Below, one piece after another: positions 1 through 64,000 of a DNA stretch of 64,000 nt; the first letter of the stretch is position 1; every line of letters begins with the position of its first letter. The DNA lies in assembly GCA_014905635.1 (NCBI GenBank), contig JABVCE010000018.1:682001-746000 (forward strand), written 5' to 3'. The position numbers were made by a program, and so were the translations under genes. This DNA comes from Scenedesmus sp. PABB004 (taxonomy: Eukaryota). The notes beneath the pieces were generated by a model. It made no database searches. It saw only the letters and a program-made list of their open reading frames with translations, and had not been told where the DNA came from.

Positions 1-284
1 GCTGCGTGGCCGGGCGTGGCGAGACGCGGAGCGGCGACGGCCGCGGAACAGGGCGCGGGCGGGCGGGGCGGGGAACGCGACGCGCGCGGAGAGCAGCAGG
101 CGGGGCTCTGTCGCGCGGTCTGGCGCGCAGAGGTGGCTTTTGGCCGCAACGCGCGTCCTGCGTGCGTCCTCCTCCACACCGCCTTCCCCCGCCCCGACAG
201 CAGCACGCGCCGCCGCCGCGCCGCACGCGCGCGCGCACGCCCGCCAACCGCCCGCGCCGCCGCCGCCCGGGCGGTGCGCCGGCC

Positions 285-2136
285 ATGGAGGCCGGGCCGG
301 CGCTGGGCGACATCGGGCTGCCTGCGATCACGGTCGCGGCGCTCGCGGGCGCGGGCCTGCGGGCGGCGCGGGACGTGCTGCTGCTGCCGCCGCTGGACCT
401 CGTGGAGCGCCTCAACCTCAGCGCCGCGCAGGCCGAGCAGCTGCTCGCGCACGTCGCGGTCAACGCGGCGCCCTCGTTCACCACGGCGCGCGCGGGGCGG
501 GCGCGGGCGCTGGCGCTGCTGCGCGCCGGAGCCGCGCGCCGCACGCCGCGAGCGCCGCGCGCCCGCCCGACGGCCCGGCCCGCGCAGGCGCTGGAGCTGT
601 TCACCACGGTGCACCAGCACTCGGTGAAGGTCCTGACCGGGCTGCCGGTGCGCGCCGCCCGGGCTGCCGCGCCCGCGCGCGCGCTGTGCCCCGCGCCAGC
701 GACGCACCGCCTGCCGCCGCCGCAGGGCCTGGACGCGGCGCTGCGCATCGGGCTGCCGCCGGGGGTGATCACGGAGCTGGTGGGGCCCGCGGGCGTGGGC
801 AAGAGCCAGATGTGCTACCGCATCGCGCTGCAGGTGGGGCGCGCTGCCGGCGCCGCTGCGCGCGCCGTGCGCGCCGGCGCGGCACACGGCCCGCCCGCGC
901 CCCGCAGGTGGCGCTGCCGCGCAGCCTGGGCGGGCTGGAGGCGGCGCTGATGTACATCGACACAGAGGGGAAGTTCAGCAGCCAGGCGCGGCGCGGCGCG
1001 GCGCGACCGCTTGGCGCGGCGCGGCACGGCACGGCCTGCCTGGCACCGCGCTGTGCAGCGAGGGCCTGCCGACCCGCCCGCCTGCCCGCGCTCTGGCCGC
1101 AGCGCCTGCTGGAGATGGCGACGGCGCGCATGCAGGCGGCGCAGCAGCAGCAGGGGCAGCAGAGGCAGCAGGGGCTCACCTACGAGGCGGCGGTGGAGCC
1201 GGTCCTCAACCGCGTGCTGGTCATGCGCCCGGGCTCGGCGGAGCAGCTGCAGGGCCAGCTGGTCAGCCTCAAGCAGGAGGTGCGCCGCGCGCGCTGCGCC
1301 GCGTGCGCCGCGTGCGCCGCAGCGCGCCTGCTGCAGCGCAGCAGCAGCCGAGGGCGGAGCGCGGCGCGCCGCGCGGCCGCGTGGCCGCAGGTGTCGCGAC
1401 GCGACATCAAGCTCATTCTGCTGGACAGCGTGGCCGCGCTGCTGCGCACCGAGCACGGCGGCGGCGACGCGGGCGCGCTCGCCGCGCGCGGGGAGCTGCT
1501 GGGCCGCCAGGCGGCGGCGCTCAAGGCGCTGGCGGAGGCGCACCACATACCCGTGGTGGTGACCAACCAGGCGCGGCCGCCGCGCGCCGCGCCACGCCGC
1601 GCGCCGCGCTGCGCCGCGCGCTCGGCGCGCGCTCGCCGGCCGGCGTCGCACGAGCGCGCGCGGCCGCCGCCGAGCGCGCGCGCGCGCCCGCCCGCCCGCG
1701 CGCGCAGGTCACCGCGCGGCCGCAGGGCGCCGCGACGCACAGCTTCCAGGCGCCCGCGGCGGCGGGCGGGCAGCTGTCGGCGGCGCTGGGCACCAAGTGG
1801 GCGCACGCGGTGAACGTGCGCCTCATACTCGAGCGCCTCGGCGAGCGCCGCTTCATCAAGGCGCGCGCGCGCGCGGCGCCCAGCAGCGCCGGCCCAGCAG
1901 CGCGGCCAGCCGCGCGCGCAGCAGGCGCCCCGCCGCCGCGTGACTGCGCGCGCGGCGTTGACCGCGCGCCGCGCCGCGCGCCGCAGATCGCCAAGTCGCC
2001 GATGAGCGCCAACCACGTGACCGAGTACGTCATCGCCGCGGGCGGCGTGGAGGAGCTGCCCGGCGCCGACCTGCCGCCCGCGCTCGCGCAGAGCGCGCTC
2101 GAGGCGCAGATCGCCAACGAGTACGCGCCGTGGTGA
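285..2136 (+). CDS. RAD51B: RAD51 paralog (RAD51B-like DNA repair protein), 8 exons
   Basis: Spliced exons give an N-terminal HhH-like region, Walker A ITELVGPAGVGKSQ, YIDTEGKFS, Walker B LILLDSVAAL, IPVVVTNQ, AALGTKWAHAVNVRLIL and IAKSP. Introns at about 486-587, 648-725, 834-907, 986-1102, 1280-1390, 1571-1707 and 1861-1986. Confidence 0.88.
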
Positions 2137-2256
2137 ACGGCGCGGCGCGGCGCGCGCGCGGTAAGCACCCCCCGCATCGGACCCGCGCGCCGCTCGTCGA
2201 TAGCGCCCGAATCTAGTCTTGTTTGTGCCCTCAAAAACACCCCATTTTGCGCCCAA

Positions 2257-2310
2257 TTGTTGTTGTTGGTTACACGGCGGGCTGTTGTTGTTGTTGGTTA
2301 CACGGCGGGG
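2257..2310 (-). repeat. Two tandem ~27-bp copies of CCCGCCGTGTAACCAACAACAACAA (minus strand)
   Basis: The direct repeat ttgttgttgttggttacacggcggg is seen twice. On the minus strand it reads TGTAA followed by (CAA)n. Confidence 0.8.
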
Positions 2311-3055
2311 CCCGGTACGCTCCGGGCGGTTGAGCGTCCCACTTCGGAACGCCTGGCGGGCCTGACCAACTCCCTCCCCTCCACCGCACGCGTCAGTGTC
2401 CTCCAAGCGACCAACCGAGCAGCCCGCAAACGGGATCGCATGCTGGCAAGCCGGCGCAGGGCGTGTAGCGAGCATGGCGCGGCCCAGGCGCGCGCAACTC
2501 ACCAGCAAACCCACGTGCACGCCGCCTGCTGGTCTCGATCGCGCGCCGGACCGTGGCACAAGGCAGGAGAACCGCGGCGAGGACCAACCCCCGCGCGCCC
2601 CCCGCCCCGCCGCTGCCCCCCGCGACCGACGCCGCCTTCTCCCCCCACCCCGGTCGCACGCACGCCCATCCCGGCGGTGCCCCGGGACTCCACACACACC
2701 GGCCTACAGAACTGTCAGCGGGGCAGCACCAAACACACACGCCCGCACACACACAAAGAGCCTCATGCACCGGCCTGCAGCCAGATGCGCGGCGCCGCCC
2801 GTGGGTCGGCGTCGTCCGGCACGGTGCAGAGGAAGGGGTGCTGCGCAGGGACCTGCGCAGACCACTGTCGCGGCCCAAAACAGGCTTTTGCGGGGTTGCC
2901 AGACACACTCGTTTCCAGGTCGACAAAACGGAACAAAAATCGGCCAATTTGAGGTCAGGCACTTTGGGATTTTGAGAAAAGGCGTATATAAATGCATTGC
3001 GCTCCAATGCGGCACTCCAACGGCGCTGCTGCTGCTGCCAGCGGCGAGGTGCCCC

Positions 3056-3127
3056 GGGAACTTGGTCTAGTGGTATGATTGTCCGTTTGGGTCGGACAGG
3101 TCGGCGGTTCGATCCCGCCAGTTCCCC
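3056..3127 (+). tRNA. trnP-UGG: tRNA-Pro (anticodon TGG)
   Basis: Full cloverleaf: acceptor GGGAACT/AGTTCCC, A-box TGGTCTAGTGG, anticodon arm GTCCG-TTTGGGT-CGGAC and T-arm GGCGG-TTCGATC-CCGCC. A T-rich Pol III terminator follows. Confidence 0.95.
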
Positions 3128-3536
3128 TTTCTTCTTTCTCCGCACAACTCTCCGCACGGCCCCGCGCGGGCGCTCCCGGGGGCTGTACGCCCCCGCCGCC
3201 GGGGCAGGCGCCGCTCCTCCCGGGCCGCGGCACGACGCCCGCCGCCAGCGGCCGCGACTCCAGCGCCGCGGGGCAGGCCCGCTCCCCGTCCAACGGTGGC
3301 CCCGTCTCAGAGCAGAGCGCGCCCGCAGCGGCCGTCGGGGTCCGGGCCGCTGCGACGGCCGCGGTTTTTCGGAAACGGCGGCGGCGGCGGCGGCACGCGC
3401 GGGCGCCCGGGGGCAAGGCGCGCCCGCAGATCGCGCCGGGCGCTCCGTACGCGTGTGCGACCTCCTCCCGCTGCCCGCTGGGCGCCGGCGGCGGCGGCCC
3501 GCCGCAGCGCGCTTCTGCAGCAGCGCCGGCGCGGCC

Positions 3537-6455
3537 ATGGCGGCTCGCACGCACGAACAGCTGGTCAGGGCCGCGCTTCCGGGCGCGCTGCATCGGGCCC
3601 GTGGCAACGACGGCGGCGGAGCGCCGCCGCCGCGTCTGCACAGCATTGCGCTCGGCATGGTGTCCACGTTCTGCGGCGGCGTCGTGCCGCACTGCGGCAC
3701 CCGGCTGCTGGTCGTGTATCAGTCGGCGTGGGACGGGCCCTGGTTCTACGCCCCGCCCACCGGGGCGGCGCTGGCGACCGCGCTCGGCGCACAGCTGGCG
3801 GCCGCGGCCAGCGGCACGCTCAGCTACGTCAACGTCGAGGGCGTGTGCGGCCGGGTCGTGCACCTGCTGGGCCCCGAGTGCCCCCCGGCGCCCTCGCGAC
3901 CGCCCTGGCGGTCGCGCCCGCGGCCCCGGTGCGCGGGGGCGCGGCCGCGGGCAACGCGGCCCTGGTCGCCACGGCGCAGCCCAGCGACAGGCCGCTGGCC
4001 ACCGCGGTGCTGTGCCTGGACCCCGGGGAGTCGCTGGACTTCGAAGCGGGCGACGAGGCCGAGCGCGCCCTGCTGGACACGCAGTCTGCGTGGACGGCCT
4101 GGTTGAGAGGCATGGACGCCGCGCTGCAGGTCATGTTCCCGCTGTACACCGACGCCGACCGAGCGGCGCTGCGCGGCGGGCTGCTGGTCGCCGACACCTT
4201 CGCGGCAGCGGTGACGCAGCTGACGCTGCTGCCGCTGGTGGGCGAGCACGGGCGCCCCCGCCTCGCGCTTGACGGCGCGCACCGCGTGCTGGCGGCGCTG
4301 CGCGCCGGCGGCGGCGCCGCCGCGGCAGCGCTGGCGCGCGTGCGCGACCCTGCGGCGGCGTGGGACTGGCTGCGCCAGCACGTGTTGCCGGCAGCCGGGG
4401 CGAGCAGCGAGCTTGGCGGCCTGCCCCGGCAGGCCGCGGCTTGGGTGGACGCCATCGCCGCCGGCGCGTCGGGCGTGCGGCTGCGCGCGGGGGCGGCGCT
4501 GCCGCTGCTGGACCTGGGCGCGTCGCGGGCTGGCGGGCTCACGCTCGCTCGGCGCTTCAGCAGCAGCGAGTTCCTGCTGCTGGCGTTTGCGCCGGCAAGC
4601 AGAGGCGCACTGGCGACCAAGTTTTCTGCGACGGCGGCCGCCACGGCGCTGGAGGGCGCAGGCGCAGAGCTCGCCGCCGCCATGGTGGTGCGCGAGAGCG
4701 TCGCAGCGCGGCGCTCAGTTCAGCTGCTGCTGGTGGAGCACAACGGCGCGCAAGCGGCTCCGCTGCTGCGGGCGGTGCAGCAGCCTGGCTGGGTCGGCGC
4801 GGACGCCGAGCCCTGGATGGACAGCATGCGCCGAGCCGGCTCGGCCTCCTCGTGGCACTGGCAGGAGCTGGCGCGGCTGCTGCGCAGCGCCCAGGAGGCA
4901 GCCGCCCTGACGCGCGTGGTGGCGGCAGGGGAGGCAGCGGGCGGCTGGACGCTGGTGGCGCCGGACGCTGGTGGCGCCGGCGCGTGCACCAGCCTCGCGG
5001 GCTTTGCCGCCGCCGCCGCCGCGGACGATCCCGACGCGGTCGCTGAGCTGTGGCGCTTTGTGGACAAGCTGCGTGGCGGCGCCATGGGCGATGCCGAGCA
5101 CGGGGAGCTGCTCAAGCTGCTGCAGGCTGCGCGCAACGCGGGCCCCGCGCTCGGCGCCGACGCTGGCACCGGCGGCGGCGACGGCGGCGGTGGCAGCCTC
5201 TTCATCTGGGCGCGGACGTCGACGCTGTACGGCACGGGCGCCCTCAGGGACAGCCTGGGCAGCCAGGTCGCCGCCTGCAGCGCGGCGGCAGCGCACGCAC
5301 TCGCATGCGCCGGCTTGCCGCCGCCACCCACCCTGCTGTGGGTCGAGGCGTGCTCTGTGCACAACCACCGCTGGCGCAGCCGCACCGCAGTCACCAGCCT
5401 GCTGGCGCAGGTGCAGCCTGGCGACACGGTGCTCGTGCCGTCGCCGTCGAGGGTACTTGCCGTTGCCGGCAGCTCGCCACGCCGCTGACGCCGCCGCCGT
5501 CGCCGCCGCCGCCGCTGCCTCCGCCGCGCAGGAGGGAGGCCGAGCGCGCCGAGCAGCGCGTCTGCAACGGCGTGTCCGCCGCGGTGCCGGCGGCGGGCAA
5601 CGCGGTGATGCGCTTGCTGCACGAGCTTGGCCAGTCCCGCAACGGCAACAGCGCCAGCAACAGCAACGGCGCCAGCACCAGCAACAGCACCAGCACCAGC
5701 CCTGGGTGCGACGTGCAGCCGCCGGTGCGCACGGCCATCCTCTTCACGACGGTCTGCCGGCTGAGCCGGCGGTCGGGCGTGCTACGCGAGGCTGTCATGC
5801 TCGCGCGGCAGCTGGGCGTGGCGCTGCTGGTGCTGCTGCACCCGCGTGAGGTGCTCGACGCGGTGTCCGCCGCCGACGGCGCCCTGCCCGACTACGTGGC
5901 GGCGGCGCTGGGCCCGCTGGCCGGCAGCGTGTCGGCCGCCGTTCGCGGCGCTGCCAACGCGCAGATCCACCACTGCCGCGCGGCAGCGTGGGCCAGCGGC
6001 GCGCCGGTGCTGCTGCCAGTGGACGTGGCGCACTGCGACGAGCCGCTGCTGGCCGCCGTGGAGGAGGGCGAGCGCGCTGCGGACCTCTTTGCGCACTCGT
6101 TTGCGGCCAGCTACAGCGCAGCTGTGCACGCGACGGCTGCGCAGCTGGCCGAGCGCGCGCAGGGCGCGTTTGCAGCCGCCGTCCTGGCGGCGGACAGCGC
6201 GGGCGTGCCGGAGGAGCAGCCCGCCATGCTCGCGGCCGCCAAGGCCGCGTTTGCAGCGGCAGCCGGACCCATCGGCCTGCCCGAGTCGTTCGAGGTGCGC
6301 GTGGGCATGCTGGCGGGGGCCGGCGACACGCCCGCCTGGGAGTGTGCGAGCTGCAACTGCAGCACGGGGCCCGCCAGCCGCGGTTGCTGCTGCCCCTGCC
6401 GCAACTGCGTCGCCGCGCGCGAGCTGCTGTGCCCGTGTGCAGCCGCACAGCACCA

Positions 6456-6500
<45 letters not shown>

Positions 6501-6993
6501 CGCGGGGCCCGCGGTGGAGGCGGCTTGCGCGTGCCCCCCAGGTTGCCCCTGCCTGTGTGGCTGCTGCGCGCGCTGCCACAGCGTCGCCAGCGTGGCGCTG
6601 GAGAGCAGCAAGCGCAAGCGCAGCGAGGACGAGCACGCGCCCTGGACGGTGGAGCTGTACACCGACGTGCTGACGGCGCGCGAGGCCTCACCCGCGGCCA
6701 CGCCGTCCCTCAAGGGGCTGCCGCAGCACGTGCTCGACCAGCACTCTCTCCACGACTGCCACGGCGCGTGGGCGCGCCTGGTCGCGTGGAGCGCGGTCGA
6801 CGGCGCGAGCGAGGCGGGCGTGGAGGTCAAGCTCGGCAGCGCCGGGCGGGGCCCCCGCGCGGGCAGGCGCGAGGAGCTGCCCGCACAGGTCTGCCGCCGC
6901 GTCTGCGACCGCGTGCAGCGCGAGCAGGAGGCCAAGCAGTCGAAGCAGGCGAAGCGCCAGGTCAGCACGGGGAGCCCGTCGCCGCGCGCGTGA
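3537..6993 (+). CDS. Large putative serine-recombinase (resolvase-like) fusion protein with a ParB/DGxHR-like motif, a Cys-rich region and an NLS; two frame junctions (~3885 and ~5453-5556)
   Basis: LALDGAHRVLAAL (4262-4300); LFIWARTST...SLGSQVAAC...LLAQVQPGDTVLV (5198-5440); GVSA...VMRLLHEL...AILFTTVCRLSRR..VLREAVMLARQLGVALLVL (5569-5840); LLAAVEEGER; CASCNC..CCCPCRNC..CPC..CACPPGCPCLCGCCARCH; SKRKRS. Confidence 0.6.
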
Positions 6994-7824
6994 GAGTGGG
7001 CTGGCGCGCCATTCCATCTTTGACCATTCACCAGTTGCCCCATCCACCCATGCACCTGATGCACCCCATCATGCATCCCATCATCTCCCTTGATGACGAC
7101 TGTATTAGAGGTGCAACAACCTCGCCCCCCTTCCTCGCCTCCCTCGTCCGCGCACGGCGGCGCGCGCACGCGCCAGACCGCCTTCGGGCCCCGCCGCCCG
7201 CCCCGGGCCCACGCGCTCCTTTTTGTGTGTTCCAGGCCGAAATCGGCGCAGCCAAGGGTACGTAGGGGGCCGGCGGCGCGCCGCCAGCCGTCGCGGGGGC
7301 GCAGGCGGGCCGCGCGGGCGCCCACCGGCGCCCGGCGCGCGCGCGCTGTGCTGAGAGCCCACCGCCTGCCCGGCCACCGCCTGCCCGGAGCACGAGTGTC
7401 CGGCGGTCAGGGGCGCCGCCGCCGGCCGGCGGCGGCGCAGGTAGGCGCGGCTCGCGCCCGGCCGGCGGCGCCGCCAGCCCCGGCGTGACGCCGTGCCGCG
7501 CCCCCCCCCCTGGCCCCGCGCCCGACCGCGCGCGCCGCTCGCCGCCGGCGCGACGTGTTTCGGGGGCGCCCAGCCGCAGCACTCCAGGCGCGGCGGCGGC
7601 GTGCCACGGCGCCGCACCCGTCCGCGCCGCTCCGCGCCGTTGAAGCGCACTGCGAAGGGCCGCTGACGCGCGCGCTGCCGCGGCCGGCGCTCCCGCACGC
7701 CCACCACGCGCGCCTAGTTCAACCGCCCGGCTCGCCTGAGCCACGCCCTGTTCGCCATGGACGCGCTGGGACGGCGCGGCGGCGGGCCACCCCTCTAGCC
7801 TGCAGCGGGGTCGCGGCGCTCCGC

Positions 7825-9847
7825 ATGGCGCCGCGAGCATGGCGACGGCTGGTGCTGCTGCTGGCCCTCTGCGCGGCGCTGCCGGGCTGCGCGCCAGCGG
7901 CAGCGGCGGCCGCCGAGCTCGACGCGGTGAGCGCGCAGCGCCTGGTCGTTCCGGGAGCCCGGCTGGCGTCTGACGGGCGTGCGAGGGTGCTGTGGCCGCC
8001 AGAGCGGCCCGCCGCTCAGCGCCGGGGGGCTGCGCGGCGGCAGCGGCGGCACCAGCACAGCGCCGCTGCTCGCTCGCTGCTGGTCGCGCGCCCACCACGC
8101 GCTGCCCGTCCACCCGCGCAGCTCGCGGCGCAGCTGTACCCGGGCCACACGCTGGTGGCGCTGTCGGTGGCGCGCAGCAGCGCGCTGGCGGCGGCGCTCG
8201 GCGCCGCGTTTGCGTCGAGCGACGCCGTGCTCACGGTGCTGCCGCCGGGCGCGCTGCTCGTCGACGCCGCCCTCACGCTCGGCGGCGGCCGCAGCCTGGT
8301 GCTGGCCACGCCCGCGGCCCTCGCGGCGGCGGCGGCGGCGGCGCGGCCGGCCGCGCGGCTGGCGCCGCCGCCGGGCCCGGCGCTGCGCGCCGCTGAGATG
8401 CTGGCGGTGCAGTGCGGCGGCACGGCCAAGCGGGGCGGCTTTGTGCAGGCCACGTGAGCGGCAGCAGCCGCGCGGCAGCGCCGTTGCCGGCAGGCGGCGG
8501 CGGGCGTGCGGCCGTCGTGCGCGCCCTGGCAGCCGACCCGCCCCCACGCCCCGCGTGCCCTGCGCAGGGGCGCCGCCTCGCTGGAGCTGCTGGGGCTGTC
8601 GATACGGGGCTGCCCCGCCACGGCGGTGGCCGCCACGCGCACGGCGCGGCTCGCCCTGCAGGTGCGCAGTGCCTCGGGCGTGGGGCCGGCGAGGGGCACG
8701 CCTTCTGCGCGGGCGCCGCCACGCCTGGGCCGCCGCCCACGCTCGCCGCGCCCCGCCGCGCGGCGCCTCGCAGGACTGCGAGCTGCTGGGAAACAACAAG
8801 CTCGCCCGGGCGGAGGCGGGCGGCGGCGTGATGGCAGAGGACGTGGCCGCGGTGGGCGGGCGGGCGCCGCCGCGCCGCGCGCCGCCGCCGCGCCGCGTGC
8901 CGCTGCCGCCGACGCGCGCTCGTGCCGTGCGCAGGTGGCGCTCACGCGCGTGCGCTGCGCCGGCAACTTTGCGACGCTGCAAGGCGGCTGCGTCAGCGCG
9001 CTGCGCGTGGGCGAGCTGGCGCTCGTCGACAGCGCCTGCACCGGCAACGTGGTGCGCGCGCGCCGCCGCGCAGCACAGGGGCGCCGCGCAGGGCCGCCGC
9101 TGCAGCCGCCGCCGCCGCGGCCGCCGGCGCCGCCGAGGTCGCCGCCCGCCTCCCGCCCCGCAGCGCGACGAGCCCGACCAGCCGGGCGGCGGCGGCTGCC
9201 TGTATGTCGAGGCGGCGCGCGCCACGCGCGTCGAGCGCTGCGACGTCTCCCACAACGCCGCCACGGGGGACGGCAACATCAAGGGGTGCGGCGCCCCCGG
9301 GGCCGGCGCCGCGCCGCGCGCGGCCGGCCAGCCAGCGCCGCGCGGCCCACGCGCTCACCGCGCCGTGCACATCCGCCGCCTTGCACACATCCGCCGCCGT
9401 GCACACATCCGCCGCCGCGGCAGGGGCGGCATCTATGCCTTTTACTCCGGCCCCGTGGACGTGGCGGACAGCAGCTTCACCAACAACAGCGCCGGCTGGC
9501 AGGGCGGCGCCATCCAGGCGAGCGACGTGGCCGCGCTGCGCGTGACGCGCAGCGCCTTTCGCGCCAACGGCTGGGTGCCGGGGGCGCCGGGGGCGCCGGG
9601 CTACCAACTCGGCTACGGCGGCGCGGTCGAGGTGGTGGGCAGCCGCTTCTCCGCGGCCAACGCGGTGAACCTCACGCTCGAGGGCTGCACGTTTGAGGCC
9701 AACGTCGCGGAGACGGGCGGCGCCGTCGCAGCGACGCAGTGGGGCGACGCGCGCGGGTCGGTGGCCGTGTCGCGCTGCACCTTCGTCAACAACACGGTGA
9801 GGAGCGCGGCGCGCGGGGCGCGCGCCGCGGCGCTGCGCGCGCCGTGC

Positions 9848-9885
<38 letters not shown>

Positions 9886-12800
9886 CCCACCCCTGCCCCC
9901 GCCGGGCGCCCACCCTGCCAGGCGTATGAGGGCGGTGCGCTGCACAACCAGGAGGCGCGCCGCATGGCCGTGACGGTCGCGGGCAGCACATTTGTGCGCA
10001 ACACCGCCGACAGCGGCGGCGCGATCAAGATCTTTGACGCCGCCGTGCTGCTGGACAACTGCACCTTCCTCTCAAACGCCGTGAGCAGAGGCGAAAGCAC
10101 CGCCGCCGCCGCCGCCGCAAAGCACCGCCGCCGCCGCCGCCGCCCCTGCCGCACACCGCGCAGGGGCAGAGGCCCAGCCGCGTGCGCCCGGCTGCGCGCG
10201 CCCGCCGCCGCCGCCGCCGACTGCCGGCCGCCACGCGGCGCGGCCGCCGCCGCGCAGGCCATCCTGGCGGACGGCGGCTCAATCCAGCTCTCGACCGGCA
10301 TCGGCCTCGGGCTGCGCAACGCGCAGGTCCTGCGCCGGCTGGTCATCGCCAACTCCAGCGCCGCGACCAACGGCGGCGCGCTGAGCGTGGCCGGCGGCGA
10401 CGCGCTGCTGCTGGAGGACGTGACCATCACCGCCGCCAAGGCGCGCGCCGCGGCGCGCGGGGCCGCGCGCGGGGGGCTGGTGCGCGCGCGCGTGCGCGTG
10501 CGCGCCGAAGGCGCTATCGCCGCCATGCGTCCGCACCGAACTGCCGCACTGCGCCGCCCGCCGCCCGCCACCCCCTCCCCCCGCCTGCGCCAGGCCGGCG
10601 GCGACGGCGGCGGCGCATACCTCGCCTCGCTGCCGCGCGCGGAGCTCGCGCGCTGCAGCATCGCCGGCAGCAGCGCGCGCCGCGGCGCGGGCGGGCTGGC
10701 GGCGGTCGAGGTGGCCAACCTCACGCTGGTGGACGTCCGCCTGATCGGCAACAGGGTGCGCCGCGCCGCGTCCCGCTCTGCTGCACCGCGCCGCGCCGCG
10801 AGCCAACGCCCGCCCACGCCGTCGCCGCCGCCGTCGCCGGTGCCGCCGCCGCGGCAGGGCGTGGTCGGCGGCGGCCTCGGCGCGCGCGGCGTGCGCGCGG
10901 GCGAGCTGCGGGGCTGCACGCTCTTTGGCAACGCCGCGAGCACGGCTGGCGGGGGGCTGGCGGCGCTCGGCTGCGCCCGCCTCACACTGGCCGGCGGCGC
11001 GCTGTCCGGCAACGTCGCGCCGCTGGGCGGCGGGCTCGCTGCGGACAGCAGCGGCCTGGCGCTGGACGGCGTGGCCATCGCCGACAACGTGGCGGCGCCG
11101 CAGGGCATGCCGGTGCGCGCCCGCGCCGCCGCCGCCGCCGCCGTCGCCAGGCGAACCCGCAGTCCCGCCGCCCCGTGCCGTGCCGCGCGCTCACGCGCTC
11201 CGCGCGCCCCCCGCCGCCCCGCGCCGCGGGCCGACCAGGCCGCCGCGGTGGCGCTCAACCGGCAGCCCCCAGGCGCGGCGCGCGGCGGGAGCGGGCTGCT
11301 GGCGTTTGAGTCGCTCGTGCACCCGCAGGGCAGCGGCGGCGGCGGCCTGGTGCAGCGCGGGTCGCTGGCGCTGTCGCGGTGCGCCGTGACCAACAACACC
11401 GCGCAGCGCGACGCCGGCGGGCTGCTGCTGGAGCAGCCGCGGCGGCTCGACGCGTCGCGCTGCGCGTTTGAGGCCAACACCGCCAACCTCGGCGAGGGCG
11501 GCGCGCTGCTCATGCGCGGCGTCGGCGCGCCGGCGCGCGGCGCGCTGGCGCGCTGCGCCTTTGCCCGCAACGCCGCACGCTCGGCCAGTGGCGGCGGCCT
11601 CGCGCTCGACTCGGGCCTCGGCGCGCTGCACGTCACGTGCGACGGCTGCACCTTTGACCGCAACGCCGCGGCCGCCGACGGCGGCGGCGTCGCCGCGAGC
11701 GGGCCGACCGCGTTTGCCTGCGACGCGTGCGACGCGATCGGCAACACCGCGGGCCGCAGCGGCGGCTGGCTCGCGTGCGCGGGCTGCGCGGCCGCGCGCC
11801 TCGCCGACGGCGCGGGCCGCGACAACGCCGCCGACCTCGCGGGCGGCTCGGTCGCGTGCGACGGCTGCGGCGCGTTCACGGCGCGCGGCACGGCCTGGTC
11901 GGCCAACACGGCGCTCACCGGCGGCGCGGTGGCGGTGCAGGCGACGCGCGACGTCGAGCTGCGGGGCTGCCGCTTCGACGACAACACCGCCACCGGCTCC
12001 GCGGCCGCCGGCCCCGCGCCCCGCCCCGGCCCCGCGCCCGGCGGCGGCGGGGCGGGCGCCGCGGCCGGCGCGGCGCGCGCGGAGCTCGCCGAGCGCATGC
12101 CGCCCGGCTGGCACCTGCTGTTTGACAGCGGCGCCGCCGGTGGCGGCGACGCGGGCTGCTCCGGCGGCCGCGGCTCGGGCGGCGGGCTCTGCGTGGGCGC
12201 CGCGGGGTCCGCGACCGTCGCGGACACCTCGCTCCGCGGCAACGCGGGCACGATCGGCGGCGCCATCTTCGCCTCGGCGGCGGCATGCGCCGGCTGCGGC
12301 GTGAGCCTGGTCGGCGTCGACGCGGCCGGCAACACCGCGACAGAGGCCGGCGGCGCGATCTACACCTCGACGCCGCGCGACGTACGCCTCGGCGGCGACG
12401 GCGGCGAGCCGGTGGGCCTCGCCGCCGCGTCGGCCGCGGTCGCTGCGCTCGCGGCGGCCAACGCCGCCGCGCCGGGCAGCCTCGCCTACGGGCCGGGAGC
12501 GGCGTCGTCGCCTGTCGCGCTCTCGCTGCTGCAGCCCGATGCCGACGCGCTGCCGGCGGCGGGCGACGCGCCGGCGGGCGACGCGCGGCGCCCCGCGGGC
12601 GCCCGCCTGGTCGGCGGGCGCGGCCGGCGCCTGCTGCAGGCGGGCGGCGGCGCGAGCTTTGGCGACGCGCTCACCGCAGCGACGCAGTACTACGGCGGCG
12701 GCGCGCAGCGCGGCGGCGGCGGCGACGACGCGGGCGGGCCCATGCCGGAGCTGCCGCCCGCGTGCCCGCCGCTCGGAGCGACGGTGCTCGGCCCCGGCCG

Positions 12801-13111
12801 CGTGGGCGTGGACGCGGGGCAGATCTTCTCGCTCCCCCTCTACGTCCTGGACGCCTTTGGCTCGCGCGTCTCGCGCGGCCCCGGGAGCGCCTGGCTCGCG
12901 AGCCTCGCGCCGCCGCCGGCCGGCGCGGGCGCGACGCTGTCGGGCGCGGCGCGCGGGCGGCTCGTCGCCGGCGCCGCGCTCCTGGACGGGCTCAGCCTCG
13001 GCGCGCCGCCGGGGAGCAGCCTCGTGCTGCCGCTCACCGCCAGCCCGGGCGAGGGCAGCGCCGACCAGGTGCGCGCGGCGCGCGCCACGCGCCGTGCCCG
13101 CGCCCGCCGTC

Positions 13112-13162
<51 letters not shown>

Positions 13163-15010
13163 CCGCTCACTGCTGGCCGGCGCCGCCGCCGCCGGCGCCG
13201 CGCGCGCGCCGCAGCCGCTCAACGCCAGCATCACCTTTGACGTGCGCCCCTGCCTCGCGGGGCAGCACGTGGGCGACGCGGCGCCACGCGGCGCCGCGTC
13301 GCGGCCGGACGCGTGCTTCGTGTGCGCCGCGCCGCTCTTCAGCTTTGACGCGCAGCGCGGCGCGTGCGTGGAGTGCCCCGCCAACGGCGTGTGCGTGGCG
13401 GGCATGGTCATCCCGCAGCAGGGCTGCTTCTCGCCGCACCCCCGCAGCGCGGCGATCCACGTGTGCCCCCACGCCGCCGCGTGCACGCGGCCCGCGGCGG
13501 CGATGGCCAACCTGCAGGGCCTTGCCTGCGCGAACCGGCGCCACGTCGACCCCGGCGCCATCGACGCGGAGCCCTGGACCGCGCTACAGTGCGCGCAAGG
13601 GTATGCGGGGCCGTTCTGCGGCGCCTGCCACCGCCCCGGGCGGCGGCACTGGCGCGCGGCGCCGCCCGGCGGGCCGCCCCGCGGCTACACCGTGGCGGGC
13701 GGGCCCGTGGAGCTGGCGGTGCCCGGGGGCGCGGCCCACGACGGCCGCGAGGCGTACGGCCGCGCGGCGGGGCGCTGCCGGCGCTGCCCGCACCCGGCGC
13801 TCGCGTGGCTGGCGTGGCTGGCCGTGCGCGCGCTGGACGTGGCCTTTGTGGGGCTGCTCGCGTCGCTCTGGCTCGTGCTGGGCTGGCTCACGCGCTCGCC
13901 GGCCGCGCTCGCGCTGGCGCGCCTCAAGCGCGCGCAGGGCAAGCGCGCGCGCTTCAGCAAGACCGCCGCCGTGGCGTCGCTCGGCAGCGCTCTGCGCGCG
14001 CTGTCGCTCCCGCGCAGCGCGAGCGGGCTGGGCGGCTCGCGCGCGAGTTCAATCGCCCTGAGCGACGCCGGCGCCACCGCCGGCGGCAAAGGCGGCGGCG
14101 GCGGTGGCGGCGACGGCGACAGCGTCACTGGCAGCATCGCCGGCGGCGGAATCGGCGGCCACAGCGGCGACGGCGGCGGCGTCACCATTGGCGGCGGCCG
14201 CAGTGCGCGCCCGCCGGTCGTGCGCAGCCGCAGCCGGCGCGACGTGTCGCGGCAGCCCAGCTTCAGGAGCGTTGCCGAGGAGCGGGAGGAGCTGGACGAC
14301 GGCGCAGCCGACCTGGCCAGCCCCTTTGCGGTGTCGCAGGGCCCGGCCGCCGTGCTGCCGGCGCGCGCGCCGGCGCGGCGCAGCCGCAGCTTTGGCAGGA
14401 GCGTGGGCGGCGACGACCCGGACGACCTCCCCAGCCCCTTTGCGTCGTCGCAGGGCCCGGCCGCGCCGCCGGCGCGCGCGCCGGCGCGGCGCAGCCGCAG
14501 CTTTGGCAGGAGCACCAGCGACATCTCCGACGACCTGGCCAGCCCCTCGGGCTTCGGCGCAGCGCAGGGTGTGAGCGGGCCGCAGCGGTTGCGCGCGCCC
14601 GCGCGGCGCAGCCACAGCTTCAACCGCGCGGCCGCCACCGCTGACGGCGGCATGGCAGGCCCGCTCTCTGCGCCGCCGAGCCCCGGCGGCGGCGGCGCGG
14701 GCTCGCCGGCGCCGCACACCGCCGGCCTGCCCGGGACCGGCGCGGGGGCGCCGCGCAGCACCAGCTTTGCGGGCGCGGAGGAGTCGGGGGACGGCTACGT
14801 ACGCGCCTGGCTGCGCATGCTGTCCGGGCAGCAACCGCGGCCGGGTGGCGTGGGCGCCGGCAGCCTGGACGGCAGCTTCAGCGGCAGCCTGCCGAGCGTG
14901 CGCGGGCCGCTGTCGCGCGCGCCGTCTGGCGTGTACGCCGTGGGCGACGCGCTGAGCACCACCTGGTCGTCTGCGCGCCTGGCGCTGGCCAGCCTGGAGG
15001 CCGCCGAGGG

Positions 15011-15042
<32 letters not shown>

Positions 15043-17076
15043 CGGGCGGCGCCGGCGGCGCGGACGCGGTCGCGGCGGAGCAGATGGCGCTGCTGCTGAT
15101 GGCGGTCAGGTACCTGGCCTGCACGGTGCAGGTGCGGCGGCGTGGCGCAGCCGCCAACGCCAGCAGCCGCGCGCGCGCGGCGGCCCCGCAGCGGCCCTGA
15201 CGCGCCGCCGCCGGCGCCGCCGCTGCCGCCGCACCGCCAGGTGGTTCTGGACTGCGCCCAGATGGCGGCCGTGGTGCTGGCGCAGGACGTGCTCTGGCGC
15301 ACGCCTGACTGGGTCGCGGCGGGGCTGTCTGCGGTCGTCGTCACGCAGGCCAACACCTGGCAGTGGGTGCCGTTTGACTGCCTCCTGCCGCCCAGCTCGC
15401 CCGCGTCGGCCGCCGCAGCGCAGACCATCCTGGCCATGCTGCTGCCACGTGAGCGCGCACGCGCGCTGCCGCCCGCCAGGGCGAGGGAGTGGGCGCCGCC
15501 GCCGGCACGCACGCACGCGGCCGCCCACCGCCGCCGACCGCGGCCGCTGCCGCGCGCAGTGATCTACACCGCCGTCGCCTTCCCGGTCATGGCTGCGCTC
15601 AAGCGCGCGCTGCGCGGCCGCATCGCCGCGGCCGTCGGTGACGCCTCGACGCGCGCCGCGCCGCCGGAGGCAGGTGCCGTCGGGCCGGCGGCCAACGGCG
15701 CCGCCCAAGCCACTGCCAACGGCGCCGCCCACGCCGCTGCCAACGGCTGCGCCGCCAACGGCGCCGCCACCGCGCTGGAGGAGCTGCGGGCGCCGGCCGG
15801 CAAGGGCGCGCCGCGACGGCGCCGCGGCGCGCGCGCCGCGCTGCGCGCGCTGCTGCCGCGCAGCGCCGGCGGCTGGCGCCTGCTCACGGCGGCGGGCGTG
15901 GCGAGCATGGCGTACAGCTACACCCTGTTTGTGGGCGCGCTGGTCAGCGCCTTCACCTGCCTGCGCCTCGCGCCGCCGCCGGGCCTGCCCGGGGAGATTG
16001 ACCTGCGGCGCGAGGTGTGGGTGCCCGACACGCAGCTCACCTGCTGGCGCGGCGAGCACGCGGGCGTGCTCGCCGCTGCGTTGCTGGTCGGCGCCCCGCT
16101 CCTGCTGGGCTACTGGTGGCTGCTGCTCGTGCTGGCCTGGCCGGGGGCGCGCGGCGCTGCGCCGGCGACCGCCGGCGCCGGCGCGGAAGGCGACGCGGAG
16201 GCGGGCGCCGGCGGCGTTGCTGGCTCCCCGCCGGCGGCGCCGGCGCCGGGCGCCGACGCCGGCTGCACGGTCGTTGACGGCCAGGCGCCCGCGGCGCTGG
16301 GCGACGCGGCCGCCGAGCCCGCCACCGGCGCGGCCGCGCCGGGCGCCGCGGCGCCGCCCCTGCCGGGCTGGCGCGCGCGCCTGCGCGCCTGCTGGGGCGC
16401 CGCGCGGCGCCGCGGCGCCGCGCTCCGCGCCTGGCCCGCGCGCGCTGTGTCGCCGCTGGTGGCGCGCTGCGCCGCGGCCGCCGCGGCCGCCGCGGCCGCG
16501 GGCGTGGACGGCACGCGCTGCGCCGGCCTGGGCGTGTGGGACGCGCGCTGGCGCTGGCAGTGGCTGGCGGGTCACGAGGTGCTCAAGGCCTGCGTGGCCG
16601 CGTGCGCGTGCGCCACGTCGATGCGCGCGCCCCACGCGCAGGCGCTGGCCGTCGCCGCGGCGGTCACGGCCAGCGCGTTCGTCACGTGGCTGCGCCACCC
16701 CGGCGGCAGCACGAGCATGGCCCGCCTGCTCTTCCTCGGCTGGGCGTGGGTGCAGCTGCTCGCGCTCGCGGCGCTCGTGCTCGCGCTGCCGGGCCTCAAC
16801 GGCGCCGCGTTTGGCGGCGTGCTGCTCGGCGTGCTGATCGTGTGCATGGCCCACGTCGCCGTCACGCTCGCCGCGCTCGTCGCGCGCTGCGGCGCCGCGT
16901 CGCGGGGGCTCGTCGAGCGCTTCGGCGCGGCGCGCGAGGCGCTCGGCGGCAGCTGGGGCGCGACGCCCGACGCCGAGGGCGACGACGACGAGGAGGAGGA
17001 CGAGGGGGAGGGGGAGGACGACGAGGCGGCAGAGGGGGATGGCGACGGCGCGGGCGCCGAGGCACGGCGCTCGTGA
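7825..17076 (+). CDS. Pmp-like right-handed beta-helix (GGA[ILV]/FxxN repeat) protein with signal peptide, Cys-rich stalk and multiple C-terminal TM helices
   Basis: Signal peptide MAPRAWRRLVLLLALCAALPG; many SFTNNSAGWQGGAI / CTFEANVAETGGAV type repeats; CxxC region at 13.3-13.8 kb; hydrophobic helices at 13.8 and 15.1-16.9 kb; many introns. Confidence 0.85.
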
Positions 17077-17328
17077 GGGTTCGTTCACGTTGCGGTCAAT
17101 GCTGCACTGAATTCCTGTGCCCGCGGGGCAGCTCCATTGCCTTCTTCTTTGCCATTCTTGTCTGCACTTGCACGAGATTCTTGCCAAGCACTGCGCCCCA
17201 CGGCACACGGTCTGCCACGCAAGCTGGGGACGGCGCTGGCGAACTGGGTGATCCGTCGTCGCCGCGCGCTGAGCGGCGCGGCCTGTCCTGGCGCAGTGCA
17301 GTGCGCTGGCGGCGCCAGCGAGCGAGCA

Positions 17329-19995
17329 GCCGGCGCCCTCCTCGTCCTCGTCGGCCAGCAGGTACGCCTCAAAGCCGCCCACCTGCGCGAGCAGCAAGGG
17401 GGTGGGGTGAGGAGCGCAGCGCGGCGGCGAGCGTGGCGCCACGCGATGTCGTCACCGCGGGGCGTGCCGAGCGCTCGCGACGCGCGCGAGAACGACCGCG
17501 GCGCACCTCGCCGACGGCCCAGCCCTGCGCCGCGCCGCGACCGCCGGCGTCGTCGACGAACGACAGCACGCAGTCGAGGCGCGGCGCTGAGGTGATGATG
17601 CCGTAGTGGGCGACGGTGTAGTCGAGGCCTGGCCGCAGCAGGGCGCGGCGCAGCACGGCACGGCGCGGCGCGTCGAGCGCGCCGCGAGGCGCTCGGGCCG
17701 GGGCGCGCGCGGCGGCGGGCGCCACGTGCAGCATAGGCGGCGGGCGCCGCACCCACCCGCGCGGAAGCGCCGGACCTCGCCCGCGTGGCGCAGCACGTCG
17801 ACGCCGAGCATCGCCCGCAGCAGCCGCGCAAACGCGCCGCTCTCAAACAGCTCCGACCTGACACCCGCGAGCAGCGCGCCCGGCCCGGCGGTGCCGGCCG
17901 CGCCGTTGGCGGCCTTGGCCGCGCCGCCGTCGCCGCCGCCGTTGGCGGCGGCGGCGGCGTCGGGCGTGCGGGGCGCGCCGGCGTAGCGCAGGTACCGTTG
18001 CTTGTGGGGCGGGCCCTCCGCCTCCCACCCTGCTCGCGCGGCGGGCAGCGGCGGCGCGGCGGCGGCGCCGAGCTCAGAGCTAGCGGCGCCGCATGAACGG
18101 CGGGCAGCGGCCCGCCTGCCGCCCCGGCCGCGGCCGCGGCCGCGGCCGCGCGCGCGCGGCGCCCACCATCGCCGCAGGCGGCGTCAAACGGCGGGATCGC
18201 GCCGCTGCCGACGCCCTGCGCCGCGTCGGCGGCGGCCGTGGCCGCCGCGATCTGGGCCGCCACGTCGGCGGCGAGGAAGCGCTGCAGCTGCACGCTGCCG
18301 TCCGCCTCCATCGCGGCGCCGACCTGCGGCGCGGCCGGCCGGCGCGGCCCGGCTCAGCGGGCCGCGCCGCGCGCGTTGCCCCCGCGCGCCGCCCCTGCTC
18401 CTCAGCCCTCGCAGCGTGACGGCGCAAGCTGGCGCGCGGCGCGCCGCGCCGCGCCTTGGCCCACGACTCGGGCTTGAGGTACGCCGGGTTGATCCAGCGC
18501 CGCAGCAGCGCCAGGTCAGCGTCGCTCAGCTCGGCGCCGGTCGGCCCGCCTGTGCCGCGCCGGCGCGCGAGCGGGCGCGGCCGCCACGTCGGCACCGGCG
18601 TCCCCAGCGCGCCGCCGCTACGCTGTGGCACGCCCCTCGCGCGCCCTCACCCTCAAACTCGACGTGCCCCTGCAGCGCGTCCTCGCCCGCGCGCATCTGC
18701 AGCTGCTGCAGCGACGCGTGCTGCGCGCCCGCCTGCGGCGCGGCCTTGTGGTACCAGCCGCTGATGCTGAAGCGGGGCTTGTCCGCCGACACCTGGCGCG
18801 GCAAACACAGGGGGGTCAGATTCCCCAGCGAGCAGGGGGCACAGGTGCGCGCGAGCGGCGGCAGGCGGACGGAGGCCTCGGCGGCGGCGGCAGCGGCGCG
18901 GCTCACCACCTCCTGGACCGAGTGGAAGCTCCGCCCCGGCTGCACCACGAACAGGGCCATGCTGTTCCAGTGCGGCAGGAGGCTCGTCGTCGGCGTGACG
19001 TCGGGCGTGTGCGGCTTGCCTGCGGTGCCCGCCGGCGCGAGCGGCGGCGACGGCGGCGCGTCCGGCGCTGCCCCCGTGCGAAGGCTCACGCGCCCCTCCC
19101 TCCTCCGTCGCGCCGCGGCCTCCCACCCGCCGCGTGCCGCCCGCCGCCCGCCGCCCGCGCAGCCCCCGCACCCTCCACCAGGGGGTACAGCTCCAGCGCG
19201 CCGCCGTCGGCGGCGGTCCAGGGGTCGTCCGGGTCTGTCAGGTAGATGATGAACGACACTGCGCGCGTGCCGATGACGTCGTCATGGTTCAGCAGGTGCC
19301 CGCCCTGCGCACGGCGCGCACGGCGCGGTGCTGGGCGCGGCGCCGCGCGGGGCTGTCGACGCAGCGCCGGCGCGTCTGCCGCTCTGCCCGCCCCCGCGTG
19401 CTGCCGTGCCGCGGCGCCGTGAGCGGAGGCGCGCCTGGGCGTAGACGTTGCAGGACAGGTCTGTCTTGTCGCCGAGGCCGCCCACGCCGGTGATGTCCCC
19501 AATGAACCTGGGGCAAGCCGGCGGCGGCGGCGGCGGCGCAAAGGCGGGGGTGGCCACGCGGCGGCACGCAGCACGCACCGGCGCAGCAGGCTCCGGGCAG
19601 CTGCTCGCGGCAGCGGCGGCAGCTGGCGGCGCACTTGCGGAAGGTGGGCGAGTAGATTGCGTCGCGCAGCGCGAGCAGGTTGGGCAGCTTGGCCGCCGAC
19701 TCGGGGTCGAGCGAGTCAAGGTTGGCCAGGTCACCGGTCTGGAAGACCTTGAACAGGTCCGTCTCCTTGTACGTGGCGGCCACGTTGGAGATGACCTCGT
19801 CCCGCACGCGGCGCAGCAGGCCCTCGTCCGCGAGGCCCCGCAGCACGAGGTGCGTGTACGGCGCCGCGCCGTCGTGCGCCGCGCGCAACGCCGCCCGCCC
19901 GCCCTCGTCCAGCAGGCCGGGGGCAATGACGCCGGCCGTGGGGTCGGCGCCGGGCTCGCGGCGGGGGCGCTTGGGGGCCGGCTCGGCGCCGCCGG
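17329..19995 (-). CDS. OGFOD1: Prolyl 3-hydroxylase OGFOD1/Tpa1/Ofd1-like 2OG-Fe(II) dioxygenase, apparently missing its first exon and extreme C-terminus
   Basis: KETDLFKVFQTGDLANLD, GGHLLNHDDVIGTRAVSFIIYL, GGALELY, FVVQPGRSFHSVQEV, RFSISGWYH, WINPAYL, RRFRPGLDYTVAH, VGGFEAYL. Confidence 0.85.
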
Positions 19996-20329
19996 CTGCG
20001 CGGCAGCGGCGCGGCGCCGTCGGGCGCGCGCGGCGCGGGGCGTGAGCGGGCGCTCGGCGTCGCGGCGTGCTCAGCAGAGCTCTACAGACGATATCGCGAC
20101 GTGGCTGGTGCGGCGGCCCCATGGGCTGCTGACGCCGGCGCGGCGGTCAGCATCAGCGACAGCGGCGTCGCGGCAGGTGCGGTGGTCTCTCAGGGTCAGT
20201 TACACACCACACGCTCGCGCGCCACTCAGGCCACTGATGCCGCCGCAGCGGTCAGCGTCAGCAGCGTCGATGCTGGTGCGGCGGCCCCTCGGGCTGCTAG
20301 ATGCTGCTGCTGGCGCGGCGGGTCGGAGT

Positions 20330-20504
20330 GCAGCGCTGGACCTGGCGCGGCGTTATCTGCTTGGTGATCTGCTGCAGGATCAGCTTGCAGTGCACTCGGT
20401 GGCGGATTATGTAATGGATATCTACAAGATGCGGGACACCGCCCTTAAGGGGCGCGGGGTCAATGGGCGCGAGCCTGAGATGTAACCATCTTTGTCTTTG
20501 TCTT
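20330..20504 (+). mobile_element. 5'-truncated non-LTR retrotransposon 3' end, copy 1
   Basis: ORF tail ...YLLGDLLQDQLAVHSVADYVMDIYKMRDTALKGRGVNGREPEM* ends in TGTAA, followed by a (TCTTTG)n tail. Nearly identical to 20595-20697. The 5' boundary is approximate. Confidence 0.6.
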
Positions 20505-20509
20505 ATATT

Positions 20510-20731
20510 GGGCGGTGCGCCGCTGACTGGCGTGGCGAGCATCACTGCTGGCAATGCTCACACCTGCGCGCGGCTGGACAACGGAACGGCAGTGGATTAT
20601 GTAATGATATCTACAAGATGCGGGACACCGCCCTTAAGGGGCGCGGGGTCAATGGGCGCGAGCCTGAGATGTAACCATCTTTGTCTTTGTCTTTTGTCAG
20701 TGTGCTGGGGCAGCAACGGGAACGGCCAGCT
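20510..20731 (+). pseudogene. RCC1-repeat fragment interrupted by a retroelement insertion
   Basis: Removing the insertion restores GAPLTGVASITAGNAHTCARLDNGTAVCWGSNGNGQL, a typical RCC1/BLIP-II repeat. Confidence 0.75.
20595..20697 (+). mobile_element. ~103-bp retroelement 3' end, copy 2, with 5-bp target-site duplication CAGTG
   Basis: CAGTG at 20590-20594 and 20698-20702 flanks a copy of 20405-20504 that carries a 1-nt deletion. Confidence 0.75.
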
Positions 20732-20773
20732 TAGACAAAAGACAAAGATGCTTACAGCTCAGGCTCGCGCCCA
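20731..20773 (-). mobile_element. Inverted, diverged retroelement 3' end, copy 3
   Basis: The reverse complement TGGGCGCGAGCCTGAGCTGTAAGCATCTTTGTCTTTTGTCT matches the ends of copies 1 and 2. Confidence 0.65.
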
Positions 20774-20905
20774 GCGGCGGTCGCTGCAGCAGTCCCAGCG
20801 CAGTTCGCACGCCGTGGCTCTGGTACTCACACCCCGAGGTGGCCCTAGGTCACCCACCGTCTTGATGCCCGCAACTGTGCGGTCTGCGCAGCTGTTAGTC
20901 ACTAC

Positions 20906-23126
20906 CTAGACACGAGTCCCTACCCAGGACACCCAGGATTTGTAGTCATAGGGGGCGGCGACTAACTCCACATAGACAGCATAGAATGTGTCATCTGCGT
21001 GCAGCGAGGCGACACGCTTGCTTTTTTAGACCGCTCTGGCAGTGTCGCCTGCAGCGACGCAGCTTTGCCCAACGGCTGGGCGCGTGCAAGGCCAAGAGCT
21101 GTTTGCGCGCAGCGCGTCGCGCACCTTTGGCAACTGAAAAGTACTCCATCTGCCCCCTGCTTGTGGTGGCAACCGTGGTGCAGCTGTCGGGCGTCGCCAC
21201 TGGGCAGCGATACACGCTGTCGTCGGTGCCGACGTAGATGGTGGAGGCGTCGTTGGGCAGCTGGATTAACGGGGCAGATAACGCATAACGCGACCCGAAC
21301 TTGTTCAAACGGTCGCAGGCGTCGGACCGGTCCAACGGGCACCTGGTAAGGGCCGGCGGTGGTGTCAGCGGTGGGCACAGCAACGGGGAGCCAGGTGCAG
21401 CAGAGCGGCGCGTCCGTCTAGCGCCTGAGCCTGATTGTGGCCGGCGGACCCTCCCCCCCGGGGACCTCTCCCAGCATCAATGGGCTCACTTCCATATTAT
21501 GCCGCTGCTAAGGCCAGCAAGCAACACTCCATTGGTGAGCAGCAGCGAGGTAATGCCGCTGCCCGCCTTGTTGTATCGCACGCAGCTGTCGGGAGTGTTG
21601 GGGTCGCACCTGCGTGGCGGTTGGACGCGGTCAGCGTCGCTACGGTGTGCGAGAGAGGAGCGTGTGCGCGCGCGCCGCACTTCCACATCGTGCCGCTGTC
21701 TAGGCCAGCCCACAGCACGCCGTCGCCGTAGGCAAGCGAATATATGGCACTGCCCGCCTTGTTCAGCCTATCGCAGCTGTTGGGCTGCGGCGTAGCGTCG
21801 CACGACCACATGGTGCCGGACGACAGGCCTGCAGCGAGTGCAGCGACACAGGTGGTCAGCCTCGCGCGCGGCGGCCCGTCCCCAGCGGGCGCCCGCTGGC
21901 CCGGCCGGCGCGGCGCGCCGGCCTGCACTGAGCGTGGCAACACGGCGCGCAGTGACGCGCTGCAGCAACGGGGTGCCTGCCCGTGGCTCACTGAAGCCGT
22001 GGCGGCTCACCAGCATAGATGCGGTTGTTCGCGAGCAGAAGGGACGTGTAGATGGTGTTGTAGGCGCACTGGTTGATGAGCGTGCAGCTGTCGGCTGACG
22101 TGGTGCTGCATACAACCTGGCCGAGCGAGCATTGCGGCGTGACACGTGGCGGCGGTGTTGGTGTGCAACATGCTTTGCGCGCGTCGCGCGGCCACACTCA
22201 AGAGCGCCGGCGCGCCGCCGGCGGGCCGCCGGCGCGCCGCCCACCATGTCGTTGCCAGAGGTCGCGATGATGAAGCCCTGGCGCAGGTAGATCATGGGGC
22301 CGCCGCAGGTGTCAGTCTTGTAGCAGTCAGACTTGAGGGCGTTGAACTTGGTGCACGAGTTAGGCTTTGCCTGGTCGCACCGCAGCATCACGCCGTCCGA
22401 CTTCATGACAAAGACAAAGCCATCGGCGACCAGCACCGACTTGATTCTGCCATCAATCGACTGCAGCACGTTGCAGTACGCGCCGCCGTCGTAGGTGGCG
22501 CCGCCGTCGCAACTGAACCCGGAGTCGCTGGCGCCCAGCTCGCCCTTGAAGTCGGTCACGGCGCTCTGCACGCTGGCGAGGTCGGTGTCGTTGGCGTCGC
22601 CGTTGGCGACGGCGTCGGACACGTGTGCCACAGCAGCGCCCAGCAGCGCGCGCCGCCGGCCGGCGCTGGCGGCGACCTCGCCCTTGAAGTCGTCCACCTC
22701 GGACTTCAGGCTGGCGAAGTCCGCGGCGCTGTCGGCCGTGCGACCCCCGCCCTGCTGGGCAAGCCGGCGGCCGTTGCTGTTGGCCAGGGAGGCCTTGGCC
22801 TCGGCGACCTCAGCCTTCAGCGCCGCCATCGACGGCACGTTGTCGTCGTCGCCAGCGTCGGCGGACGAGGCGCTCAGGGCGCGGCCTGCGCGCAGGAGAG
22901 TGAGCACGGCGGCAGCAGCGGCGGCGGCGATTGAGTGAGGGTGCCTGGACGAGATCCAGGCGCGCGCTCAGAGCCCGAGCGCCACCGCCTGCGGCCGCTG
23001 GCGGCGGTCGGCACGCTGACCGCCCAGCCTCCCTGCCAGCCGCGCACCTTGCGCGCCGCTTGCGGCGGCCAGGAGGAGCAGCAGGCTCATTGCCAGGGCG
23101 GTGGGCGCCTTGCGGGGGGAAGCCAT
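20906..23126 (-). CDS. Secreted protein with N-terminal helical repeats and Cys-containing beta-propeller-like repeats (unknown function)
   Basis: Signal peptide (MASPRKAPTALAMSLLLLLAAASG). About 6 repeats of C-x-PNSC-x-(L/Y)N-KAGS-I-SL-x-G-L-AGL-SG-W. Spliced; the 3' end is uncertain. Confidence 0.65.
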
Positions 23127-23651
23127 GGTCGCTGCTGGCGCGTCCGTCGATGACGCAGGGCGCGGGTTCGGTGTGTGGCCCGGGGGAGCGCACCCGCCGC
23201 GCTTATCAAGAGCAGGCGGGTAGAGTGACGTGGGAGAGTGAGTAGGAGCCTTGAGAGTCGCGCGTGTGCGACAGTCGCACACAGTCGCCAGGCGAGGACT
23301 CCCGCCACTCTTTTGCGCGAGACGAAGCCGCCGACGCGGCGACCTCGGGGGCTGATCGGAAGCGGCCCGGCGCGTCGGCGGCCAGCGGGCGGGTGGCTGG
23401 GGCGAGCGAGTCACCGGCCGCCGCGAGTGAGCGCTGCTGATGGGTGGGGCTGCTGTGATGGGTGGGGCCATCGCCGCCATCAAGGCCGCGCAAACGGACG
23501 CGCGCCAACGTTGCACGAGACGTCCCGCAGCAAACCAACAGCAACTGCCTCACTCACCCGCGCGCGCCGCGCACCGTCGCTGCTGCGCGCAAACCACGCA
23601 CGCAGCGCGCGAAGCTGCCTGCTCGCGCGCGGATGCCCGCGCGCGCGCAGC

Positions 23652-23940
23652 TCAAAGCTCCATGGCGGCCGCGGCGTCGCCGCCCCCGCCGCCCTCGCCC
23701 GCCACCGTGGCACCGGCCGGCGCCGTCGCCGCGGGTGCCGCGTCGGCGTCGACGGGCATGGGCGCCTCGCCGCCGCCGCTGGGCGGCACGCCCGACGCCG
23801 TGGGCTCCGCCTGTGAGCCGCCGGCTGCCGCGGCCGCCGCGGACGACGACGGCCTCGCCTCCGCTGCGGCCGCCGCCGCGCGCGCGGGCGCGGGCGGCCA
23901 CGCGCGGGGGCTGCAGTTGAAGAGCAGCGCCTTGGTGACC

Positions 23941-24014
<74 letters not shown>

Positions 24015-24275
24015 GAGGCAGGGCGGGTGCCCGAGGGCCGCGGGCCGCGCCCGCTGGCTGGCGGCGGGGCGGCTAGGCGGCGGCGCGCCGACGGCGCGGC
24101 CGCCTGGCAGCCAGCCAGCCAGCCGTGCCTGGTTGCTGAGGTGCTTGATCTGCTCGTCGACAGCTTGGTCGTGTCACAGCAGATCTTGAGCAGCGGCCCC
24201 TCCTAGCCCTTTCTTGCGCTCACCGCCAAAGCGCCCGAGCCGCGCGCCCTGCGCCAGCTGGCCGTCGGCCTGCGC

Positions 24276-24316
<41 letters not shown>

Positions 24317-24512
24317 CGGCAGGTCGGCGCCGCCCCCGCCGCCGCCGCGCCCCTCTGCCGCCGCCCCGCACGCACGCCGCCGCCCTCGCCCGACGCCCCG
24401 CCCGTCCCCGCCCGTCCCCGTCCGTCCCCGCCCCCCACCTGCTCCAGCTTCTCCGCGATGTCCACGATCTGCCCCGCCGCAAACTCGCGGTTTGCGAGCA
24501 GCGGGCTTGCAG
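23652..24512 (-). pseudogene. CSN5: COP9 signalosome subunit 5 C-terminal fragment, frameshifted
   Basis: SPLLANREFAAGQIVDIAEKLEQ|ADGQLAQG...KK/EGPLLKICCDTTKLS/EQIKHLSNQ|VTKALLFNC matches the CSN5 C-terminus (SPLL...GQISDLAEKLEQAE...LAKITRDSAKITVEQ...QVIKDILFN). There are two frame breaks near 24205 and 24157, and no MPN/JAMM domain upstream. Confidence 0.75.
23942..24011. repeat. (GGC)~23 microsatellite in an intron
   Basis: Uninterrupted GGC run. Confidence 0.95.
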
Positions 24513-25126
24513 CGCGCGCTCCCGCAAGCCGGGGTAGCACCACGCCAGCGCCGCTGACACCGCCGCAACCGCCGCCACGGCGGCCGCCGCCTGCAAGACC
24601 GAGCGGCTCGTGGCGCGCCGGCGACGCACGCGTTGCAAATGCGCAGCGCCAGCGCCGCCCACGTCGCGGCCGAGCACAACTGCCCCCGCCCTTCTGCTCT
24701 CCCCGCTGCCCCGCGCGCGCTCGTCCTTGCCCCTTGTGTGTCACGCGTCCATGCTTGACGCCGCCCTCACACTTCAATAGTGCCGCCCCGCCAAGCCGCG
24801 ACCGTGCAGCGCGCCGCGCGCGCAGCCGCTGCGCGCTCGGCGCAGGACGGCGTACATGGGTGTCATGTTTAATGGTCGCAGAGCCACGACGCGAGCGTGT
24901 TGGCGCGCCCCGCGGGCGAGCGCGTCGCCAGGGCTTTGCGCCGAACAGCGCGACCAGCCGACCGTCCAGTCGTGCTCTCAGACACAGTATAGCTCTTGAG
25001 AGCTGCTCCCACCACACAGAGCGGCCGCGGGACCCGCGCAGGCGCCGCGGAGGATGGCAGCGACGGCGGCGCCCGCCGCCGCGCGCCGAGCGGCTTGCCG
25101 GGCGGCCTGAGGGCAGGCAGGCGACC

Positions 25127-28100
25127 ATGAGCGCCCTGACGCTTCTCCTGGCGGCGCTGGCGGCCGCGGCGGCGGCGGCAGCGGCGGCGGCAGCAGCGGC
25201 GCCGCCGCCGCCGCCCGCCGCGGAGCCCGTCTGCGGCGTCGCGCCGGCGCGCATGCCCCTGTTCGACGACTCCACGACCGCGTGCTGGCAGTGGGGCCCG
25301 CGGAACGGGCGGCTGCGCTGGCGCGCGGCGGCGGCGGCGCCGGAGCAGCCGAGCGCCGTCGCAGCCTCCTGGGCGGAGCTGGTGCGCCTGGTGGCCGCCG
25401 CCGACGGGCCGCTCGCGGTCCGCCTGGCGCCCGGCACGCACACGGTGACAGCGCCGCTGCGCCTGGGCGCCGACGCGCCAGCCGTGGTCATCAGCGGGCC
25501 GGCGACGATCGAGTGCGGCGGCGGCGGCAGCGGCGGCAGCGGCCGTGCCGGCAGTGCGTTCATCATCACCGGCTCGGCGGGCGTGGAGCTGCGGGACCTC
25601 ACGATACGGGGCTGCAGCGGCACGGCGATCACCGTCAACGCGAGCGCGCCGAGCGCGACCGCGCCGCTCGCGGGCGGCGACGCTGGCCCGCCGCCGCCGC
25701 CGCACCTGCTGCTGCGCCGCGTCGCGCTTCGGCGCTGCGCCGGCGAGCGCGGCGGCGGCGTGGCGGCGACGCGCAGCCGCGTGGTGGCCGTGGACTGCGT
25801 CTTTGATGGCAACGCCGCGTCGGGCTGCGGCGGCGCGGTGTGGGCGGACCGCTCCGCGCTGCTGCTGGACGGCAGCTCCTTCACGGCCAACACCGGCAAC
25901 AAGTGCGGCGGCGACGGAGGGCGCGGGAGGGCGCAGGGGCGGGGCGGGGGGAGGGGCGGGCTGCTGCGGGACGGCTGCGGCGCGCTCACGCCCGCCCGCC
26001 GCCCGCGCCGCACCGCTGCGCGCAGTACGGCCGCGGACGACGTCTGCCGCGGCGGCGCGGTGCACGCGCAGGCGAGCTGGGTGGGCGTGACGGGGTGCCG
26101 CTTCGCCGGCAACGCCGGCGTCAACGGCAGCGCGCTGCTGCTGGTGGAGCCGGTGGGCGTCGCGCAGGTGCACGACAGCACCTTCGACGGCAACCGCCCG
26201 CGCCGCGGCGTGTCGGCGCAGTTCAAGGCCTCCACTGGCGCCGTGTCGGTGCTCGGCGCTGACCGCGCCGCCGCGGCCGCGGACGAGGACGAGGGCGCGC
26301 AGCTGTACCCGTTCCGGCTGGCGCGGCGCGCGCCGGGCGGCGGCGCTGCGCAGCCCTGCGAGCCGCCGCGGCAGGGCCTCGCGCTCGTGGGCTGCCGCTT
26401 CGCGAACAACACCGCCGCGCCCGCGGGTGCGGGGCGCGCGCGCGGCGCGCGCGGCGCCGGCACCGCCTGCCCGCCCGCCCACGGCCGCCGCGCCGCGCCG
26501 CGTCGCCGCAGGCGGCATGGGCGGCGCGGTGTCTGCGCACACCGCGTTCCTGGGGCTTTACAACTGCTCCCTGCGCGGCGCGCCCGACGGCCGCGGCGGC
26601 GCCGGCAGCGCGGGTGCAGGCGGCGGCGACGGCGACGACAGCGAGGGCGCCGGCGGGGGCGGGATTGGCGCGTTTCAGGGCGGCTGCGTGTATGGGCGCT
26701 ACGCCGACCTCCTGCTGTCCGGCTGCGCGCTCGCGCACTGCAACGCGCGCTTCGTCGGCGGCGGGCTGCGCGCGTCGCGCTCGACCGCGGTGCTGCGTGA
26801 CACCACGCTGGACGACTGCTACGCAGACATGGTGCGCCCGCGGCGGGCGCGAGCCGGCCCGGCGGGCTTGCGGGCTTGCGCTGGGGCCCGCCCCGCGCCC
26901 TGCTCGGCAGACCCCGCGCCGCCGCCGCCGCCGCGGCGTGGCCGTCAGGGCGGCGGCGTGATCGCGACCGACAGCCAGCTGGTGATGGCGGGCGTGGCGC
27001 TGCGGCGCGCGCGCGGGCTGAGCATCGGCGCGGGCGTCTACCTTGAGAGCAACGTGGCCACCGACGCGCACCTGGGCAACATCACGCTCGACCGCTGCGC
27101 CTGCGCGGGCAAGGGCGGCGGGCTGTACGCTGAGATTCTGGGGGCCGACGCGGAGCTGCGGCTCACCCTGCACGGCGCCCGCGTCACGCGCAACACGGTG
27201 CGCGCCGCGCGCCGCGCGCCGCGCGCCGCGCAGGCGCTCCGCCCTCAGCCGGCGCGCCCGCCCGCCCGCCCGCCCGCCCGCCCGCGCCGGCGCCGGCGCC
27301 GCGCAGGCGTTGCTGGGCGGCGGCCTGCTGCTCGCGGGCGTCACGCGCGGCGAGCTGGCCGGCAACCTGGTGGCGCACAACGCGGCGAGCCAGTTTGGCG
27401 GCGGGCTCGAGTGCCACGCGCCGTATGGCTCAGGGTACCGCCTGGCGCTGCTGGGCAACACCTGGCTCAACAACTCCGCGGCCGTGGGCGGCGGCGGCGT
27501 GAGCCTGCGCCCCTGCAACGCCACGATCAGGGGCGACCGCCTGCTCGCCAACCGCGCGGGCCAGGAGGGCGGCGGGCTCGCGCTGCTCGGCGGCACTGGC
27601 GTGTCGCTGCAGCGCGTGCTGCTGGCCTGCAACGCCGCGAGCGCGGGCGGCGGCGCCGTCGTGCGCGTGTCGGAGGAGGGCGAGGACAGCGCGCTCGCCG
27701 TCGCCTGCAGCAACGTCACCGCCAACGGCGGCGAGCCCGACCCCGCCGGCCAGGAGGCGTGCTTGGCGCGCGTCGCAGCGGCGCACGCTGCGACCGGACG
27801 CCTCGGCGCCGCCGCGGCGCGGGCCCTGCTCAGCGGCCCGCCCGGCACGGCGCGGGGCGGCGGCCTGCTGGTCGGGGTGGACCAGGCGGCGCGCCTGGTC
27901 GCGAGCGCCGTCGTCGGCAACGCTGCGTCGAGCTCGGGCGGCGGCGTGCACGTTGACAGCAACGCGACGCTTACGCTCGCAGCGCCCGGCGGCGCCGTGA
28001 GCCACAACAATTGCACGTCCGGCTCCGGCGGCGGCGCGTACCTGGACGAGGGCGCGGCGCTCGTCGCCGCCGACGCCGAGTGGCGCGGCAACCGGGTGCG

Positions 28101-31100
28101 CTGCACGGGGCAGTCGGGCGAGGGAGGGAGGGTGTGGGTGGAGGCAGGGAGGGGGGCGAGCCGGCAAAGCGGCGCGGCGCGGCGCGGCGCGGCGCGGCGC
28201 GGCGCGGCGCAGCCGCACCCGCCGAGCGCCGCCGCGTGCCGCGCGCCACAGGCGGTCTTTGGCGGCGCGCTGTTTGCGACGGGCGGCGAGACCGAGGCGT
28301 CGCTGTCGCGGTGCGCCCTCGCCGACAACGCCGCCGCGGCGGGCGGCGCGGTCGCGACCTACGGCGGCACCGCGCTGTCGCTCGATGCCTGCGCGCTCGT
28401 CGGCAATGCGGCGCAGGCCGGCGGCGCGCTGATGCTGCACGACGGCGGCTCAGAGCTGTCGCGCTGCGTGCTGGCCAACAACACCGCCGCCGCCGCGGGC
28501 GGCACCGCGCCGGGCGGCGCCGGCGCCGGCAGCATCCAGTTTGCGGCGGCGCCCGTGCCGGTCGAGGCGGGCGGCGGCGCGTACGTGTGGGGCGGCAGCC
28601 TGCGCCTGGAGCGCTGCGTGCTCGACGCCAACGCCGCGCACGGCGGCGGCGGCCGCGGCGGCGCCGTGTACCTGGACGGCGGCGCGCTGTCGGTGCACGA
28701 CTCCAACCTCACGCGCAACTGGGCGGGCGCCGTGGGCGGCGCCGTCGCGCTCGGCCCGCGCGGCGCGGCGCAGGCGCTGGAGCTGCGCGGCGGCAGCCTC
28801 GCCGGCAACGCCGCGGGCTGGCACGGCGGCGCCGTCGCGGCGGGGCTGCTGCTGCCGGGCGACGCGCGCGCGGCGGCGGGCGGCGTCGGCAGCGGCGGCG
28901 GCGCGGCGTGGCGCGTCAACATCACCGCCGCGCGCCTCGCCGACAACGCGGCGGGCCGGCAGGGCGGCGCCGTGGCGTGCAGCTTCTGCGACGGGCTGGA
29001 CCTCTCGGGCACGGCGCTGCTGCGCAACGCGGCCGGCCAGACGGGCGGCGGGCTGAGCTGCGTCGGCTGCACGCGCGTCGCGCTGACCGACTGCGCGTTT
29101 GAGGCCAACCAGGCCGCCTCGGGCGGCGGCGCCTCGCTGCTCGCGTCTGGCGCCGGCTCGCGCGTGGACGGCTGCGCCTTCACTGCCAACCGCGCCACGC
29201 TGGCCGCGGCGGGCGAGGCGGCGGCCAGGCTGCGCCGCGCCGGCGCGCCCGACGCGCCCGGCGCGCCCGGCGGTGGCGGCGCCCCGCCGTCCCTGCCCAC
29301 GCCGGCGAGCGCGCTGCCCTCGTGCAGCGTGGCGGGCACGGGCGGCGGGCTGTGCGTGGGCCTGCTGCAGGCGGGGCTCGCCCTCGGCGGCGGCGCTGCG
29401 TTTGAGGGCAATGCCGCGCTCTACGGCGCCGGCCTGTTTGTGGAGGCCTGCACCGCCGGGCCGCGCGCGTGCCCGCTGGCGCTCAGCCCCGGCGGCGTCA
29501 CCTTTGCGCGCAACGCCGCGCCCGGGCGCGCGCTGCGCGGCGCGCCCGCGAGCGCCCGCGCGCTGCTGCGCGACCTCGCCGCCGGCGGCGCGGCCGGCGC
29601 GGCGCCGGGGCAGCCCGCGGCGCTGGGGTCGGGTGCTGACGTGTACGTCACCAACGCGACCGTCCTGGTGCTGGCAGAGCCGCCCCGCGGCGGCAGCGCC
29701 GGCGGCGGCGGCGAGGCCGCTGGCCGGCGCCTGACGGCAGAGGGGGCGGAGGCGCCCGGCGGCGCCCTGGACGCCGCGCGCGCGCTCACGGCGAGCGTGC
29801 GCGCCGACGGCGGCGGCGGCGACGGCGCGGTGACGACGGGCCCCGCGCTGCTGGGCCTGCAGCTCGCCGGCGCCGCGCGCGCGCAGGGCGACGGCGCGAC
29901 CGGCGCGGCGCGGCCGGTCGACGACGCCGGGCGGCTGGCGCGCATGTCGCTGCCCGTGCTGGACCAGCTCGGCGGCCGCGTGTCGCCGGGCGTCGCCGCG
30001 CAGCTGAGCGTGGAGGCGACCGCAGACTTTGGCAACTGCAGCGCCTGCCAGCTCGCGGGCGTGGTCAAGGTGCTGCCCGTGGGCGGCGTCGCGGTGTTCG
30101 ACGGCCTCACCCTCCTCGCGCCGCCTGGGAGCAACCAGACCGTCCGCTTCACGCTGCTCGCGCCCGCGGGCGCCGCGCTGGCGGGCGGCGGCCGCGCCGT
30201 CGACGTCGCGCTGCCGGCGTGCGGCTGGGGCCAGGCGAGCACGCCGGTGGGGTGCTACAGCTGCACGCGCCCCCTCTTCACCTTCAGCCCCGCCACGGAG
30301 AGCTGCAGCATCTGCCCGCCCTCCACCGCGCTGTGCAGCGGCACCAGCCTGCTGCCGGCCGACGGCTTCTGGAACAGCGACCTGCTCAGCACGCGCATGC
30401 ACCTCTGCTCCACGCGCAAGGCGTGCGTCAGGTGCGGCGCCACCGCACGCGCGGCCGCCGCGCGCGTCGCACGGCCGTCGCGCGCGTCGCACGGCCGCCG
30501 CGCGCTTTGCGCGACCCGCCGCCGCCGCCCCGCCGCAGGGACGCGTCGGCCCAGCTCGCGCTGCGCTGCCTGCAGCAGCAGCAGCTGCTGCTGGCAAATC
30601 CCGACGCACCGCTGGATATCGCGCCGCCCACGGGCGCGGCGGCGCTCACGCCCTGGCAGGAGGTGCGGCGCACGTGCACGCCGGTGCTCGCGCGCCTCGC
30701 GGCCGCCGACGCGGCCGACGCGCCGCCGGCCGGGCTGGCCGCGGCCGCGTCGGCCGCGTCGGCCGTCGTCGCGGCCGCGTTCAACAGCAGCGACGCCGTG
30801 TTTGCCGCGCGCGAGCGCCTGATGTGTGCGCGGGGCTACAGCGGCGTGCTGTGCAGCAACTGCGACTTCCCGGGCGCGCCGGAGCGCGGCGGCGCGTACG
30901 GCGCGTTCATCGGCTCCTGCCAGCGCTGCCCCTCGCGCGGCGTGTCGGTGCTGACGTACGGCCTCGCGCGCCTCTTTGACATCGCCTGCGTCACCGTGAT
31001 CATCGTGGTGTCGCTCGTGGAGATGCGGGAGCGCCGGCACGACGCGCGGGCCATCCGCGCCGCGGCGGCGCGCAAGGCGGCGCGCGGCGAGGGCCCCGGC

Positions 31101-33484
31101 GCGGCGCGGGCGGACAAGCCGTCGCGCGCGGAGCTGGAGCAGCTGGAGCGCGACGCGGTGGCCGCGGGCGCCGCAGCGGCGGGGGCGGCGGCGGCGGCTG
31201 CGGCGGCGGGGACGCCTCCGAGGGTGCAGGCGCCGCCCGGGCAGCTGGCGCTGCAGCCGTCGGTGCAGCCGCAGCTCACACCGCAGGCGTCGGGGCAGCT
31301 GGCGCTGCAGCCGTCGGTGCAGCCGCCGCTGGCGGCGGAGCCGTCGGGGCAGCCGCCCCCGCAGCCGTCGCAGCTGGCAGAGCCGTCCATGGAGCTGTCG
31401 TGGCTGTCGGAGCAGTCAACGCAGCTGCCGGGGGCGCTGTCGTTGCGTTCCTTGCAGTCGGCGGAGCTGTCCGAGGGGCAGCTGCCAGCCGCGCTGCCGC
31501 AGCAGGCGGCGCCGCTGCCGCGGCAGCTGCAACACGCGATGCAGCTGGACCAGCTGATACAGCAGTCGGCCCGGCTGCAGCAGGCGATGCAGCCGCAGGC
31601 GCTTGGGCAGGCGCCGCGGCAGCGCTCGGCGCAGGCGCGGCCGGTGCTCACGGGCCGCGCCGCCGAGCGCGCGTGGCAGGAGCGCCAGGCGGCGGCCGCG
31701 GCGCCAGCGGCGGCCGCGGCGGCCGCGGCGCCAGCGGCGCCGGCGGGCGACGCGGCGGGCCCGTCCGCGGCCGGCGCCGCGGCCGCCGACGCCCCGGCGG
31801 CGCCCGGCGGCGCGGCGGCCGGGGCGGGTGGGACCGAGGCGCGTGCGCCGCCGCAGTGCAAGGCGGCGAAGCGCGCGAAGCGCCGCCGCGCGCCGTTGTT
31901 TGCGCGCGAGCGCCCCGGGCCCGACGGCACGATGCTCCTCTCGCTGATGCCTCACCTCACCAACAGCGAGCTGCTCGAGGTGCGCGGGGGCCCACCGGCG
32001 CGCAGCCCTGCTGCGTGCTGAGGCGCCCCCGCCGCGCCCGCGCCGCGCCCCCGCCGCGCGCCACTGCCCGCCCACCGCTCCCCCGCCCACCGCTCACCTG
32101 CCCCGCTTGCCCCGCCTGCTGCCCCGCCCCCCCCCGTCTCCCCCCCCCCCCCACACACACACACACGCACACACACAGGTGTTGAAGGATTACCTGCAGG
32201 TCGTCGGCATCCTGCAGGTCTCGCTGCAGGGCCTGCAGTCGGTCGCCGACGCGGCGGTGCAGGTCATCGCCGCGACGCCGAGCCAGACGGAGGCCTGGAT
32301 GTCGCTCGACTGCCTCCTCCCGCGCAGCCAGGCCGTGGCGGACGCCATGGAGCTGTACCACCTCGCCGCGGCCTTCCTGCTGCCAGGCGCGCGCGCCGAC
32401 GACGCCGCACCCGCCGCACCAGCCACGGCCGCGGCTGGCCGGCGGGGCGCGGCCGTCGTCGCTGACGCTGGCGCGCTCCCCTGACCTGCCCCGCGCCCCT
32501 CCGCCCCCCCCCCCAGCCGCCTACACTGCCCTCATCCTCGCCGCCTGGGCTGCGTACGGCCTGTGGCTCGCGCGGCGGCGCCGCGTGCGGCTGCGCGGCG
32601 CTGCGCTGCGCGCGGCGCTGGGCCCGGGCGTCGCGTGCAGCCTGCTGGAGGCGCTCTCATTCTTCTACCCCTCCCTCGCGACCGCCGTGCTCGGCGTGTT
32701 TGCCTGCCGCGCGCTCGACCCGCCCGCGCCGGGCGTGCCCGGCGAGGCGCTGCGGGCGGGCGGGTGGTTCTGGACCTCCAACCTCTCGCGGCCGTGCTTC
32801 GCCGACCCGGTGCACCGCGGCCTCGTGCTCGGCCTGGGCGTGCCCGGCACGCTCGTGCTGCTCGCGTACCCGGTGGCCCAGGCGCTCGCGCTGCGCGCCG
32901 CCGCGGCCGCGGGGTCGCTGCACCCCGCGTCGTCGTGGTTTGTGCGCTACGGGTTCCTGGTCGAGGCGTACCGCCCGCGGCTCTTCTGGTGGGGCAGCCT
33001 CGTGGAGCTGCGCAAGCTCCTGCTCGTCGCGCTCGTCCTCGGCCTCGGCCCCGCCGGCCGCGGCGCGCAGCTCGTCGCGTGCGCCGCCGTGCTGCTCGGC
33101 TCGCTCGGCCTCACGCAGTGCCTGCTGCCCTATCCATACCGCGTGCTCAACCGCCTGCACCTCGGCGCCAACGCCTCCCTGCTCGGCGTGGTCTGGCTCA
33201 ACCTGCTCGTCGTCACCAGCCCCAGCGGCGCCGGGCCCGCGGGCGGCGGGCTGCGCCCGGGCGCCGCGCTCGTGCTGCAGCTGCTCAGCGTCGCGCTCGT
33301 CGGCGCGACCGCGCTCGCGCTCGGCAGCGTCCTCGCCGGCCGCGTGCTGCGCCAGGGCCTCGCCGCGCTCGACGCCGACGGCGACGGCCGCGTGAGCGCC
33401 GCCGACGTGGCCGCCACGCTCGCCAAGGTGCGCGGCATGCTCCCGCAGCGCCGCGGCGCGCCGCGGCGCGGCGGCCGCGCGTGA
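25127..33484 (+). CDS. Second Pmp-like beta-helix, Cys-rich, multi-TM surface protein with a C-terminal EF-hand-like motif
   Basis: Signal peptide MSALTLLLAALAA; numerous FxGN...GGAV repeats; CYSC/CSICP/CARGYSGVLCSNC; TM region with RYGFLVEAYRPRLFWW...ELRKLLL; DADGDGRVSAAD at 33371-33406. Confidence 0.85.
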
Positions 33485-33932
33485 GCCGCGTGTGTGGTGC
33501 GGGCTCGCACGTGCGAGACGGCCAGCGTCGTCGCGTGGCCGCGCCGCGGCCTGCGTCAGGGGGCCGGCTCCGCACGCTGTGCGTGCCGTGCCGTGCATGC
33601 TGTTGGGCCAGCACTGTTCCCTCGAGATTCCCCCATGGGGCGGCCGCCATTCCTTGATTTTTGAACGTTGAGGTGCTCTGAGCAAGCAGGCGATCTTGAG
33701 CATCGCGGGACTGATTGATTGCGTTTGATTGCGCGGCGTGTGTGCCAAGGCTGGCACCGTGCCGCGGCGAGCACCTCGCTGGGCCACCGCGTCGGGCCGC
33801 CAGGGCCCAGCGTGTGCTGCGGTTGACGGTCGTGGTTTTGTGTCGGCGGTGGACTGCCTGTACATTGAAAGTTTGATCTCGCAGGCTTGGCCACGGGCAC
33901 GGCGCCCCTCCCGAGCGCCACGCCGCACCACA

Positions 33933-34240
33933 CCCGCCGCGCCGGCAGCAGCGGCAGCAGCAGCGGCAGCGGCGCCCGCGCACGCTGCGCGGCCAGCGTC
34001 GGCCCGCCGTCTCGCGCTGCGCGTGACAGCAAGCCCTTTTGCCCCATCCACGACCTCGCCGGCGCGAGCTGCGCCGCGCGCAGCAGCCGCGGCGGGGGCG
34101 AGATGGCGGCGCCGGCCGCGGACGCCCTGCTCGAGCAGCTGCGCGCGACCTGCGCCGCGGCGGGGCAGGCGCACATCCTGGACGACTGGCACGACCTCAC
34201 GCCGGAGCAACAGCGCCAGCTGGCGGCGGAGGTGCAGGCG
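33933..34240 (+). repeat. Inverted near-identical duplicate of the UAP1 5' region and exon 1 (47925-48226)
   Basis: Same sequence and peptide MAAPAADALLEQLRATCAAAGQ(A/E)HIL(D/N)DWHDLTPEQQRQLAAEVQ. Both copies span 135 nt from the ATG to the donor position. Confidence 0.92.
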
Positions 34241-37200
34241 CGCGCGGGGCGAGCAGCGGCGCTCGCGGGCGCCGCGGGCGCCGCCGCCGCCGCCGCGGGC
34301 GGTCGGCGGCCCGGCGGCTCGCCGTGGATCCTTGGCCTTGCCAGCGTCGTGTTCGACATCGACCTCGGGCAGACGCTGCGCGAGGTGGTGCCGCCGGACG
34401 CGCTGAGCGAGGAGGAGCAGGCCGCGGTCGCGTTCCACAGCTTCCCGGTGAGCGCCGCCGCCACTCACAGCCCGCGCGACGCGGCACACGCGTGGCGCCG
34501 CTCACAGGCGCCGCCGCCGCTCCCAGCCCACCGCGCGGCGCGACGCGGCGCGCGCCGCACGGCGGCGCCGCTCACGCTCACACAACGCGCCCGCGCCGCT
34601 CACGCACGCACGCGCCGTGGCGGCCAGGACTCGCTGTCCATGGAGCTCCACGCGCGCAGCGCCGTCCGAGACAGCAGCTTCGCCTTCCGCATCAGACGTG
34701 CGCCGCCGAGCACCACGCGCGGCGGCGTGCAGGACTACCTGCACGGCTACGTCTTCTGCCGACAGCGCCACGACGAGTCGCTGCGCCGCGGCGGCGAGCA
34801 GGCGGCGGTCGTGGTGCTGTCGGCGGCGCCCCTCGGGAGCGTGCTGGCCCCGCTCAGCGCGGCGGCGGGCCACGCGTACTTCAGCGACGGCGCGCCCGCG
34901 CTATCAAAGGTGGACGCCGCGCCGCGGCCGCGGCGCGCGTGGGTGTGCGGCGCTTGCGGAGCCGCGGCGCCGCGCCGCGCGCCGAGCCGCGGCGCCGCGC
35001 CGCGCCGCGCGTCGCGTGGCAGGTGTACGCACAGGTCTGCGCCTGGCCGCCACCCGTGCCGGGCGCGCGCGTGTCGCTGCCGGCGGGCGGCGCTGTCATC
35101 AGCGCGCGACTGCCGCAGTTCGCGCTGCTGCCGCCGCCGCAGCCGCTGCCCGAGCCGGCGGTGCAGGCGAGCCTGGCGCGCAAGGCCAGCAGGGCGCTGA
35201 GCCTGCGCCGCAGCGCTGGGGGCAGCGGTGCGCTGCAGTCGCACGACAGCGGCAGCAGCAGCAGCTTGGCCGCAGCGGCGGCGGCGGGCGCCGGGGAGCC
35301 GGCTGGCGGCGGGCTGCCTGCGTCGTCGCCGCGGGGCAGCTTCGACGCGGGCAGCAGCACCCCCAGGGGTGAGCGCGCGCGCCGGCGCGGCTGGGCGGCG
35401 GCGGCGGCCAAGCCACCCACCCCCCTCTCGCCGACGCGCGCCGTGGCCGCGCGGCTGCCGCCGCCCACGCGCAGGCGGCGGCTCGTGGTCGAGCCTGGAC
35501 TGCGCGGCGGCGCCCAGCCTGGGGGCGACAGCCGGCGGCGGTGCGCCCGGCAGCAGCAGCCCGGCCCGGCCGCGGCGGCTGCAGCAGCTGCGCGTGGGCG
35601 ACGGCGGCACCGGCCCGGGCACGCCCGGCTCGCCGGCGGCGGCGGCGGCGCGGGGGAGCGGCGACCTCGGCGCCTCACCCTGGATTCTGGCCAGCCTGGG
35701 CGAGCACTGGAAGCAGGAGACGCCCTGCCCCGAGGTCGACGCCGCGCTGGTGCTGCTGCCGCTGCTGCGCCACGCGTGGACGCTGTGGCAGCTGCTGATC
35801 ACGGCGCAGCCGCTGCTCGTGGTCGGCCTGACCCCGGGGTGCGCCGCGCGCGTGCCCGCTGGCAGCCCGCCGCTGGCGCCGCCGCCGGCGTGCTGCACGC
35901 CAAGCCCACGCCGCCGCCGCCGCTGCCGGCCACACAGGGACACGTCGGCGGCCGTGGCGGCGCTGCTGAGCCTCGTCGCGCCGCTGCCGTATAGCGCCGA
36001 TTATCGACCGTTTTTCACGATCCACGACCCCGACCTGCTCCCGCTCACGCGGGGGCAGCTGCCGGTGCACGCGCCGTACGTCGAGCAGCCGCCGCCGCCG
36101 CCGGCCGGTGGCGGCAGCGCGCTGCAGTCGCCGGCGGCGGGCGCGCAGCAGCCGGGGCTGCCGGAGCAGCCTCCGGCGGCGTGCGAGCAGCCAGGACAGG
36201 AGGGAGCACTGGGGCAGTCAGAACAGCAGCAGCAGCAGCAGCAGGAGGCGAACGGCGCGCCACAGCGTGACCCCTCGTGCACAGGCGCAGCACAGCACGA
36301 ACTGCAACGGGGGTGCTCAGGCGGGGAGCGAGTGCAGGCGGCGGCTCAGGCGCAGCCGGCGCTGGTCAGCCCGTTCAGCTCGGCGCAGGCGCCGTGTGAG
36401 AGCGGCGCCGCGGCGGGCGCGGCGGGCGGGGGCCCGCGGCGGCGGGGCCCGCCGCCGCCGCGGGCGGTGGGCTGCCGGTGCTTCTGGGCATCACCAACCT
36501 CCACCTGCTCAAGGCCCTGCACGCCTGGCCAAACGTGGTGGCGGTGAGCACGCGGCCGGCGAGCGCGCCGCGCCCGCCGGGCAGCGAGCGCGGCGGCGGG
36601 CGCGCGGGCAGCTTCAGCGGCGCCAGCGCCGGCAGCGCGCCGCCCGCCGCGCCGCCCGGCGACCTCGGCGAGCCCGCGGGCGGCGCCGCGGCGGGCCCGC
36701 CCGCGCCCCGCGCGCGCTCGGTGCTGTCGGCCACCGCGGCCGCCGCGGTGCGGGCCATCAAGCGCCGCCAGCACGGCCCGCAGCACCTGCTGACCGACTT
36801 TTCGCCGCACCTCTGGTGCAGCGCCCGCGTGCTGCTGCGCCCCGACGCCGCGCTCGTCGCGGCCGTGGCGGCCACGGCCGAGGCGGAGGCCGGCGGCCGG
36901 CCCGCGCCGCCGGCCGGGCCGGGCGGCCGCGGCGGCGCGCCGCCGCCGGGGTCGGCCGGCCGCCGGCTGCGCGCGCACTTTGCGGAGCTCACCGCCGCGT
37001 TCCTGGCCCCCTTTGACTGCTACTTCACTCCGGGGCCGCGCGGCACGGTGCGGGGCGAGCTCCCAACCGAGGGCACGGGCCGCGCGCGCGCGCGCGATTC
37101 GCCGCCGCCGATGCTGTCGGCTGCGCCGCCCGCGCGCCGCCCACGCGCCGCCCACACGCCGCCGCGCCAGGTGCCGCGCTGGGACGCGGCCGCGTTCGTC

Positions 37201-37860
37201 GCGTCGCTGTCGCCCGGCGACCTCGCGCCGCCGCTGTCGGCGCGCCTGGCCGGCGGCGCGCCGGCGGCGGCGGCTCTGTACAGGGCGGTCGTGGACAGCC
37301 CCAACTTTGCCAGCTGGTTTGCGACGCACCGCGCGCCCGTGCTGCACCTGGTTGAGCCGGACGAGGTGCGGGGGCCGGGGGCCGGGGCCTCCTGCGGGTC
37401 TTGGAGGTCTGCATGAAGCGTTTACGCGCACGCGCGCCGCCCGAGCCCCACCCGCGCCCGCCCGAGCCCCACCCGCCCGCCCGCCGCCGCCGCCGCCGCC
37501 GCAGGGCGCCCCGAGGGCGGCTACGGCGCGCTGGCGGGCGGCGAGCCGGAGGGTGAGGCGGAGCTGGAGGTGGAGCTGGTGCAGCGCCTCGTCTCCGCGG
37601 AGGAGGCGCTCGCCGCCGCCGAGGCCGAGGCCGGCGCGCAGGGTGGCGCGCGCGGGCTGGAGCTGCAGGCGGCGCTCGTGGCGGCATTTGCGGCCACGCC
37701 GCGCGACCTCCAGGCTGCGCTGATCAGCTCCCCGGCGAGGCGCGCGCTGCTCGAGCGGAGCGCCGCGGCGTGCCGGCGAGCGCCCGCGGGCGCCGGCGCC
37801 GGCGCGGCGGGCGCGGTCGCGGCGCTGGAGTCGCTGCTGCGCGAGCTGGACGCAGCCTGA
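34103..37860 (+). CDS. DENND6: DENN domain protein DENND6/FAM116-like, with a UAP1-derived N-terminus
   Basis: WILGLASVVFDIDLGQ, VAFHSFPDS, GYVFCRQRHDESLRRGGEQ, LWQLLITAQPLLV, PLPYSADYRPFFTIHD, LLGITN, LRAHFAELTAAFLAPF, SPNFASWF. Confidence 0.85.
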
Positions 37861-38558
37861 CGGCGTTCGCGGCCCGGCGGTGCTGCAAAGCGACAGCGGC
37901 CTGCCTGTGTTGCAAAGGGAAGAGAGCGCGAGAGAGAGAGACCGCAGCGCCGCGGAGCGCCGGACCGCAACGAACGAACGCGGAGCGCCCCAAACAAAGG
38001 ACGACGAGACGACCCCCACCGCCGCCACCCGCGCGTGATCAGCTGTGCAGCCTCTATGCAAGCGGTCGCCCCCTCCCCGGCACCCCTCGACGTGCGACCG
38101 CACAGCATCACCACCAAACGCACACACCTCCGCCGGCGCCGGGCGCCCCCTGCGCAATGCGGGGCCGCCCCCGCACGGCGCGCGGCGTCCGGTTCCCCCA
38201 AACGCTCAAAGCACTGTGTCTCCCCAAACGAACGAACACGCGCGCCCGGTCGCGCGGACTGGGCCGGGCGGCAAGAGTGCAGGGAGTGCGTGTCGCCGCG
38301 CTCTTCCAGCGCGCGCACGCGCCTGGGCTACAATACTAATACAAGAGGCCGCGCTGCCCACGGGGCCGGGCGACCGCGGCGAGGCGGCAGCGGCGCCGCC
38401 GGCAAGCGCGGCCCGGCCGCGCGGCGGGCGAGCGCGAGGGGAGCGAAATTGGGCCGCGTCCATGCGAGTGCACGGTGCTCCGCCGCCGTGCGATGCACCC
38501 CCGGCTGCCCCACCGTCCCTCCCCCCAGCCACCGCCTCTCCCCCCCCCCTCCCCCGGC

Positions 38559-41500
38559 TCAGCACTGCGCCGCCGTCTGCTGCTGCGGCGGCGGCGGCGC
38601 CATGCCGGGCAGCGCACGCGGCTGAGCCGCCAGCTGCTGCGCCGCCAGCTGCTGCGCCGCCAGCTGCTGCACCGCCAGCGGCTGCGCGCCCAGCGGCTGC
38701 GCCGCAGCCGGCGCGGCGTCGGCCCCTGCGCTGGGCGGCGCGCCCGCGCCGCCCGGCTCCCCGAACGCCGCGAGCAGCGACGACAGCGCGCCGCCGCCCG
38801 CCGGCGGCGCGGAGCCGCGGCCGCGCGGCGCCTGCGCCAGCGGCTGCGGCTCCGGCTCCGCGCAGTCCATGGGGTCCAGGGGCGGCGGCTCGGGCGCCTC
38901 GTGGGGGTCGGCGTCGTGCTGCGGCTCCTCGTCGTCGTCGTCGTGCTCCGCAATCTGCCGGCGCAGGCACTTCTTGGGCGCCGAGTCGGTGCCGCACTTG
39001 CCCTTGCGCTGAACCACGCACACCGCGCAGCGCCCCGCTCGCCCCGGCTGGCCCGTCGTGCCGCCCAGGAAGCGGCCGACGGGCGGCGTGCCGGCCGACG
39101 CGTCCGAGCCGTGGCCGTCGTCGTCGGGCCCCGGCTCCAGCCCGCCGGGCGGGCCGCTGCCGCTGCGGCGCGTGCCGTGGTGGGCCGAGAAGCGGCCGCG
39201 CGCGTCGTGCGGCTGCGCGGCCAGCGCCGCCGCCTGCGCCGCGCTGAACGAGCCGCGCGCCGCCGCGGCGACGCCGACCGAGCGCCCGCGCGCGCGCCCG
39301 GGCGCACGCCGCCGCCGCGCGCGCGCAGCGCGCCGCCGGGCGGCGTCGCGTTGCCGCCGTCGGCCGCGGCGGGGCTGCCCTGGCGCTGGTGGTTGTTCGC
39401 CCAGTCCTGGCTGTGGCTCTGGCGGCGCAGCCGCGACTGCGGGCGCGCGTCGGCGGGCGCGCCAGGTCGGCGCGGGCCGGCGCGGGGCCGGCGCGGGGCA
39501 GGCGCGCGCGCGCGCGCGCGCGTGGCGCGCGCGGCGGCGGCGCTGCGGGGGCGCGCACCTGGCCGCCGCGGCGCTTGAACGCGGACAGCACCGCCGCCGC
39601 GCTCAGCTCGTACTCGTCCGCCTCGCCCTCGAGCGCGCTCGGCGTGGCGTCGCTGTCGCCGTGCGCCGCGTCGTCGTCGCCGGCGCGCGCCGAGCCGGGC
39701 GGCGTCGCGCCCGCGCCGTCGCGGCGCACGCCGGTGCGGCAGCGCAGGCGCGGCTCCAGCGCGCCGGCGCCGCCCTCCGCCGCCAGCAGCTTGTGCGCCA
39801 GCTCGGCCGGCTTGAGCACGTGCGCGGGGCAGGTGACGGTGTAGGGCTCGGCCTGACCGGCCGCGGCGGCGCGCGAGGCGGCGCGTGAGGCGCCGCGGGC
39901 GCGGGCGGGCGCGGGGTGGGCGCGGCGGCGGCGGCGGCGCGGCGGGCGCGGCTGTGGCCGCGGCGGCCGCGCCCACTCACGATGAGCGCCCAGCCCGCCT
40001 GGCGCGCGCAGGGCAGGTGGAAGTGCTGCGTGCAGCTGCGGTCTGCGCACTTGAGCGTCGCGCCGTCGCGGCCGCACGCGCTGCAGCGCGCGGCGCGGCC
40101 GCGCGCAATGGCGCCGGCCAGGTGCATCTGGGCGGCGGCGGCGGCGGCGGCAGAGCAGCGGCAGCGTGTGAGCGGTGGCGGCGTGCGGCGGCCTGCGGCG
40201 CGCGGCGGCGCGTGGCGCCAGGCGAGCGCGCACCAGCGCGCCGCGGCGGTCGGGGTAGACTTCGGGGCTCCACAGCGCGCACTGCCGGTGCACCCACGCC
40301 ACCGCCGCCGGCGCCGGCGCCGGCGCCGGCTCGCCGGCCGCGCCCTCGCCGCCCCCGCCCTCGGCCGCCCCCGCGGCGGGCGCGTGGACGGGCATGGTCA
40401 CCGGCATCAGCGGGCCCAGGCCCGTGCGGCTCATGCCCGTGGCAGGCACCGCGGTCGCCTGGTCCGCGTGGCAGCCGGGCGCCTCGGGCGCGTGGCACAG
40501 CGCGCACGTCGCGCCGCGCGGCGGCGGCGCGTGCGTGTCGGCGGGCGTGACGGGCTCCACCGCCGCGCCCAGGCGCGAGCGCGCCATCTCCAGCCGCCCG
40601 ACCTCCGCCAGCTGGCCCACAAACACGCAGCCGTCGAGCACGATGCGCACCTCCACCGCCCCGCGCGCCGCCGGCGGCGCCGCGGCGGCGGCCGGCGCCG
40701 ACGGCGCCGCCTCGGCGGCAGGCGGCGCGGCCGCGCTCGCGGCGGCCGGCGCCGCCTCGGCGGCGGGCGCCTCGTGCGCCGCGCCGGCGGGCGCCTCCTG
40801 CGCCTCGGTCGGCGCCTCCTGCTTCACTGGCGCGGCCGCCGGCTCGTCGTCCTCGCCCGCCGGCGCCTCGGCGGGCGCGGGCGCGGGCGCGGGCGCGGTC
40901 GCGTCAGCGTCAGCGGCCAGCGCCTCGGCGCCCGCCGCCGCCGCCGGCGGCAGCAGGAGCCAGCTGAGCAGCTCGGGGCCGGCGGCCGCGCGGAACAGCC
41001 CCGGCACGGCCCAGCCCGCCGGCGGCAGCGGCCCCGCGACGGCGGCCGCCGCGGCCTTGGCGTTGCCGGGGCACAGCGGGTCGGCGCAGCAGGGCGCGTG
41101 GGGGCCGCCGGAGCCGCCCGCCGCGCCGTCGGCGCTGCCGCGCCGGCCGGGGCCGCGCCGCGCGCCCCCGCCGCTCGTGCAGCGCGGGCGCTTGGCCGCG
41201 TGCGGCTCCGCCTCCTGGCTGCTGCCGGGCTCGTCGCGGCCGCCGCGCTTGCGCGCGCGCGCGCCGTCGCTGCCGTCGTCGCCCGCCTCGGCCGGCGGCA
41301 GCGCGCCGCCGGGGTGGCCGCCGGCGAGGGTGTAGGGCTTCAGCGGGTCCACAAACCCCGCCTGCCAGCCGGGCGGCTTCTTGTGGCGCTGCGCGCGCTG
41401 CAGCGCGACGCCCGTCGACGAGTGGCGCTCCCACACGTCCTCCACCGCGTCGCGCGGCAGCAGGTCGGACCGCGCCTTCTCCTCGACGGCGATCGCCGCC

Positions 41501-43074
41501 GCCACGGCCGCGGGCGGCCCCGCGCGCCCCGCCTTGCGCAGCTCGAGCAGCGCCGCCGCGGCGCGCAGCGGCGGCAGCGTGCGCAGCAGCGGCAGCTCCG
41601 CCTGGTGGTCCGGCCCAACCGCGATGCCCGGCTCGTCGCCCTCGTCCATGTCCTCGTCATCCTCGCCGCCACCGCCGCGCGGCCAGCCGCCACCGCCGGC
41701 GGCGCCCGGGCCGGGCGGCAGCCCGCTCACGAGGCGGCGGAACGTCTCGGCCGCGGCGGCCTCGGGCCCGCCCGGCCCGCCGCGCGTGGAGCGCGGCGTG
41801 CGGCGCACGGGTGAGCGCAGCCAGAGGCTGTCGTCGCCGCGCGCCGCCGCGGCGGCGGCCTCCTCGAGCGGCACCGGCTCGCTGCCGCACAGCGCCGCCG
41901 CGGGCGGCTCGGGCGCGACCGGGATCTGCAGCAGGCCCGGCGGCCGCCGCGGGCGCGCAAAGCCGCGCCCCGCCGCCGCGCCCGCGGCCGCGGCCGCGGC
42001 CGCGGCCGCGGCCTCCGCGGCGGCGCGCGACGCGGGGCTGCCGGCCGCCGAGCCCGAGTCGGCGGCGCGGCGGCCCGGCGGCGAGCCGTCGCGGCGCGGC
42101 GCCGCGCCGCCGCGCGGCACGCCCGGGTGCTGCATCACCACCACCTCCACCGGGCCGCTCACGTCAATGCGCAGCCCCGCCGCCGCGGCGGCGGCGACCG
42201 CGAGCGCGCTGCGCGCCGCCTGCTCCGGCGTGACGCGGCGCACGCACGGCGGCAGCAGCTCCGTCGCGCCCGCCGGCCGCGGCTGCGCCGCCGGGGGCTG
42301 CTGCTGCGGCGCCGCGTGCTGCTGCGGGCGCGCCGCCTGGTCCTGCTGCGGCTGGTCGCGCGCGCCGCGCTCGTCGGGCGCCGCCGCCGCCTTGCCGCCG
42401 GCGCGGGGGCTGCTGCCCGGCGGCGCCTCGGGGCTGCCGCTCGTGCTGCCGGCCGTCTTGTGGGTCAGGCCCTGCGCCTCGAGCCAGCGCCCGAGCGGCA
42501 CCTCGGGCTGGCCCTCGTGCGCCACGCGGACGCTGCGGCGCGGCGCGGCGGCGGCGAGGGTGGCGGCGCGGGGGCGGCGGCGCGTGGGCCGTCCGCGGTG
42601 CGGTGCGGCGCAGCGCGGCGCGCGCGCGCACGGAGCGCGGCGCGGCGGCGCGCCGCCCCCGCGGCGCCCCCGCGGCGCCCCCGCGGCGTACCTGACGCGC
42701 CACTTCTTGGCGGTCGTCATGCCCGTGTGGCGCTCGTACTCGGTCGGCGACATCAGCGGCCGCGTCGTGCCGCGCGCGGTCGCGGCCGCGCAGTGCCGGC
42801 AGCGGCACTGCACCGCGCCGCGGTCAACAAAGTACGTCCCGCGGCTGCCGTTGCAGATCACGCCCAGCGCCGCGGGGTAGGGCGCGGCCGCGGCCGCCGG
42901 GCTCGGCGCGCCGCCCGCCGCGGCGGGCGGCGGCGCCGCGAGCGGCGGCGGGTGCAGGTGCGGGTGCGGCGCCGGCGGCGGCGGCGCTGCTGCTGTCGCC
43001 GCGCCCGGCGCGTGCGCCGCGGTCAGCGGTGCCGGCGCCGCCGGGCGCGCCACGTCGAGGACGGTCGTGGCCAT
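38559..43074 (-). CDS. Chromatin-associated protein: SAND-like (ULT/ATX-type) domain, ELM2-like motif, extended PHD (zf-HC5HC2H) and C-terminal Cys cluster
   Basis: CNGSRGTY..CRCRHC..MSPTEYERHTG...KKWR|SVRV; IAVGPDHQAELP; CALC..WVHRQCALWSPEV..RGRAARCSACGRDGATLKC..CTQHFHLPCAR..CPAH; CAVCVVQRKGKCGTDSAPKKCLRRQ. Confidence 0.8.
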
Positions 43075-43938
43075 CGCGGGCGCGCCGCGCTGCGCGGCGC
43101 GCGGCCGGCGCGGGGAGGCGCGCCCTGCGGTGCGCGGGAAAGGCGGGTGCGCGCCGTGCGCGGGTCAGCGCGGCACGCGCGGCGGCGTGGGCGCGAGCCC
43201 GCGGCCAGGGCGCGCCGGGGCGGGGCCGCAGGCAGGCCGCGCGGCGCCGGGGCGGCCGTGCGGTGGCCAACAATCATCCCCGCCCCCCGCCAGCGCCCAG
43301 GGCGGCCGCCCCGGACCGGGATCGCCCCGGACCGGGATCGCGCCGGGACCGCTCGACGCGGGGCGGGCGGGCCAGGCGCTGCGCGGCGCGCACGGGCCGC
43401 GGGGCGGGCCTTCTGCATTCGAGCGCGGCCCCCCGGCGCCGGAACGCAGCGCGGGCGTCCACGGGCCGCGCGCGCGCCGCACTTGACGCGCGGCTCGACC
43501 GCCGCGCCATGGAGAGCAGCGCCGGGCCGCGCGGTCGCGCCCGCTGCCGATGGCACGCCAGCTCACGCCCCGCGCGCCGCACCTGGGCGTCGACGGCGCG
43601 CGCGGCTCGCAGAACGGGCCTTTACAGAGCGCGGGCGTCGAAGGCGGTCTGCAGTGGCTGTCCAGGCGGCCGCCTCGCGCGGGGCGATGATCGGTTGGGA
43701 CTGTCGCGGCGCGGGCGCACGGGTTGGCTCGCGCGACGTCGAGAGACTGTCGCGGTGCGAAAACAGCCTGGCGGGCCTGCGCGCAGCGCGAGAGCAGCTC
43801 GCAAAACCGTCGCGGTCAAGCCCTCAAGGCCCTCGCTCAGGTCCCGCAGGCCGCCGCGCACACGACCACCGCGTCCGCCCGGCGCACGGCCGCCCGCCGC
43901 GCAACGACAGCCGCAGCAGCAGCGCGAACGCAGCGGCG

Positions 43939-45176
43939 ATGGGCACACCTCGCTGGCTGCGCGCCACGGCCGACGCCCTGCCGGCGCGCCCTGCCCCGAG
44001 CGGTGCGTCGGAGCAGACCATCCGGTCGGAGACGTGCACGGTGGAGTCGCTCGACGGCATCGCGGTGCTGCGATGCGAGGAGGTGCTGGAGCGCTTCAGG
44101 CTCGCCGCCGACGGGTGCGGCCCCGCACGAGCGGCCCGCCCGCGCCGCGAGGGCGCCCCCCAAACCCCGCGCGCGCCGCCCGGGCGCAGGCACAGGGAGA
44201 TGGTAGAGTCGAGCAGCAGCACCACCATTCGGCCCTACGGCGCCGCCCCGGAGGGCCTGCGCGCCTCCAGCAGCGGCAGGTGGGCGGAGAGCGGGCTGGG
44301 GGCCGCCGTGGCGGCGGCCGCACCGCGCCGCGGGCGCCGCCGCGCCGGACGCCGCCGCGCCGGACGCCGCCGCGCCCGCTGCTGCTGCTGCTGCGGCAGC
44401 GCTGCGGATGCGCCGCCGCCGGCGCCGCTGCCGCCGCCGCCGCTGGCTGCCGGCGTCGCCGCCGCTGCCGCCGCCCGCGCGCCGCTGGTCGTCGCTGGCC
44501 GACCCACATGCGGGCGCGGCCCTCACTCTCCCGCCGCTCTCTCTCGCGCGTGCGCACAGGTATGACGACGCCGCGGCGGCGGCGATGGCGCCCGTCATCA
44601 GCGCGACGCTGGGGCAGATGCTGGACGACTTCTTCGCCTACGCGCACGACCTGCAGGACAGCCTCGAGCAGCGAGGTGCGGCGCCGCGCGCGGTGTCAGC
44701 GCGGCGCTCGGCGCGGTGTCGCCGCCCCGCGCGCGGCGCGGCGCGGCGCGGCGGCGGCGCCCGCCTGACCCGCCGCCGCCGCCCCGCGCGCGCGCGCAGG
44801 CGTGCACGCCGACGGCGACGCTGGCGGCTGGCGCCTCTCCGGCGCGCGCGGCGGCGGCGCCGACGGCGGCAGCGGCGGCGCCGACGGCGGCGGCAGCGGC
44901 GGCAGCAGCAGCGGCCTGTTCGGCTGGTGGCAGCGGAGAAAGGGCGGCGCGGCTGGCGCCCCCTCCGTGGGCAGCCCAGGTGTGGCGCGCTGCGCCGCGC
45001 GGCGCGCCCGCAGCTCAGGGCCGCCTGGCCTGGCCGGCGCGCTGCCGCCGTCGCCCGCGCGCGCGCGCCCGACCGCCGCCCTGCCGCTCGGTCGCCGCCG
45101 CCGCGCAGGCGGGCAGCCCAGCTTGCAGCAGCTCGCCAGCGCGCCCGAGCCCGGGAGCACGCCGCGGGGGCACTAG
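43939..45176 (+). CDS. Small protein resembling the Fra a 1/Mal d 1-associated protein (FaAP/MdAP) family
   Basis: TIRSETCTVESLDGIAVLRCEEVLERFR...EMVESS resembles the family's C..C motif; later MLDDFFAYAHDL. Clear splice sites. Confidence 0.45.
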
Positions 45177-45743
45177 GCCCGCGCCGGCGCGCGCGCAGCG
45201 GGCGGAGAGCTGGCGGGCGGCGCATCATCACTTGCATTGAATCAACCCGGCCCGCCTCGGCGCGCGCGGCACTTGCGGCACGCCGCCCGCAAATGCGGCG
45301 GCGGCGGCGGCCCTGCGCGCAGTGCGGCGCGGGGGCCTGCGCGGGCAGGAGGGGGGTCACCACTCGGGAGTGCAGCGGGCAAGCCGCGGCGCACATTGTC
45401 ACGGACGCTCGGGGGTTTCGACGGCCGGCCCGCGCGGCGGCCAGGGCGCGGGGGGCGGGGCGGGGAGGGGCAGGGGCGGGGGTGGCTGCGACGGACGGAC
45501 GGCGGCACTGCGTTGTCTTGGTGCACGGGATGGAGCGCAGGGGGCGCGGGAGCACGCCCGGGTGATCTGCCGGCTCCGGTGCAGTTTTTGCTGGGGCAGC
45601 CCAGGGCGGCGTGTGCGTCAGTCGGGCCGTCGCGGCGCGCTCGGAAACGGCGCGGCGGCTGCCCCCGCGCGTTCCGGTGGCCGCGTCGCGGGGCGTTGCG
45701 CGGCCCGCCAGCGACCCGCCAGCCCGCCCGCATTGGCGCAAGT

Positions 45744-47075
45744 TCAGCCCGCGAGCGCGCCGCCGTCCGCGCCCAGCAGCGCCGCCGCCTCGCCCGGCCG
45801 GCCCACGACCCGCCCGGCCACGAGGCGCTCCAGGCCCTCGCCCGCGTACGAGAGCAGCGGCGGGACCTCCACGCCCGTGCAGCCCGGCGCGAGCGCGCCG
45901 CCCGCCGCCACGACCCAGCGCGCGCCCTGCGCGAGCACCGCTGCGCGCGCCGTGTTTGGCGAGTCGCCCGCGGCGCTGCCGGGCGCATTCTTGACCGGCG
46001 CAAACTGCTCCGCCCGCTCCACCTGCGCAAGCGGGCGCGCGGCGGCCGCGCCGCGCGGCGTGTGCGCGGGGCGGCGGCCGCCGCACGCGCGCGCCGCCGC
46101 GGCAGCGCTCCGCCCCTGTCGCTCCGCCCGCGCCGCGCCGCGCGCCACGCTCTCCCCGCCCCGCGCGCGCCTCGAGCAGCGTGGCGCGCTCCGCGGAGGC
46201 AAAGGGGTCAAATATGAACATCTCCAGCTTCAGCCCGCCCACCGCCCCGCCGCCCTTGGCGGGGATGGCCTTGCGCGCGAGGTGGTACGCGCCCGCGGCG
46301 CGCAGGCCGGCCGCCGCGGCCTGCAGCCAGGGGAGGGAGAACCAGTGCATGCAGATGTTGGACCAGCCGTACGCGAGCGACGAGCACCCGGGCAGCGTCG
46401 ACTCGGCGAGCCCCGGCGGCAGCTCGCTGTACTCGAGCACCTGGAGGGGGGGATGGTGTTGGTGCGCGCGACGCGGCGCGGCGGTGGGTGCGCGCGTGGG
46501 CCGGGCTGGGGTGCGCGGCGTGCTGCGCCGCGCCACGGCGCGCCGCACCTGCAGCCGCCCCGCCGCGTCGCGCGCAAACACGCCGACCTTCTCCCCCGGG
46601 TGCGCCTTGGCGAGCACGCGCGCGCCGAGCGCGGCGGCGCGCTCCACGCACGCGCCGACAAACACGGGGTCGCCCAGCCGCGCGAGGGCGTTGTCCACGC
46701 AATACACGTCCACGCCCACCAGCCCTGCGGCGGCCATGGCCGCGAGCGCGCCGCTCGCCTGCAGCGCCCGGTACAGGCCGCCGTTGCCGTCGGGCGCGGA
46801 CGCAACCTGCGGCGCGCGGCGCGCGGCTCGCAGGTGGGTGCGGGCTCGGCGTGGGCGCCCGCCGCGCGCGCGCGCGCGCGCGCCCCCACGCGCCGCCGCC
46901 AGCGCCGGCGCCGCGCCTGGCAGGGGGACTGCATGATGACCCGCCCCTCGTGCGTGAGGCAGGGCAGCGTGCCCTGCTGGAAGAAGGTCACCTGCGCCCG
47001 CGAGAGCCCGAAGAAGCCGTGCGCCTCAAAGTGCGCCCTGGCGCGCGGCGGCGGCGCCCGCGCCAGCGACGTCCG

Positions 47076-47106
<31 letters not shown>

Positions 47107-48062
47107 TCAGCTGGCCGCGCGGCAGCAGCAGCGCGGCCCGGCCCGCGAGGCCCGCGCGAGGGGTGCGCCGCCGCGGCGCACAGCGTGTCTGCGTGTGTGA
47201 AGGGGCTGGTCATGATGTACCAAGGGATGGCCACGCCGTCGCTGCCGCCGCCGCCGCCGGCCTCCGCGGCGGCGAGGCGCTGCAGGGCGAGCAGGCGCTC
47301 CGCCTGCAGCGCGAAGAGCGACTTGCCGGAGGGCAGGCCGATGTCGTAGCAGCCCTGGCGCCCGCCGGCGGCGCGAGCGTGGCGCGCGCGGCGTGAGCGG
47401 GGCCAGCGCAGCGCGGGGCGGGCGCCGCGGCCGCGGCCGGGCGGGCGGCGCGCGCGGCGCACGGCGGCGCGCACCTTGGGCAGGCTGCTGCCCAGGCGCG
47501 TGCCCTGGCCGCCCGCGAGCAGCAGCACGCCGACGCGGCCCTCGCGGATGAGGCGCAGGCCGAGACGCTGCCACGCGGCGCGCTGCGCGGCGTCGACCGA
47601 CTGCGCGCGCCGGCGCGGCGGCGGCGGCGGCGGCGGGTCGGCGTGCCGGCAGGGGCCGGTGGCGGGGCGGCAGCGCCGCGCCGCCGCCGCGGGGCCTGCA
47701 CGCCACGCGTGCCGCCGCACCTCGAGCGTGATCACGTCGTCGACGGGCGAGGGCGCGTGCTGCGCGGCCGCGTCGGCCGCCGCGAGGCTGGCCTTGAGCG
47801 CGCGGTCGATGAACGCAAAGTCCAGCCCCTGCGGCACGCCCGGCGGGCGGCCCCGGGCGTGACCAGCGAATCCCCGGCTGCAGCGGCGGCCGACGCCGCG
47901 GTCGTGCCGCGCCGCCGCCCCGCGCACCTGCACCTCCGCCGCCAGCTGGCGCTGCTGCTCCGGCGTGAGGTCGTGCCAGTCGTTCAGGATGTGCTCCTGC
48001 CCCGCCGCGGCGCAGGTCGCGCGCAGCTGCTCGAGCAGGGCGTCCGCGGCCGGCGCCGCCAT
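45744..48062 (-). CDS. UAP1: UDP-N-acetylglucosamine pyrophosphorylase (an alternative upstream in-frame ATG at 48251 could add a transit peptide)
   Basis: LLAGGQGTRLGSSLPKG, WYIMTS, FFQQGTLP, APDGNGG, YCVDN, EYSE, SNICMH, KLEMFIFD, FAPVKNA. Confidence 0.93.
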
Positions 48063-48500
48063 CTCGCCCCCGCCGCGGCTGCTGCGCGCGGCGCAGCTCG
48101 CGCCGGCGAGGTCGTGGATGGGGCAAAAGGGCTTGCTGTCACGCGCAGCGCGAGACGGCGGGCCGACGCTGGCTGCGCAGCGTGCGCGGGCGCCGCTGCT
48201 GCTGGCGCTGCTGCCGGCGCGGCGGGGGCGTCGCGGCGCGAGTGCGCGCATGCGGGAGGGGCGACCGCCAGCTGTGTGCGACGAGTGGCAGGCTGGGCGG
48301 CAGGCGAGCAGCCGCGGCGCGTGCTGGGCGGCGTTGAACCGCACGCTTGAGCCGCAGCTCCGCCGCGGCACGCTCAGCGCGGACGCGGACGTGCCGCCGC
48401 CGGTCGGCGCACGCGCCGCAATTACAGCCTGTCCTACACTGCACACCTGCAAGGTACACGCAAGGGCCGCGCGGCCCGCTGACAGCGCTGCGACTCCTCC

Positions 48501-49111
48501 TCACAGCTTGGCGCGCGGCGCCGCGGCGTCGAGGATCGGCTGCAGCTTCATTGCCAGGCCCATGCTGCCGTTGAGCTTCAGCTTGCGCAGCAGGAAGGCC
48601 TGCGGGCGTCGGCAGACCGTCGGCGGCACAGCGTCGGCGCCCGGCCGTCGGCGCCGGGCCGTCGGCGCCGGGCCGTCGGCGGCAGAGGTCGGCGCCTGGG
48701 CGCCGGCGGCAGACCGCCGTCGCGCGCGGCGGCAGGCAGGGCACGCGCCTGCTGTGGACTGAGCTTGCCCATGACGAGGCGGACAAACTCGGCGTCGCTG
48801 ATGGTGAGGGTGAGGTCGGGCTTCTCCCCCGGCGCGCCCTTGGCCACGCTCCCAGGGCTCGACCGGAGGTCGAGCGTCCAGCTGTCGCCGTCGATGCTGA
48901 ACACCACCAGCCCCTGGCGGCGCGCGGGCGGCGGCAGCTTGCGGCGGGCGCGCGCGCGGCGGCGGCGTGCGCCCGGCGGCGGCGCGCGCGCCTTGGTCTT
49001 GGAGACCAGCTCGGCGCCCTCCGGCCCCTTCAGCGCGGCCGCGAGCTGCTCGAACAGCGCCTCAGCGGCCTTGACCTGCGCGGCCGTGGCCGACCGCACC
49101 AGCGCGGCCAT
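48501..49111 (-). CDS. SCP2: Sterol carrier protein 2 (SCP2), peroxisomal
   Basis: WTLDLR, PDLTLTISDAEF, GKLSPQQAFLLRKLKLNGSMGLAMKL and a C-terminal PTS1 AKL*. Two GC-AG introns. Confidence 0.92.
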
Positions 49112-49618
49112 GGCGCCCCCTGCGCGGCACGGCGCGGGCGTGAGCAGCGGCCGCCGCCGCCGCGGGCCGCGCCGCGCCGGGGGCGGCGCCGCGCGCGGTG
49201 CCGCTGCGCCCGGAGCTGTACGGAAGCTTTTCCCGCTCGCCAGGCCCCCAGCCGCCGGCGGGGAGCGCGCCGCGAGCGATCGCGTGCGGCCCGTTGCGAG
49301 AGCCGCCCACCTCTCGCGCTGGATCGCCCGCTGCGAGCGCTGCGCACGCGGTGCGTGCTCCCGGGCAATGAAGGAGTGCGAAGAGACAGGCCGCGGGCCG
49401 CGGGCGTGAAGTGGGGCTGTCCGGCGGTTGCGCTGGTGTGGCGCGGCGGCCGAGCGGTCGGCCGAGCGGCCGGGGCTCAGCGGCGATGTCGTGCTGCCCC
49501 TAACAAGGCCACCACGATCTCCGCCAACCTCTCCACACTCACGCCGGCCGCTGCCGCCGCACTCGCACTCGCGCCGCCGCCGCGCGCGCGCGCGCCCGAC
49601 CGCCGCCGCCGCCGCAGC

Positions 49619-50301
49619 ATGACGGAGCCCGCGGCGCCGGCGCCGGGCGAGCCCTACGGCCGTGCCGTGGCCGCGCTCGCCGGCGCGGCGGCGCTGCCGG
49701 CGGGCGTGGTGGTGCACGCAGACGCGCTCTGGGGCCCCGGCGGCGCGGCCGGCGCGCCGCTGCTGTCGCCCGCGGCGGCGGTGCTCGCGGCGCTGCACGC
49801 GCGGGGCGTGCCCGTCGCGCTGCTCGTGCCGGCGCCCGCCGCGGCGGCGGCGCGGGCAGCGGCAGCCGCCGCCAACCTGGCGCTCGCGGCGGTGGTGAGC
49901 GCCCGCGCGGCGCGGCCGCTGCCCGCGGCGCCAGGTGCGGCGCGCGACCGCTCGGTGCCGCCCGGTCGCAGGTTGAGTACGAACCCGACGAGCAGCAGCA
50001 GGAGCAGCAGCAGGAGGCGCAGCAGCAGCAGGCGCAGCAGCAGCAGCAGGCGCAGCAGGCGCTGCGCGGCGCGGCAGCGTCGCAGCCGTGGGCGGCGGGG
50101 GCGGCGGCGGCAGAGCTCAAGGCCGCGCTGGGAGCGTGGACGGAGCTGCTCGCCTTTGCCGGCGACGCCGCCCTCCTGCGCCAGGCGGCGCGGCTGGGGA
50201 TGGCGGGCGCCCGCGTGCCACCCGGCGGCCTCAACGTTGAGCAGCTGACCGCCGGCCTCGCGGCCTTTGCGGTCAAGCACGAGGCCGACCGAGGTTACTG
50301 A
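49619..50301 (+). CDS. HAD-superfamily MDP-1-like protein with degenerate catalytic motifs
   Basis: LPAGVVVHADALW...VLAALHARGVPVAL...LLAFAGD...RLGMAGARVPPGGLNVEQLTAGLAAF. One intron at about 49894-49971. Confidence 0.5.
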
Positions 50302-50540
50302 GCATGGGACGCCCGGGTCCAGCTGTGCAGCTGTCTGCGGGCCGGCCGCGCGCGGCGGCCGACCAGCCGCGCCGCAGCGTCAGCAGCGGCGGCGGCTCTG
50401 CGCCGGAGGCGCGGCGCAGCTCGCGCGCCCGCGCTGCCGCTGCCCACAGCTCCTCCGCCGGCAGCCAATCCGCCAGCCAGTGAGGGGCCGGCCGAGCGCA
50501 CGCACGCACGCACGCGGCGAGCAGCAGACCGGGGCCTGCA

Positions 50541-52055
50541 ATGCAGGGCGCCGGGCGCGCGGCGGCGCGGCCCGGCAGCGCCAGGGAGGCTGCCTACCGG
50601 GAACGCATGGGCGAGCGGGGCTACCAGCGGTTCGAGAACCTCAAGAAGGCCGAGCGCCAGCGAGGTGGGCTGGCCGCCGAGATGGGCGCCCGCCCCCGCC
50701 CGCAGCGCGCTCCCCGCCGGCGACTGGGGGCTCCCGGGGGCGCGGAAGACCGCCCCAGACAGCCCTGGCGCCGGCAACGGCCCGCCCGGCGGCGCGACGC
50801 GGCGCGGCGGCCGGCGGCGGTGCGCGCCGCTGCTGCTGCTGCTGCTCACGCTGCTCCCGCGTGCCGCGCGCCGCGCAGTCTGGGACGCGATGCGCAAGGT
50901 TGCGGGCGCGCGCTACCGCGCGGGCCTGATGCCGCCCTGGTTCCAGCGCGAGTGGCTGGACATCGAGGAGGCGCCGACAAACACGTGGTGGCGGCAGCAG
51001 GGGCTGTCGACCTACGCGACCGACGAGCGCTGGCTGGGCGAGGCCGCGCCCGAGCCGGGCGGCGGCGGCGGCGGCGGCGGGAGCGGCGGGAGCGGCGGCG
51101 GTGAGCAGGGGCGGGGATGCGGCGGGGCGCGGACGCGCGCCGCTCGCCGCTCACGGCCCACTCGCCCACACCTCATGCGGCGGACGGGCGCCCCGCGCTC
51201 GCTGCGGCGCAGGCGGCGGCGGCTGGCGCTGGTGGCGGGAGGAAGACCCGTACTGGCCGCTGCGTGACTGGGGCGACCACCCGATGCGCTGGTGGACGTG
51301 GGGCATGGCTGCGCTGCTGGCAGGTGCGGCTGGCGCACGCGGCAGCCGCAGCCGCCGCAGGACCACCAGCACCAGCACCCGCACCAGCACCAGCCGCCGG
51401 CGGGCGGAGTCTGACGCGCGCCGCGCCGCCCGCTGTCTGCGCTGGACCGCCGCGCGCAGCCGGCGGCGTGTGCGTGCACGCGCAGACGGGCAGCGCGGGC
51501 GCCGCGCGCCTGGGGCTGGGCTGCGGCGCGCTGCTGGGCATGGCGGCGGCGGCGATGTCGGACATGCGGGGCTCGCCGGAGCTCGGCGAGCTGGGGGTCA
51601 AGGGCGCGTGGGGTGAGGCGCCGCCGCAGCGCCCGCGGCCGGCCGCGGCGGCGCTGGCTCTCCGCGCCCGCGCCCCGCCACCGCGCTCGGCTCACGGCCC
51701 CTGCCCGCCCGCCCGCCCCGTGCCGCGCCCGCGCGCCCGCGCAGCCGTGTGCGCGGCGCTGGCGCTCTGCGACTTCCGCACGCCGCAGGGCCTGCGCCCG
51801 CCGCCGCGCGCGCGCGACGCCTGGGGGGACGAGTGCAGCAGCAGCAGCGCCGCGGACGCGGCCGGCGGCTACAAGGGCACCGGCTGGGCGTGCCTCGCGC
51901 TCGCGGCCGCGTGCATGGCGACCGGGATGTCGGGCCTGGCCGACGGCACAAGCCTGCCCACCAACCCGGGCGAGGCGTTCAAGGCGGTCGACGTCGCGGC
52001 GCGGCACAAGGTCTGGGACTACTGGGGCTACGGCGGCCTCACCATGCGCACGTGA
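50541..52055 (+). CDS. TMEM14/FAX-like membrane protein with an N-terminal extension
   Basis: Spliced protein contains WWREEDPYWPLRDWGDHPMRWW, AGGVCVHAQTGS...LGLGCGALL (TMEM14-like) and further hydrophobic helices. Confidence 0.55.
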
Positions 52056-52418
52056 TGAGGGCCGCACCGCGCCGCATGAACTGTGTGCGCGCGCGCGCGC
52101 GCGACCCTGACCGGCTGCCTGCGTCGCGGCGGCGCGCGGGCCGTGTTACGTGCGACCGGGCCCCTCCCACCCGCGTCCGCGCCGGCGTCCTCAATGTTTT
52201 GTTGCAACTGCGCACGTGCGCACAGTCCTCGTCGCACCGTGCTCAGCATCACCGGCACCGGCAGCACTCGCGCAGCGCCCCGGCCGCCCCCCGTCGTTGG
52301 TTTCATGCCGCCGCCGCCTCCCCCCAGTTGGCCGCCGTGCGATTGCGTTCAGGGGCCTCCCTCCCTAGACCAGCGCTGGTCTAGGAAAGCTAGCTTTCCG
52401 GGGCGGGGCAGCACGCGC

Positions 52419-53782
52419 TCACGGCGCCTCGACCTTCTGCAGGCAGACGGCGTCGAGCAGCGAGCCGCACGCGCCGCAGGTCTTGGGGCGCTTGGTGTTG
52501 ATGAACGCCAGCGTCATCTGGGGCGGCCGGGCGGGTGGTGTGAGCGCGGGCGGTCAGCGCGGGCGGGCGGCCAGCGCGGTCAACGGCGCCCCGGTCGGGA
52601 TCCGCGCGCCGCGGCCGTGCGCGCGGCCGCCGTGCCGGCCCCCCTCACCATCTCCTCTGGCGCGGTGAAGGTCGCGGTGTACTGCCACCACTGCTTGCCG
52701 TGCGCCGCAAACTGCTCCTCCGTGTCGGCCGAGGCGAGGAGCGTGTAGCCCTGCCGGTCCTTGGGCCAGATGCCGCTCGACGCCGGCACCGCCGCGACGG
52801 GGCGGATCGCGACGTCGATCGCGGTCGGGTAGACGGTGAAGTTCTTGGTGCTTCAGGGAGGAGCAACAAGGAGGGGGGGGGGGGGGGGGGCGGGCGGGCA
52901 GTGTGGGCGCGGGCGGCGGGCGGAGCCGCGGCGGTGCGGGCCAGGGCGTGCGCGGCTCCGCCTCGGCGCCGCCGCACCCCTTGGCGTAGGTCATGAGGCG
53001 GCCATAGTAGAAGCTGAGCTTATACGTTTGACCCTTGACGAGGCGTATGTCTTGGCAGTAGTTTCCTACGAGGCGAAAAAAGGGTTGGCAGTCGCCCGAG
53101 GGAGGGAGGAGGGCAGCGGCGCGCGCACGCGCGCGCACCCGTGGCGTTGGGCAGGAGCTCGCCATACTGCTGCCCCTCGATCGGTGTCGCGAGCGCGCCG
53201 CGCGCGACCTCAATGTAGGGGCGCTGCCAGTCGACCTTCACGCACGGGCCCCGGCCGTCCGGCCGCGTCGTGTACCAGCCTGCGCCGCGGCGGCGGCGGC
53301 GGCGGCGGTGGTGCGCGCGCGACCGAGCGCTCAGCGGCGGGCGCCTCCGCGCGGCCGGCCGGCGCCGCGCCGCGCCGCGCCGCGCGGCGCACCCTTGATC
53401 TTGTTGCGATACCACCCCCAGCGGTTGTTCAGGCTCGGGTCCCACACCTCGGACGGCTGCGACGGCGGCACGCGCGCGCCGGCGCGGCGGCGCGCCCGCG
53501 TCGGTCCGGCGCGCGGCCGCGGCGGCCCCGCACGAGCGCCGTGGCCGGACCTGCAGGATGGTGTTGGGCTCCTCAAAGTCGCCATTGATGATGAGGTTGC
53601 CGGGACAGGCCTGCGCGGGGCGCGCGCGCGGTGAGGCCTCGAGCGCCGCTGCCGCCGCTGGTGCCGCCGGTGCCGCCGGCGCCGCCGCCGCCACGCACCT
53701 CGGCCAGCTTGAACGCCGCCGCCGCGCTCTGCGCGGTGCAGGCGAGCAGCAGCGCGATCGCCGCTGCTGGGAGGGGCTGCAT
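52419..53782 (-). CDS. Secreted galactose-binding-like (DUF642/CBM-like) protein
   Basis: Signal peptide; CPGNLIINGDFEEP; EGQQYGEL; QDIRLVKGQTYKLSFYYG; WWQYTATFTA; GSLLDAVCL. Confidence 0.7.
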
Positions 53783-54092
53783 GGCCGCAGCTGCGGCGAG
53801 TGCTGCTGGTCGCTGCTCCTGGAGCGCGGCTGTCGGAGCCGGGCCGTCCCAGTGAGAGGAGCCACGTTGCTCAACTGGGACTCGGCAGCTGGCAGCTCAG
53901 CGACCGCGGCGCGGCCAGACGCACCGTGCGAGGTTTCTCGTGAGCCCTTGGTCGCGCGCCCCGTGCGCCTCGGGGGCCCAGCGCGCGCCGCGACCGCTTG
54001 TACTGAAAAAAAAAACCGGCCAGCCTGTGGCGCGCCGTGGCGGGGCAATTGAAGAGCTGTCACCAGCACCCAAGGCAGCAGCAGCTGGCACC

Positions 54093-54792
54093 ATGGCGGC
54101 TCCCACGCATGCCGTGTGGGCTCTCCTGGCCCTGCTGCTGGGCGCCTCCTCCGCTGCAGCCGCCTGCACAAACCCTCTGGGGAACGCCACGTACCGCATC
54201 GGCGAGGGTGCGCTGCCCGGCGCGCCGCCGCCGCTGCCGCCGCCGCCGCCGCGCACGGTCGCGCCCGCCCCGCGCGCGCAGGCCCGACGGCGCACGCGAA
54301 GCGCATGGCGAGCAGCAAGCGCTGGCAGGACGTGAACAGCCTGGACTACCTCGCGCCCGCGGGCACGCCCGTGTTTGCGCTCCTCGACGGCGTGGTGTGC
54401 GACCCCGCCAAGAACGCGAGCTGCGTGTGAGCCGCCGCGCGGCGTCGCCGCATGCACCGCGGGCACCCTGCGGCGCGCCGACCGCACCCCCGCCCCCGCC
54501 GCGCGCCGCCGCCGCCGCGGCCGGCAGGTTTGGCAAGACGGCGGCGGAGCTGAAGGACCGGTTCAGCCTGAACTCGCTCTACCTCAACCTGGCGGACGGG
54601 CGGCAGGCGTACTACACGCACCTGCAGCGCCTCGACGCCGCGCCGGGGGCGGCGGTCAAGGCGGGTCAGCGCCTCGGCGCGGTCGGCGCGTACAACGGGC
54701 GCAACGCGCACCTGCACCTCGCGCTCAGCGCGGGCAGCCCGTGCGCCCTGCTCGCCGCGTGCGCGCCGGCCGACGCGCGCGGATGCAAGTGA
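54093..54792 (+). CDS. Secreted peptidase family M23-like protein
   Basis: Signal peptide; LDYLAPAGTPVFALLDGVV; YYTHL; PGAAVKAGQRLGAVG; NAHLHL. Two introns. Confidence 0.85.
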
Positions 54793-55059
54793 GCCGCCGG
54801 GGGGGGGGGGGGGCGCCAACACACGAGCATTCCTGAACCAGGGGGGCGGCGGCGGGTGAACGCAATCGAGCGGGGCAACCAATCGAGCGTGCACCCGAAG
54901 GCGCGCTGAACCCCCGCCGCCGCCGGCGCGCATGAATTGCGCGCGCGCCGACCACGCCCCCACTCCCGCGCAGCCCGCCGAGCTTGGTGACGACGCCCGC
55001 CGGGGCTGCGGCCCCGCAGAGAGAGAGAGGGAGAGAGAGCAGCAGCAGCACCAGCGGCG

Positions 55060-55857
55060 GCTGACCGCGCGCAGCACCGACAGCAGCACCGCGCTGGGCT
55101 GCAGGAGCAGCTGCTCGTTGACCTGCATCAGGTAGGGCGACAGCTGCGCGTTCCACGCCGGCGCGCGCGGCATCGGGTGCAGCAGCACCTGCGGCGGCGG
55201 CAAGGGCGGCGGCGTGGCGTGAGAGGGCGGCGTGAGACATGGGCAGCGGCGCGCAGAGGCCCCCGCCTCCGAGGCCGAGGCCGTCTGCTGTCACCCACGC
55301 AGCGCACCTGCAGCAGCTTGTCCAGCTCCTGCTCGTCCGGCGCGCCGGAAGCCGCCGCGGCGCCGCCGCCGGCCGGCGGCGGCGCCGCCTTCCTGGGCGC
55401 CGCCGCCGCAGCGCCCTCGGCCGCCGCCGCCGCGGCCGCCAGCGCGCCCGCGCTGCTCGCGAGGCCCCGCCGCGGCGCGCGCTGCGCCGGCCAGTGCTGC
55501 TGCTGATGGCGGGGCCACGGCTGCGGCTCCAGCAGCACCTGCCGCTGCTGCTGCTGCTGCTGCTGCTCCTGCTGCTGCTGCTGCTGCGGGGCGGCGCTGC
55601 CCAGGGTGCGCAGGCCCGCCGCCGCGAGCGCCCTGCGAGCAGAGGCGGCGGGCGTGAGGCGCGCGCGGCCGCCGGCGCGCGGGCGGCTCGCGCTGCCCCT
55701 GTCTCGCGCACCTGACGCCCGCCAGGCCCTGCGCCAGCGAGCGCGCGCCTGTGGCGGCTGTGGTGTGTCGGGCGGCCGCGGCCGGTGAGCAGCGGCGGCG
55801 GCAGCGGCGGCAGCAGCGGCGGCAGCAGACCGCGGCGGGCGCACCCGCAGTAATCAT
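55060..55857 (-). CDS. Hypothetical, possibly organelle-targeted protein N-terminus (apparently 3'-truncated)
   Basis: Spliced exons give a Gln-rich/RRGLASS presequence-like segment and DEQELDKLLQ|VLLHPMPR...VLLSVLRA, after which the coding signal is lost. Confidence 0.35.
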
Positions 55858-56362
55858 GATCGTGGGCCGACGCCCGCCGGGCGTCGGGGAGCGCGGCCTG
55901 GGGCGGGGAGCAGGCGATCGCAGGCCGGCTGCGACGGCTGCGCGCGCGCCTGGGGCCCTGCTGATGCGTACGACGCGGCACCTGTCGAGGAGCTCACTCT
56001 GTCAGCTGCGCGGGTGGTGGCGTGGCGTGCACGCGCGCTGAGAGGGCGCAGGGCTCCACACGCGGCCCGCTCCGCTCCTCTCCTCGCTCGCCTCCCAGCG
56101 GCACTCTGCTGATCACTGAGCCACCCCGCGCCCGCTCGCTGCTGAACTGAACTGCCCGGGCTGCGGGCGCGCCTGTGTCGACACCACAGCCCGTCCAGGC
56201 CCCGATCGCGCGCGCACACCGCGGCGCCCGGGCGGCTCTGCCGTGCTGACAGCAGGCCAGCGGCGGGCCGCGGCGCGCGGAGGCGCGGCGGCGCGCGGTG
56301 CCGCGTCGCTCTGCTGCTGCTGCTCGCGGCGCGCACGCAACCGCCGCCGGGTGGTGGCGGCG

Positions 56363-57445
56363 ATGGAGCCGGCCGCGCCCGACCCCGACCGCCTGGCGCT
56401 GTTTGACGACGCGCTGGATGCGCTGCTGGACGCGCTGCAGCCGACCCCGGAGAGCGACGCGGTGCGGCGCGGAGTGGTCGCCGAGATGGCAGACCTGGTC
56501 GCCGAGGTGCTGCCGGCGCACCTGCACCCCGGGCTGGAGGCGTTCGGCTCCTTCCGCGCGGGCCTCCACCTGCCGGGTGCGCGCGGCAGCGGCGCGCGCG
56601 CGTGCCGCGGCCGCGCCCGGCGGCCTGGCGCCGTGCAGCGCCGTGCGTCGCGCTCGTGCTATCTCCGCTCCCCCCCCCCCCACACACACACACGTGCGCC
56701 CCCTCCGCGCAGGCAGCGACCTCGACTTTGCCGTGACCGGCTGGGTGCCGGCGGCGCCGCCGCAAGGCCCGGACGAGCCGCCGCCGCCGGCGCTGGAGCT
56801 GCACGAGTGGTCGCCGCACGAACAGTGCTGCCTGCTGGCGGACCTCGCGGACGCGCTCGAGGCGCGCGGCCTCGTGGACGGGCAGGTGGGGCCCGCGCGG
56901 GGCGCGGCGCCCGCCGCTGCCGCTACTGCCGCGCGGCGCCGGCCCCGCGTCCACGCGCCGCCGCTGCGTGGCAGGTCGAGCGCATCTTGCATGCGCGGGT
57001 GCCGGTCATCAAGGCGGTCCACGCGCGCACCCGCCTCGCGTGCGACTTTTCAATCAGCCGCCCCGAGCGCGTTCAAGGCGGAGATGCAAAAGTGAGGCGC
57101 GCGAGGCCGCCGCCGCCGCCGCTGTGTGGGCGGCGCCGCCGCGCAGGGCCGCGGCGCCGCGCAGGGCCGCGGCTCGCGCCGCGCCCGACCGCCGCCGCGC
57201 GGGCCGGCGCGCCGTCAGGCTGCTGGGCTCGCTGGACCGGCGCTACGCCGAGCTGTACCGCCTGGTGAAGACGTGGGCGGCGGCGCACGGCTTAAACGAC
57301 GCGGCGAGCGGCACGCTCAACAGCTGGAGCCTCGGCCTGCTCGTTGCCTTTTACCTGCAGGCGCGCCCCCGACACCGCACAGCGCGGACGCGCCCGCGGC
57401 GCGCACGCGGGCGAGAGCGCCCCCAGCGGCGCGTCCACTCGCCGA

Positions 57446-57492
<47 letters not shown>

Positions 57493-57540
57493 TGGCGCGC
57501 GCAGTGCGGCGAGACGCCCGCGCTGCTGCCGCCCGTGTGG
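56363..57540 (+). pseudogene. HESO1/Cid1-like terminal nucleotidyltransferase, 3'-truncated
   Basis: FGSF..GL..GSDLD, HARVPVIK, CDFSI, LVKTWAAAHGLNDAASGTLNSWSL..LVAFYLQ, PALLPPVW. Ends abruptly with no PAP-associated domain. Confidence 0.75.
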
Positions 57541-58309
57541 GGGCGCGGCCTGGCCGTAGAGCTGCCGCAGCGCCGGCTCAGCATACAGGTCATGGAAGCG
57601 GCTGACCAGGCGCGCCTGCGGCGCACGCCGCGCGCCGCGCGCGCGGGGGCGGCGGCGTTTGACGACGGGAGCCGGCGCGCGGGCGCGCGCGGCCGGGCGG
57701 GCGGCCGGCCGGCCGCGCCGCGCACCTGCGCGCGCGCCAGCAGGTCGCGCGGCAGCAGCGGCGGCAGGGGGAAGGCCTCGTCGAGCCACTCATTGATGAC
57801 CTCGCTCTCACACAGCACCACCTGCACGGCGGCCAGGCCAGGCCGCGGCGCCGTCTCGGCGCCAGCCAGCCGGCGGCCGGGAGCGCCGCGCGCGCGTGCG
57901 CTGGTTACGGGGCGCGCGCGCGCACCTCGCACCTCGCGCGGCAGCGCGCCGCCGCGTACGCGCAGCGCCTGGATCTTGCCCAGCGGTGTGGCGCCCGCGG
58001 CGCTGGCGCCGCCGCAGGGCGGCGCGGGCAGGGCCGTCCACGCGAGGCCCTTCGCCGCGAGCGCGACCTTGACCTGCCGGCGGCGCAGGCGCGCCGGCGC
58101 GTGGCGGGTGGAGGTGGGGGCGGGCGGCACGCGCGGGGCGTGTGCCAGCGGGGCGCGTGCCAGCGGCGCGTGTGCCAGCGGCTCGCCTTGGCGCAGTACT
58201 CGGAGTGCGGGTCGTCGACGAGGATCAGCTCGAGGCCCTGCTGCTGGTCCCTCTGCTGCCGCTGCTGCTCGTCAGGCGAGCCCAAGCTCTGCGGTGCCGC
58301 CGCCGCCAT
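57541..58309 (-). pseudogene. Glutathione S-transferase, 3'-truncated
   Basis: SEYCAKVKVALAAKGL, TPLGKIQAL, VLCESEVINEWLDEAFP..PLLPRD..ARAQAR..RFHDLYAEP. The C-terminal domain is missing. Confidence 0.78.
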
Positions 58310-58853
58310 CCGGCGCCGGTGCTGGTGCCGCCGCAGCAGCGCCGGCGAGCGCCGCGGTGGTGCCGCCGCGGTGCCGCCAGGTGCTCGTCGGCCGCCCGGC
58401 GCACTCTGGACCCGAGGAGGATACAGTGGCTGTAGCGCGCTGCCGTGGGTCGCAGGCGGCTCGCATGCCCGGCGCCGCCGCTGCTCGCTGCGCGGCCCGG
58501 GCGCAGCTCGAATCCGGCGCGCTGCAGCGCAGACGCGGCGGACTGAAGAACTCCAACTGCAGCAGGCGCGTTTTTTCTGGCGGGCAGCAGCAGAAAGCGC
58601 GCGTTTTGCGTGGCGGGGAAGCGCGCGCGATCGGCGGCCGGTGACGCCCCGAAACCGCCGCCGCCGCTGCCGCTGCCCGCGCGGCACTGTGTGTCAGGGG
58701 CGCTGCTCTCCGGTGTTACACAGCCGCGGTGTGTGTGCGCGCGGACTCGAGAAAAAGCCCGCGCGCCGGCAGCCGCCCAAAACAGCGCCCGGCGATGATG
58801 TACACCCCGCGCGCGGGGCTTCCTCGGCAGCAGCGCCCGCCGCTGCGACGGCT

Positions 58854-59861
58854 TCAGGGGCCGCTCACGCCGGGGATGGTGCCGCTGGAGCTGGCGGCCA
58901 GGAAGGCAAAGCCCAGCGCGTGGCCGAGCGCGCCCCACGCAAAGGTGTCGATCAGCGTGAAGCCTGGCCGGGGCGGCGGCGGCGGCGGCGGCACGCGGGG
59001 CGGCGGGCGGCGGGCGGCGGGCGTCAGCTGCTGCACCAGCAGCTGCGCCTGCGGCTGCTGCTGTTGCTGCCGCTGCTGCTGTGCCAGCGGCCGCCGTGGC
59101 CGTGGCCGGGGTGCGCAGCCAGGCGGCGCCCACGCGCACCGGCCGGGTCGTTTGTGGTGGTGATGAAGCTGGCCTCCTGCTGCAGGCTGTCGAAGTAGGT
59201 GCTGCCTGCGGCGCGGCGCGGGCAGAGGGGCCGGGTCGGAGGGGGCCGCGACGGGCCGCGCCGACGCTGCTCGGCGCGCCGCGCTGCGGCCGCTGCCTGC
59301 TGCGTGCCGGCCGCGGGCACGTTCCACAGCCGCGCCGCTCTCGCCGGCATGCGGACGCACCGGTGGTCTTGGGGCCGGCCGTGGCGGCGGAGCGCTCCAG
59401 GTCGCGGCGGTGCAGGGGCAGGAAGGCGAAGCGGCCGACCGCCAGCATCGTGGCGGTGCCGGCGCACACCTGCGCGGCCGCGGGCGGGCGGGAGGCAGGT
59501 ACATGAAGCACCTGGCACGCCTGCACCGGCGCGGCTGCGCCGCGCCGCGCGGCGCGGTGGGCCGCCAAGTCGGGCGCACGCCGCTGGCGCGCCGCCGCGC
59601 GGCGCAGCAGCTGCTGCCCTGCCCCGCGCGAGCCCGGCGTGGCCCTGGCTGCTGGCAACACGGGCCCACGGCAATGGGCGCCCGCGGGCGGCGGAAACGC
59701 TCGAGCCAGCGCGGCGATCCGAGCGAACGCGAGGCCCGCACCTGGAGATAAGGCTCCAGGCCAGCCCGGCATGCCACGCGGGTGGTGCGGGACGGCCGGG
59801 CGGCCTTCACCGGCGCCGCGGCGGCGCGCATGGCGCAGGGCTTGCTGAGGGTGGCCTGCAT
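58854..59861 (-). CDS. PSAG: Photosystem I subunit G (nuclear-encoded, with transit peptide)
   Basis: LAVGRFAFL..GPKTTGSTYFD..TNDPAGF.LID..WGALGHALGF, which closely matches chlorophyte PsaG. Confidence 0.93.
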   Translation of the reverse strand: MQATLSKPCAMRAAAAPVKAARPSRTTRVACRAGLEPYLQVRASRSLGSPRWLERFRRPRAPIAVGPCCQQPGPRRARAGQGSSCCAARRRASGVRPTWRPTAPRGAAQPRRCRRARCFMYLPPARPRPRRCAPAPPRCWRSAASPSCPCTAATWSAPPPRPAPRPPVRPHAGESGAAVERARGRHAAGSGRSAARRAASARPVAAPSDPAPLPAPRRRQHLLRQPAAGGQLHHHHKRPGRCAWAPPGCAPRPRPRRPLAQQQRQQQQQPQAQLLVQQLTPAARRPPPRVPPPPPPPRPGFTLIDTFAWGALGHALGFAFLAASSSGTIPGVSGP

Positions 59862-60059
59862 GATGATGCTGGCGCGGGTCGAGCTGGGCGCTGGCGGGGG
59901 GCGGCGCTGGGCTGCACGGATGCTGCTGGGGCGCAGACACGAGGCGCTCGGCAGGGCGCGGGCGCCAAACGCGCACCGCGAGATCCGCGAAAGTTACACG
60001 CCCAGTCAGTTCGTGCCGATTGAGCAGCGCCTCGGCGCCGGGTGCGCGCAACCCTGCCT

Positions 60060-63000
60060 CGTCCCAAACTCGGCGATTTTGGCCGAGTTTCACGTTCGCG
60101 AATCACGGCGCGCGCCGCCGTGTTTCCCTGAATCTCGGCAATCCCCGCCGCGTTTCGTGGCCTGCCGGCGCGCCTGCAGCGCCGGCCGCGGCCCCGAATC
60201 GGCGCCCCGCGCGCCCCCGCGCTGCACAGCGTCAGCGGCGGGCCCTCCCGACGCAAAGTCGTCCCCGCCGCCCGGAGAGCGGCAGCCCGCGCCCCCTGCG
60301 CCTCTGGGCGGCCGCAGCAGCAGCCCGGATCAGCTGGAATCAGCGCCCCGGCCCTCCCGCGCGCCGCCCGCGCTGCACAGCGTCAGCGGCGGGCCCTCCC
60401 GACGCAATGTCGTCCCCGCCGCCCGGAGAGCGGCAGCCCGCGCCCCCTGCGCCTCTGCGCCGCATAGCAGCGGCAGCAGCGGCGGCAGCAGTTGCGGCAG
60501 CAGCTCGGGCAGGAGCTCGGGCGCCCGCAGTGGACAAGGACGTCATCAGCAAGGAACAACTAGCTGTGTGTCGAGAGTTCACAGCAGCCACCCTCGCAGG
60601 GACCTTCCGCCCCCTGCCAGCCTTTGAGAGCGCCGACGCAGCCAGGCATCGCGCCGTCGTTGAGGAGCTGGAGCGGCACCGGCAGGGACGCGAGGCGTAC
60701 CTCAAGGCCCTCAAGGCGATGCCGAGGCTTCCGAGACGCGGCGGCGGCAAGATCAGCAGCATGGGCGTCGTCAAGCGGGGCCCCCGCGCCGGCCGCGGCA
60801 AGGCCGGGGGCCCTAGAGCTAGGCGTGCTGTGGGCCCGGCCCCCGACAGCGCTGTTGCCAACGACATGGCGGTCGACTGGGACGACGAGCGCCCTGCAGA
60901 GCCGGAGGGCGGCGGCTCAGCTGCGGAGCTCGCGGCGCTCCTCGTGGCGTGGCATGCAGCCGGCCAGCTGCTTGACCGCTGCCCACAGCCGCAGCAGTCG
61001 GAGTGGGGGCGCCGCGTGGGGCAGCTGCTCTGCGATTGGGCGGCGCGGGCAGCGGCCTTCGCCCTCGCCATGCTGCGGCGGCAGGCCGCGCCACCTGCCG
61101 ACGCCAAGTGCGCCACAGAGCTGTGTGTTCAGCCCGCCACCACCAGGTGCGGCGGAGCGTGGGCGGCCACGCTGCGCGGGCGGGCGTGCCGGCCGCCGCT
61201 GCCCACACGCCGCGCCGCCCTCGCAGGTGCTTCTCGTGCGCGGCCAGCGGCAGGCCCCTATGCGCTGGCTGTGACGAGAGCCTGCACCGTGGCGTGCACA
61301 AGCACCGGCGGCAGCAGTTTGACCGAGAGCTCGCTAGCTGGAGGGACCTGGAGCAGGCGGCCGGCGAGAGCGCAGGTGCGGCGCGGCGTTCGGCGGCGCT
61401 GCGCGGCGCTGCGGCGGCGGCGGCGGCCGGACGACGCGGGGCGCCGCCGCCGCCCCCCCCCCCCCCCCCCCCCCGCCGTGCCTTCACAGAGCGAGTCTTG
61501 GACGTGCTGCCCAGCCGCTGCACCACGCCCGGCTGCTGCGGGAGCTTTGACCGGGCCAACCTCACGGAGACCCGGGAGCTGCACCTCCTCACCCTGTGTG
61601 CGTGCGGACGGAGAGCGCGCGCAGCCGCGCAGCGCCGCGTGGCGTGGCGTGCTACCCACCGCGCGCCCTGCCCGCCCCGCACGCAGACGGCACCGTCAAG
61701 GCGAGCCGCGGCGGCTTCGAGTGCGGCAAGTGCTGCGCAGTGGTGTTTCAGGCCGCGGAGGACTTCATCGCCGTCGGCGCATGGCCCTCGACGGTGAAAG
61801 ACCCGCACACGATCGTGGACGAGCTGCTGCTGGAGGTGTATGACGCGATCAGGCTGTTCTGCCCGAGCCTGAGCAAGAGCGCGTTCCTCAAGGCCCTGAC
61901 CCACATGGCTCGCAAAATGCAGCCCATGCTGGTGCGTGGCCTGGGCGCGGCGCGGCGGCCACATGGGCGGCGCGCGCGGCGCGGCGGGCGTGGCGGTGCC
62001 TGGGCGCGGGGCCCGCCCGCAGTGCTGCCTGGCTGACTGTTTGGTCCTCGCCGCGCGCGCGCAGATCCTGCCTGACATCAACGTGAACGCCTTCAAGAAC
62101 GCTTTCGACTCGTGGAAACACGCCCAGGAGGACGTGCGGCGCGGCGTGCAGGGCGTCGACGATGCCCAGTGCCCGGCGTGCGCCCCCCGCTACGGCGAGA
62201 GCGCAGAGGTCCACGCGCACGGGGATGGCAACATCAAGCTCTCCACCTACCAGCGCAAGCGCGAGCCCGACCGACCCTTCCACTACGTCGGCGGCATGTT
62301 CATGCCTGACGCCCGCGTGCAGCTCACGCTGCGGGTGGTGCAGGACCTCGTCGGCCGCCGCGTCCGCATGGTGCGGCCGCGCCCGGGGCTCGGCGGCGCG
62401 CCGGCGCTGCGCCGCCTCGCGCCCACGTTGCCCGTCTGCGTGGCCGCCGCGCAGCCGAAAGGCAACACATGCGGCGGAGAGTGGGAGGCCGCGTCAAACA
62501 AGTCGAGGTCGCGCGCTGTCCTGGACATCACTGGTCGCTTCTTTGGTGAGAGGGCGGTGGGCGCGCGCGCGGGGGGGAGGGGGTGGGAGGGGGGGGCACG
62601 CATGCAGGCCGCACCTGCGGCCCGGTGCGCACACGCTCGCCCCCGCCTCGTGCCCGCCTGCGTGCTTCACCCTGCAGCGGTCTGCCGCCACTGCATCCCC
62701 GTCGCCGCCGCCAACATGATCAACACCGGCGAGCGCTTCGAGTACCTCCTGCACCTTGCGGCTTCCTCCCTGCTCCCTCGCGGCCTCGTGCAGCTGCACG
62801 GGGATGTGATGTGCAAATGGAGGAAGTGGGCGCCCGAGGTGCTTACGAAGCTGACCACGCGCCTGCAGCTGGACGGGGACGTGACGCCAGCGGACGCCGA
62901 CGCGCTGGCCGAGTGCGAGCGGGTCGCGACATGCGGCGCCAAGGCCGCAGCCGCGGCGGCGGAGGCCCCTCGCGGCACGCTCGTAGCGCACGCAGCAGCT

Positions 63001-64000
63001 CTGGTCGCGGTCCTGGCAGCCCTCAAGGGCGTGCGCATGGTGATGTCGCAGATGCACGGCGCCACGCACTCTGACTCTTGCCAGGTGCTCAACATGCCCG
63101 GCATGCACCCCGGCTGCGCCATGACCGTGGGCGAGGAGGCGGAGCAGTTCTTCGCCTACCTGTCACTGTGGCGCTTCATCACGCGCAACCAGAGCGCCGC
63201 AGGTGCGCTGCCGGGCGGGCCCGCGCGCCTGAGCGCCGCGGCGGCAGCTCGCGCGCGCGCGCGTGCGCACACCGCTGACCGCGCCGGCGGCCGCCGCTCG
63301 CGCAGGCTCCACCAACACCTTGCACGAGGCGTCCGTCCACTGGAGCCGTGTCAAGATCTGGGGCCAGGCCGAGCAGCTGAGCGGCCGCCTGACGAAGGCT
63401 GAGGCTGCCCGGGTGGTGGCCGCCGCTGAGCTGGCGCGGCTGCTGGACACGCTGGACGAGCGCGAGGTTTTGGACGCGTTCGCGGCGCAGGGGGTCGAGC
63501 CGGCGAGTCGGCCAAAGCAACAGTTCATCCAGCTGCTTCGCGAGGCGCTGCACGCCAAGGCGAAAGGTGTGTTTGCGTGCGCGGCACCCTCGCACGCTCG
63601 CTGGCTGGCGCGCGCCGCCTCCTCCTCAACCCTGCCGCCGCCGCCCCGCAGCCGAGGACAACAACAAGACCCTGAAGGAGCAGCTGGCGCTCATCGAGAC
63701 GTTTGCCGAGGCTGTGCGCCAGCGCGACGCTGCCATAATTGCGAGCCAGGGCGATGCCCCGTCGTCGCCGCTCCTGGCGCACGCCCAGAGCGTGCTCGCC
63801 GGCGCGGTGGAGGCCCCCCGCACGCCCCCCCAGCTCGTCGACAAAGACGAACACGAGCAGCGGTATGACGCCGCCGTGGACTACATTGACAACAACCTCA
63901 AGCCCACCGTGAGGGCCTTTGTGGTCGCCACGCAGCTGCAGCTGGAGGGCCACGCCCAGCAGCTGCAGAAGCTGTCCGCCAAGATCGAGGCTGCAGGTGC
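60060..64000 (+). mobile_element. Kyakuja-Dileera-Zisupton (KDZ) DNA transposon, left part; transposase CDS from ~60407 runs off the window end
   Basis: B-box-like CFSC..LCAGCD..H..H.H; CxC-like domain (LPSRC..C..ECGKC..GAWP); KDZ motifs GDGNIKL (62221), VCRH, MINTGERFEY, HGDVMC, MHGATH..CQ and GEEAEQFFAYLS. Intron-containing. The left boundary is approximate. Confidence 0.85.
60196..60456 (+). repeat. ~110-bp tandem direct repeat (2 copies) at the 5' end of the KDZ element
   Basis: 60196-60306 matches 60337-60456. Copy 2 has CAATG where copy 1 has CAAAG. Confidence 0.88.

Follow-up and report, generated by a model that had tools for sequence, protein, structure and literature searches.

A probable deletion derivative of a tandem serine recombinase gene in the nuclear genome of Scenedesmus sp. 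PABB004

Described serine recombinases and the green-algal family

Serine recombinases (SRs) are essentially a prokaryotic and viral class of enzymes. Their complete catalytic fold is built from a four-stranded sheet, helices A to D and a long helix E. TnpA of IS607 carries an N-terminal MerR-like helix-turn-helix and often has a TnpB or Fanzor partner. Eukaryotic SRs are exemplified by IS607-like elements of amoebae, fungi and stramenopiles (PMC3673617, PMC3627910). Gilbert and Cordaux (2013, PMC3673617) list 80 IS607-like sequences in Amoebozoa, Ascomycetes, Basidiomycetes and Stramenopiles, green algae not being among the phyla that this survey names, and Fanzor2 elements carry TnpA_IS607-like SRs (Bao and Jurka 2013, PMC3627910). 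The gene reported here lies in a 64-kb stretch of DNA from Scenedesmus sp. PABB004, the window of this analysis. It is a real nuclear gene that descended from bacterial-type SRs.

The sole close homologue of the window protein among 5.8 billion clusters is HT031_001838 (P0003), a protein of 1151 aa from the same Scenedesmus, with 75% identity over 100% of the queried part. As the window's own translations (P0001, P0002 and 3537-4106) match no family (Pfam 0 families at E<=10; none in NCBIfam or PHROG), the assignment of the window gene to the SRs rests on this relative. HT031_001838, unlike the window pieces, passes Pfam Resolvase (PF00239) with an E value of 8.5e-7 and 29.6 bits at a cutoff of 23.3, and it matches no further Pfam family at E<=10. 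A phmmer search of PDB sequences with HT031_001838 returned seven matches, all to Tn3 or gamma-delta resolvase. Resolvase residues 48-92 align to its residues 600-644, so that D619, R620 and R623 stand opposite D67, R68 and R71. In an AF2 model of residues 511-1012 the block of the first SR domain (SR1) has a pLDDT of 61-96, mostly 84-96, and the second domain (SR2) is of low confidence. All Foldseek matches listed for this model at E<=1e-3 are serine recombinases. VIA-align placed SR1 on Sin (3pkz) with Z 14.2, aligning 121 of its 122 residues; SRs alone fill the first 28 rows, from Z 14.2 down to 7.6, and the next row has Z 5.5. The modelled domain superposes on the catalytic domains of Sin, gamma-delta, Gin, TP901-1, PhiC31 and Bxb1. 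The SR fold expected from the preliminary description was thus found in the model of the relative.

When 1.84 billion representatives were searched exhaustively with phmmer, another 27 homologues emerged (E 1.6e-37 to 3e-4), for one of which the organism is known. Pfam Resolvase matches 21 of these 27 at E<=0.01, and 17 score at or above the cutoff of 23.3 bits. Among all 28 proteins found at E<=1e-3 there is no prokaryotic or viral SR. The family is small, very divergent, nuclear, intron-bearing and of green-alga type, and its layout is as follows: some 520 aa of N-terminal sequence precede SR domain 1, after which come SR domain 2 and a basic tail at the C terminus. Its members carry a conserved spliceosomal intron, at the column of which 13 of the 27 homologues end in Gly. 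The Arg-x-Ser nucleophile motif, whose Ser and Arg are positions 10 and 8 in gamma-delta numbering, is retained in each of the two SR domains. In strand 1 of SR1 the Arg is present in 9 and the Ser in 7 of the 11 sequences that cover the column, and the xARVS motif of SR2 has both Arg and Ser in 16 of 18. SR1 also keeps the D/R/R cluster of resolvases: residues like S39 and R45 are invariant (19/19 each), as is R68 (22/22), R71 is found in 20 of 21, and D67 in 13 of 22 sequences, being replaced in the other 9. For SR2, Pfam detects no domain in any family member. Its profile aligns to that of SR1 over 128 columns with a probability of 72.6% (E 3.2e-5), and a PHROG DNA-invertase model matches SR2 of the distant homologue P0011 at residues 309-332, in the stretch equivalent to the SR2 half kept in the window. 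In the ESM Atlas the distant homologue P0005 scores 0.89 and a Resolvase cluster ranks third, which serves as a lead only. Alignment-based searches for related loci gave 18 pattern matches in metagenome contigs, none of which was confirmed, and six loci in viral contigs, where the match is limited to the GD..DR stretch of ordinary phage recombinases. No description of a green-algal or tandem serine recombinase family was found in the full-text literature outside subscription journals, and the tandem SR family apparently has not been described so far.

Compared with the small SRs (gamma-delta/Tn3, Sin, Gin/Hin; PF00239), SR1 of HT031_001838 is close in structure (Z 14.2 to Sin, 12.0 to gamma-delta and 11.2 to Gin). 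They share the Arg-x-Ser motif, the D67/R68/R71 cluster and a long E-like helix, which in the SR1 model of HT031_001838 follows strand 4. On our reading of the alignment, the acidic/Arg pairs of helix E in resolvases look replaced in the family. In contrast to the small SRs, the family has no detected C-terminal helix-turn-helix, nor was any other DNA-binding domain found in it; it is extended N-terminally by some 520 residues, whose fold is unrecognised, and carries two catalytic domains per chain, and its genes are nuclear and contain spliceosomal introns. With the TnpA-like proteins of IS607 it has in common SR catalytic domains encoded in eukaryotic nuclear genomes, but it lacks the MerR-type N-terminal helix-turn-helix and has tandem domains. 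The NCBIfam IS607 model NF033518 scores P0005 with 15.7 bits against a cutoff of 110 and matches neither P0003, P0004 and P0011 nor the window. The large serine integrases (PhiC31, Bxb1, TP901-1, LI) are likewise long multi-domain proteins, on which SR1 superposes with Z 10.6-11.8. The additional mass of the family, however, is N-terminal, and a second catalytic domain takes the place of PF07508 and PF13408: neither Recombinase (PF07508) nor zinc-ribbon (PF13408) has a match at E<=10 in the window or in HT031_001838.

Reading frames and the N-terminal region

The DNA around the gene has a GC content of 75-84%. With 51 stop-free frames of 60 aa or more that overlap 2500-8500 and are spread over all six frames, the length of an open reading frame is uninformative at this locus. 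Coding sequence was recognized by periodicity: 3537..6993 on the + strand consists of three consecutive frames in which GC at one codon position, the third, is 0.87-0.98 and the next-but-one position is lowest. The frames are pos%3=0 at ~3530-3880, pos%3=2 at ~3900-5450 and pos%3=1 at ~5530-6990, and no codon periodicity is seen at 2900-3530 or beyond 6990. This bears out the real gene proposed in the preliminary description, and the motifs quoted there, among them the putative nucleophile Ser, were all found again (Table 1). By tblastn, residues 1-117, 112-621, 795-1034 and 1017-1150 of HT031_001838 align to the window in frames +3, +2, +1 and +1, respectively.

Table 1. Positions of the features of the locus, counted in the 64-kb window
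Feature	Position	Strand	Remarks
tRNA-Pro (anticodon UGG)	3056..3127	+	ARAGORN; 410 nt upstream of the ATG of the gene
Coding segment A	3537..3886	+	from ATG; N-terminal 117 residues of the family protein; frame pos%3=0; GC3 periodicity
C6 homopolymer	3881..3886	+	one base short relative to the frame of HT031_001838; tblastn, sequence reading
Coding segment B, first part	3887..5191	+	family-specific N-terminal region; frame pos%3=2; 76% identity to HT031_001838
LALDGAHRVLAAL	4262..4300	+	DGxHR look-alike; not a ParB/Srx motif
SR domain 1, front half	5192..5452	+	aligned to HT031_001838 533-621, of which protein 601-644 align to Tn3 resolvase 49-92
FIWARTST	5201-5224	+	Ser at 5219-5221
ARTST	5210-5224	+	Arg 5213-5215, Ser 5219-5221
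SLGSQ	5252-5266	+	
LLAQVQPGDTVLV	5399-5437	+	
Junction	5453..5532	+	site of missing residues 622-794; tblastn gap; starts GTACTT, ends CAG/G
Coding segment C, first part	5533..6075	+	SR domain 2, back half; frame pos%3=1
TVCRLSR	5749-5769	+	
ARQLGVALLVLL	5803-5838	+	
LLAAVEEGER	6046-6075	+	
Cys-rich stretch	6337..6582	+	18 Cys in 82 residues; contains 16-Ala run 6457-6504; no Pfam match
Basic patch and conserved C-terminal tail	6607..6993	+	GC3 0.93-0.98
SKRKR basic patch	6607-6621	+	
WTVELYTDVL	6643-6672	+	
Stop codon	6991-6993	+	sequence reading

The preliminary description had allowed for one or two introns. The first frame switch, at 3881-3887, is not an intron because HT031_001838 aligns straight across it, ungapped over 3869-3887 in two overlapping frames; its residues 1-117 are 78% identical to 3537-3887. 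The run of six C is one base short through a frameshift mutation or else through an error of assembly, to which homopolymers are prone. The second switch (5453-5532) is the site of some 173 missing codons and a probable remnant of an intron.

The N-terminal region (3887..5191) has no match in Pfam, NCBIfam or PHROG. It is predicted to form a helical part followed by a small alpha/beta subdomain, in an AF2 model with a mean pLDDT of only 59.7. This model matches only generic ferredoxin-like folds (Z<=7.5). Given its weakness, the Foldseek result (best E 0.23, no ParB listed) and the wide VIA-align list, which is filled by residues 228-324 and has no ParB-like chain among its rows, are to be read with caution. 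The ESM Atlas gave scores of up to 0.83 to bacterial clusters as a mere lead. A ParB/DGxHR-like domain had been suggested for this region and is not supported. Its likeness to ParB/Srx and to DGQHR (DndB-like) proteins comes down to the five letters DGAHR, present in the window gene and HT031_001838. In five of five homologues outside this Scenedesmus pair all three residues are replaced: D by F, F, A, Y and Y, H by A, R, R, E and Q, and R by L, L, I, L and V. The motif lies inside a predicted helix (128-147) of the same weak model, and ParB/Srx (PF02195) and DGQHR have no Pfam match at E<=10 in the window pieces or in HT031_001838 and none in NCBIfam at E<=1.

Catalytic halves, junction and C-terminal tail

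The window gene holds halves of two SR domains, and neither domain is complete. The single serine recombinase domain that had been proposed therefore did not stand, although the descent did, given the Resolvase match and the fold (Z 14.2) of HT031_001838. The front half of SR1 runs from strand 1 (ARTST) via EACSV and HRWRSR to GDTVLV-PSPSR and breaks off after the Arg that matches resolvase R68. It thus includes the Arg and Ser of the nucleophile motif, and its D67/R68/R71 cluster is incomplete, as the piece reads S-R and then ends, with R71 missing. The back half of SR2 shows, in this order, RVCNGVSA, an N/S-rich low-complexity loop (5641-5700), AILFTTVCRLSRR, ARQLGVALLVLL and LLAAVEEGER. Here the sequence C-R-L-S-R has a Cys in place of D67. 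The window lacks the remainder of SR1, namely helix D, strand 4 and helix E, along with the first half of SR2, whose strand 1, helix A and Ser are absent. This corresponds to residues 622-794 of HT031_001838 (~173), in place of which the tblastn alignment leaves 83 nt.

The acceptor CAG/G of the junction is in phase 2, the same as in the intron conserved in the family, and the junction is probably a remnant of that intron abutting the deletion. According to an enumeration of splice sites, joining the natural donor 5453 to the acceptor 5531 would put the downstream part out of frame, with a stop at 5847-5849. Alternatively, the 173 codons may be missing through a collapse in the assembly.

Downstream of the junction, 5539-6378 is 56% identical to residues 795-1034 of HT031_001838, and residues 1017-1150 are 47% identical to the tail of the window gene, with AKRKR opposite SKRKR. 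The Cys cluster and basic patch of the preliminary description are both present in the window. The KRKR is common to both proteins, but the Cys cluster is absent from the protein model of HT031_001838, which has only WDCCARCHS there, and tblastn passes over 6379-6561.

Status of the window copy and meaning of the family

We favour the view, at a probability of roughly two in three, that the gene is a damaged deletion derivative of a tandem SR gene, the counterpart of HT031_001838, and that it neither acts as a recombinase nor is a mobile element. Without the 173 residues between its two half domains, the window copy has probably lost recombinase activity. As the junction with the conserved acceptor does not restore the frame and the C6 run is one base short, we infer inactivation. 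GC3 values of 0.9-0.98 in all three segments indicate that the decay is recent or that the gene is still in use, and the window copy is most likely a recently inactivated gene or a remnant.

Continued use would mean an intact and expressed gene, in which the gap in the C6 run stems from misassembly and the two long exons are spliced in frame across a short intron such as 5453-5538. The product would be a lineage-specific shortened protein that retains the N-terminal region, the half domain with the Ser, the second half domain and the basic tail, and it would serve either as a rearranged recombinase or as a non-catalytic DNA-binding or regulatory protein. The very strong GC3 periodicity up to the stop codon, the conservation of the tail with HT031_001838, the position of the frameshift in a homopolymer and 65 frame-preserving GT/GC..AG combinations at the junction (e.g. 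AGG/GTACTT..GGGAG/G, 5453..5538) speak for such a gene. The join, however, would make strand 2 of SR2 follow immediately on strand 3 of SR1, doubling some elements and omitting all those listed above as absent, so that an SR fold is unlikely. Moreover, the conserved acceptor at 5531 is out of phase with the only good donor, and identity to HT031_001838 is 76-78% upstream of the junction as opposed to 56% and 47% downstream of it. We therefore regard an intact, expressed gene as unlikely. That the resolvase-like motifs arose by chance in Ala/Arg/Leu-rich, GC-rich coding DNA and that the gene is unrelated to recombinases has next to no probability: the composition is indeed extreme and the window pieces are without an HMM match, yet the 75% identical HT031_001838 exceeds the Pfam cutoff, most distant homologues match Resolvase as well, and the predicted fold fits solved SR domains over almost its entire length.

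The preliminary description had also considered the gene possibly mobile, and a recombinase of a mobile or integrative element that is, or until recently was, active and has inserted beside tRNA-Pro would account for SR descent, the scarcity of introns compared with neighbouring genes and the adjacent tRNA gene, which ARAGORN confirmed. The distribution also looks patchy, in that the best match of the Rad51-like neighbour is OEZ85_004844 of Tetradesmus obliquus, while no relative labelled Tetradesmus appeared among the homologues of the SR gene. No PABB004 protein was among the matches listed for the Rad51-like neighbour. The window itself shows no sign of mobility. There are no terminal inverted or direct repeats around the gene (2100-8200) apart from GC-rich low complexity, the 3′ 21 nt of tRNA-Pro occur once in 64 kb at up to 3 mismatches, without an att-like second copy, and tblastn finds a single copy of the gene in the window. 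The flanks are ordinary host genes, one for a member of the Rad51 family and one for a beta-helix repeat protein. As previously stated, a TnpB/Fanzor partner is not visible nearby; none of the 51 window coding segments scanned matched a TnpB/Fanzor-type family. The spliceosomal intron conserved in family members likewise argues against such an element, the lack of prokaryotic and viral SRs among the 28 proteins speaks against recent transfer, and half of each catalytic domain is missing in the window copy. Taken together, a recently active element is very improbable, and the damaged derivative of a tandem SR gene remains our preferred reading.

For intact members of the family, catalytic activity is suggested by analogy to resolvases and invertases. 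As in those enzymes, DNA would be cut via a phosphoserine link and strands would be exchanged by subunit rotation. With two catalytic domains per chain, one polypeptide may supply both active sites of one crossover site. Carried further, this leads to a tentative picture, possible but well short of probable, of a long-resident nuclear family of green algae (Scenedesmus/Chlamydomonas type) made up of natural 'single-chain dimers', with two complete SR domains, each with its own Ser, and a large N-terminal domain that is new. HT031_001838 and other intact members would then be active site-specific recombinases or transposases of a new eukaryotic DNA element, and the window copy would be freshly decayed.

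The window copy itself is apparently broken and of lower value; its use is that of a pointer to the family and of a natural deletion variant. The family is set apart by its place in green-algal nuclear genomes with introns, its extreme divergence, its two catalytic domains and its large N-terminal region. Should its intact members prove active, they would provide a new recombinase scaffold adapted to eukaryotes and might stand for a new class of mobile DNA in eukaryotes or for a domesticated recombinase.

Coding status and recombinase ancestry

The GC content of the window is 0.67-0.84 in 500-nt windows (about 0.76-0.79 in the gene itself), and 51 stop-free frames of at least 60 aa, representing all six frames, overlap positions 2500-8500. 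Since GC richness makes stop-free frames ubiquitous, ORF length is no evidence for a gene. GC content by codon position is informative. At approx. 3530-3880, frame pos%3=0 has third positions of 0.87-0.97 and second positions of 0.60-0.70 GC; the same high-third/low-second pattern continues in frame pos%3=2 at approx. 3900-5450 and moves to frame pos%3=1 at approx. 5530-6990 (third positions 0.87-0.98). The order of high and low positions fits plus-strand coding, and the pattern is missing before 3530 and beyond 6990. The motifs quoted in the preliminary description, the Ser codon at 5219-5221 among them, were all found in place, and the Cys cluster counts 18 Cys within 82 translated residues, confirming the observation of this gene. 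It also contains in-frame low-complexity runs, namely an N/S-rich loop, NGNSASNSNGASTSNSTSTS, where the relative P0003 carries an S/A-rich run of similar length, and 16 consecutive Ala.

Translations of the window itself matched nothing in Pfam (E≤10), NCBIfam (E≤1) or PHROGs (E≤0.1). One relative emerged when 5.8 billion clusters were searched by word index: Scenedesmus sp. PABB004 HT031_001838, annotated as a hypothetical protein (P0003; 1151 aa, 75% identity to the window gene, E 1.2e-198). Its residues 597-643 pass the Pfam Resolvase cutoff (29.6 vs. 23.3 bits, E 8.5e-7), and all seven of its matches among PDB sequences (E≤10) are Tn3 or gamma-delta resolvase. Resolvase residues 48-92 align with P0003 600-644, placing D67, R68 and R71 opposite D619, R620 and R623. 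An exhaustive phmmer search with P0003 over 1.84 billion representatives added 27 proteins (E 1.6e-37 to 3e-4) and no prokaryotic or viral serine recombinase (SR) at E≤1e-3; in viral contigs, matches were limited to generic phage recombinases and spanned about 70 residues. Resolvase is matched by 21 of the 27 (E≤0.01), 17 of them reaching the curated cutoff, with P0005 the best (3.9e-11, profile positions 4-100). The majority of the 27 are fragmentary (90-420 aa), and several begin with Val, as prokaryotic gene-caller output would; in their Ala/Gln richness the 27 resemble green-algal proteins. Together with the superposition of the first catalytic domain on solved SRs, these matches uphold the serine recombinase ancestry that had been proposed. 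Of the other parts of that interpretation, the ParB domain lacks support, and for a mobile element active next to the tRNA the window gave no positive evidence.

Architecture of the family

In the family alignments the protein divides into four parts: about 520 N-terminal residues, a first SR catalytic domain (SR1), a second one (SR2) after a short linker, and a C-terminal tail. SR1 follows the pattern xIFARTSS ... E-CSV-HRP-DR ... GD-V-VASPDRLAR ... G-A-L-A, then a long helix; SR2 reads xFARVS ... SL-RQ--F ..., then DGVSA ... TS-DRL-R ... GV-LLVLL where sequence extends. By resolvase position, SR1 conserves the S39-like (19/19) and R45-like (19/19) residues, R68 (22/22) and R71 (20/21), while D67 occurs in 13 of 22 sequences and is S, C or G in the remainder. 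The strand-1 Arg and Ser are present in 9/11 and 7/11 sequences in SR1 and in 16/18 each in SR2, whose back half, in the few sequences reaching that far, retains R68 (5/5) and R71 (4/5).

The AF2 model of P0003 511-1012 averages just 62.7 in pLDDT, its SR1 part being better (10-residue block means 61-96, mostly 84-96). Foldseek matches listed for this model at E≤1e-3 are SRs throughout. VIA-align superposed SR1 best on Sin (3pkz; Z 14.2, rmsd 3.0, 121/122 residues aligned), with the next rows occupied by gamma-delta, Gin, Tn3 and the TP901-1, PhiC31, Bxb1 and LI integrases; rows 1-28 are SRs without exception, after which Z falls to 5.5. SR2 was modelled at low confidence. Its identity as an SR is supported by a compatible order of secondary structure elements, a single profile comparison with SR1 (128 columns, probability 72.6%, E 3.2e-5) and a match of a PHROG DNA-invertase model to the SR2 stretch of the homologue P0011.

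Thirteen of the 27 homologues stop in Gly at one shared column, just past SL-RQ--F in SR2. Because a prokaryotic gene caller reading through a phase-2 GTGAG donor would end exactly so, we infer a conserved phase-2 spliceosomal intron with this donor. A second common intron is hinted at by several other fragments, which start shortly ahead of the E-CSV strand.

The N-terminal region had been described as ParB/DGxHR-like. It has no HMM match (Pfam at E≤10 for window pieces, Pfam on P0003, NCBIfam). With the window and P0003 aligned to five distant homologues, 5/5 sequences beyond the Scenedesmus pair carry substitutions at each of D, H and R in DGAHR, and a ParB/DGQHR domain is not supported. 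Invariant columns lie elsewhere, e.g. AD--A, P, G and three Trp. An AF2 model built for window 3869-5170 contains helices at residues 63-200 (DGAHR falls within helix 128-147) plus a small alpha/beta unit at 230-325. With a mean pLDDT of 59.7, it gave a best Foldseek E of 0.23 and, against the full VIA-align library, generic ferredoxin-like matches only (Z≤7.5, residues 228-324).

Resolvases and invertases act by Ser attack, paired strand cutting and rotation. By analogy, intact family members would use ordinary SR chemistry: the strand-1 Ser would attack the scissile phosphate to form a 5′-phosphoserine link, paired active sites would cut both strands, and strands would be exchanged by rotation about the helix-E interface. 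As there are two catalytic domains with Arg-x-Ser in each, a single chain might provide both of the active sites in a crossover-site dimer. For DNA recognition the protein would have to rely on its N-terminal region or basic tail, in neither of which a DNA-binding fold was identified. The KRKR patch common to the window and P0003 is plausibly a nuclear localisation signal.

Probable lesions in the window copy

Comparison by tblastn of P0003 divides the window copy into four pieces (see table). At the first frame switch there is no intervening sequence; the protein GPEC-P-P / GALA spans a C6 run (3881-3886) that is one base short. At the second, 83 nt between 5455 and 5539 stand against 173 residues (622-794) in P0003. 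The window represents the derived state, because the distant homologues too contain this segment. SR1 has thereby lost helix D, strand 4 and helix E, SR2 its strand 1 with the Ser and helix A, and the linker is gone. The junction 5453-5531 begins with GTACTT and finishes with CAG/G, the lone G completing a split codon in the phase of the conserved family intron. Judged from these bases, we read it as a probable leftover of that intron abutting the deletion. Splicing from 5453 to 5531 would leave the frame shifted; frame-preserving alternatives exist, e.g. an acceptor at 5538. At the D67 position, SR1 has Ser, as do other family members, and the remaining half of SR2 has Cys. About 35 codons near 6070-6170 and a Cys/poly-Ala stretch (6379-6561), both missing from the P0003 model, may be window-specific insertions or introns removed from the PABB004 gene model. 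Either lesion, the C6 base or the 622-794 gap, may have arisen as an assembly error; most likely, recombinase function has been lost in this copy.

Features of the window
Feature	Position	Strand	Details
Rad51-family gene	~255-2133	+	Pfam Rad51 5e-8
tRNA-Pro(UGG)	3056-3127		
P0003 1-117	3537-3887	+	frame +3, 78% identity
P0003 112-621	3869-5455	+	frame +2, 76% identity
P0003 795-1034	5539-6378	+	frame +1, 56% identity
P0003 1017-1150	6562-6957	+	frame +1, 47% identity
N/S-rich run	5641-5700	+	in frame
16-Ala run	6457-6504	+	in frame
Beta-helix/PMP run	8098-16218	+	
Beta-helix/PMP run	25193-33481	+	weak TRP-channel-like match at end
UDP-glucose pyrophosphorylase	46489-47669	-	E 1.4e-11
SCP2 sterol-transfer domain	48692-49171	-	5.3e-9
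Peptidase_M23 domain	54466-54789	+	2.8e-8
KDZ-type transposon gene	61632-62991	+	
Pfam CxC3	61632-61994	+	E 1.1e-11
KDZ transposase, weak	62614-62991	+	E 8.3e-4

Genomic context and known systems

As had been noted, the gene is intron-poor: its two exons measure 1.9 and 1.5 kb vs. coding segments of approx. 0.2-0.7 kb in the neighbours. This fits a transposon-derived or acquired origin without proving it. For the window copy, activity as a mobile element next to the tRNA is unlikely. The search of 2100-8200 for flanking repeats gave GC-rich low-complexity matches only, the 64 kb hold no second copy of the tRNA 3′ end, and P0003 matches a single locus in the window. Repeat, tRNA-end and copy searches within the window thus gave no positive evidence of a mobile element.

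Directly upstream of the tRNA lies a Rad51/RecA-family paralogue with at least one ordinary intron (closest relative Tetradesmus obliquus OEZ85_004844, 80% identity over the matched part); that a recombination gene adjoins a recombinase-derived one may be coincidence. The downstream neighbour is a long beta-helix/PMP-repeat gene. Right-handed beta-helix and Chlamydia-PMP-repeat matches fill two very long plus-strand runs of coding segments, whose products resemble large repeat proteins of the cell surface or secreted ones. Close to the window end lies a transposon gene of the Kyakuja-Dileera-Zisupton type, and UDP-glucose pyrophosphorylase, SCP2 and Peptidase_M23 represent ordinary host genes.

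Among solved structures, small SRs (e.g. Sin and gamma-delta) are nearest to the family. The eukaryotic SRs described in PMC3673617 and PMC3627910 are IS607-like: the former reports 80 sequences in Amoebozoa, Ascomycetes, Basidiomycetes and Stramenopiles, the latter SRs in Fanzor2 elements. In contrast to IS607, the family has no MerR HTH, and the NCBIfam IS607 model reaches only 15.7 bits (cutoff 110). Recombinase and zinc-ribbon domains are likewise absent. What sets the family apart is the tandem arrangement of its catalytic domains, the large size of its N-terminal region and its conserved introns; full-text literature searches turned up no account of a family like it. Although the copy in the window seems broken, the family is worth examining in intact genomes.
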